A stretch of DNA of 64,000 bases from Nymphaea colorata. Lineage: Eukaryota. Positions 1 through 64,000 of this stretch are shown here, one piece after another. The stretch is from NCBI RefSeq assembly GCF_008831285.2, contig NC_045138.2, positions 17,422,001 to 17,486,000 of the forward strand, written 5' to 3'. Position numbers and translations under genes: made by a program. Under the pieces are notes generated by a model. The model searched no databases, was not told where the DNA came from, and saw nothing but the letters and a program-made list of their open reading frames with translations. Every line of letters starts with the position of its first letter. Position 1 is the first letter of the stretch.

Positions 1-280
1 AGTGTGAGTCTGTGACTTAATATAATATCGTTGTCAAATGACGCCACAACTTTTTTTCTTTTGCCGGTTCTTCACCTTTTAGATTAGTTCCGTTTTTATC
101 TTTTCTTAGATCAGAGTCATAATGAATCCACATCTGTAAATTTGAAAAAACAACATTCCATGAGCTTGTGTTTACATGAAAACAGGTAAATTAAGACTCC
201 GAATACGAGCAAGAGTAGGATGTTGCTTTGGATGACAGATCCAGATAAATAGATCTAGATCTTTTCATATGATCCAGACA
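1..280 (+). repeat. 3' flank/3'UTR module of the small 3-exon gene family; implies another paralog just upstream of the window
   Basis: Colinear similarity with 25880-26150, 35190-35470 and 22320-22450 (e.g. gttcttcacct..tagattagttc; tgtttacatgaaaa..gtaaattaaga.tccgaa; gatccagataaatagatc). Confidence 0.75.
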
Positions 281-509
281 AAGCTCTCGTTTTCTACATG
301 GTGCAAAATCCTCGGGTCTTTAAATCTTCCCAACGACCTGCAAAGTTTACAACTTCAAAGTTTGGCAGCATGAAAATCGTGTTTTCACTTGCCTAAACGG
401 CCCACTCACCAAGTTAAGAAAACGAAAACAATATTGCTAGTCCATTGGGAACCAAATTAATTGGATCAGTCAATATAGTATGACTGGTGAGAGTCAATAA
501 ACAATCGGT

Positions 510-788
510 CAGATTATTCTGAATTATTTATAGTATTTTATATGTTAATCTTCTACGATATCAACACTCGAATTCTACATAAGCCTGTTATGTATTTTGA
601 AACTTAGTAGTTTGTTTAACTCAAAACTGGCTCCAAATGTGTGCTTCATTGAATGGTGGGGACATTCAATATTAAATTCACATTACATTGATGAACAATA
701 CAATTTATTTTAGTATAATTATTTATGAAACATTTGGGCTACAATTTCATCTTGTCGCTACACTGCCAACTAACAAATTAACAACCAT

Positions 789-819
<31 letters not shown>

Positions 820-1170
820 GTGGCCTGAGCAGCTGGGGTGTATAGTAATGAAAATTCAGTCTTTCTGCATTGCAGGTAATTCTGCTAATCCAATCTGTTT
901 TAAAAGTGTTTGAAACATTCAAACTCAAAAAATTGTATCTGTAGTTGAAGCAAAGCGAGACGCAAAATAAATTTAAAATTCCACCCCATCATCAATATCT
1001 GTGTACTTTATTTACCTTCTTTTGGTTTATCCCAATGCAATATTGAACTTTTCTGTTATCATTACTGAGTATACAAAATTATACAAAATAATGAAATTAA
1101 GTTTGCGAAAGGGGGATGGTTTCTGTCACAGTATTCCCAGCTTAAATTAGTAACTAATTGACAATACCAT
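510..1170 (+). repeat. Duplicated upstream/promoter module of the small-gene family, with no gene following
   Basis: Aligns by eye with 20630-21230 and 33040-33560 (ttttgaaacttagt; gttgatgaacaat; ggttttctgtcaca..aattgaca). Confidence 0.65.
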
Positions 1171-1708
1171 GTTTCTAATGAATGAAGCAATCCATAAGAT
1201 CGTTTGGCAAACAGAACACTTTGTGGGTGTTTTGTGAACCTAACACAAAATTTAGGACAAATTCATGGACACTTAGCTTTAGTGTTGCATGAATCTACAC
1301 TAATCTTTGAGTAAGATTCGTAGAACAGTCACGTGGTGTTCCAACTTCCAAATAGCCTCTTAGGGTTCCATCTTAAGTGGATTCAAAGGGTTTTAACTTG
1401 TGTCTATAAATTCTTAGGCATATGGACTATCAAAAGTCAGGGTAAAGGGTCTCGTGTTTGAAAGGGACTCGTTTGGGGGGATGGCAATGGGTTCAAGATA
1501 GAGTTGTCTTCAACCTTGGCAATGGGATTTCCTTGAATGAAAACCCAAACTCTCCATGGATTTGGATTTGTAGCGCTAAAGTCAAAATTGGTTAATCCAC
1601 ATTGCCTTCTCTAACTCGTTTGTGAAGATTGAGTAATCCAGACACTAATGTTTTAAAGGATTTAGCCTTTTTTATTTCCATGTCTTATAAAGCAACAGAG
1701 TTTGTATG

Positions 1709-1752
<44 letters not shown>

Positions 1753-1769
1753 CTGACGGTTGATAAAAT

Positions 1770-4045
1770 GAGGCATTTGTTTGAGGTTATCCCGGGACAA
1801 ACAAACCGGAGGAAGAAAAAAAAGATTTGACTTGATTTTTCTTTTTTGGTTTTGATTCGAACACGTAGAAAAAGCATTTTCCTTTCTTGAGGCAATGAGT
1901 ATGGAGGATGGAGCAGGGGTGGTGGGCATGATCGGATTAAATTGAGTTTTGGCCGTGAAGAAAAACAGCACACGATTTTGGGGTTCACTTTTAGTACATG
2001 CCTGTTACTTGTTACTAACCATGAATATGCACCTTCTCCCTTCCCCTTTAAGAGCATTTCAAATTCAGCTTCTCTTTCCTTGCATTCTTTTCTTCTCTCT
2101 TCACATTCACATTCTTCGATGCCAGCTGTTGACTAGTTTATTTTGTCGCTCTTTGATTGTTGGCTTTTTGCAGTTTATTTTGTATTCCTTTTATTTTTTA
2201 GCTCCTTTGTCATAATTTTTGTGATTGAATTTTTCATTTTATCGGTTGTATGTGCACATATAAATAAAAAGTACAGCATGTAAGCCAAAGACAAAGTGAG
2301 GAGTCAAATGCTGTTTGTTGAGATCGGAGACCGATTGAAATTCACTTATCATTCAAGTGTGCAGCCGATTCCCCCAATGCAACTGATAGATATGTGCTCA
2401 CCTTTTACATTATTTAATACAGGTCCCCATCTATTTCAAGAAACTCATACGTAACTTCTATCTATAAGAAATATTAGCATTTTAATCATTTGCTGACCTT
2501 GCTGGAATGCAGAGATACTGTCGGGCTTGTCGGTAAAACCAGAGAGAGATCCCAGCAACGGAATAGCGACGGTGGTCGTATGCAAAATTTTTGGAAACTA
2601 ACTGAAAATTTACATAGGAGCAGAGAAAAAAGGTTGAAAAAAAGGGGAGGAGGCGGCGCAAAATCTTGATCATGGGGATATAATGCTCACGGTTCTCCCT
2701 CCACACCTTCTTCCCTCAAAACCAAGCTAAGATTTAGGTAGCAGAGGAAGAAAATGTGGAGGCCACCATCTCCTCCTCCAGCTGCCTCCTCTTACCTTTT
2801 CTTCCCAGACGAAAATCATCAGCTCCCCATCAAAGCCATGTCCTCCCTCTCCGACCACGATGACTCCCATAATCCTCAGCTCCCCTCGCTGGCAATCGGA
2901 TTTGCCAACATAACCGGCTACTCCATCATGTCTAGCCTGGCGATGGGGAAGAAGCCCTTCTGCAGCCAGGCCTATGACACGCTGCAATGGAAGCTTTTGG
3001 AATGCTCAGTGGGTAGGGTAGGCTGCTCAGGATGGCCGTGCCGACTTGCGTGTCAGTCTCCTTAGAGTGGTGGTGGTACGAAATCATGGTGGTGCTTTGC
3101 GGGCTACTGGCGGACCCAAAGGGTACGACGGTTTCTGTGGTGCGGCCAGGATGAAAACAGTCTAGCCACCGTCGCCTCCTTTGGGTCCACCGGCAGCCTG
3201 CAGAGCACCACCATGATTTCGTACCTCCACCACTTTAGGCACACTGACACGCAAGTCAAACCACTCCACAGAGCAGTTCATAAGCTTTCATTGCTGCGTA
3301 GCCGCAGAAGGGCTCCATCCCCATCACCAGGCAAGATAAGATGGAGTAACCGGTTATGTTTGCAAATCCGATTGCTAGCGAGGGGAGCTGATGATTACGG
3401 GAGTCATCGTGGTCGGAGAGGGAGGACGTGGCTGCTTTGATGGGGAGCTGATGATTTTAGTCTCTGAAGAAAAGGTAAGAGGAGGAAGCTGGAGGAGGAG
3501 ATGGTGGCTTGCACATTTTCTTTTCTTCATCTGCTACGTAAAACTAGTCAACAGCTGGCATCAAAGAATGTGAATGTGAAGAGAGAAGAAAAGAATGCAA
3601 GGAAAGAGGAGCGGAATTTGAAATGGTCTTAAAGGGGAAGGGAGAAGGAGCATATTCATAGTGGCTCCTCCTCCTCCTTACCTTACCTTACTAAGAAAGT
3701 CAGAACTGCTTAATCCTTTTCCCCTAATCAACTCACACCCTCATCCCAATCCCCATTATCATATCCATGACGAGCCCACTTTCCAAAACCTGCACGGACA
3801 AGTAACAAGCAACAGGCATTTACTAAAAGCAAACCCGAAATTCGTGTACTGTTTTTCTTCACGGCCAAAACTCAAATTAATCTGCCACCGTTCATGCCCA
3901 CCACCCCCGCTCCTTCCTCCATACTCATCGCCTCAAGAAAGGAAAATGTTTTTTCTACTTGTATGAATGGAAACCAAAAAAAAAATCAAATCCAATCTTT
4001 CTTTTCTTCCTCCAGTTTGTTCGTCACCGCATAACGTCAAAGAAT
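1770..4045. repeat. Large inverted repeat. Outer arms 1770-2139 and 3540-4045, inner arms 2738-3133 and 3168-3536; a ~600-bp insertion (2140-2737) is in the left arm only
   Basis: Direct reverse-complement match, e.g. 2101-2139 tcacattcacattcttcgatgccagctgttgactagttt vs 3541-3579 aaactagtcaacagctggcatcaaagaatgtgaatgtga. Confidence 0.9.
2738..3536. ncRNA. Candidate hairpin RNA/proto-MIRNA locus A: inverted duplication of an internally deleted MATE (DTX48-51-like) gene
   Basis: ~380-nt arms around a ~35-nt loop (3134-3167). Arms translate to MATE motifs LAIGFANITGYS..LAMG.EPFC.QAY..QWKLL and CVS.LEWWWYEIMVVLCGLLADPK. The right arm has ATG TGC AAG CCA (MCKP) at 3516 on minus behind a pyrimidine-rich leader. 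RNA function is inferred. Confidence 0.65.
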
Positions 4046-4276
4046 CACATGCTACATGTTTTTGCCCAAGATGATGATGATGAAGGATATTTCAATAAGC
4101 ATCAATCTAGGCTTGAAAAGTCCGAGTAAAACATCTTTTTGTGTACACAGAAAAACATTTTGAGGACAAAAAGTTAGAACCCTTCAGCTCTCTAGTCTTT
4201 TCCTTTTTGAATTTTACCCTTTTTTAACAAGCCAAACTGGTGACGTTTTTCCAAGGAAAAAAAGTCTTGCCTTCAT

Positions 4277-4325
<49 letters not shown>

Positions 4326-4723
4326 CAGAGAAGCACCAACACAAGATATCAAATACAATCCCCCCGAAAGAAAAACCCTCCCCAGAAAGCAAGCAACCCA
4401 ATATTATTACCTTAAGCACTACTCCCCTGGACTGGAAACAGTGACCCCAAAATGATCATATTTTGAAAAATTTGGTTTTTGTTGTCTCAGGAGCATCAAT
4501 CCGCAATGAAATACTGGAAGGGTTGGAAGTAGGAACCTTTCAAAATTGATGTTGCTTCTGAACTAATTTTATGAACATGGTTAATAATCAAACTGGATGG
4601 AATTTAGCAGATTATTCTTCTTGTGGTTCTAAATCGTTTGTGGTGGTGTAATTTCCAGAAACCATTTGTAGGAAACTCTTGAAAAGATCCCCATTTCTAG
4701 TCCCTGTCCTAAGAGGCTTACAA

Positions 4724-4764
<41 letters not shown>

Positions 4765-5254
4765 GGGGATATGTTGGGTTCTTGCATTTGGGGCATTAAA
4801 AATAAAAAATAGAAGACATGAAAGCATAAGTACTTTATGAAAAAGATAATAAAAAATAACGATAAACTAAAAACTGAGAAGCAAATCAAAAACATATTTG
4901 AGAAACAATTTTCAACCCACTGTAAAACCTCATTACAACATCTCTCACTAAAAATTTCCTAAGAGAGTATGTCATTGAATGGAATGAAGGGCCAAACCTT
5001 TCCCAATGAGGACGACATACTTTTGTTGTATAGGTTAACACCACCACTTTAACTCAACTTTCATATCGGTACCTCATTAACTCAACTTTCATATCGGTAC
5101 CTCATTATTTTTTGCAGTACAAAAAGTTGATGCTACAAAAGTTTGAAACCGAGACTGACTGCTTGCTGGCCCCCCCCTCGAAAATAATATATAAGAATTA
5201 AATGGATTCACTAAGTAAGAGATGAACCAATTACTTGAAATAATCTTTAGGCTG

Positions 5255-7060
5255 ATAAGGAAGGAGAGGATTCTCCAATCTTCCTCATCATTTTCCTCCC
5301 TATATACATTTTATTTTTTTTCAATTATTTAATTATTATGGTCAACATTCCATGAAATGTACCGCCCACTTGCCTTCACATTGGTGAGGGCAAAATTTTA
5401 CAATCTTCCTTACCATTTTTCTCTATATATAATATATTCTTTTTCTTTATTTAATTTTTATTATAAATACTTGATGGAACACTTTTTTTAGCAATGTCTT
5501 CAAATTTTGAATCTGAAAGCTAAATGATTCTATGAACCGGTGAATCGAATCCGAATCATTTGTGAATAAGAATTAATTAAAGATTTATTTAGATATAAAA
5601 ATTAAACAATTGAAAAATCAGTGGGGAGAAGAAGAAAAATTTTTAAAAACTAAAAATAAAAAGAACACAATGAACTCATTTAATGGCGAATCTGCACCTG
5701 CTAGCGACATCTTTTTTAGTAGCAATCAAAACGAGTTATGATTTAAGGTGCAACGAAATAAATTAAAACTTATTGTATGCTCTATTTTAATAGAAAAAGA
5801 GGTTGAAGGGCTATTTGTATAACTTTTGGTCGTCCTTCTATCCAGGTGGAGCGGCGGATCCATATGAAAATCGCCAGATTTTTCGTGGGCATTGAGTTGG
5901 CCTTCAGCGAACTGGTAAAGAGCCGATTTGATTCGAATTGGCCGATTCACCGATTTTAATAACACTGGATTTTACAATGATAGAGGACCGAATTTTGATA
6001 CAATCTTCTTCATCGTTTTTCTCCATATATAATTTTATTTCTCCAATTATTAATTTATATGATAAAGACTAGTTGAAAAGTATTGCCCACTTGTTTTCAC
6101 ATGATTGGGTATGAAGTGAACTAACAAACTCTTGTTCATATAACTAAAACAAAATCAGAAATTGAATCAAATGGACCGATTCTAAAAAAATAATAATAAT
6201 AAGAAAAAGGAAAACATAGAAAAGCTTATCAAAAGTAAATAAACAAAAAAATTTTAAAAAGTGAACAAAAAAATGATGTGTCTCATATGGGGTAAGCTGG
6301 GCATTGAAATAGATTTTGGCAGAGATATAGGCAAAGATGAAACCTAAGGCATTGGCTCTCAGCTTTGAGACCATCAATGAAACTTAATGACTCGTTAGCA
6401 TGAGGAATATTGTGCGAGTGTTTTATGAATCTTACTCAATTATTGAGTTAAATTTATGAACTACTTGAATAATTTTTTAATGAATCTTACAACCTCATGC
6501 CAGATAGTTCAAGGTACCTTTCTGCATCTTATTGACATGCAACCCGTTCCTATTACTGCTCTGTCGTCACATAAAAACATATTTATACCATGTGCCCTAT
6601 ATAATCTACTTTTTATGTATTTTTATTTTTCTAACTTTTTGTAGACTTTCAAGTGTTTTTTTTATTTAATTACCTCGAATCGATCCATTTGATTGATCAA
6701 ACCATGTGAAAACCATGTGAAAACAAGTGGGCAGTACCTTTCATATAGTGTTCATCATAGAAATTAATTAAAACGAAAAGTGGAATTATATATAGGAGGA
6801 AAACGACCGAGAAGATTGAAAAAATCCTTTCTCCATCAATGTACGTCAAAACCAGTGACCGATACTGTTTAAGGAGTATTTATAATGGAAATGAAATGAA
6901 GAAAAAAATAAAATTATATACAAAGGAAAATTATAAAGAAGACTGGAAAGTCTTTCCTCTCGTCGATGTGAAAGCAAGTCGTGGTACATTCTTCGTTGAG
7001 TCTTCGCCATAATAATTAAGTAAATAATATATATATTTAAATAGGTGTGAATAACTTATG
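5255..7060. mobile_element. Degenerate fold-back-type repeat built from ~125-bp AT-rich subrepeats; forward copies at 5260-5480 and 5965-6105, reverse copies at 6715-7060
   Basis: The motif caatcttc..cattttt ctc.atatata..ccacttg.tttcaca recurs in both orientations. Related copies at 11545-16330, 18690-19440 and 39190-39985. No transposase or TSD seen. Confidence 0.45.
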
Positions 7061-7983
7061 CGCCCTAACCCTCTCCAAAAAAAGAAGTTTGGTTTTTTTT
7101 CACACTCGTTGCCTAAACACTTCAACCAGGTCTGAAATTGTTGTCAAAATACTTTGATTTGTGAAATTAAACCTAGTTCTCCAAAGAGTACTACCTAAAA
7201 GCTTTAAAATTTTGAGAAAAAAAAAAGTGCAAAATCGATTGAAAATGAAGAATTATGCCATATCACATACAAGTGAAGAAAAGTCGCAATATCTGAATAC
7301 CAACCCAATGTTGGTCTGCTCCCTTTTCGGGAAAGATATCCATTTTCATGACCAAAAACTCAATAAATGGATCTTTCTAATCTGTTTGAACCAGAGCCAG
7401 ATATATATTTTTTGTGAATTTCATTTCGTTCACGTTGGTACAGGGCTAACCTGATCTGGACCCATTTGTGCAATATCTGCATCTCTATTGGATTTAACGT
7501 TTGGATCAAGAACCAAATAAGAGCACCATTCACCTACTTAGTTCAACTTCAAGGGAGGTCAAGAGTTCAAAACCCATGCTGCTGCAGAATAGGGCCTATC
7601 TAAGCTCAGCAATCCTCTTCTTTTTTGCTTGACCAAGAGAAAGAACGAAACCACATTTAACTAGAAGAGGTCCTCATGAATCGCATATATAAGAAGAAAA
7701 AAGTTACATTCTCATTCAGTTCTCATCTATTATGTCTACTTCGTTTTACAAATTGGTATATGATTTGCCGGCAATTAACATGCCCATCTTTCCCCGTTGT
7801 TTTTTGCTTGCATTAACATATAGAAATGTGATGTGGACCAAAATTTGAATCTATACTTCACCATATCTCTGCTTTTTCAGATTTCTGTATGTCATGTTTT
7901 CAATTCTTGTTCCTTGCTGTCAAAGTAGAAATAAACATATCATTATCTTTAAATGATGTTGTCATTTGTCATACTTTACTTTC

Positions 7984-8750
7984 GATCCCCTAGTTCGTAT
8001 GATTTTCTTTCGAGACAGCACGTTCAAAGGAATGGGTGTTTGCATGGCTGGTGATGCATTAGCAAAGGGAGAGTGGGCTAAGTAGGTTTGGTGTCTCAAC
8101 CGATGACTAGGGGGAGAAAGGAAGAGAACCGGTAGATAGGGCCAGCACTCGAGTCGGAGAGTTATCCGTCTACATGACCCTACACACGTTTTAATGTGAG
8201 CACCAAAAAGAGGCTAAAGAATTTTTTTTTTTTGGTTTTTTTTCCTCCCTCTCTTTTTTGTTTCTAGAAGTGTTTGTTTATTTGACTGAGCCAGGCTGGG
8301 TAGCGTTTTGATGGGAAGATCTTTTTATTAGAATCTCCCGTCTTTCGTCCTTAGACTTAAATTTTATGTATTTTTTTTAAAAAGAAGCATGGGAAGAATT
8401 TTTTTTTTATATATAAATGCATAAAATTTAAGTCGGAGGAGGAGGGAAGGGGATTTGAAAAAGAATATCTTTCCACCAAAGTGCAACATAGTCTAGCTCA
8501 GTCAAAAAACATTTACATGTGCCCCCATTTCCCTCTCTTGGTGCTCACATAAAAAGACGTGTCTACTCATGTAAACGATTAAGCTGGGCTCCAGTACCCT
8601 GTACCGGTTCCGTTCTATCCTTCCACTGGCTATCGGTTGGCCCCCAATAACAATTTAACCGACTCTTCCCATTGCTAATGCATCATTAACCACACAAACA
8701 CGCCTTGCTTCTACTGTGTCGACTTGAAAGAAAATTAGGCAAGCGGGGTC
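7984..8750. mobile_element. Non-autonomous fold-back element with long TIRs (MULE/MITE-like), copy A
   Basis: The two halves are reverse complements (gatcccc...ggggtc; gatgcattagcaa vs ttgctaatgcatc) around an AT-rich centre. No TSD recognised. Confidence 0.6.
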
Positions 8751-9339
8751 AGAAAGGTTGGAAATGAACAAAACTGCTGAATAGAAGTATATATATGTAT
8801 ATTAAATAAGTTGAAGGCAACGAGTCATTTTAAGTTTCATCCAATCACGGCCACCCAATGTATTATCGGGCAAACACAACGAAAAAAACTGTCCATAGCA
8901 TCGCAGACTCGAAATGCATTGGTGGTGTGTTGTAAAAAGGCCAAAGGATTTCTTTATCAACAGTGCTCTGCAATTGATCAGGTGATACTTATGTGAATGG
9001 TTCCACTAGAAAACTGTATGGGAATGGTTAAGTTCACTTTAACTTCAAAATTCACCAAAAATACAAGATAGTTGACCAAATATTAGTGTTATAATATAAT
9101 TAGAGCAGTAGCGGAGGCAACTGTGTTGTGATGTAGGCTGTTGCCCACACGAGCCCTTGAGAAGGCACTAAAGTAAAACCATGCGGACTCTTAAAATGCT
9201 TTTTGTTTGTAAAGTACTAAAAATAACATATTACATCCTCCAGAACAATGTAAGCTTTTTACAATTTATGACTTGAACAAAAAATATTTTATTTAAAAAG
9301 TTTTTTGGTTTGAGATGGAAAGGTCAAGCAAGGAGGGGA

Positions 9340-10080
9340 AGCTTCATCCTCTTACCTTTTCGCACCCCAGAAAATCGTCAACTCCCCATCAAAGCCACGT
9401 CCCCCCTCTCCGACCACGATGACTCCCATAATCATCAGCTCCCCTCGCTAGCAATCGGATTTGCAAACATAACCGGTTACTCTGTCATATCTGGCCTGGT
9501 GACGGGGATGGAGCCCTTGTGCGGCCAGGCCTACCACACGCAGCAATGGAAGCTTATGGACTGCTCTGCGGGTGGGGTGGGCTGCTCCGGTTGGCCGTGC
9601 CGACTTGAGTCTGCTTGGAGTGGTGGTGGTATGAAATCATGGTGGTGCTCTGCGAGCTGCTGGCGGACCCAAAGGAGGTGATGGTCTCTGTGGTTTTTTT
9701 ATGGTGCGGCGAGGACGAAAATAGTCTCACCACGGTCGCCTCCTTTGGGTTTGCCAGCAGCCTACAGAGCACCACCATGATTTCGTACCACCAACACTCC
9801 AAGCACACTGACACGCAAGTCAGCATGGCCATCGGAGCAGACCACCCCACAGAGCTGTACAGAAGCTTCCATTGCTGCTTGTCGTAGGCCTGGCCGCAAA
9901 AGGGCTCCATCCCCGTCATGAGGCCAGATATGACGGAGTAACCCGTTATGTTTGCAAATCCGATTGCTAGCGTGGGTAGCTGACGATTATGGGAGTCATC
10001 GTCGGAGAGGGAGGACGTGGCTGCTTTGATGGGGAGCTGACGATTTTGGATTGGGAAGAAAAGCTAAGAGGAGGAAGCAG
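9340..10080. ncRNA. Candidate hairpin RNA/proto-MIRNA locus B, MATE-derived paralog of A
   Basis: Arms 9340-9690 and 9728-10080. ORF-track translations show LAIGFANITGYSVISGLVTGMEPLCGQAY and EWWWYEIMVVLCELLADPK on +, and CVSVCLECWWYEIMVVLCRLLANPKEATV on -. Confidence 0.65.
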
Positions 10081-10594
10081 GAGAAGGAGATGGTGGCTTG
10101 CACACTTTCTTTTCTTCCTTTGCTACGTAAAACTAGTCAACAGCTGGCATCAAAGAACGAATGTGAATAGAGAAGAAAAGAGTGCAAGGAAAGAGGAGCT
10201 TTTTTAATCCAATCTCCATACTCATCGCCTCAAGAAAGGAAAATGCTTTTTCTACTTGTTCGAATGAAAACAAAAAAAAAAGAAAATCAAATCCAATCTT
10301 TCTTTTCTTCCTCCAGTTTGTTCGTCACCGCATAACGTCAAAGAATCACATGCTACATGTTTTTGCCCAAGATGATGATGATAAAGGATATCTCAATAAG
10401 CATCAATCTGCAGGGGCAGTCTGATAGGCTCGAAAAGCCCAAGTAAAACATCTTTTTGTGTACACAGAAAAACATTTTGAGGACAAAAAGTTAGAAGCCT
10501 TCAGCTCTCTAGTCTTTTCTTTTTTGAATTTTACCCTTTTTTAACAAGCCAATCTGGTGACGTTTTTTCAAGAAAAAAAAGTCTCGCCTTCATG

Positions 10595-10625
<31 letters not shown>

Positions 10626-11082
10626 AATTTTTAGTGACAGGGAAGCACCAACACAAGATACCGAATACAGTCCCCCCAAAAGAAAAGCCCTCATCGGAAG
10701 GCAAGCAACCCAATATATTTCATCTGTTTTTTTCCCTTAAGCACTCCTCTGAACAGTGACCCCGAAATGATCATATTTTGAAAAATTTGGTTTTTGTTGA
10801 TTGGATAAGATTTTTCTCAGTGACCTTTTCTTTTCATTTTCTTCCTTTCTCAGGGGCATCAATCCATAATGAAATACTGGAAGGGTTGGAAGTAGGAACC
10901 TTTCAAAATTGATGTTGCTTCTGAACTAATTTTATGAACATGGTTAATAATCTAACTGGATGGAATTTAGCAGATTATTCTTCTTGTGGTTCTAAATCGT
11001 TTATGGTGGTGTAATTTTCAGAAACCATTTGCAGGAAACTCTTGAAAAGATCCCCATTTCTAGTCCCTGTCCTAAGAGGCTT

Positions 11083-11122
<40 letters not shown>

Positions 11123-13014
11123 GGGGATATGTTGGTTTCTTGCATTTGGGGCATTAAAAATAAAAAATAGAAGACATGAAAGTAAAAACTGAGAAGCAAA
11201 TCGAAAACATATTTGAGAAACAATTTTCAACCCACTCAAAAAGCTCATTACAATATCTCTCACTAAAAATTTCCTAAAAGAGTATGTCATGGAATCGAGT
11301 GAATGCCCAAACCTTCACTTCTCCGATCTCAATCCTCTTAGGGTTCAGGACGACCTACTTTTGTTGTATAGGGTTAAACACCACGATACTTTATTATTTT
11401 TTGCAGTACAAAAAGTTGATGCTACAAAAGTTTGAAACCGAGACTGACTGCTTGCTATCCCCCTCCCTCCAGAATAATATATAAGAATTAAATGGATTCA
11501 ATAAGTGAGAGATGAACCAATTACTTGAAATAATCTTTAGGCTGATAAGGAAAGAGAGGATTCTCCAATCTTCCTCATCATTTTCCTCCCTATATGCGTT
11601 TTATTTTTTTTTCAATTATTTAATTATTATGGTCAACATTCCTTGAAAAGTACCGCCCACTTACCTTCACATTGGTGAGGGCAAAATTTTACAATCTTCC
11701 TTACCATTTTTCTCTATATATAATTATATTTTTTTCTTTATTTAATTTTTATTATAAATACTTGATGAAACAATAGTTCACTTGGTTTTAGCAATGTGTT
11801 CAAATTTTAAATCTGAAAGCTAAATGATTCTATGAACCGGTGAATCGAATCCGAATAGTTTGTGAATAAGAATTAATTAAAGATTTATTTAGATATAAAA
11901 ATTAAACAATTAAAAAATCGGTCAGGAAAAGAAGTAAAATTTTAAAAAACTAAAAAAAACACACACACACACACAATGAACTCATTTAATGGCGATTCTG
12001 CACCTGCTAGCAACATTTTTTTTAGTAGCAATCAAAACGAGTTGTTATTTAAGGTGCAATTAAAAAAATTAAAACTTCTTGTACACTCTATTCTAATAAA
12101 AAAAAAGGTTGAAGGGCCATTTGTACAACTTTTGGTCATCCTTCAATCAATACATATATAAGGTGGAGCGGCAGATCCATACGAAAATCGCCAGATTTTT
12201 CATGGGCATTGAGTTGGCGTTCAGCGAACTGGTAAAGAACTGATTTGATTCGAATTGGCCGATTCACTGTTTTTAATAACACTGGTTTTTACATTGATGA
12301 GGATGGGATTTTGATTCAATCTTCTTCATCGTTTTTCTCCATATATAATTTTATTTCTCCAATTATTAATTTATATGATGAAGACTAGTTGAAAAGTATA
12401 GCCCACTTGTTTTCACATGATTGGGTATGAAGTGAACTAATAAACTCTTGTTCATATAACTAAAACAAAATCAGAAATTGAATCAAATGGACCGATTCCA
12501 AAAAAATAGTAATAATAAGAAAAAAACATATAAAAGCTAACTAAAAGTTAAAAAACAAAAAAAAAGAACAAAAAAATGATGCGTGTCACATGGGGTAAGC
12601 GGGGCATTGAGATAGATTTTGGCAGAGATATAAGCAAAGAAGAAACCTAGGGCATTGGCTCTCAGCTTTGGGACCATTAACAGAGCTTACGACTCGTTTG
12701 CATAAGGAACATTGTGCGAATGTTTTATGAATCTTACTAAAAAATTGAGTTAAATTTATGAGCCACTTGAATAATTTTTTCATGAATCTTCTCCAATATT
12801 TAAGGCAGATTCATAAAACAACCTCATGCCAGACAGTTCAAAAGTACATTTCTGCATCTTATTGATAGGAGCCCGTCCCTACTGTTTTATTGTCCCATAT
12901 AAATATATCTATACCCAGTGCCCTATATATTTTATTTTATGTATTTTTATGTTTCTAACTTTTTATAGACTTTTAAGTGTTTTCTTTATTTAATTACTTA
13001 GAATCGATCCATTT

Positions 13015-16000
13015 ATTAAACAAAATGAGCTATACAAAAAAAGGGAAAGGATAACAAAGAAAAAACTACTATCCTTCAGCACAGTATAACCAAAGGCTGA
13101 CTCAGCTATTCCGAAAAACAATTGTCATAACACTAGATACAAGAAAAAACTAAAAATCAGTGTGGGTTAGCCAGCATAGAAACAAACGTCCCTCCACTCC
13201 TTGACGTAGGAAGTAATGAAGGATCCAAAATCAGCCGTAGGATGATCCCTTTCAATATTGACATTGTAGTGGAAATCATTGACAAGCATGTGGAACTCTG
13301 ACCATATTCTACTGTTGTCATAATGTTGTTGTATCCTCCAGACAACGGCTTCGATCCTAGTGCAAATAGTAACACAACCGCCATACTCCTTAGGATACCT
13401 GAACAACTTTTCCATCTTCTCCAGCTCACCAGCGAGTACCCTGCCCCTTGGGCTCAACAATATAGCCATACCATTAGCTCCGTCACTGAAATAAGAGTTC
13501 CCAGCAACCCTCAACTTCCCAGCAATTTCGACTTGTATGACCTCAAAAAAAAGCATCTTAGAAGGTTCTCTACGCCTGGCAGAACACATAAGATTGGAAA
13601 TGGCTCAAGTACGGACAGTGCCTTCCGTTTCCTTGGTCCCTTTGATACCCAAGAACCCAAGTACGGACAGTGCCTTCCATTTCCTTGGTCCCTTTGATAC
13701 CCAAGAAAGTCGCCTCACATGTCGACCATACTTCTTCTTTAATATTAATGGCTGCACTAGATTTGTCTTCATGCATCAGCTTATTGCAATGCCACCAAAT
13801 TTGCCAGCACATAATAGAGAATGTGATTCTCCAACACATCCTCAGCCACCCGTCATGCACCTTCCTATGCATCCATCGTTTGATTTCAAACTAGAAATTA
13901 CGAGTGGGTGACTAGATGACACCGAACTTGGCCAAGATCCATTCCCAAATTCTCTGGCTACCTAGCAATGGAGGATAATATGTTCATTAGTTTATTCAGC
14001 TTTCCTACAAAAAAAGCAACTGTTATCAAGTTGGAAACCTAGTTTCTTGATTCTGTCTAAAGTGGGTAGTCTGCCCTCGCTTGCAAGGAAGCTGAACCAG
14101 TATGTACTAGATGAAGCATTTCCTTGCCAAATATATTTCCTTTATCTCTCTCTCTCTCCTTGGCTCCCCTAGTATGATCAAGAATGTCTCCAACTTCAAT
14201 ACAAGATTGATGGTTGTCTGTCCAAACACCTGGTCAGCTTCATTAGATAGAGGGATAGAGTCTATGTTGCCAATGAAGCCTATGCACACATCCTCAACAA
14301 CATTTGTGCCCCCTTGCTCAAGAGCACTTTATTTTTAATCGAGATATTGAGTTCTCTCGCAATATTAACCAAACTATCCCCACTAATATGCTGGATAAGT
14401 GGGCTACCCTGCCAAGGATCGAGCCAGAAACGACAACGGCTGCCATCCCCAAGACTATTCTTTTGGAGGTACTTATCCTTGTACACTTTGGCCCAGACGC
14501 CATCATCCATCAAGAGTATGCTACACCTACAAGCCAACAACACGTGGTTCAAGTCCTCCACTTTGTGTAGGCCAATGCCCGCAAGATCATATGAGTTACA
14601 TAGTCTAGCCCAACTGATGTGGTAGATATGCCAAGTAGACTCACCATCATTCCAAAGGAATCTCTTGCATATGTTTTCAAGTTTTTTATTAATTCTACGA
14701 GGAAGACTTCAGACCGTCATCCAATAGTGGGGGAGGGTACTCCAAGATATTCAACTGGAAGAGAGCCCATCGTCCATTGAAGCATGTTCCCTAGATCCTC
14801 TACCCTACAATCCAAAGTTTTGTCCAGGAATACAACAAATTTTTCTTTGTTCACTTTCATACCGGCGAACTTCTCAAATTGCTCTAGGATCTCTTTAAGG
14901 AGCTTGTGGAAGCCTTAGAAACCATGAGAACATCGTCTGCATACATAACTGCTCATGTCTCCTGAGAAACATTCCGGATCTTGGGAATTTGGATGTTCTT
15001 GTTGCGGACCTCCACTTGAATATGACGATTGAAGATTTCCATAACTAGAATAAAAAGGTATGAAACATCGGGTCCCCCTGTCTGAGTCCTTTAGAAGCAA
15101 TGAACTTGTCCCCCAAGCGACCATTAATCACCATCTCGTACGACACTGAAGAAACACATTTTATCACTAACTCTGTCCATGTGGGGTGAAAGCTCAACAC
15201 ATGCATGCTTTTCTGCAAAAATTTCCAAGTTCTATCATAAGCCTTTGAGAGTTCCAACTTAAGAAAGCAACCCCCTTTCGACCAAAAATCTTTTGAATTA
15301 GCGATCTCATTTTCCCATAAAATGTTGTCTTGAATTTGCCTCCCTTTAGAGAAAACAACTTGGTTCCTTTGAACCAGTCACATGACGACATCCCTCATCC
15401 TGATAACTAGTATTTTGCAATAATCATATAAATGGTGTTGCATAAGGATATTGGCCTGTAATCCTTAACTCTGATGGCATTCGGTTTTTTTGCTATCAAG
15501 CAAATCATGTTGTGGTTAACACTTCCAACAAGTTTCAACCACATCATTTTCTATGATGCTCCAACAATCCTTGTAGAAATAGTTCGGGAAACCATCTGGG
15601 CTAGTAACACTATCCTTGTAGTTCGGGAAACCATCTGGGCCAGTAACACTATCCTTGTCAAGATTCTTGACCGCCATTGCTTTCTCCTCTCTCATGATTG
15701 GTCCTAACAACCACTGGTTTTCTTCATCGGTAACCATGTCGCCATCTACTATACCTACAAACAGTTCTCCAGAAGCTACATCAGACCCCAAAAGCTGCTG
15801 AAAATGAGAGGTACAAGCCTTCAAGATATTGGCTTCCTCTGTATGTGTTTCCCAATCAACTTCGATGAACCTTATATACCGCTTAGCCGTTGGCCATGAT
15901 ATGAAAGAAAGCTATGTTTTTGTCCCCCTCTATGAGCCATCTAACCCGACACCTTTGCTTCCACATTATTTCTTCCATACGGAGGAGCAAACCTCTAACC

Positions 16001-16018
16001 TCATACTCCTGTTTAGTA
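13015..16018 (-). mobile_element. 5'-truncated, frameshifted L1-type LINE retrotransposon: ORF2 reverse transcriptase plus probable RNase H remnants
   Basis: Minus-strand fragments GPDGFPNYFYKDCWSII, DYRPISLCN (~15440-15465), SKAYDR, KGLRQGDP, YADD (14932-14943) and RFWLDPW. Absent from the paralogous unit A. AATAAA at the 3' end (~13012-13017 on minus). Confidence 0.92.
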
Positions 16019-17187
16019 GGCAGTACCTTTCATATAGTGTTCATCATCGAAATTAATTAAAATAAAAAGTAGAATTATATATAGGAGGAGATTGAGAAAA
16101 TCCTTTCTCCATCAATGTACGTCAAAACCAGTGACCGATACTACTTATGGAGTATTTGTAATAGAAGTTAAATGAAGAAAAAAATAAATTACATACGAAG
16201 AAAAATTATAAGAAAGACTGGAAACTCTTCCCTCTCGTCGATGTGAAAGCAAGGGGCTGGTACAAAATTCGTGGTGTCTTCACCATAATAATTAAGTAAA
16301 TAATATGTATATTTAAATGGGTGTGAATAACTTATGCCCCCTAACCCTCCCACAAAACAAAACTTTGGTTTTTCTTTCACACTCGTTGCCTAAACACTTC
16401 AACCAGGTCTCAAATTATTGTTAAAAAACTATGATTTGTGAAATTCAACCAAGTTTTCCAAACAGTACAACCTAAAAGCTTAAAAAATTGAGAAAAAAAA
16501 TGCAAAATCGATTGAAAATGAAGAATTATGCCATATCACATAGCAAAAACTCAAAAAATGGATCTTTCTAACTTGTTTGAACGAGAGCCAGATGTATATT
16601 TTTTGTGAATTTCATTTCACTTTGGTACAGGCTAACCTGATCTGAACCCATTTGTGCAATATCTGCATCTCTATTGGAATTAACGTTTGGATCAAGAACG
16701 AAATAAGAGAACCACTCACCTAGTTAGTTCAACTTTCAAGGGAGGTCAAGAGTTCAAAACTCAAGCGGGGTGCAGAATAGGGCCTATCTAAGCTCAGCAA
16801 TCCTGTTCTTTTTTACTTGACCAAGAGGAAGAGAGGACAAGAGAAAGAACAAAACCACATTTAACTAGAAGAGGTCCTCATGCATCGCATATATAAGAAG
16901 AAAAAACTTACATTCTCATTCAGTTCTCATCTATTATTTCTAATTCGCTTTTACAAATTGGTTTATGATTTGCAGGCAATTAACGTGCCCATCTTTCGCC
17001 GTTGTTTTTTGCTTGCATTAACATATAGAAATGTCGATGTGGATCAAAATTTGAATCTATACTTTACCATATCTGCTTTTTCTGATATCTGTATGTCATG
17101 TTTTGAATTCATGTTCCTTGCTGTCAAAGTAGAAATAAAAATATCATCATCTTTTAATGATGTTTTCATTTGTCATATCTTACTCTT

Positions 17188-18011
17188 GATCCCCTAGTTC
17201 GCATGGTTTTATTTGGAGATGGCACGTTGGAAGGAATGGGTGTTTGCATGGCTGGTGATGCGTTAGCAAAGGGGGAGTGGGCTAAGTAGGTTCGGGGTTC
17301 CAACTGATAGCTAGGGGAGGAAGGAAGGGAACCGGTAGAAGGGGCCAGCACTCGAGCCTGGGCTGGCCGTCTACATGAGTGGACACGCGTTTTAATGTGA
17401 GCACCAAGAGGAGGCTAAATGAGATGCTTTTTTTTTTTTTAATTTTCTTCACTCTCTTTATTCTTTGCAAAAGTTTTTGTTTCATTTGACTGAGCCAGGC
17501 TGGGTAGCATTTTAGTGGGGAGATCTTCTTAGTGGAACCCCCATTCTCTCTTCCTCCCTCTTAAATTTTATGTATGCATGTATTTATTTATTTATCTAAA
17601 CAAAGTATAAGATGAAATACTTTTTTTATATAAATAAATATATAAATACATAAAATTTAAGACGGATTCAAAAAAGAATATCTTTCCACAAAAATGCTAC
17701 CCAGCCTGGCTAAGTCAAATAAACAAAAAATTTCACAAAGACAAAAAAGAGAGTGAAAAAAAAAAACATGTACATGTGCCTCCACCACCTCCCTTCTCTT
17801 GATTCTCACGCAAAAACGAGTGTCCACTCATGTAGACGATTAGGGGGGGCTCCAGCCTCTCCTACCGGTTCCTTTCTTCCATCATGCTGGCTATCGGTTG
17901 GCCCCCAACACCTATTTAACCCACTCGCCCCATTGCTAATGCATCACTAGCCACCCAAACACCCATTCCTTTCACCGTGCACTCTCGAAAGAAAACCAGG
18001 TGAGTGGGGTC
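17188..18011. mobile_element. Non-autonomous fold-back element with long TIRs, copy B
   Basis: aaggaatgggtgtttg..tggctggtgatgcgttagcaa (17232-17269) pairs with ttgctaatgcatcactagccacccaaacacccattcctt (17933-17971). Paralog of 7984-8750. Confidence 0.65.
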
Positions 18012-18576
18012 CAATTATGGCCACCCAATGCATTATAGGGCGGGGATGACCAGATAAACTGTCCATGATATCGAAATGCATTCGTGGTGTGCGGTGAAAG
18101 GCCGAAGGATTTCTTTATGAGCTGTACTCTACAATTGATCAGGTGGAGGTTACAATTGTATGGGAATGGTTTCAATGGAGAACTGTATGGGAATGGTCAA
18201 GATCGCTTCAATTTCAAAATTCACCAAAAAAGTACACGATAGTTAATCAAATATTAGTGTTATAATATAATTATAGCAGTAGCGGAGGCAAATGTGGGCT
18301 GATGTAGGCTGTTGCCCGCACGAGCCTGGAAAAGACACTAAAGTAAAACCATGTGGACTCTTCAAATGTTTTTTTTTTGTAAAGTACTTAAAATAACATA
18401 TTACATCCTTCAGAACTATGTAAGCATTTTACTATTTATGACCTAAACAAAAAATATTTTTATTAAAAAGTTTTTTGGTTTGAGATGAAAAGGTCTAGCA
18501 AGGAGGGCTAGCTTTCTCCAATGGACGGGAACATACGATAGGGTATAACCGTGATACGTTAAATAAAAAATAAAAA

Positions 18577-18609
<33 letters not shown>

Positions 18610-21600
18610 TACAAATAACATTTCTTCTATGTTTCAACTTGCATATTTGTATCTTCCTTTTATAATAGATTGGTATTACAAAGAATTCGAAATAAAAACT
18701 GATCGACCCTTGTTAAGTTATAGTGAAAAAGAATCATCTCCTGAATCTAATAGGGAAGGGAACAATTTGATTCAAATCCACCTATTCAGGCCAATTCTCA
18801 GTGATTTTACGACAATGCTCTCAACCCCTTGAATAGCAAAAACAATATCAACAATAATATAATAGGGAATTGGATAGATTTCCCCAAGGCTGAGAGATGC
18901 ACCAGTTCCCTGAAACAATTCTATGTAAATAAGGAAGAAGAGGATTCTCCAATCTTCATTTTCATTTTTCTCCATATATAATTTTACTTTGTTTCAATTA
19001 CTTGATTATTATGGTCAACATTCCATGAAAGGCACTGCCCACTTGCTTTCACATTGGTGAGGGGGCAAAATTTTCCAATCTTCCTTATCACTTTTGTCCA
19101 TATATAATCGTATTCTTTTTCTTTATTTAATTTCTATTATAAATACTCAATGAATACAACTGTTCACTTGTTTTTACCAATGTTATCAAAGTCTGTTTTT
19201 GATGGGATTGGAAAGTGATGATTCAGAATAGGTGAATCGAATGTGAATCAGAATCATTTCTGATTAAAGATGTATTAGAGACTTGTCCATATAATCAATA
19301 GAAAATCAGAAATCGAATGAAATGAACCGATTCCAAATAATTAAACTTATGAAAATGAAAAGCGTATAAAAGTTTTAAAAAAATAAAAAAAAAATATTAG
19401 AAAATAGAAGATAAATTAATTATGTATGGTACATGGAGGTGGCACCAACATTCAACTACATTTTTGCAGGACACTGGTTTTTATTACGGTAGAAGCTGCA
19501 GAAATGCGCCTGACTAAAATGAATGCAAGGAAAAATCACTAGCAATATGCCCTCAATTGTGATGTGATATATCATGATCATGCCCCATGAGGAGGACAGT
19601 GCAGGGAATCTAACTCGCAAACCCTTTTTATTAGAGATTGCTAACTAATCAAAGGCACATCTAAAATCAATTTCCGGATATTTCTTATCTTAATAACTAG
19701 TAATGACTAATGAGAGATCTTATGATTTGTAATAGCGTAATGCAACACAAGTAGACCCATCTAGCCACTCATACATTGAAATATGAGTAGACTAGGTTGG
19801 GTCAAAAAAAGTCGTTTTTGGCTCGTGTCCAGAAGGGATTTATATATGCAAGATTTCTGCAATTTTCTGTTCAGATTTGGAGGCTATCTCCCAATACACT
19901 ACTTGAATTTTGATGCATTACATCGAGTAATCTGTTTAATCTTTTCTGCCCAACAAGGGCGGAGACAAAAATTTTTCATGAGGGAGGCCGAATTAAGGTT
20001 TCTAAATTTTAACTAGGCCGAACGTATCATTTTTCAAAATTTTTATATAGAAATTTTCTAAAGTTTACATGTAAATTTTCTAAAGTTTACATGAAAAATA
20101 GTTAAAAAAAAATTTAACTATTTCTCTTATTATAGTTCAGCATTCATTATGTAGTCGAGTTGTGTCAAGTTCTTGCAACTAGAACTCGACTCACTGGACA
20201 TTTCGAACATACATTTGAACGCAAGCTTGACTCGTTTCTAAATGAGTCGAGTTCTGAGAATCAAGTTCAGGTCGAGCTTGAATTGGCTCGACAGATTGGG
20301 TGGAAGCTTTGGCATTCTTTGAGGCCATAGGTCAGACCCTACTCACACAAAAATTATGTTCTTTTGCCAATAACCATAATTCCTTTTGTTGGGTCAAATA
20401 TTACATTTGTTTCAACTAGACTACTTTGGTTGTCGCCTATGCGCATGGCATTAAGGTATCAAAGTAAATTACCAAAATGTCCTTAAGGCAGCTGGTCGGT
20501 TTTGTATTAATTTGGGCCCTTTTCCATTTATGGCTGTGTCATGTCTGATTTCATGTGTATTTAGTTCATTTATATTTGGTCTTTTTACATCCATATAATT
20601 TGAAAATCAGGTTAATAGGAATTTCAGGGTAGATTATTCTATTTAAATATTTTATGTTGTGGTCTTTTACGCAACCAAATCTCAAATTCTACACAGGCCA
20701 GTTATTATTTTGAAACTTAGTTGTATGGTTTTTCCTCAAATTTAGCATCAAATGTATCCTTCATGATAGACTGAGCCAAATTCAATATTTAAGTGACATT
20801 ATGTTGATGAACAATATGGTTTATTTTAGCACAATGATCGATCTTGTCCATCGACCAACAACTCTCAAATTGACCAGATTGAAATAAATATATGCTATAA
20901 AGGAGTACCCGAGCGGTTGGAATATTGTTTTAAAGATTCCGCTTTCTGCATGGTAGAAAATCACACTAATCCAATTTGTTTTCGGTGCATTTGGAACTTT
21001 TGAACTCAAACCATTTATATTCTTAAGCATACTTAAGGCAAAACAAGAAGTAAAGACCCTTATAGTTTACCTTATTTTAGTTTATCTCGATGTAATATTT
21101 AATTTTATGTTGACATTACTAAGTGTAGTACGATATGTGAATAAAAAATAATCTAATTAAGTTTGTTTTAATTGAAAACATGTTGGTTTTCTGTCACATT
21201 AATCTCATCTTTAATTAGTAAACAATTGACAACAAGAATCTTGGTCAGTTTCTAACAATATAAAAAAGTTACATTTCCTTTCTCCCTTGTAGTTGATTCT
21301 TTTGTTGAAAAGTTCCCTTTTTCAAACTCAACTTTGGAAAGGTTCGCAAAAATCAGCGAGCATTTAAAAGGTGTTTTTGTCTTTTTTCGTAAAAAAAAAA
21401 GTCCCTTTCAGATCGCCCAACCTTGGCACATAAAAATCACATGCATCTTAAAATAACATAAATGAGTTATTTGCTATCTTCAATACAGAAGAACAGAACA
21501 GACCTCAAACTAAAAGCTCCATTTAGAACTTTGTTGACGTGACTCCATAAGGAGATTTAAAGAACAGAAAGAAAACTCGAGTTCTTTGTGAAGGATGTGA

Positions 21601-21695
21601 GCAAGAATTCAAAATACCCACTGGAATTATTATATAAAGAGAGTGGCAGACTAAGGGAGGGAAATCAAATCCACAGAGAAATAGAGAGAGAGAGT

Positions 21696-22236
21696 ATGGC
21701 ACCTGAAGATTGGACAATAGAAACAGACGTATTAAATGATTACATTCAGGAACAGGCAGTCAAGTTGGGGATAGAAAAGAAGATTGAACTCAATTTTCCT
21801 GTCAACCATTGTTTGTCTTTCTCTTCTCTTCCATAGGTAAATTACAGTTTATTTATCATTCAGTATGCAGTAATGTTTTTTTCTTTCTTCCAGCCAACTA
21901 TCATTGGGATAAGAGAAGATAGAGAAGGCATCCTAAGGGTATTGGACAACGAGCAGCTGGAGACGTGCATGATTATGCAGGGCTATGATCCGTATGTGTT
22001 TATATATATATATATATATATGATCATTAGCTTTTATTTATTAGGGTGTGTTTGTTTCGACAGTTTAAACAAATTGAGGATCTTCCAAACGCAACCTGAG
22101 TTCTTTTCACATTTGATCTTATTTTCTTAGGGATTTGGTACTTTGCGTGCGGCTTCCTGCAAACCGGGAAGATCTTCAACGAAGGGCTGAAGCAGCTGGT
22201 TTTAAGGTAGAGGTGGAGCCCGTAGAAGAATCTTGA
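21696..22236 (+). CDS. Small uncharacterised 3-exon protein, family copy 1 (~102 aa). Exons 21696-21800 (donor uncertain), 21894-21991, 22131-22236
   Basis: TATATAAA at ~21631. MAPEDWTIETDVLNDYIQEQ../PTIIGIREDREGILRVLDNEQLETCMIMQGYDP/DLVLCVRLPANREDLQRRAEAAGFKVEVEPVEES*. Exon 2 length (98 nt) and phases match copy 2. The donor homologous to copy 2 is GA (21786), so a cryptic GT at 21801 is assumed. Confidence 0.55.
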
Positions 22237-22506
22237 ATGATGGTTTCTTCATTTTCTTCAGTTCAGTTCGGGGTTTTGTGATGTTGAAGACCAGAATATC
22301 TTTGCTTTCTTTTCTTGGAACAGTCATAATGTAACATTCCATGAGTTTGTGTTTACATGAAAATAAGTAAATTAAGAATCCGAATACGAGAATGTGTTGG
22401 ATGTGATTTTGGATACCAGATCTAGATCCTGTTATATGATCCAAATGTGGATCTTGTTCTACTATGCCTGACCCTCCTTGGAATGTCGAAGCTGGGAGGA
22501 GCAAAG

Positions 22507-22537
<31 letters not shown>

Positions 22538-22870
22538 GACCACCAACCCACAAACTGGCGACATTGAAAACAAATATATATTATATGCAGAAAATCTCAC
22601 TAATGCAATTCGTTTTCAATGCATTCCGAACATTTGAACACAAACCATTTATAATCTTAAGGATACTTAAATCAAAACAAGAAGTAAAATAGATTTAAAT
22701 CGTCCCCACCATGAATATCAGTAAAAGTAAAGGCATATAGTTTATCTCGATGTAATATTTAATTTTATGTTGGCATTACTAAGTGTTAGTAAGATATGTG
22801 AATAAAAAATAATCTAATTAAGTTTGTCTTAATTGAAAGCGGCCTGTTGAAGCTGGGAGAAGCAATGGAC

Positions 22871-22920
<50 letters not shown>

Positions 22921-23660
22921 CCCTGTGTGTGTTAATTCTACTTGCTCCCATTGTGATATGGAAATAACCCGATTTGGAGCCGTTTATGCAGGATCTGTGT
23001 TTTTGTTTGAATTAGTTTTTTTGGTAACTTTATTGGTTCGGAAGTAAGAAAGCCGTTCACCTTAGTTTAAGTTCAAGGGAAGTCAAAAAGTTACAATACT
23101 CAAGGTGGCATATAGAGGACAAATCATGACTAACCCATGCTTATTATTGAGGCCTAAAGAAAAGTTGTGTGGGCAAATGTCCCATCCCGTGTGTCAGAAG
23201 TTCCGATTCCAAACCTGGGGTTCATGTAATTTCTACTTCCCATGACAAACAAATGTAATTAACTCTTCTTAAAGGTGCCACCTTTTATATGGAAATGTTT
23301 GCATATCGTTGTGCAGGAAGATGTTCATCGTGAAAATGTAAATGATTTTTCTTCATTTTTACGTTATTAAAATCCTTGCGACCTAAAAATCTTTTATAGG
23401 AATAGCAAACTTGGCACTTCAAAATTAATTGGAGGTTAGGATTTACCAGGCCATGAAAATCATGCTTTGCATAAACCAGCCATTAACTAAGTTAAAAGAT
23501 TAGGGGGACCTTGGTTGCAACGGAACTAAGTTATAATAATAATAATAGTAATGACGTGACTCCTTTAAGGACCAAATTGGGGTCAATATTGTTTGAATGG
23601 GCAGAGTTAATGAACCAAGTATTGTTATGAACTCCGGACTGATTCTTATAATTTTCTTTA

Positions 23661-23924
23661 GGATGCGTTTGATTCCCCGCAGATCTCAAATCCGAGGGAA
23701 TCTCAAATCCATGATTGCTGAACTCGACAGTTTTATTAAACAGTGGATTCAGCAGCACCCTCTCCCAACGTGAATTTCAAATCCTCATTTTTAATGTGAA
23801 AAACTTAGATTTGAAATCGGATTTTGGGAAGTGGAGGGGGTGGCCGACTTGAAAACCGCAGATCAGATCTGCAATGATCTCGGATCACCACAGATCTGAG
23901 ATCCACAGTAATCAAACGTGACCC
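23661..23924. mobile_element. Possible PIF/Harbinger (Tourist-like) MITE
   Basis: Imperfect short TIRs ggatgcgtttgat...atcaaacgtgaccc, with TTA on the left flank. Confidence 0.3.
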
Positions 23925-24984
23925 TATGTTCATTGTATGACAATATGAATAATATGTTATGCGGAAAACCAAACAATGTTTTTGTATAATATGTTATGTT
24001 GGAGGGGGTGTTCATTGATGTTATGTTGATGAACAATATGATTTGTTTTAGCACAATGATTGATGAAACCTCTAAGCTACGTTTCGTTTTGTTCCTTGAC
24101 TTCCAACCCACAAAATAAATATATGCTATAAAAGGGGATCACCTGAGCGGTTGGAATATTGTTTTAAAGGTTTAACTTTCTGCATAGTAGAAAGTCTCAC
24201 TCAGCCTATTTGTTTTAGATGCATTTGGAACGTTTCCATTTATATTCTTATGTATACTTGAAGCAAAACAAGAAGTAAAATAGATTTAAATCTTAACCAT
24301 CATCAATATCAGTAAAAGTAAAGACAAATGGTTTATCTTATTTTAGTTTATCTCGATGTAATATTTAATTTTAATATTGGTAAGTATAATTAGATATGTG
24401 AATAAAAAATAATCTAATTAAGTTTGTTTAGTTGAAAGCGTGTTGGTTTCCTGTCACATTAATCTCAGCTTTAATCAGCAACCAATTGATAAAAAATAAT
24501 CTTGATCAGTTTCTAACAACATAAAGAAGTTTCATTTCCTTTTTTCTATTACATATATAGTTGATTCTTTTTTGAAAAGTTCTCATTTTTAACTTTGGAA
24601 AGGCCAGCGAGTATTTGAAGGGTGTTGTTGTCCTTTTTTACAAATAAAAATTGTCTTTCAAATAGCCCAACTGTGGCACTAATATGTGTGGATTAGTAAA
24701 CACAAAAAAAAAAAAAAAGTTCAGATGCAATTTGAAATAGCATAACTGAGCTATTTGCTATCTTCCATAAATAAGAATAAAACTGCTCTCAAACTAAAAA
24801 CTCCATTTATAACCTTGTTCACATGACTCCATTAGGAGGTTGAAAGAAGAAAAAGAAAAACTCACATAGAGTTCTCTGTGACTGTGAGGGCGATGGATGT
24901 GAGCAAAATGCCCTTATATAAAGGGAGTGGCAGACCATGGTCGTGATATTAAATAGAGAGAGAGCGAGAGAGAGAGGGAAGACT

Positions 24985-25707
24985 ATGGCGTCTGAAGATT
25001 CGAAAGCATCGCAGGAAACGACGTCTGAAAATTCGATGGGGACTATAGCGTTTGAAGATTCAAGAGCAGTACTGGAAACGTCGTCTGAAGATTCGAAAGC
25101 ACCACAGGGAACGACGTCTGAAAATTCGATGGGGACTATAGCATTTGAAGCTTCGAGAGCAGTACCGGAAACGTCGTCTGAAGATTCGGGGGAGTCTGTG
25201 GCGTTTGAAGCAGTACAGGAAACGGCGTCTGTAGATTCTAGAGCAGTCCTGGAAATGCTAAATGATGAACTTCAAGAACAGACAGAATTCGTATTGGGGC
25301 CATTAAAGGAATCTGTACTTAGCTTTCACATTAACCATTTTCTTTTTCCTTGCATTACATTTGATTTATTGTTATGTATTAATGTTTTTCCTTGTTTCTA
25401 GCCAACCATCGTTGGCATCACAGAAGAAAGAGAAGTCATCGTAAGCATATGGGACAACGATGAGCTGGAGACGTGCATTATCATACAACGTTATGACCCG
25501 TATGTATTATGGATTATTGTTTTTTCTATATGAACATTGATGGATTTCTGTTTTCTATATGATCACTGGCTTTTATCTGTCAATTCTTTTCACGTTTGAT
25601 CTTGTTCTGTTAGGTCTTGGAATTTTTGCATGCGGATTCCTGCAAACCAAGAAGATCTTAAACAAAGGGCCGAAGCAGCTGGTTTTAAGGTAGAGGTGGT
25701 GCCCTAG
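24985..25707 (+). CDS. Small uncharacterised 3-exon protein, family copy 2 (173 aa, Ser/Glu/Thr-rich repeated N-terminus). Exons 24985-25314, 25402-25499, 25614-25707
   Basis: TATATAAA at ~24915. Canonical GT-AG introns of 87 and 114 nt give a 522-nt open frame ending PSWNFCMRIPANQEDLKQRAEAAGFKVEVVP*. Homologous to copy 1. Confidence 0.75.
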
Positions 25708-26310
25708 AAGAAACGTGAATGACGCTTTCATCATTTTCTTCAGTTCAGTTAAGTTCAGGGAATAATGAAGACCAGCCTATCTTTGCACTCTTGAAAGAAT
25801 AAACCAGTTACTGCAGTCTGCTGTAGTGCTGTTCTGTTTCCTTTACGTGTTTTTCTAGGTACTGTCCTTTAATTGTTCACGTGTGACTCAGTATAATATA
25901 TATCTTAGTCAAATTGCGCCATTTTTTTTTCTTTTGCTAGTTCTTCACCTCTTAGATTAGTTCTTAATTTTTCTTTTCTTAGATCGGTCATACTGAATCC
26001 ATATTTGACAATTTGAAAAAATAACATTCGTTGAGTTTGTGTTTACATGAAAATATGTAAATTAAGAATCCGAAGATGGGTATCAGTTGGATGTCATTTT
26101 GGATACCAGATCCGGATAAATAGATATAGATCCATTTCATATGATCTAAATGTGGATCTGGATGTATGATTCCACGAGCCTCCTTGGAATGTCGAAGCCG
26201 CAAGGAGCAATGGATTCCATCTCTCTATCGTGGTAGTATTGAAGAATGTTGAGTTTGAACCGGTTCTTCTTCTCTCCCCCTTCCCTCTTCCCCCCATCCC
26301 AATCTCCACC

Positions 26311-26383
<73 letters not shown>

Positions 26384-28351
26384 GTGCATGATCAGCGTAT
26401 GTTCATGGGCATAACAGTAGGATTTGGGTCGTAGATCCACAGATCTTTATGTATTTTTAGATTTAAATTTAGTTTGGCCCTACCCAGATCCAAAGGTTGG
26501 ACTGCTCTGGCTCCGCCACTAATTAACTCTTCTAAAAATATCTACCGATCTCTGTAATGAAGATACTCATATTGATTCTTTTTTTTAACTGCTTTGACTC
26601 GATTTAATCAGATTTTGTATACTCATCAAACTCCAATGGATATTCTGGCACAACAACATGCACCATTCATGAATAATTGGGCCTGAGTTGAAGATTGTTC
26701 TGGCATTACATATGCTTACGATGAACCTAAATCTGATTAGAGTCTAATTCATCTTTGTTTATTCTTCTCTGCTAAAACAGAAAAATATTTTATATTTTAT
26801 ATTGTTCTCAAAATAGGAAAATTCTACTGATAATCATCCCAAGTACGTGGTGAAAATCACAAGTTCTTGCGAAAAAATTAGTATCTATTGTTTGTCATGT
26901 AGACATCTCCATTGCCGCCTGCCGCTATTGATCTATATTGGTGAAAATTGTCAAAAGTATTTATTGTACACCACTCGAATGAAAGGCCAAAGTTTTCTTC
27001 CTTTATAGTTCCTTTTAGATCTAAAATTGTTTCTGCACCTAGGTTATCTTACAATATACCTTTCAATTCGAGTTTTGCATATGTCATTGGTTTGCATTCC
27101 AAAAGCATAGTACTCAAGAAAATCAAATTGAAGACGCATCAACATCTCGCCACTCAAGACAGCCAGCAATGCTACGCCCCTTAGAGTGGGAAATATAGAC
27201 GGAATGTGGTTGGTTTCTAGTCTTAAACCTCCAGCCCACCCTGCTGATGCTAGACCAGTGAGATCAATTAAAAGGACCAAATGTCCGAATGGTGTAGTGT
27301 AGCTGGTTTGTGACTTCCAATTTGACAACTTAAACTATATTAATGTTGACCACATCATTAATGATGTCATAATAATCCGTGAGTCCAAAATTGGGCCGAA
27401 AATTGAGCCCCGAAAATACACTGTTTAAAAATAAAAATAATTACAACCCATTAAACAACAAAAAGAAAAGGAAAAAAAGTCTGAGGACAACACCATGATA
27501 GTCCAACTGTTTTGGGCTCAAACATGCGCTGGTTATATGAACAAGCCTGTGTACCATTATATTGTGCATAGGTCCATGTGTATGACATACACTTTAGGAG
27601 TGGCCCAAGAACCCAATGAAAGTAAGTCAGGAGCACAATTTGTCGTGCATTAAGCGCTGTGCACCGTGCACGATGGCGTACATGTAGATGTCTCGCTTCA
27701 AAGATGTGCCACATATGGTAGACGATGATCAGACGCCAGCTAGTGGTGCTCCAATGACAGATTCCGGACCAACCAGCAACTAAGACACTCTCTTGATGCA
27801 ACATCTGCTAAGAGGAATCTTTCATCTTCAAATTCTCGAACTGTTACACCACACAGTGACCTGCTCCATCAGTAACAACCATTATTTGAGAAGCAAAATA
27901 TACAGTAATTTGCACGAGTACTGGATACAAATATCTAAATGCGTCACCAAATTACATAAACTTCGAACGAGGTTATTACTATATCTACAAACACAGAGTT
28001 TAAGCAAAGTTAAAAGCAATCTGTCAGCATGCTGAATCTACACAATTGAAAGATCATAGATTGCAGCTAGAATAAATCTTCAGATGGCAACCGCATCTAA
28101 AATGGAGGGTTGTAGAAGAAGAAATAACTAAGAACATGCTAAGTAATTAAATTATAATGACAAAGGAGCCAAAATTTATGCTAAGGTTCCATTCTCCAAA
28201 ATAAAATCGAGTATTATGTAAGAAGCAGTAAGGCAACCATAACAGTTTTGGCTTTTATGATCATGTAAGGCCTTGTCATCATCACACATCTCGAAGCATA
28301 CAAATGTATGACTGCTTACTCCATGAATAAAAAGGAAGTTTAATTGACTAC

Positions 28352-31234
28352 CTAGACAATGGAGCAGTTATACATGCCGCAGAGCTGGAGAAGCGCCGCC
28401 TGATTGGCTGAATCCAGTGACCCTTGAATAATTGCTGGATATTTTCCTGGTGAAAGAGTTGAAAGCCTTGCCAAACTTGTTATTACGTATTCCTTTGGAT
28501 CCTTAATGGCCTCTACAGGGTCCTCTTTTTTCTTCCAAATTGCAGTGTAGCCAACAGCTTCACATATATCTGAAACTCCTGGCTCATCATCCACTCTTTC
28601 TTGCTCTGATCGTGACAGCAATGTAACAATGCTGTCAAGCAATTTTCCCCACAAAATCAGCACGGGTGGTGAATCCTGCAACAGACTAGAAGATTCACAC
28701 AACAGTCCAGTTGAGGCAACCAGGCATAGTTTAACCTCTACAGAACCTGTGATTAATTTCAGATGTGGAATCCAAAGTTGTTCTAAAATCACCCCAAAAA
28801 GATTCTCCTGAACTGCATTTATGGTGTTGACTAGAGTCGAATGCCCATGTTTCACCAGGAACAGAGACATGAATACGAGCAGGGATTTTATGAATCTTGT
28901 GGTCCTCTGTTTGTGCAAGCGCGTAAACAGGGCATTCCAAATGTGAAGAACATACGGAGACATGACATCGTAGCTCAGGTTTTCAATCACCGTATTCACA
29001 ACATAGAAACCAGACTCATCCGTGAGAGCAGAACCGATAAGCGTCTGGAATATACCAAGAACCTCACTTAGCCGCTGTTTCAACTCCATGGGAGCCTTTT
29101 CAAGGTACGCCTGCAGCAGCCTCACCAATGCAGGAACGTTCTCCTCTCTCAACCACAATCCTGGAGAAAGAAGAGCGTCAAAAAGCTGCATATAGGTTGC
29201 TGGTAGAGGTGGCCTGTTCATGTCCATCGCCTGACCAAAAATTTGAAGCGCATAAGGCAGAAATTCGATAATGTCTTCAACCAATATCTTCTGAAGCATA
29301 TCGAACAGGCTTGGTTCTAAAGTTTTTATCAGCGAAGGGTCCTTCTCGCAAGTTCGCCTCACCAACTCAACTATCGATTCAAACAGGTAACGGTTAAAGG
29401 TTGGATTCTTCGAATTCTTGCAGACCTCATAGACTCTAGTCTTCAGACCGGCAATGCAGGCTGCAGCAAAGTCTGCATTAAACTCTGCGACAAGAAAAAC
29501 ACGCCATATGCATTTCATGGCATACTGATTCTCCTCGGATCCCGGCAATTCAAACACGTGATACAGGTTGGTCATCAAGGGAATCAAGAAAGGAGATATA
29601 TCAGAAGCAGTGTATCGTTCCCTTCCGTCATCTTTGACGAGCAAAAGCTTCTCTATGCAATTGGCAGCATATGAGTGAACCACATTGGATTCGGCAGTCA
29701 AAAACCTAACAGCATGGGGAACGAGCTCGAGCGCCAGATTTTTTGGTATTCTACTGCGGAAGGTAGTGAGGAACTTCAATGCATCGGCCTTCAGCATCGG
29801 CTGCGAGTTCACGTCTGCGCACTTCAGCTCGGGATCGATTACCGCCTTAAAGAAGCTCCACACGTCCACCAGTTCGTTGCGGGGGTGTGAGAAGTAGACC
29901 ACCAAGAATATAGCACAGTCCTTATCTTTCCAATTCTCCGTCGGGTTTGCAGCATACTTCTCCATCATGCTCTGCATCTCTGCAGACAACAAAGCCCTTA
30001 CCTGCTCACGGTACTTCCTCAACAACCCTCTTACAAGGTCGCACGCTATCCTCCTTCTTGTATCCACGTCGCTCCCTTCGATGTCTCTCCTTATGTATTC
30101 AACGTAATCCATCTCGAACGACTCCTCATCGTCCTCACGAACCCGGACATTGGGGATCACAATGCTCTGACATATCAGCCGAAGAGTATCGGGGCTTGCA
30201 AACAAAGAATGGTCGACACTGGTGCTAATGGTGGTCAAGAACTTAATGGCGGCAACTGTGAGCCTGTCGCGATTAGGCATCGCCGAGACGGAGACCAACA
30301 AACTCCCCACAGCGGAAGCAAATCCCGAGAGAAACGGGCGGAATTTTTCTTCATTGTTATTCATGTAAAGGTTGATATTCGTACAGACGGCCTTCCGGAG
30401 CTTGTCCGCAACCTCACGGCCGCCGCCAGACTCGTCATTGTCGAGCAGGGGATAGGCCGTAGTAAGGTACTTCTGGAATTCGCCCATCCACTCCTTCATG
30501 TGATCCTCAAAGAATTGCGGAAGCTCGTGGGAGTTGAGAGAGAAGAATATGCGGCAACAAAAAAGCTGGCTCTCGAACCACCGGCGGAAGAGAAGGGCGT
30601 CTCCGCCGCCGCCCCCGGCAACAGCGGCGTCAATTAGGCGTCCGGTCTGGAGGAAGAGTTCGAGAAGCGGTGCGGCAAACCCGTCGACACAGTACTTGAG
30701 GTCGAGGAGGAGGTCATTGGTATAGTGCTTGGTTCGGAACTTCTTAAAGATTGAGTGAGTGGTGGCCAGGGCGCCGTTGACGGCGGAGTAGTCCAAGGAA
30801 GCGGCGCCCGAGCGGACGCTGGCCACGAGCTCAGGAAGAAGGCCCGGCCAAGCCTTTGGGAAGTCGTACTCGCCGATGACGGCGAGGGACTTGCTCAGCT
30901 GGCCCTGAATGGAGGGCTGAGACGATAGCATAATGCGGACGGTCAGGGTCCTGATCTGCTCCTTCTCGGCATCGGCGATAGCGGAGGTTGCCAAGTCCGG
31001 GGACGGCGACCACCGGGACCGGAGGTGGTTCTTGAAGGCGACGGACGCCGCGAGGCGGGCCTGGTCAGGGGCGGAGGCGGAGCATAGGAGGCGGAGAACG
31101 GCGAGTGCGTACCCGGGCCTTTCGGCCGCCGAGGCGAGGTACTCCTCCGCCTGCCGCCTGGGCTGGCGGTCCGGCGAGAAGGTTTGGAGGAAGCACCGGG
31201 TGAGAATTTCTAGCGTTTCTGGAGAGGCATCCAT
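28352..31234 (-). CDS. CSE1: Exportin-2 / importin-alpha re-exporter (CSE1/CAS), 960 aa, single exon
   Basis: Importin-beta N-terminal domain (RLAASVAFKNHLRSRW) and the Cse1 motifs DFPKAWPGLLPEL, FFEDHMKEWMGEF, EYIRRDIEGSDVDTRRR, VVHSYAANCIEK. Confidence 0.96.
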   Translation of the reverse strand: MDASPETLEILTRCFLQTFSPDRQPRRQAEEYLASAAERPGYALAVLRLLCSASAPDQARLAASVAFKNHLRSRWSPSPDLATSAIADAEKEQIRTLTVRIMLSSQPSIQGQLSKSLAVIGEYDFPKAWPGLLPELVASVRSGAASLDYSAVNGALATTHSIFKKFRTKHYTNDLLLDLKYCVDGFAAPLLELFLQTGRLIDAAVAGGGGGDALLFRRWFESQLFCCRIFFSLNSHELPQFFEDHMKEWMGEFQKYLTTAYPLLDNDESGGGREVADKLRKAVCTNINLYMNNNEEKFRPFLSGFASAVGSLLVSVSAMPNRDRLTVAAIKFLTTISTSVDHSLFASPDTLRLICQSIVIPNVRVREDDEESFEMDYVEYIRRDIEGSDVDTRRRIACDLVRGLLRKYREQVRALLSAEMQSMMEKYAANPTENWKDKDCAIFLVVYFSHPRNELVDVWSFFKAVIDPELKCADVNSQPMLKADALKFLTTFRSRIPKNLALELVPHAVRFLTAESNVVHSYAANCIEKLLLVKDDGRERYTASDISPFLIPLMTNLYHVFELPGSEENQYAMKCIWRVFLVAEFNADFAAACIAGLKTRVYEVCKNSKNPTFNRYLFESIVELVRRTCEKDPSLIKTLEPSLFDMLQKILVEDIIEFLPYALQIFGQAMDMNRPPLPATYMQLFDALLSPGLWLREENVPALVRLLQAYLEKAPMELKQRLSEVLGIFQTLIGSALTDESGFYVVNTVIENLSYDVMSPYVLHIWNALFTRLHKQRTTRFIKSLLVFMSLFLVKHGHSTLVNTINAVQENLFGVILEQLWIPHLKLITGSVEVKLCLVASTGLLCESSSLLQDSPPVLILWGKLLDSIVTLLSRSEQERVDDEPGVSDICEAVGYTAIWKKKEDPVEAIKDPKEYVITSLARLSTLSPGKYPAIIQGSLDSANQAALLQLCGMYNCSIV

Positions 31235-31744
31235 CTAGCCGACGATCGGAGAGAGCGCGAGACACAGACGTCCTACCGTCGGCAATGCAACGGCGAACTC
31301 CTTGCATCCGGCGAGCACACAGAAAAACTGCCCTGTTTGAATGGAGGGAAATGAAAGGACACTAACGTAACCTTTGGCAATGAAAGGATACCGACGTAAT
31401 GTTTGGCAAGGCAATCTTGGAACAACCTGAAATGGGATTTGTATCTCCATTCTACAAAAAAGTTGTGTTTGGTTGATAAAGATCTTAATTCCACGGATTT
31501 TGTTCCAATTTTCTTTGATCTCTTATAAAGAATAATGATCGTTTGGTTTGTAAAGATCTTAATGCTAGGGATTTTATTCCAATTTTTGTTGATCTTTCGA
31601 AGAAAAAGTAATGGCCCTGGGAAAAAAAAATGGAGACGTAAGAATTCTCACTTATATCAACCTTATTTATAAGTAGTGATAAATAATGGGTAGCTTTCGG
31701 GGTGTCTCTATGACTTGTTTATGATACCCGGAATTTATTTCCCG

Positions 31745-33933
<2,189 letters not shown>

Positions 33934-34643
33934 TAGTACTAAAAAATAAGTTATTTTATAAAAAAATATAAAAAATACAGGAAAATGAAATGCCGTTTAA
34001 AAATTAAAAAAAACATGTCGCTTGAAAAAACATGAAAAAAGAAAAAAAATGCATTTTTAAGTTTTAACGCATTTTTTGTGTTTTTTTCACTTTTTAATGG
34101 CAAACAGTTTATTTTTTATTTGTTGCAAATGTACTCATATTATTTACTTGCTTATTTTATTTTTTATTATATATAGTTTTTTTATTTTAAAAAAATACAT
34201 TCTTTTTGTTTTTTCTCATATATTTTTCAAGTCAAACATATTATACCAAAGAAAAACCCAAATATATTATACGAAAGAAAAACGTTGCCGTTAAAATTCT
34301 GAGATGTTATCTATGACTATATATATATATATCAAATGTGTCGAACCATGGCAGTAAGAAAAGTATATTAGTAAACACATGAAAAATGCATGCACTTTGA
34401 AATAGCATAAATGAGTTGCTTACTAGCTTCAATATATAGCTTCAATATAGAAGAACAAAAAATTGCATCGAACTCCAACATCCATTTATAACCTTGTTCA
34501 CATGGCTTCATGAGAAGGTTGAAAAAGAAGAAGAAAAAAAAACCCACTCCAACATTCCTACAGAACATTATGTAAAGGGAGAGGCAGACCAAGGAAGGAA
34601 TATCAATCCCCGAGAGAGCGAGATCGAAAGGGAGAAAGAGGTT

Positions 34644-35043
34644 ATGGCGCATGGAGTAGTGAAACCACATTGGAGAGCAATGGATGCAATCAGCAAATAT
34701 TATCAGTTCCAGAAAGACAAGACGAAGAGAAGGCTTGAAAGCGCACTCATTTTCATCTTCACCATTTTCCTTTTCTTCCATTTCATTTTGTTCATCATTG
34801 AGTATACTGTAATGTTTTTTGTTTTGAACTCAACCATCTTTGCGGAAGCAAAAAATGGAGAACACTTGATAAAGGTATCGGACAACGATCAGCTACAGAT
34901 ATGCGTGAGAATCCGTATGCTTTTATTTTTTTCTTACTAGTTTTCTTAGGGATTTGGTATTTCGTTTGTGGATTCCTGCAAAGCTACAAGTTCTTAAACG
35001 AAGGGCTGAAGCAGCTGGTTTTAAAGTAGAGGTGGAGACTTAG
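34644..35043 (+). pseudogene. Small-gene family copy 3: degenerate; could instead express an unspliced 98-aa ORF (34644-34940)
   Basis: Intron-1 equivalent has GC...AC ends (34743-34829) and reads through in frame. Exon-2 equivalent is 85 nt vs 98 nt (frameshift). Intron 2 is shrunk to 35 nt. Last exon ..LKRRAEAAGFKVEVET* is recognisable. TATA is degraded (tatgtaaa). Confidence 0.65.
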
Positions 35044-35948
35044 AAGAAATTTTAATGACGCTTTCTTCATTTTCTTAAGTTCAGTTCATGGTTTTCATGT
35101 ACTACTGAAGACCAGACTATCTTTGCACTCTTGTATGCATATTTTACAACCTGTTTATATGGTTTTCCAGGAGTATGCTTTAGTGGCTCAAGCATGACTC
35201 ACTATAATAATATCTGAGTCATATTATGCCATTCAATATTTTTCTCTGCTAGTTCTTCACCTCTTAAGTTAGTTCTTAATTTTTATTGCCTTATATTAGA
35301 GTCATACTGAATCCATGTATGAAATTTTGAAAAAAACAACCATTCCATGAGCCCGCGTTTACATGAAAATAGGTAAACAATCCGAATGCGAGTATGAATT
35401 GGATGTGCTTTTGAATGCTAGATCCAGATAAATAGATCTGGATCATTTTCATGTGATCCAGAAGCGGATCTTGTTAGGGAAGAGTCTCCCTGGAATGTCG
35501 AAGGCAGAACTCAAACGGTTCTGCCTTAACCAATGGTGCAAATTAATAAGTTGATCCCAGGGAAATTAATTTCACAAAAAAATGGTGCAAATTAATTAAT
35601 TTGATTTGCCGGCCGATTCAAGAGTGGCGCTTGTCATTCATTATTCTTTTTTTTTTAACGTTTCTAAAGTTTTCTTCGTTTAAATTTTTTTTTATATTCT
35701 TTCTTTTATTTCTAAAAAACTTTTATTGCTGATTTTTATGTAGCGTTTGATGGGCTGCTGTTGCGGGTCAGAAAAAAAATTTCAATTTTTTTTTATTTTT
35801 CTTGTTTATGGAGAATTTTTTTTTTTACCCTTAAAACTGAAAACAAAAATATACGTTCGAAAAACTTTTTCCATGGAGATGGATGCAAAAATTTTTCAAA
35901 AATTTCTTTTTTTACCGTTATCCCTCGCGACGAGCCGAAGACAGACGC

Positions 35949-36485
35949 AATTGCTTTCCACTTCAACAACCACTTGAAAAAATGAACCACTCAACCAAAC
36001 AAAATGGAAACCCCGAAAAGAAAGAAGACTGTCTGATAAACAGACAGGTAGTAGAAACCTACTTACTCGTTGATGAGGATGCCAAAGTTGGAACGATACC
36101 CTCCTCCTTCATCGAACAATCCACATGTTCGACGGCAAAAAACCTTGAAAGAAAATGCATAGAGAAGCAATCCGTAATACCAAAATAAGCAAGAGTTGCT
36201 GCTAAGCAAGAAATTGGCCAACGTTCCGCTTCTCCTGCCGCTCAGCAGAAACCGAAGCTCCTCCTGCTGCTCGGCAGAAACCGAAGGAAGAGAAGACCCA
36301 GAGGGAACCTCCAACGCTGGCGTCTCACCTGGTCGTTCAGCTCTCTCTTTGGCATCCTCATCAACGAGTAAGTAGGTTTCTACTAACTGTCTGTTTATCA
36401 GACAGTCTTCTTTCTTTTCGGGGTTTCCATTTTGTTTGGTTGAGTGGTTCATTCTTGTAAGTGGTTGTTGAAGTGGAAGGCAATT
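35949..36485. repeat. Near-perfect 139-bp inverted repeat (35949-36087 and 36347-36485) with a 260-bp spacer
   Basis: Both strands translate to the same peptide MNHSTKQNGNPEKKEDCLINRQ in the ORF track; direct reverse-complement match. Confidence 0.95.
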
Positions 36486-36929
36486 ATAATACTTTTTAGG
36501 AAAATGACTGCAGATTAAGTGCACTTCCAAATACACATATAATACTCACACAACACAACTTCATTAATATAGAAATTAGAAACTAACTCCAACATATCAA
36601 TTCACCAAAAAAAAAAAAAATTGGTCATGCTTGAAAAATACAGTTGCATTAATATGAAAGCTACCTACCTTCAACAAATGACTACTTATTTTGTTTTTTC
36701 TAATGTTTTAACACAAAGCAATGACTAGATATACTTTTCTTTTTAAGTGTAAGCAGCTTCACATGCTTGGTCAGTGTCAGTCACTTTTTCTCTTCTTTTA
36801 GGAGTACATCTATTGCTTTCTCAGGAATACAACTAAGACATTTGGAGCACTGAAGTCTTGTTTAGTTGCCTAAATGACAAGTCTTGCTTAAAATATAATT
36901 TCAATTAAAGGCCAAAGTTCTTGGCAGAA

Positions 36930-37394
36930 AGACTATGGCAACGAAAGCGGAAGCAAGGCAAAAAAACCGGTAGGTCCATGTTGATTAATTCTTGCATTTC
37001 CTTTGTTATCTTTCCACTACAGGCTTAACGACGCCCATAGTTGTTGGCAAAAAAAAGGCCAAACAAAGGAAAGAAGAAGGGAAAAGTGTACCAATATTCA
37101 CCGTTGAATTAAAATCGCTTGTGAATATTGTCGAAAGAAGAAGGGAAAAGTGTGCGGTAGTTTTTCAATGCTCCTTTTTGACAATATTCACAAGCGATTC
37201 TCATTCAACGTTGAATATTGGTACACTTTTTCCTTCTTTTCTTTGTTTGGCCTTTTTTACTGCCAGCAACTATGGGCGTAGTTAAGCCTGTAGTGGAAAG
37301 ATAACAAAGGAAATACAAGAATTAATCAACATGGACCTACCGTGGTAATTATTATTATTATTTTGCCTTGCTTCCGCTTTCGTTGCCATAGTCT
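36930..37394. repeat. 465-nt near-perfect fold-back with ~205-nt arms and a ~40-nt loop; MITE-like or hairpin-RNA precursor
   Basis: agactatggcaacgaaagcggaagcaaggcaaaa pairs with ttttgccttgcttccgctttcgttgccatagtct, and pairing continues inward to ~37135/37175. Confidence 0.9.
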
Positions 37395-37464
37395 CTCTTT
37401 GTCTCTTCTTCTAGGTTTATTCCTCCCTTTGTCTGCTCCCCCTTTACATAATGTTTATTAAGCA

Positions 37465-37869
37465 TGGGCAACAGGCCGGGTACTTGATGCATAGTTGGCT
37501 ATCTGACTCATGATGGACCGAGCTTGCGCTGGTTATTTGACACTTGGGCAACAGGCCGGGTACTTGATGCATAGTTGGGTACCTGACTCATGATGGACCG
37601 AGCTTGCGCTGGTTATTTGACACTTGGGCAACAGGCCGGGTACTTGATGCATAGTTGGGTACCTGACTCATGATGGACCGAGCTTGCGCTGGTTATTTGA
37701 CACTTGGGCAACAGGCCGGGTACTTGATGCATAGTTGGGTACTTGACTCATGATGGACCGAGCTTGCGCTGGTTATTTGACACTTGGGCAACAGGCCGGG
37801 TACTTGATGCATAGTTGGGTACTTGACTCATGATGGACCGAGCTTGCGCTGGTTATTTGACACTTGGGC
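37465..37869. repeat. Minisatellite, 5 x 80 bp, nearly identical units
   Basis: The unit starting tgggcaacaggccgggtacttgatgc recurs at 37465, 37545, 37625, 37705 and 37785. Confidence 0.97.
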
Positions 37870-38851
37870 TGGCCTGATTAAAGAAATTTGCCGAGCTAGG
37901 CTGGCTTCAATCAAATAATGGGGGCCCGACTCAAGCCAATGTGAGTTTTCCCGTTTTGTTTTCCTCTCTCAACGTCTGCATGGAACCAAGTTTATAAGTG
38001 AAGTTTGGACTTTGGGGCAGTTTTATTCAGTAATGAAGATAGCGAATAGCCCATTTTTTGTGTTTGCTAATGTACCGCCTTAGTGCCTGACAGTGACCAA
38101 GCAATAGATGTACACCAGACGCTTCCTCACTGCTCAGACTCGGTTCTTCTTGTTGAAAATCGATTAAGAATTAGCAATAAAAGTTTTTTAGAAACAAAAG
38201 AGAAAAATATAAAAAAGAAGTTAAAACGAGAAAAACTCTAGAAACGTTAAAAAAAATGAATAATGAATGACAAGTTGAATCGGCCGGCAAATCAAACTAA
38301 TTAATTTGCACCATTTTTTTTGGGAAATTAATTTCCCATGTGATCAGCTTATTAATTTGCACCATTGGTTTAAGGCAGAACCGTTTGAGTTCTGCCTTCG
38401 ACATTCCAGGGAGACTCTTCCCTAACAAGATCCGCTTCTGGATCACATGAAAATGATCCAGATCTATTTATCTGGATCTAGTATCCAAAAGCACATCCAA
38501 TTCGTACTCGCATTCGGATTGTTTACCTATTTTCCATGTAAACGCAGGCACATGGAATGGTTATTTTTTTCAAAATTTCATATATGGATTCAGTATGACT
38601 CTAATATAAGACAATAAAAATTAAGAACTAACTTAAGAGGTGAAGCACTAGCAGAGAAAAATATTGAATGGCATAATATGACTCAGATATTATTATAGTG
38701 AGTCATGCTTGAGCCATCATACTCCTGGAAAACCATATAAACAGGTTGTAAAATAAGCATACAAGAGTGCAAAGATAATCTGGTCTTCAGGAGTACATGA
38801 AAACCATGAACTGAACTTAAGAAAATGAAGAAAGCGTCATTAAAATTTCTT

Positions 38852-38945
38852 CTAAGTCTCCACCTCTACTTTAAAACCAGCTGCTTCAGCCCTTCGTTTA
38901 AGATCTTCTAGGTTTGCAGGAATGCGCAGGCAAAGCACCAAATTT
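38852..38945 (-). pseudogene. Small-gene family copy 4: isolated last exon, 5'-truncated, convergent with copy 3
   Basis: The cttag acceptor is followed by a 94-nt exon NLVLCLRIPANLEDLKRRAEAAGFKVEVET*. About 45 nt of intron-2-like sequence is retained. No upstream exons found. Confidence 0.75.
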
Positions 38946-40091
38946 CTAAGAAGACAAGATCAAGCATCAAAAAAAGATTTGACAGACATAAACAAACATG
39001 CTGAGTATCAAATGTTGCGCAGAGTAGTAGATACTAGAACCTCAACCTTCAAGGTATATTTGGCAATAGCAACAAATTGTTACTGTCCCATGAATCTGCC
39101 CCAAAGATTGATATGTTACGATAGTTTATGAATGATCTGCCTCGATCTTTGGGATAGATACAATGGGCAACAACTTGCTATTTTCTCATTGAATCATCCG
39201 ATTCTTGTATGATTCGAAGGGTTTGCTTCAAAATCGACAGATTTTCTTGAATCGAATCGGAAAGGGGACAATTCGATTCAAATCCACCTATTCAAGCCGA
39301 TTCTCACTGATTTTACAACAATGAGAGTTTTAGTTGACTAGTGAGAACTCGAAACCCTCCTATCAACCCTCTGAATATCAACACGAATGTCAACAATAAT
39401 ATATAGGAATTTGATGGATTCCCCAAAAGAGAGGGACGTACCAATTACCTGAAACAGACTCTATGTAAATAAGGAAGAAGAGGATTATCCAATCTTCCTT
39501 ATCATTTTTCTCCATATGTAATTTCATTTTGTTTCAAATACTTAATTATTATGGTCAACATTCCACGAAAAGTACCACCCACTTGCTTTCACATTGATGA
39601 GGGCCACATTTTACAATCTTCCTGATCATTTTTCTCTATATATAATTTCATGCTGTTTCTTTATTTAATTTCTACGCTCCATGAACACAAGCGTTCACTT
39701 GTTTTTACCAAAGTTATCAAAGTCTCTTTTTGAATTGAATCGAAAGCTAAAAGATGCAATAAATCGGGGAATTGAATCGGAATCGGAATCGTTTGAGAAT
39801 TAGATTTGATTAAAGATATATTTAAATTTTTAAAAAACATATAATTAAAAAATAGTCAGAAAAAATAAAGAAAAAATAAATTTTAAAAACAAACATAACA
39901 CAATAAACCTTTTAATGGGGATTCTGCATGTGCTAGCAACATTTTTTTTTTAACTTGCATTTAGAACCAGTTATTATTTAAGGTCAAAATTGTTTCCACA
40001 TTCTTAGGGGTTTTTTCCTGTTCTTGACAGAAACCATTACTTTTGAACATATTGCGAGGACTTTGATTTCCCAGATTTCTCGACAAAATAC

Positions 40092-40143
<52 letters not shown>

Positions 40144-41697
40144 ATTTGGTATAGCCCGGGTTTTACAGTTGCTGATTTTTTCAGTAAAAAGTATGTCGTT
40201 TTCTATCGCTAAGGCTTCAAGAAGTCAATACATCCGAACTGAATTTCAACGATTTTAATGTTTTTCTGTTCACCAAAGGGGATCATGCGGGATCCATTTT
40301 TTTGGGCAATTCTGGTCGAAACATTCTTGGTGAAAATTAGAGTCGCAAATGGTAGAAACAGACATCTGAACAATTTCTTCAGCACCTAGCCATCTTTTAA
40401 CCTGATGCATCTCGTGTTCGAAGAAAGAAAAGGATCAAGACGTTGCAAACATTGAGTTCAATATTGGGGAGCACTAAATCTGCCTCCGACTATGACGTAT
40501 CATAGCTTGGAAAACACAAGTTACATGTATAAAGCGGACATCATAGCCTGACCCACGCATCTACCTTATATGATTTTTACATGTCTTTTTAGCCAAATAT
40601 TACATTATCAATACGACCTTTATTTATTTAGTCGATAATATTTTTAATATTTAGGTGGCCTTTCAATCAGCAGAAAAAAATTTAACCAAACAAAAATTAG
40701 AGGGTTTTAACGTCAGAGCTTGTTAGCCAAAATTAAGTTTTTTGGGGAAATTTATTTGTTTAGTTATCAATAATAAGCACATTTGCATGTTTAGACGAAG
40801 TGTCAAAAGTTTGTTGAACTGTTCCCTTTTGAGTGTTTCATGCTGCTTAGGGTAGCAGATACTAGAGATTCTATCTTTAGGGTCCGCTTGGCAACAATAA
40901 TAAGCTGTTACTGTCCCATAAATCTACCCTAAAAATTGAAGCATATTCATAGACACTGTTATTATAGTATATAAATCTGCCCCAATCTTTGTGTCAACTT
41001 GATACTGTTGCCAAACATGCTTCAATTCTGCTTGTACCATGAAAGCTCATGCTTCAATTCTGCTGGTACCATGCAAGCTCCAGCTACCAGACTTACCCGA
41101 TCTGTTCCCGTCAGGCCTACTGAACTTTACGACTGAGCCCAAACAATAAGAATCATTTGCTCACCCGCTGCCAGAGGCCAGTTTTCCTTTTCCACCACCA
41201 TCAGCTGGGATGATCTACTGTAACTTCAGCAATGCAGATCCATCGTACGCCAAACACACCCAGTGCTTGGATATACCAACTCGAGCAGCATTCTCTGATG
41301 CCTGCACAAACCAATACTCTTCCTGCCACTCCAACCATATGGGCCAAAAAAATGGTAGAAACCTCTTTCGATTTTCACCGTGCATGCTCACAGGAATGTC
41401 TCTGTCACTGGAAGAAACTAGTATCTCTTACGAACAAGCACATCAGACGAGTGGCACCACTGACCACAAGTTTGGTAAAGGTGCCTATAGACAGCAGGAA
41501 TACCCTAGAGAACGGACATATACAGGAGATTGACCGATTTCTATGATATTGCACAAAGAAAGTACTCATGAAGCTGTTGAATTCAACAGAAGATACAGAA
41601 ACCTAGTTTTGTAACAGAATAAAGAATGAAAGTGCCCTTTTTTCATTATGCATCTGCACATGAAAACATATGCAGAATAAAAAAAAAAAAGAAGTCC

Positions 41698-44600
41698 TCA
41701 TATCACATTTCTTGATTCAGTCAGGTTTTGATTCTGCTTACTGTTGGTGTCTACTATGTTAGAGTTTTCTGGCTCCCATCCACCAGCCCAAGGAGCAGTA
41801 GGACCATCATTCGCACCACCGCGGATTCTTTTTTGCAAGTGCTCTAGGCTTGCAACTCGCTGCAAGGAAGGAGTGCGTCCGGTCTTGCCTATGGAACCAT
41901 GAACTTCTTCACATCCATGATTGATATCTGAGATGCCATTATTCAGTTCCTGCACATGAACAGGTTGGAAGTAGTGCTTTGAGTCATCCTGCACTGGGAC
42001 TACAGAGTCTGCTGTGTTATCTGGTGGACTGCCGGAGAATTGCACGTGCACAGATGATATATCTGTCATTGTTGGGAAAAAGGGCCCTGCACCGGTCACT
42101 CTCTTGACAGTCTCTTCAGCCATCTTAACCTAGAGATATGCAATGGGCAGCTGCTGTCAGATCAAAACTACAAATAGAGCAAGCAAAAGAAGAAATGCCA
42201 TATTTTAACAAATTCAGCATGCTGCTGAATTAAAGTTGTCCAGTTGTGAAATCTTTCAGTAACCAATAGAAAATAAGTCGTTCAACCTGGAGCATAATAG
42301 TGAACATATATTAATGCATTCAAAAGATGAAAGTAATCCACCAGAAACAAGACCATGAACCACTCTTCAACCAGCATCCAAATACAAAATTTACCTTTGC
42401 TCTAAGTGTTTCAACATCTGCCTTCAAGATTCTATTGTCCACAGAAGCTTCATTGTACTTTTGGCTGATATCTGTAAGTCTCTTCAGTAATGATGAATTC
42501 TCGACTCTCAACTGTGCTACCTAATAATCATTAAAATTGGAAAGAAAAAGAAACTTCTCAGGAGTGAATCGTATTGAAAGGAAAACATAGGTAAGACGGA
42601 AATTGGAACCTGTGTCTCAAGCTCACTCAGATGTGCTTGTTTCCTTCTTCGTGAACGTCTTGCAGATTCTCGGTTTGAAAGCATCCTGAAACAATTCAGC
42701 AGATTACCATGAGTCTTGCACTATATAGAGTGAAATAAACAAGCCTTGATTGGACAGGAAATATTGCTAAACTTGTATAAGCACATGGTACAAAAGCAGG
42801 TGGCTTATAGCTTTTAGAAAATGGAAAGGATAAAGAAAGCCTATGAGATAGCCAAAAAGCACTGCAACATGAAGTACAATAAAAAAATGTATAAAAAGAG
42901 GGACCGAACAATGCCATTAAAGACTAATATATAGAACTTTTGAAAATGGTCTCACGCTTCCTCCCCTTCCAAAAAGTAAAATCTTTAGTCAATATGAATG
43001 GGAACCAGAGCTGGAGATTATCCATATCCAGCAGATCAGAAAATAAGACCAACATTATGCTACAATAGGAAGCTTTGAGCGTTTTTCTTTTTCTGGTTTT
43101 AAAACCATGAGGGCAGTCTAGTTATTAAGCAATCAACTTCCACAATTCAGGAATCCATACACATTCAACAGGGTTTGTGTTTTAGAAAAAACTTCACAAA
43201 TTATTGTGCTTATTCTTCTTTGAGCCCTTCATATAGACTACAAGCTTAGGTGATATTACCACAAGCATGTGTTCCCACTCAGACAGGCACATTTCGGTAA
43301 CACCATTTTGGTACTGTGATTACCTCCGCATTCGTTTTGCATCAGCAGGATCCATTTGCTCTGTCACCTCAGTCTCCCCTTCAACTTCATCATCCGATAG
43401 TTCTCTTGACGATCCACTTGTAGTCATTTTGACTTGAGGGCCTTGATTTTTCTGCATGGCAGGCAAGGCTGGAATTCCAACTGGACCACCAACTGCATTG
43501 TCTGGTGTTCTGGAGAGGCCTGCAGAAGTCCTTGAAAGACAAAACTCAGAAACTACATTGATGTATATACATTATACAACAGTAAGAGCTTCAATACAAG
43601 AAAAGACAAAGCTGCCCCTAGCATGACAAAGAGAAGCTGAAGCCATGTGACAGGATGCAGTACGAAGCAGAACTGAAGCATTTGGACAGCTATGGGGGTT
43701 AATTGATTAGATTGTTTTCCCTTGAGATTGCAGCCAAATCTTAATCTTTACATTTTAACAATATGAACTACTATACAACTAGGACAAACTTTCTCCCTCT
43801 CTTTTCTTTATGTTCTCTACTTTCAAAGAACCACAAGCTAACTAAATTGTGCAACTTTTGCTTGTTCATACGTAAATAACAAAAATAATAAAATCAGTAA
43901 ACATAGGATATGTTTTATTTTCAAGGACTTGCCACAATGTGTTATCGGTCAAAAGCTACAGCAACTAGGTTTTTGGGCATCCAAATGTAAGAAATTTTTT
44001 TTGCACTTGGTTTGTTGGTGACAAGTATTAACAAATTTTCAACAATAGTACTAATAGCAGTGTGATACCATCAATCAACCAGAACCTCAATACATTATGA
44101 AAAGCACTTTCTTGTTAACATATTTGATGCCTTATGCCTTAGAACATATGAAGTGGAAATGCTTAACAGGGATTTCCACTTGTCATCAACTCATCCAATC
44201 ACAGTTCACAACAGAGAAAAAGTACCCAAGTGTGTCCAAGTACCCACTTTGGGTATGGGTACAGTGACAGGCATGTGGACCTTATTGAAATACACATGTG
44301 ACTTAGTCTATAAGTGAGAAAATACCAGGACTGCTCCCCAGATGTGGATAACTGACAATAATATGAAACTTATACCTTTAGTCGATGATTGAGAACATAG
44401 CTCAGATCTTTCTGAACCTTGATTCCCATTATCAGCCAGAGTAGCTTCATGTGATTTTACACCTGGTGCCTGCAAACATGTCAAAAGGCTTAAATCGGCC
44501 ATGTTTACCATCACATAGATGACCATCAAGTAGACACCAAGTTGCCAATGATGCATTTAAAATGCTCTAGTTCAGAATGTTGCATGACAATATGAAGGAA

Positions 44601-47160
44601 AAATGCTATATTGCTTTGACCAATAACTCTCTTTTGCTAGGACCCATTCACACACTCACAAAAATTCTATATATTTATATATAGGATATGCACAATTTTC
44701 TACCACACATGAATGAGTGGAGGTGGTTGCTTAAAGCATCAATTGGTTTACCACAATCTTGCAGCAAGAAATTTAGTGAAGATAGTTTCTAGTAATCTAG
44801 CATCACAAACCATTGGAAGAAAAACATTATTATGTATATTAGAGATAAAGTATGACAAAGTTTAAAACACACCTATAAACCAATAACAGGTTTTAATTGA
44901 TCCTTGTTTGAATCAACAATGAACTCATAATTACAGAGCAATGATTCTGCATAAGTGTTCACTCATTCCAATATGCTGAATGGCGAGACATCATCAAACC
45001 ATCAAAAGTAGGATAGATTAACTATCTTTAAAAAGTTTTCAGGATAAGAGACAAGAGGGAACCCAGAAAGAGTTAAACACATAAGAGCCAATCTAGGCCC
45101 TCAACCAAAGGAGGAAGGAACTCAAAGCAAGACTTCTGAAGAGACTGCTGTTTACCAGTGATTACTTGGAGGGAACATATTCATGTTACTAAATAGTCGA
45201 GGTAGTTCAATATACTATTTTGGAGGTAAGGACTTTCCTTAGGGTTTTCCCGTGGAGTTAACAATGAATAAACAATAGATATATTGGTCCATAAATCAAT
45301 CCTTAAGTAGTTTATAATCTTGAAAACAATAGGGCAATCCTCTCTGGACAAACTCGTGTCCCTAGAATCCTCCATCTGCACGCAATCCATCTCTGTAGTC
45401 TTGACCAAGGAAGACATAGATGAAAATTTAATAGTCAATACTCAAAGGTTAAGCAGTCACTCAACAATTTCCACCCAACCTCAAAAGAACTCACTCACCT
45501 AGTAGTTGTCTAGATATGGAACAAATTTTCACCATTAAGGTGAAAAGTGGGAAAAAAGTGACAAAGTCTAATCCTGGTCTATTATTTATCCAGCTTTGGC
45601 CAAAAATTTGTGGAAGAAAACATGAGTGAGAGAGGAGGAGAGAGAGAGACAGACAGACAGACAGAGATATTCGAACTTGTTCTTCCACAATTTTTTGGTC
45701 GAACAGGATAAATAACACACATATGGTTGTTTTCATAAATAAATAAAATAAAATAAATAAATAAAAAACTTTCTTTAGAGTGGAAGCAAAGTCTCTGTTC
45801 ACATGTTTGAGCCTTTTAAAGAAGTAGCGCCTATTTTATGATGCTCACGCGAATTCAGTTTCTCATATTTTACTCGTTCATAAGTTCTTAATAGAACCTG
45901 CATCTTACAGAAATAGGAAAAAGGAGAGATGATTTGAACACATGCTTCAGCCGTCAGTGTCATCTGAAGGGTCCTTTCGTTGCATACTAACAGATCCAAA
46001 GACCATAACTTCATAGGACAGCCACGCCGCCGTCCAGCATGCCAGAATTGAAACGTGCAGAGGAATAGAAAACACAACAGAGAAGCATGTCTAGACCCCC
46101 TGGAAGTTAAAAGCTCAAAGAGGAAATAAATCTAAAGAGCCAAATTAACCCACTGAATTCATAACGAACATTGATTTGAGACCAGTATCACATAATCCCT
46201 CTTTGGTAGTTCTAACAAGGAGTATCCATTAGAAAAGCCTGCTAATCTGTTTATCTGCTGTGAAGTGGAGTGAAACACCTAGACCATACTGAGGTAAGAT
46301 CCTGTAGTAGTCAGGAACTTAGGACACCAAGGAAATAATTTGACTAAAGATACAGTTTAATCTTTTTCTTTTTCCAGAATGTATAATCTGCACTGGAAAT
46401 CCCATTTGTAAACAGAGTTCTACAGATGTGATTCCTTGCAATCGGATTTTTCAGTTCAACGATGAAATGAAGCAAACAATTCCATATAAAACACCCTAAA
46501 ATAGCACGATCCATACGAACCCACGACCATTCACTCCAAGCGAGTTTTCAAAAGCCCAAACAGTCAAAAAATTCAATTATTGGAACAAAGTTAGGAATGC
46601 CGGAACTTTCCATCTAGAGAAAGCAAAAACAGATTAAATTGTCCCATTTAAACCAAGAGAACAATCGGTATTTCATGAAAAGAGCGTAACGGAATATAAC
46701 ATGCAGCCCGAAGACCTCAAAACACCACAAGATTCAACAAACAGAAGCCAAGCTCCTCCACCCGAATATGAACTCATTTTGAAGCGACAAAAAAGACAAA
46801 AGCAGTAAACCAAAAAAAACGAGGGAGAAGATAAACCGTACCCGGGTCAAAGCAACCACTGCGCAGGCGAGATCCAGGCGCTTCTTCAGAATCGCCTGGT
46901 ACTCCGGCGTGCCCATGGGAGGCACCGCGGCTGCCGGCTTCTCTAACTCGAGAACATCGTTCCGAGCGCCACCTCCGCCACCCGTATCCGCTGTTGCTTT
47001 CTTCTGGGAGGAAGAGGGAGAAGCGGAAGGAGAGGCTTCATGGATGAATCTATGAAGCGCCCACTCCGAAGCGTTTCGGTTCAAATTGCTAGGTTTTTCT
47101 CCATTGGAAGGAGAGGAACACCAGAAGGGATCGGTTATGTCCTCCCCAGGGTACACCCCA

Positions 47161-47165
<5 letters not shown>
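41698..47165 (-). CDS. CPRF2: Group-C bZIP transcription factor (CPRF2/bZIP63/Opaque2-like), 415 aa. Exons 47165-46842, 44469-44376, 43519-43324, 42685-42610, 42520-42395, 42129-41698
   Basis: All introns are GT-AG with consistent phases (1248 nt). Motifs: [26 protein letters not shown], basic region [24 protein letters not shown], a long leucine zipper, and the C-terminal [12 protein letters not shown]. Confidence 0.95.
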
Positions 47166-47196
<31 letters not shown>

Positions 47197-47237
47197 TCTT
47201 CTTCTTCTTCTTCTTCTTCTTCTTCTTCTTCTTCTCT
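47166..47237 (-). repeat. Compound (GAA)n(GA)n microsatellite in the bZIP 5'UTR, abutting the ATG
   Basis: Seen directly as (ct)n(tct)n on the + strand. Confidence 0.9.
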
Positions 47238-47365
47238 ACTTTTTTTTTTTCCCTGTCCTTTTTCCTTCGCCGCCGTCACCGGCAGACTCTGAGTCAGAAA
47301 AATCCGGCCGCGGCGAAAATGGAGGGTCGGAAAATCCGCAGAGGGACGCTTTAATACCCGGCCAT

Positions 47366-47450
47366 TTCTTATAAATGTCCAAACATCTTTTCCCAATTGC
47401 TTCTCATATCCCCTTAAGACTTTTGAGAGAGGATCGTGAGTGGGCCCACC
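47366..47450 (-). promoter_or_regulatory. bZIP core promoter: TATA-like TTTATAAG and a TCP-type GTGGGCCCAC palindrome
   Basis: cttataaat at 47368-47376 and gtgggcccac at 47440-47449, about 200-280 bp upstream of the ATG. Confidence 0.45.
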
Positions 47451-47627
47451 GCACGCCTTGCTTCGTCATCGTGTCTAGGTCGGATCTGGTTTATCATATG
47501 TTTGCCCTCGTCCAATCCATACCCGGATCCAATTTTGAAATCCTAAGTGCCTTCACTGAATCAATTTATTAATCAGCAAAGTTTTTTTTTATCGTATTAT
47601 TTTGAAAAAAATAAACGAATGAGCACT

Positions 47628-47676
<49 letters not shown>

Positions 47677-50029
47677 ACAGAATTTTAAAGATAGTTTAAA
47701 AATAATAGCAAATTGATAATGATTGGTAGGAAGGTTAGGACCCACTTTGCTAAAGAATGAAAGTCCCTTGAAACTTGCTTTCTTTTCAAGGGTTTGCTTA
47801 ATAAATTCTTCATGGTTCACTTATATTTTTAGTGCATTCTACCCCATAGCACTTTACCACAATGAGTGCTGTAGTTTGTAAAATGATCTGTATAAATATA
47901 TGTAAATATTGAACATCATAAGACTAAGAAAATCATACAAGTCAGATGTATAAACTAGATTTCATAAGGTTTTAAAAAATCCAGAAATCGAATTTATAAT
48001 TTTTTTGGTTCATGTGTTTATTTATACGTTACATCTATTGGTATTGTTAAATTTACAAGAAGAAAAGCTTGGAACGTTCAAAGGCACACATAAAAGCTAT
48101 ATATATATATATGTGGGTGTGACTATATATATATATATATGGACATACACCTACAACAAATCCATTTGACTAATTCTTTCCCAGAAAAGTTAAGGAGAGT
48201 CATTCAAGAAAACTATGGTTCAGGATCAAGCTCATTTGATTGGTCTCAATAAAAAATGTTGATAAGAACACTTTAGTCAAGTTCCAATCATTCATTATAA
48301 CCAAGTTTAGATAGGTAATATAAAGTTTATATTCAATAGAAATTATTTTATTCTAAGGTGATGGAAGAAAGCAAATTGAAGACTTCCAAGGAAAAGTAAG
48401 AACCATTGCTAGTAGAAGACTGGATTTAAATTCGGTTAAACAACTGACTTTTCATTTTGACTGTCTTCTCTCAACTACCATGGATGCTTTCTTTTGTCAC
48501 TTTCACCTTTAGTTTAGACTTCTGGTTCCACCTTGGATTTAATCTACTCAATACTTTCTAATGATCATGTGAACTCCTTAGAGGGTATTTGATAAGAAGA
48601 ACTTTGTAGTATTGGATAAGAAGAACCTTGTATTATTGGAACACTGTTCTATGAAGATTATGTTATTGTTGCAATAAGTATGAAATATTTATATATGAGA
48701 TATGGATATCTCTAATCATGCATGTTTTTTTAAACAAAAACATATCTGAGACCTGTGTTATATAAAGCAAGTGAAATTTTCTAAATTTACATGTAATTTA
48801 AAAAAAAAAATTGAGGTTGGGTCAGGGCTCATGTGGGCCCGCCCTTGGCTCTGCCCCTGCCGATAAGGTCGGACCCATCTGTGGGACAAGGCTCGGATCC
48901 GACTTGATCAGCAATTCGTGTTTCTTCTGTTGGTAATTTTTGCAGGAAGGATGATGGTTCAGATTTGGAGAAGATGTTCATGAGCACTTGAATTTGGAGC
49001 AATTAGAGTTTCACTGGAATCCATATTCATATTTATGCATTCAATCGGAATACGGATCCAAGATGAGTTCAAGTCAAACTTGAACGGCAATATAAACCAG
49101 TCAAATTAATATACTTTTGGTTGGGTAATGAGTTCCAGATTCAGCAGCAATTTTCTCCTGTCAAACTCGAGTTGAGGATCCAAACTCCATCCTGTATCCG
49201 ACCCAGTCAAATTCAGTGGTGCATGGATCCAAACAAAGTCAAACTCGGCCATCATGGATATGGATTTTGGATCTTCATCATACGTGTCCCCTCAAAACGC
49301 AGTGGGATCATACATCAGTTTATTTATTTTTGGTATCTGAATAATCGTGATAATTTCGTGATTTTTTTGGTGCTCAGCCAAACGCGACCTGCCTTTGTAG
49401 TGGATCCGTGGGGACTGCAAATATAAACCATATTTCAATAAATGCTTTCTCGTAAAATGGATGGTGGAGATGACAAGTGGATAATGTTATTGTAAACTGA
49501 ATTGGTTTGGATTGGACAATCGGTTTCAGTTCCGGATCCATTAAAGCCGTAGCTTGGCACTTAGGTCCGAATACATAGAGAACTGAATACTATTCCAAAA
49601 TATACAGTATTATCACGCCAACGACCTTTATATTATAAGAAAACTAAGCATAATACTTTCAAAACTCAGTTTTGATAGCATTTCACATTTTATATTAATA
49701 TCTATATTCAGTAATTTTTTTCAAGATTAAAATAAAAACTATAATAGCGTTAAAAAAAAAGAAGAAAATTTATCAAAAGAAAGAACAGTTTTTTTTTATT
49801 TTCACGCTATAGATTCTATCTTGTCTTATATCCTAGCCGTCCATCTCAGGGATCTTTTGTCAAGATTTAGCCACAGTTTGGGAGTCTAGACAACTCTTAA
49901 TTGATGTTCTTTGTCCTAATGCATCTTCTCAAACCTACCTGGACTTGAAGGAGATGGGTCTGAAGCTTTCCTGTATGAGAGTGTGTGAATAGGCCTCTCT
50001 GTGCTGGCAGATGGCGAAGTTTTCGGCCT

Positions 50030-50183
50030 CTAATAACAAGAGTTCCATCCACCTGGCTAAGGTATTGACTCGAGATATTCGAGCCAAAAAAGGTAAGGAG
50101 TTTCGACGTCTAATAACAAGAGCTCCATCCACCTGGCTAAGGTTTTGACTCGAGATATTCGAGCCAAAAAAGATAAGGAGTTC
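50030..50183. repeat. Tandem duplication, 2 x 80 bp
   Basis: ctaataacaagag.tccatccacctggctaagg..ttgactcgagatattcgagccaaaaaag at 50030 and 50110. Confidence 0.9.
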
Positions 50184-53100
50184 AAGCCGGCTGCGGCGTA
50201 CTCAATACATGACAAATCCATTGATGTCCAAATTTGACGCGAAAAATGCCAAAGCAGGGATAGACCCGGGGGTCGAAAAACTAGCTTCAAGGTTTTATGC
50301 TGGCTAGTAACAAAATATTTCGGTTTATTGAAAGCTTCCACCCTTTCCCTCATCCCGAAGTGTGTCTCGGCCTATGTACAGTTTCCTTGAGTCATAGATG
50401 GAATGACAATGATCGTCTATTAAGATTCAATCAATTAATGGGTTAACTATGGTCTTGAAAGCTTCATAAGTTCGGCAAAATTTTCAATATAAAAGTCTTT
50501 GAAGTTTTTTTTAAATGACATTTTCTTAGATATCGACAGTGCTTGTTTTCATTTTTCCAAGTAGGAACTAGGGCGGTTGCCCCTAATAAGAAACCGCGTG
50601 AGGCACTGAGCTTAGACAAGCATTTTTGAATCCCGGCTCGAACTTGACTCGAGTTTGAGTCGCATGTGGAACGAGTTGAGCTCACAAGATCCGGGCATGG
50701 GCTTGGCTCGCGGCTACGAACATTTGGCCAATCAATCAATCATGCCAATAAGATCAGTTACTCAAATCTTATGTAGTTACATCATTCTCTCCCCATCCGC
50801 GTGTTTTCTAAAACGTTATCCACAATTCTTATATTCCCATATGAAGATCTAAACAAAAGCTTATATATTTGTTTATAGTTACATCAATGTCACATCATCT
50901 TTAAAAGAAAAAGTTCAGTCACAAACCTACATAAGGGTTTTAATGAGGGAAACTCATGGTCCGCAAAAGTTGAAAATACCTAAATGAATGGCAACAAACA
51001 TGTTGGCTAGGACCACTATAGATATAGTCTTGGCTTAAAGCGAATCGGTTAAGAGGTGGGTTGGGATCCAGTGAGCTACATACTAGAACTCGATAGAGGA
51101 GTCGATCGAGTGGTTATAGTGGTATTAAAGCGTGATTAAGAGTGGTTTCGACTTAAAATCTGCCAATTGAACAAGGTTTTGGATTGAATATCCAAGGTGC
51201 ATCGCTTGGTAAAAATTGGTAACGATCGTGAGTACTTCGGGTTGACTTGAATGCAAAAATCTTGGTCTCTTTTAGGGTCTTTCTTTTGTTTTTTTAATAT
51301 TTGACTGAACCCAAGCGAAGAACGCAGACAACCAGGTGTTGAGGAATGTCACTGTCTTGGTCGAATCTTTCTGCGACACGCAACATCCACCTTATCAGGG
51401 ATTTCACTTTTATGGGAATGAGCAGCCCTGGCCATTAAATAAATTTTAAAGAAAAAAATTAACATAAACCACTTATCCGCCATTAAACGCCATACTTATT
51501 CTTATTTTAACTGTTCGAACTCAGTCTATCAATACCGATTGGATTCGGGGATCTACTGCTGAATTAATTATTCAATGGCCATTCTCATTATTTGAGGACG
51601 ACGAGATTTTGAGTTGAGTTTCTGCAACTTTCCGCTATCAAAGCATCTTGAAACATGAAAGTGAAATGATATTCAATGAGTATGATACAAATCTAATACG
51701 ACCCATCTTTTCAAAAGTTTTATATAGGATTGTTAGGTGCTACTTTTGGGCCTGCAATTTTATTCTCCCATGTTCTCTTTTTTGGTTTTCTGGCTCTTCA
51801 CATTCACAGTGTCATGGATTTTGTGGCATGGTTTTCACTTGACTTCTTTGGCCACATTCTAGGACATTGGGATCCACCAAACTAATCAGTGTGGCAACAC
51901 CTTTTTATTGACTGTTGTTTCTTTGGTCAGATGCATGCTGCCACCACTTGGCCTTTTCTCCCTCTGGTCTTTCCTCTCACCAAGGCAGCATATTAGCTTT
52001 TCATCTTCACCTTCTTCACCGTGATTGGTAATTTACTTGGTGGTTTTGACTCACTATCGAATTTTGGAAGAGTGGAACAATGGAATGCTGAGGAATACAA
52101 CAGCGAGTGTTGTATTTTTTACGCCACGCATAACTCATCGCCATTCATCTAAACACATGGTCTGCTGCCATGTTTTACGTGCAAAATTGTAAATAATCTT
52201 ATATATACACATGTAGGTGCGTGAAAAGCAGAAAGGGGAGAAAAAGAAACGCTCGCACAAAATGGAATGCTTCAATGGCCGCTCAATATGTTCGGGCAAT
52301 GGACGTCCGGCGATGGAGAATCCCAATTAGGTTTTCCAACCTCAATACAGAAGCCGGTTTTACAAGAGTGGGTGCTTAGCGATAGATGCCCGACGGTGAG
52401 AGAAGCAAGAAAGCAGGACTGTAGAAGGGCACGATAACAATGGAGGACGGGAGGATATCGATGGCGGAACGCCGGCGGCGGATGGCACTGCCATGATATT
52501 GGATGAACTTGAAACAGAAGTTACCGGTGGGAGTCAAAAGCAACTGCTAAAATTCCAAGTTGAAAGCATGTGAATAACAGAACAAGTTCAGAAAAGAATG
52601 AATGGAGATGGAGCAGTAAAAGTGCGCTTAAACACTGCCAACCTGCTAGTTATGGTTGCGGAAATGCTGTTGCTTGGCCTCATAAATGGCCTTCGTGGTT
52701 ATTTCTGGAGATACTGGTTGCTCACAGTCTGAAGTACCATGATTTGGCTTGTTTTTTGTTGTGTTAAGTCTTGCTTGTTATGAGGGTTCATGGTGTTTCT
52801 GCTTTATTTGAATTTGCCTTTTTGTCTCAATACTTGGGTTTGTTTTGTTCTGAAATTTGAGCTAGAAAAATTTGGTTAAGAGGCATTAGATACTAAATTT
52901 TAAATTTTTAAGAGACACAATGAGAAGAATTGTTGAGGAATATCAACATAAAAACAATACATTTTTTGTGGTCAGTATAAGCAAAACTGCCCACAGGTAG
53001 CCCACACCTGCCTCTGCAGGCGCCTGATCGAGGGTGTTTTCAGTACTCCTTTGTTCATTTGGACTGAAGGTTTTTTCAGTCTTTAGATCTAATCCCCAAC

Positions 53101-53269
53101 TTCTTGTATTGCTAGTAATGTTGAGCAATAATGTTCTCTCTTTTTCCTTCTCTTTGCTCTCACTCTTTTCTTTCATTTGTTTTTTTAGTTTTCTTCTTCT
53201 CTTGCTAACTTTTATAGAACTTACTGACAACTTGCCATCTAATTTTCTTGTCTTAATGCATTCCATTTG

Positions 53270-53311
<42 letters not shown>

Positions 53312-64000: not shown

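Follow-up and report, generated by a model that had tools for sequence, protein, structure and literature searches.

A long, multi-copy hairpin built from a DTX48-like MATE gene in Nymphaea colorata, a candidate source of small interfering RNAs

A rearranged partial copy of a DTX48-like MATE gene, folded back on itself, forms a long hairpin that occurs twice (copies A and B) in the 64-kb stretch of Nymphaea colorata DNA analyzed here (the window). We consider it about an even bet (probability roughly 0.5) that this locus is a tissue-restricted source of long-hairpin siRNAs able to hit the parent gene and a paralogue, in the manner of SULF, OGI and PAI1-PAI4. The structure of the locus, its parent gene, its relatives in Nymphaea thermarum and the available transcript data are presented below, together with the explanations that compete with this reading.

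Structure of the hairpin locus

Two inverted arms of a MATE gene, separated by a loop of ~35 nt, had been proposed for copy A in the original prediction, and this architecture was confirmed. The original prediction had missed that the loop itself is MATE sequence, that the inverted repeat of copy A reaches outward to 1777-4044 (self-comparison), and that copies A and B sit in a tandem duplication (self-BLAST). The features, in window coordinates, are as follows.

1777-2139 (+): left outer arm of copy A, non-coding, upstream of the MATE start
2140-2732: left-only segment of about 590 nt with no partner in the window self-comparison; insertion here or deletion on the right
2733-3132 (+): left inner arm of copy A; codons 1-40, linker, 94-131 and 270-314 of the parent (tblastn with the parent protein P0125)
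2754-2871 (+): left arm piece 1, parent codons 1-40, followed by the 14-nt linker
2886-2999 (+): left arm piece 2, parent codons 94-131
3000-3131 (+): left arm piece 3, parent codons 270-314
3133-3167 (+): loop of copy A, 35 nt, mostly a fourth parent piece in sense (FLWCGQDEN, aa 160-167)
3168-3540 (-): right inner arm of copy A, the same mosaic inverted, with extra deletions of 11 nt and about 22 nt
3541-4044 (-): right outer arm of copy A, made of 3541-3662 and 3801-4044; 3663-3800 has no left partner
9340-10134: copy B hairpin, 83% alike to copy A over 872 columns
9340-9686: left arm of copy B; the duplication breakpoint removed its first ~50 nt
about 9687-9730: loop of copy B (FLWCGEDEN)
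9731-10134: right arm of copy B
10130-10345 (-): copy B, right outer arm, truncated by a deletion
2780-18514: tandem duplication; unit 1 at 2780-9344, unit 2 at 9340-18514
13024-16015 (-): insertion in unit 2 only, a LINE-like reverse-transcriptase remnant (RVT_1, E 7.9e-06, at 15048-15377)

The arms of copy A paired at 315 of 364 ungapped columns by Watson-Crick pairs, with 44 gap columns, and the longest perfect stem runs measured 29, 22, 22, 22 and 20 bp. The whole fold-back comprises about 816 nt with a stem of ~360 base pairs. RNA folding, which had been suggested as a check, bore out the hairpin: the predicted energy of 2700-3580 was -634.4 kcal/mol, compared to -299.9 ± 7.7 kcal/mol for shuffled sequences (n = 20; z = -43.4; 0/20 as stable). 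The two strands of copy A were nearly equal in folding (-626.5 and -616.6 kcal/mol), and copy B folded at -603 kcal/mol.

The three MATE motifs that had been claimed were found in the same order in both arms of copy A. The N-terminal MCKPPSP, however, occurs in the right arm only, as the left arm reads MWRPPSP. The QAY codons of the right arm have been lost through its 11-nt deletion, and the left arm contains a 103-codon frame (2754-3065) that runs out of the MATE frame after the second piece. Copy B gave weak Pfam MatE matches (E 3.6e-05 and 0.011), which lie below the curated cut-off. The arms carry no intact MATE frame (~500 aa), being interrupted by two large deletions, frameshifts and stops, and nothing past aa 314 is present. 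Judged from their sequence, the arms of copies A and B do not encode a functional DTX48-53 MATE transporter. Seven sequences, six arm frames plus one further ORF, were looked up exactly in a protein database, and 0/7 were found.

Both junctions of the mosaic are shared by all four arms, so the rearranged partial gene copy most likely predates the fold-back. The arms lie tail-to-tail, and a transcript entering from either side would therefore read sense and then antisense. Outside the inner arms of copy A, the segments 2018-2139 and 3541-3662 are 95% alike as reverse complements, and 1777-2016 and 3801-4044 are 85% alike. The left outer arm, which is absent from copy B (self-comparison), is possibly the promoter and 5' UTR of the parent gene; one contig of the public run X1 (see below) departs from copy B at 10138 into other sequence. 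A motif scan located a TATA-like word at 2679 (+), some 55 nt upstream of the left inner arm. No target-site duplication of at least 5 nt was found around 2140-2732. A bacterial promoter scan, a tool inapplicable to a plant, gave nothing above chance.

The tandem unit that holds copies A and B also contains a second, older hairpin family, C (C1 at 8000-8734 and C2 at 17204-17998). The arms of C1 and C2 are 63% and 73% alike, the hairpins fold at -314 and -439 kcal/mol, and they have no recognizable gene source.

Elsewhere in the window, a large nested inverted repeat occupies 34937-38958. Its 800-nt outer arms are 92% alike and enclose inner repeats (35949-36485 and 36926-37398) and an 80-nt tandem array (37385-37869); a target-site duplication of at least 7 nt was not found for this element, which resembles fold-back elements. 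A dispersed repeat family, probably a small non-autonomous transposon, is present in both orientations at 5183-6279, 6711-7023, 11473-12593, 18739-19436 and 39245-39984. Three ordinary genes are encoded on the minus strand: an intronless CSE1/exportin-2 gene (28352-31234), a bZIP gene with a bZIP_C domain (41698-47465) and a PPR protein gene (59665-62466). A 159-codon frame at 24922-25401 (+) consists of degenerate 33/60/93-nt tandem repeats; it matched no Pfam family, and the form tried had no exact counterpart in the database.

Parent gene and age of the hairpin family

The best long match of the arm was a Victoria protein (among the best 120 of 367 matches), whose cluster contains the N. 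colorata DTX48-like MATE XP_031480770.1 (P0125). We identify this protein as the parent, with a distinctive N-terminus that is common to the arms. No intact MATE copy was found within the window by tblastn with P0125. The parent is recorded with a contig of 30,884,114 bases and the window genes with one of 44,612,865 bases, so the two are unlinked if both contigs belong to one assembly, and the parent apparently lies on another chromosome. The origin that had been proposed, inverted duplication of a DTX48-type MATE gene, is supported, and the parent is intact and expressed.

The locus had also been described as newborn, which was not borne out: the arms differ from one another by 12-16%, and gene models of N. 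thermarum represent both the A and the B lineage. Pairwise differences between the four arms ranged from 12.2 to 15.7%, and the variable sites comprised 61 singletons versus 8 shared by two arms. In the duplicated unit outside the inner arms, nine stretches differed by 3.9-18.0%. Over the MATE and C hairpins, changes within a copy that are common to both of its arms outnumbered cross patterns by 8 to 1. This is a weak sign of arm homogenization, and three of the four MATE within-copy sites are explicable by CpG decay or conversion.

In N. thermarum, three gene models bear the name DETOXIFICATION 48 or 49 (P0127, P0128 and P0129). They contain the arm junctions and continue past them in a reading frame that corresponds to the antisense arm. 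They are probably false predictions placed over hairpin arms; some of their segments correspond to MATE sequence read in antisense or out of frame. The derived state FCSQAY is common to P0127, P0128 and the left arm of copy A, and a 3-nt deletion together with ECWW is common to P0129 and the right arm of copy B; P0129 and P0128 are both recorded with a contig of 151,251 bases. Two further models belong to the family. P0277 aligned through the loop with the right arm of copy A (79% over 63 aa). P0247 makes two passes through sense, loop and antisense and is fused to what we take to be a copia gag-like tail. Its turn is longer, with the third piece reaching to about codon 325 before an LLWCGQ piece, which suggests that the window copies were trimmed later.

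A pattern screen for junction and antisense signatures retained 4 of 322 proteins, and P0277 was recognized by eye and then checked. P0246 was dropped from the family because it is a repetitive model of an ordinary MATE gene, and P0252 because it is unrelated; the remaining protein-search matches, which had no junction and antisense signatures, were dropped as well. No mosaic model named for Victoria or Euryale appeared in the protein searches, which cover annotated proteins. The parent proteins of N. colorata and N. thermarum are 98.2% identical, and the PPR protein of the window shares 878 of 911 residues with an N. thermarum protein. Together, the comparisons indicate that the hairpin and the A/B duplication predate the split of N. 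colorata and N. thermarum, a dating based on gene models, which may hold predicted introns, and not on DNA.

Transcription and targeting potential

Seven of the 23 listed runs were examined (X1, X2, X3, X6, X13, X16 and X21). Region 1780-4250, with copy A, was aligned at 94%, and region 7030-11080, with copy B, at 80%. In the RNA run X13, 3 of 12,027,434 records aligned to the copy A region; all three came from the parent and none from the hairpin. On the copy B region, 26 of 11,567,375 records of X2, 5 of 11,104,680 of X6 and 12 of 11,041,679 of X16 aligned, all of them partially and none at 95% or more. The loose ends of these reads identify a DTX paralogue and, besides it, an unrelated gene; a few of the X2 reads resemble the parent. 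Any copy A read would be expected to align over its full length on copy B as well, and none did. X3 (90-nt reads) gave 0 of 12,092,265 records and carries no weight, as presence of the organism was not established in that run; X21 gave 0 of 528 contigs, which does not prove absence.

X1 is a public contig run of unrecorded type and with a different organism label. On 1780-4250, 17 of its 140,232 contigs matched, 9 of them at 99% or more. One contig of 485 nt spans arm, loop and arm (2898-3382) with 10 differences, and another covers 2032-2511 with 1 difference; 4021-4250 was not covered. On 7030-11080, 29 contigs matched. Their depth was greater at copy B and hairpin C1 than in the flanks, and three holes fell in intergenic DNA; such contig depth says little on expression. 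Holes in the cover, such as 2527-2692, were not taken as transcript ends because contigs reveal neither starts nor strand. X1 amounts to 32.9 Mb of contigs (longest 3,411 nt) with patchy cover, compared with a genome size of 409 Mb (PMC7015852), so RNA is a likelier origin for it than whole-genome DNA; it could also be an enriched DNA library. The hairpin is likely transcribed in some tissue or genotype.

Further members of the hairpin families left traces in X1. A contig across the first junction (2823-2927) carries, at three sites, a state found in none of the four window arms and thus represents another allele or copy in the X1 sample. Hairpin C1 is covered by X1 contigs, one of which (250 nt) crosses its center with 0 differences. 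Another contig matches only 8273-8309, a core that is well kept in three of the four C arms, and hints at further diverged members.

Silencing of DTX48-51-like mRNAs in trans had been predicted, with a sufficiently complementary MATE mRNA as its prerequisite. The three X13 reads are parent mRNA, so the parent is still expressed in that run. They follow the left arm up to 2871 (two at 95-99% and one at 90-95%) and then diverge into sequence coding for LHKWPAFSE. From bin depths and loose-end lengths, the aligned parts are roughly 32, 32 and 67 nt long, with identities near 97, 97 and 94%, and we infer that some 21-nt window near 2840-2871 mismatches the parent mRNA at one position at most. Compatibility of the arms with the P0125 codons was also assessed. 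The right arm had no forced mismatch in 50 of 329 21-nt windows and at most one in 118 of 329; the corresponding counts for the left arm were 81 and 177 of 358. In one shuffle control, 0 of 329 windows had two mismatches or fewer. Such mismatch counts are lower bounds, as silent differences are invisible to them; true complementarity was seen for short stretches. Among the differences listed for the paralogue reads of X2 and X16, none separated them from the left arm of copy B at 9609-9631 (23 nt), where differences near read ends may go unlisted. This makes cross-targeting within the clade plausible. Stretches of the arms are alike enough to target the parent, and the left arm of copy B would pair with the paralogue over those 23 nt.

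Competing readings and related systems

Under the preferred reading of a long-hairpin siRNA source, a rearranged partial DTX48-like copy would have formed first and then folded back tail-to-tail, and the hairpin would have multiplied before the split of N. colorata and N. thermarum. Transcription across both arms would start in the outer arms or in the insertion, and in only some tissues. The hairpin RNA would be diced by DCL2/3/4 into mixed 21-24-nt siRNAs, which may cleave DTX48-like mRNA, methylate DTX48-like DNA, or both. Dicing of long hairpins by DCL2/3/4 is established.

A serious competitor, which we hold to be possible though not probable, is a decaying palindromic pseudogene that is methylated, yields at most 24-nt siRNAs acting in cis, leaves the parent unaffected and has been copied passively and locally. 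The divergence of the arms looks neutral: they are at least as diverged as the flanks (12-16% versus 4-18%), so purifying selection is not visible. C-to-T changes on the arms affected 7 of 96 CG sites (7.3%, p = 0.014), 7 of 120 CHG sites (5.8%, p = 0.056) and 9 of 436 CHH sites (2.1%). The elevation at CG and CHG relative to CHH is consistent with a repeat that is methylated and perhaps silenced. G:U pairs had no strand bias (84 versus 71 over the four hairpins, p = 0.34; 16 versus 11 in copy A). Hairpin reads were absent from the four raw RNA runs, and the surroundings are repeat-rich and gene-poor. Inverted repeats are also prone to self-silencing; inverted-repeat transgenes are described as silencing themselves, with mismatches between the arms relieving the silencing (PMC9263138). 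A mere scar, however, does not readily account for X1 contigs that lie deeper over both MATE hairpins and C1 than over the flanks, with intergenic holes. Nor does it readily account for the retention of both arms since before the species split, in two window copies and at least three N. thermarum models. Should small RNAs be absent, the locus would be an ordinary pseudogene palindrome.

It is improbable that the locus is an aging MIRNA family, derived from inverted duplication of its target gene, from which DCL1 now excises a single precise miRNA/miRNA* duplex or a few of them. The MIRNA criteria that Axtell and Meyers set out in 2018 reportedly allow a fold-back of up to about 300 nt, with one miRNA/miRNA* duplex with 2-nt overhangs dominating the reads. 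The fold-back of about 816 nt far exceeds this length, and MIRNA status is unlikely for it. An Rfam scan of 1-20000 returned five matches, all far under the gathering score and typical of generic hairpins, the best being MIR1144 with 46.9 bits versus a gathering score of 90. A single protected 21-nt block was not apparent by eye in the four-arm alignment, and two arm motifs were absent from the accessible parts of the miRNA table of PMC7015852 and of the ANAgdb supplement (PMC11437788). In favor of a MIRNA, the family is multi-copy and common to two species, and the mismatches and bulges that it has accrued are those predicted on the route from siRNA hairpin to miRNA (PMC9641971).

Least probable is that a non-autonomous DNA transposon of the Pack-MULE, fold-back or Helitron type captured the gene pieces and has the outer arms as its terminal repeats: the non-adjacent gene pieces, the long outer inverted arms, the several copies and the presumed copia tail of P0247 would suit it, but all four pieces come from a single source gene, the interior forms an inverted repeat of its own, the tandem duplication that produced copy B broke within the arm, and the best match for a target-site duplication at the outer ends was 5 nt, although an old element could have lost one. 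Capture of the Pack-MULE type leaves target-site duplications of 8-11 nt flanking terminal inverted repeats. The siRNAs of siren-like loci are Pol IV products, and any siRNAs from such a gene-capturing element would be so too.

The siRNA-source reading places the locus beside gene-derived inverted repeats such as SULF, OGI and the partial ARR17 and PISTILLATA repeats. Two of the five features of this class were found, namely a partial coding-gene copy present as an inverted repeat and an intact, expressed, sequence-matching parent elsewhere, and none was contradicted. Nymphaea is hermaphrodite, and sex-linkage is not expected. Like the Salicaceae ARR17/PISTILLATA repeats and Diospyros OGI, the water lily hairpins are partial inverted duplicates in several copies with an apparently unlinked parent; those systems lie in sex-linked regions and come with siRNA data (PMC13097978), whereas the parent here is a transporter gene. 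The PAI1-PAI4 repeat of Arabidopsis Ws, as described in PMC3203196, is similarly tail-to-tail, possibly includes upstream sequence, and would give a fold-back RNA by read-through. Unlinked family members share its sequence. A methylation trigger of the PAI1-PAI4 type would bring dense CG and non-CG methylation to the repeat and to its unlinked homologues; the C-to-T excess of the water lily arms may be an indirect sign of CG and CHG methylation. PAI1, however, is a whole working gene in a strain-specific repeat (PMC3203196), whereas the water lily arms are broken mosaics, 13% apart, that predate a species split.

Inverted gene duplication accounted for 399 of 8,649 plant miRNA loci (4.6%) in one survey (PMC9641971). 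The water lily hairpin is like such MIRNAs in origin (PMC9641971, citing Allen et al. 2004) and unlike them in its far longer stem; Nymphaea does not appear in the accessible text of that survey. In the accessible portions of the literature, no description of the hairpin locus was found; the small-RNA survey for which N. colorata small RNAs were sequenced (10.1101/2020.04.25.061721) may list it. Antirrhinum SULF and Mimulus YUP are taxon-specific small-RNA loci with small RNAs, targets and phenotypes; SULF targets the pigment gene Am4'CGT, and the target of YUP is unrelated to its source gene (PMC12371187). Like the water lily locus, they go back to a protein-coding gene that was duplicated incompletely or in inverted orientation (PMC12371187). 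The water lily locus differs from both in being a four-piece mosaic in several copies.

To our knowledge, natural gene-derived hairpins with demonstrated effects are few, and most act on flower color or sex. A hairpin able to hit several DTX48-53 members would, if real, be an unusual natural knock-down. In Arabidopsis, genes of the DTX48-53 clade, whose members are redundant, alter plastochron, organ size, branching and flowering time when overexpressed (PMC12643059). It is conceivable, though doubtful, that this one locus tunes several developmental MATE genes in one tissue through a kept and multiplied hairpin family whose retained pieces may include conserved DTX48-53 clade motifs. Were this so, an ANA-grade plant would regulate the MATE plastochron/organ-size pathway through a natural siRNA locus that acts in trans. 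The copies of differing age in two species would form a series in which the passage from inverted duplication to siRNA source, MIRNA or junk could be followed, and it is an early-diverging flowering plant that would provide this series.

What the first reader, a model, noticed from the sequence alone, without database searches (positions are those of the whole stretch)
2811..10050. Compensatory arm-to-arm substitutions preserve pairing in each MATE hairpin
Seen: at three or more sites both arms of A share one state and both arms of B share the other. Site 1: aaatcAtc (2817/3452) vs aaatcGtc (9377/10041). Site 2: ctccAtc (2925/3342) vs ctc[t/c]Gtc (9484/9934). Site 3: gaTgggg (2944/3323) vs gaCgggg (9503/9915). 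These are A:U pairs in A and G:C pairs in B. Inference: selection for dsRNA structure or intra-hairpin gene conversion after duplication. Caveat: all three are at CpG-context sites, where methylation-driven parallel mutation is frequent.
Basis: partly seen in the sequence, partly recalled or inferred. Interest (0 to 1): 0.72.

Follow-up and report, generated by a model that had tools for sequence, protein, structure and literature searches.

The report
Water-lily transporter-gene hairpins, matched mutations
Two duplicated fold-back repeats in a water-lily genome, built from pieces of a MATE transporter gene, share four arm-to-arm matched changes, but these are few among about 40 unmatched ones per hairpin and likely come from methylation-driven mutation plus occasional DNA copying between arms, not from selection to keep the RNA paired.

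Summary
The three sites are real (site 1 is at 2818, not 2817), and there is a fourth (3064/3236 vs 9617/9800). Hairpins A and B are a tandem duplicate of one inverted repeat made from 5' fragments of a Nymphaea DTX48-like MATE gene.

'Preserve pairing' is not supported:
- The arms differ at 42/307 and 37/307 columns.
- G·U and A·C mismatches are balanced (12:12 and 10:8).
- Arms do not group by hairpin.
- Four matched sites against 1.5–2.1 expected gives P=0.06–0.16.
- The neighbouring duplicated hairpin pair shows 1 matched, 1 cross and 15 side-shared sites.

Sites 1, 2 and 4 are G→A changes at CG or CHG sites, as methyl-C decay would give. Site 3 is not decay. The parent residue and related genomes have T, so both B arms gained C. 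Related genomes also appear to carry a transversion in both B arms. This hints at occasional short-patch copying between arms, but each case has an 11–34% chance alone.

The locus is a new example of a gene-derived inverted repeat (a likely hairpin-siRNA source), one of seven long inverted repeats in 40 kb. Expression was not shown. No earlier scan note covers it.

The parts
2730..3133 (+). Hairpin A left arm (AL): DTX48-like fragments, parent aa 1-39 (2754-2870), a 15-nt filler copy of 2814-2828 (2870-2884), aa 94-131 (2886-2999), aa ~272-316 (3005-3139)
   Evidence: tblastn of P0125, codon table
3134..3170 (+). Hairpin A loop, holding a third, out-of-order MATE piece (LWCGQDE, parent aa ~160-168)
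3160..3545 (-). Hairpin A right arm (AR), same fragments; 3-nt insertion, 11-nt and ~18-nt deletions
1777..2139 (+). Outer left arm of A: inverted copy of the right flank (85-95%), cut off from AL by ~590 nt of other sequence and lacking ~200 nt
3541..4044 (-). Outer right arm of A, directly upstream of the ATG-bearing fragment on the - strand; likely the parent's 5' UTR and promoter (inferred)
   Evidence: position relative to MCKPPS
9340..9690 (+). Hairpin B left arm (BL); starts at parent aa ~9, carries a 6-nt deletion
9691..9733 (+). Hairpin B loop with the same LWCG.DE piece
9734..10134 (-). Hairpin B right arm (BR)
2780..6701 (+). Segment duplicated at 9340-13024 (83-84% identity); the duplication that produced A and B
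2818..2818 (+). Site 1 (pairs with 3452; B 9377/10041): CpG to CpA in both A arms, recent
   Evidence: parent R22; run X2 has G in 7 of 7 contigs laid here (145.9/145.9 depth)
2925..2925 (+). Site 2 (pairs with 3342; B 9484/9934): CpG to CpA in both A arms, older
   Evidence: parent V107; A state also present in runs X1, X2, X4, X6
9503..9503 (+). Site 3 (pairs with 9915; A 2944/3323): T to C gain in both B arms, not decay
   Evidence: parent M113; T in 2613/2613 (X1), 267.4/267.4 (X2), 32.2/35.5 (X4), 1268.5/1326.2 (X6)
3064..3064 (+). Site 4 (pairs with 3236; B 9617/9800): G to A at a CHG site
   Evidence: parent-type contig inferred to read CTG; A in 899/1143 of X6 depth

Best explanation
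A and B are two copies of one inverted repeat made from rearranged 5' pieces of a DTX48-like MATE gene, and their four matched sites likely arise at the DNA level: repeated decay of methylated cytosines (sites 1, 2, 4) plus probably an occasional short patch copied from one arm to the other (site 3), with no sign of selection on RNA pairing.

Shown: gene origin, fold-back, whole-hairpin duplication, the direction of change at sites 1-3, the absence of a wobble bias, and a non-significant excess.

Inferred: methylation of the arms, the copying events (tracts would have to be under ~20-25 nt), and that the locus is read through from the captured 5' region into a hairpin RNA diced into siRNAs that methylate the locus and could act on the parent gene.
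For: Origin: arms match N. colorata XP_031480770.1 at 81/104 to 95/116 codons by amino acid. Folds are -631 and -588 kcal/mol, z -37.5 and -43.

Methylation-type decay is common. On a permissive census, 21 of 56 CG-context sites show T/A in at least one arm, against 14 of 99 CHH sites.

The same process gives shared states between arms that do not pair. AR and BL share the decayed base at column 2875. AR and BR share it at column 3101, where X4's two BR-type contigs lack it (A in 19.1 of 36 depth; 194/4012 in X1; 6.4/404 in X2). At columns 2934 and 2960 both partner arms changed to different bases, breaking the pair.

For copying: site 3 is a T>C gain in both B arms (chance 0.11, or 0.21-0.30 with rate variation). 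A G>T transversion at 9559 sits in both a BL-type and a BR-type contig in X4 (6.29+3.28=9.58) and X2 (28.3+3.91=32.2) while the window's BL has G (chance 0.13-0.34). Strict cross-type columns number 0 against 1.3-1.75 expected.
Against: Pure chance is not excluded (P=0.06-0.16).

Identical runs around the matched sites are only 2-22 nt, so no clean conversion tract is visible. The C/D hairpin pair shows no hairpin-shared excess (1 of 200 columns, against 1 cross and 15 side), though its arms are far more diverged (22-31%).

The 9559 case was found after the fact and rests on matching depth sums of unphased contigs; unlisted contigs could give other sums. One X4 BR-type contig lacks T at 9503, so part of site 3's history is unresolved.

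Methylation, transcription and siRNAs were not measured. The template-switch paper I read deals with spacers of 70 bp or less, whereas these sites lie 170-660 nt from their partners.
Confidence: 0.5

Rival explanations
1. All four matches are independent parallel mutations, with no copying and no selection.
For: Expected 1.5-2.1 vs 4 seen, P=0.06-0.16; 4 of 7 two-arm decay sites, P=0.17. Parallel decay between non-partner arms is seen at columns 2875 and 3101. The C/D pair has 1 hairpin-shared and 1 cross site. There are no long identical tracts.
Against: Site 3 needs a double T>C gain, and the relatives' 9559 a double transversion (each 0.11-0.34 by chance). Three or four of the matches fall in hairpin A; the post hoc P for four there was about 0.014 when site 3 was still counted as decay, an overstatement now that site 3 belongs to B.
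Confidence: 0.33
2. The hairpin RNA is functional, and selection fixed second-site changes that restored Watson-Crick pairs.
For: All four sites are paired in both + strand folds. Both hairpins are kept in at least three related genomes. 113-116 of 357 21-nt windows have no bulge and at most one mismatch. Run X4 (kind not on record, 33 million letters of contigs) has one 485-nt contig across AR-loop-AL and uneven depths, as RNA might.
Against: G·U vs A·C mismatches are 12:12 and 10:8. There are 42 and 37 uncompensated differences plus bulges. Both-arm changes to non-pairing bases occur at 2934 and 2960. The excess is not significant.
Confidence: 0.12
3. Long-tract concerted evolution homogenises the arms within each hairpin, as in sex-chromosome palindromes.
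For: Hairpin-shared substitutions (4) equal side-shared ones (4); the by-hairpin tree is not rejected (p-AU 0.38).
Against: Arms of one hairpin are no closer than same-side arms. Shared indels, both shared transversions and the shared loop follow side. The by-side tree has the best likelihood.
Confidence: 0.05

Closest known systems
Gene-derived inverted repeats as siRNA loci / proto-MIRNAs (inverted-duplication model; NBS-LRR examples in PMC5026261, passages read; Allen et al. 2004 seen only as cited there)
   Same: Both arms derive from a protein-coding gene and fold back into a long stem; the parent gene is intact elsewhere.
   Different: The source is a DTX48-clade MATE gene on another contig, the arm is a mosaic of three out-of-order pieces with filler, and the hairpin was duplicated whole. 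Small RNAs are not shown here.
Populus ARR17 partial duplicates forming a hairpin that yields 24-nt siRNAs (PMC9636151, passages read)
   Same: Rearranged 5' gene fragments in inverted orientation, away from the parent gene.
   Different: No sex-linkage is known here; siRNAs and parent methylation are untested; the arms are 12-14% diverged.
Arm homogenisation by template switching in imperfect inverted repeats (PMC8604942, passages read) and palindrome arm-to-arm conversion (Rozen 2003, seen only as cited)
   Same: Would yield matched changes in both arms without RNA selection.
   Different: The yeast cases have short arms, spacers of 70 bp or less and multi-base changes; palindromes are homogenised over long tracts. 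Here there are single-base matches in 350-400-nt arms with no overall homogenisation.
Drosophila hpRNAs, such as the locally duplicated mini-Tmy cluster (10.1101/2021.08.05.454923, passages read)
   Same: Gene-derived hairpins multiplied by local tandem duplication.
   Different: Those are shown siRNA sources with known targets and near-perfect stems; this is a plant locus with no expression proof.

Membership tests
Gene-derived inverted repeat / hairpin-siRNA locus | Both arms homologous to a protein-coding gene | tested here: met
Gene-derived inverted repeat / hairpin-siRNA locus | Long stable fold-back with 21-24-nt duplex windows | tested here: met
Gene-derived inverted repeat / hairpin-siRNA locus | Transcribed across both arms | tested here: inconclusive
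   Three RNA runs gave no read at 95% identity or more, and their organism was not shown. X4 spans the A loop but is not on record as RNA.
Gene-derived inverted repeat / hairpin-siRNA locus | Produces siRNAs that act on the parent gene | not testable with these tools
   No small-RNA, degradome or methylome data were offered
Known MIRNA family | Match to an Rfam model at gathering score | tested here: not met
   0 matches in the window; best weak match 46.9 bits against a cut-off of 90
Structure under compensatory selection | Two-sided changes exceed independent expectation | tested here: inconclusive
   4 vs 1.5-2.1, P=0.06-0.16
Structure under compensatory selection | One-sided changes biased to G·U on the transcribed strand | tested here: not met
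   12:12 and 10:8
Palindrome-type concerted evolution | Arms closer within a hairpin than to same-side paralogues | tested here: not met
   0.137 and 0.121 vs 0.137 and 0.124; AU test
Short-patch arm-to-arm copying | Linked derived changes transferred together between partner arms | tested here: inconclusive
   Only single-base cases (9503; 9559 in relatives); identical runs 2-22 nt
Pack-MULE or foldback transposon | Terminal inverted repeats with a target-site duplication | not tested
   No formal test. By eye the outer arms fade at ~1777 and ~4044 with no evident duplication, and the repeat consists of gene sequence.
Reproductive PHAS locus | miR2118 or miR2275 site and phased small RNAs | not tested
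   No trigger sequences were on hand from a tool and no small-RNA data were available; both miRNAs are reported at low level in Nymphaea

The most novel reading that the evidence does not exclude
A Nymphaea cluster of seven long inverted repeats holds an expressed, multi-species family of DTX48-derived hairpins that tune this dosage-sensitive developmental transporter through siRNAs. Their arms repair each other by very short template-copying patches over 170-660 nt, making pseudo-compensatory base pairs without RNA selection. The locus would be a natural test system for how young plant hairpins keep pairing on the way to becoming MIRNA genes.
Probability: 0.25. Interest if true: 0.6.

Novelty: new member of a known kind. 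Interest (0 to 1): 0.3.

Why it matters
Matched changes in hairpin arms are often read as proof of selected RNA structure. This locus shows how methyl-C decay, and perhaps arm-to-arm copying, can mimic that signal in a plant, and it offers four arms, a parent gene and relatives for a clean test. If the hairpins make siRNAs, they would point at a DTX48-clade gene; in Arabidopsis over-expression of that clade alters plastochron, branching and flowering (PMC12643059, passages). As it stands, it is an undescribed but ordinary kind of locus with a borderline statistical signal.

Tried and rejected
No whole genome is held for this window, so other copies and the parent's DNA in this assembly could not be read directly.

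The run search said 'no RNA holder listed'. RNA runs X20, X24 and X21 laid 57, 28 and 0 reads, none at 95% identity or more, mostly distant DTX paralogues. The organism in these runs was not shown, so this is no test of expression.

Rfam: nothing at gathering score; 13 weak matches at E<=1, all below cut-off.

The first alignment misplaced the BR indels at columns 101-140 and was replaced. The parent-residue offsets in blocks 1 and 2 were wrong and were corrected.

I considered reading X4's contigs as an intermediate U·G state at site 3 (BL-type T, BR-type not T). I did not rely on it: another X4 contig has the same number of differences from BL (5) as the window's AL over 9399-9482, so X4 may hold two divergent haplotypes.

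Parallel decay in both A arms as the cause of site 3 was rejected.

I could not recognise a coding source for hairpins C, D, E or G in six-frame translations read by eye.

Earlier scan notes: none for this genome, none relevant by words or sequence.

Literature searches found no paper on this locus and none on arm-to-arm conversion in plant gene-derived hairpins among the listed titles (only the top 15-20 of 35, 99 and 109 hits were listed). Subscription papers and supplements, such as Nymphaea MIRNA or PHAS tables, were not seen and may annotate it.
Full report
Setting. The window is plant DNA. Its PPR protein clusters with a Nymphaea thermarum protein and lies on a 44.6-Mb contig, so the genus is Nymphaea; the species, probably N. 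colorata, is inferred. Self-comparison shows inverted repeats at 2730-3545 (A) and 9341-10078 (B), outer arms of A at 1777-2139 and 3541-4044, and a direct duplication of 2780-6701 at 9340-13024 (83-84%). A and B fold at -631 and -588 kcal/mol, z -37.5 and -43 against 20 shuffles each. No Rfam family reaches its gathering score.

Origin. The arms match Pfam MatE weakly. Each arm joins parent aa 1-39, a 15-nt filler copied from just upstream, aa 94-131 and aa ~272-316; the loop holds aa ~160-168. Arms agree with the parent at 95/116, 81/104, 90/103 and 91/111 codons, and at six codons all four arms differ from it, so the arm changed before it was inverted. The shared loop and shared indels show that the hairpin was then duplicated whole.

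Observation. The three sites are confirmed, with site 1 at 2818, and a fourth lies at 3064/3236 vs 9617/9800. All are paired in the + strand folds. I counted over AL 2781-3130 (353 columns, 307 gap-free) and left out the 5' flank, where BL is not homologous, and the loop-proximal columns. This gives 4 hairpin-shared substitutions, 4 side-shared substitutions (2 transversions, 2 at CpG), 2 side-shared indels and 0 strict cross columns.

Distances are AL-AR 42/307, BL-BR 37/307, AL-BL 42/307, AR-BR 38/307, AR-BL 39/307 and AL-BR 49/307. The tree is nearly a star; by-side has the best likelihood and no topology is rejected (p-AU 0.73, 0.38, 0.13). With independent decay at CG, CHG and CHH sites (11 three-arm sites removed as private gains), 1.45-2.1 hairpin-shared sites are expected, P(>=4)=0.06-0.155. 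HKY+G on the by-side tree gives 1.5-1.7, P=0.065-0.089. Against the null, the chance of four in one hairpin was about 0.014, but that figure counted site 3 as decay in A and was chosen after the fact. If pairing of one transcript strand were selected, G·U mismatches should outnumber A·C; they are 12:12 in A and 10:8 in B. At two positions both partner arms changed to different bases and broke the pair. The neighbouring duplicated pair C/D gives 1 hairpin-shared, 1 cross and 15 side-shared sites in 200 columns.

Direction of change. Parent residues R22 and V107 make B ancestral at sites 1 and 2; M113 makes A ancestral at site 3. I laid 7 of the 24 listed runs; the difference tables showed 40 of 360 and 40 of 51 rows. 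Site 1 is G in all 7 contigs of X2 laid there, so both A arms likely changed recently. The A state of site 2 is present in X1 (three contigs that match AL and two AR alleles by depth), X2, X4 and X6. The A state of site 4 makes up 899/1143 of X6 depth, and the parent-type contig is inferred to read CTG, a CHG context. Site 3 is T in all depth of X1 (11 contigs) and X2 (15), in 32.2/35.5 of X4 and in 1268.5/1326.2 of X6.

Further clues from relatives rest on depth sums of unphased contigs and are weaker. A G>T transversion at 9559 lies in both a BL-type and a BR-type contig in X4 and X2 but not in the window's BL (chance 0.13-0.34). The A shared by AR and BR at column 3101 is missing from BR-type contigs, a direct case of parallel CpG decay in arms that do not pair. 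The 3-nt insertion shared by AR and BR appears in only one BR-type contig each in X1 and X2 and in none in X4 or X6, so even one side marker may reflect slippage or exchange between copies. Identical runs around the matched sites are 2-22 nt, so any copied patch is very short.

Mechanism. The most likely account (0.5) is DNA-level: methyl-C decay for sites 1, 2 and 4 and an occasional short copy between arms for site 3. Pure chance (0.33), selection on RNA pairing (0.12) and long-tract concerted evolution (0.05) follow. That plant inverted repeats are methylated and that methyl-C deaminates to T is established knowledge (recalled), not measured here. The locus most likely works as a gene-derived hairpin-siRNA source. 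The right arm continues into sequence upstream of the start codon, which could drive read-through (inferred); 113-116 of 357 21-nt windows are near-perfect duplex; and both hairpins persist in related genomes. Expression is unproven. The three RNA runs are no test. X4, whose kind is not on record, has a 485-nt contig across the A loop and uneven depths (A-type 19-56, B-type 3-6, parent-type 5.6), which hints at RNA.

Comparison. It resembles the inverted-duplication loci described for NBS-LRR genes (PMC5026261, passages), the Populus ARR17 fragments (PMC9636151, passages) and locally duplicated Drosophila hpRNAs (10.1101/2021.08.05.454923, passages). Arm homogenisation by template switching is known for short yeast repeats (PMC8604942, passages). 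Inverted-repeat-derived phasiRNAs are mentioned for asparagus (10.1101/2020.04.25.061721, passages). PMC5398296 (passages) added nothing specific. Searches found no description of this locus; supplements and subscription papers were not seen.

Verdict. New member of a known kind; interest 0.3.

Noticed in passing
window 8000-8735 and 17204-17998: A second duplicated hairpin pair (C, D), each with a nested inner stem; arms 22-31% diverged and grouping by side; no coding source recognised.
   Followed up: partly
window 36926-37398, 35949-36485, 34937-38958: Three more long inverted repeats: E (88% of bases paired), G (139-nt arms, 96%) and F (~800-nt arms, 92%, enclosing G, E and an 80-nt tandem repeat at 37465-37869). 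With A-D this makes seven in 40 kb.
   Followed up: partly
window ~20450-26230, ~31750-35500, also 18-1180: Several diverged copies of a multi-kb block with apparent exon-intron layout and a shared upstream motif (families D4, D6, D7, D9, D16); the arms of F are made from its 3' part, so F may also be a gene-derived hairpin.
   Followed up: no
run X6, laid on window 9340-9700: 158 contigs laid, up to 28 sharing one variant, with arm types not in the window; the hairpin family may be larger in that organism, or the organism may be polyploid.
   Followed up: no
window 13170-16010: Decayed LINE-like reverse-transcriptase fragment on the - strand (RVT_1, E 8.7e-06).
   Followed up: no
window 28352-31234 (-), 41698-47465 (-), 59665-62466 (-): A CSE1/exportin-2 gene as one unbroken 960-aa frame, a bZIP gene (bZIP_C domain) and a PPR gene.
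   Followed up: no
window 33738-33931: About 97 TA repeats.
   Followed up: no
window 9007-9021, 18158-18197: A short motif (tgtatgggaatggt) once between C and B and twice after D; meaning unknown.
   Followed up: no
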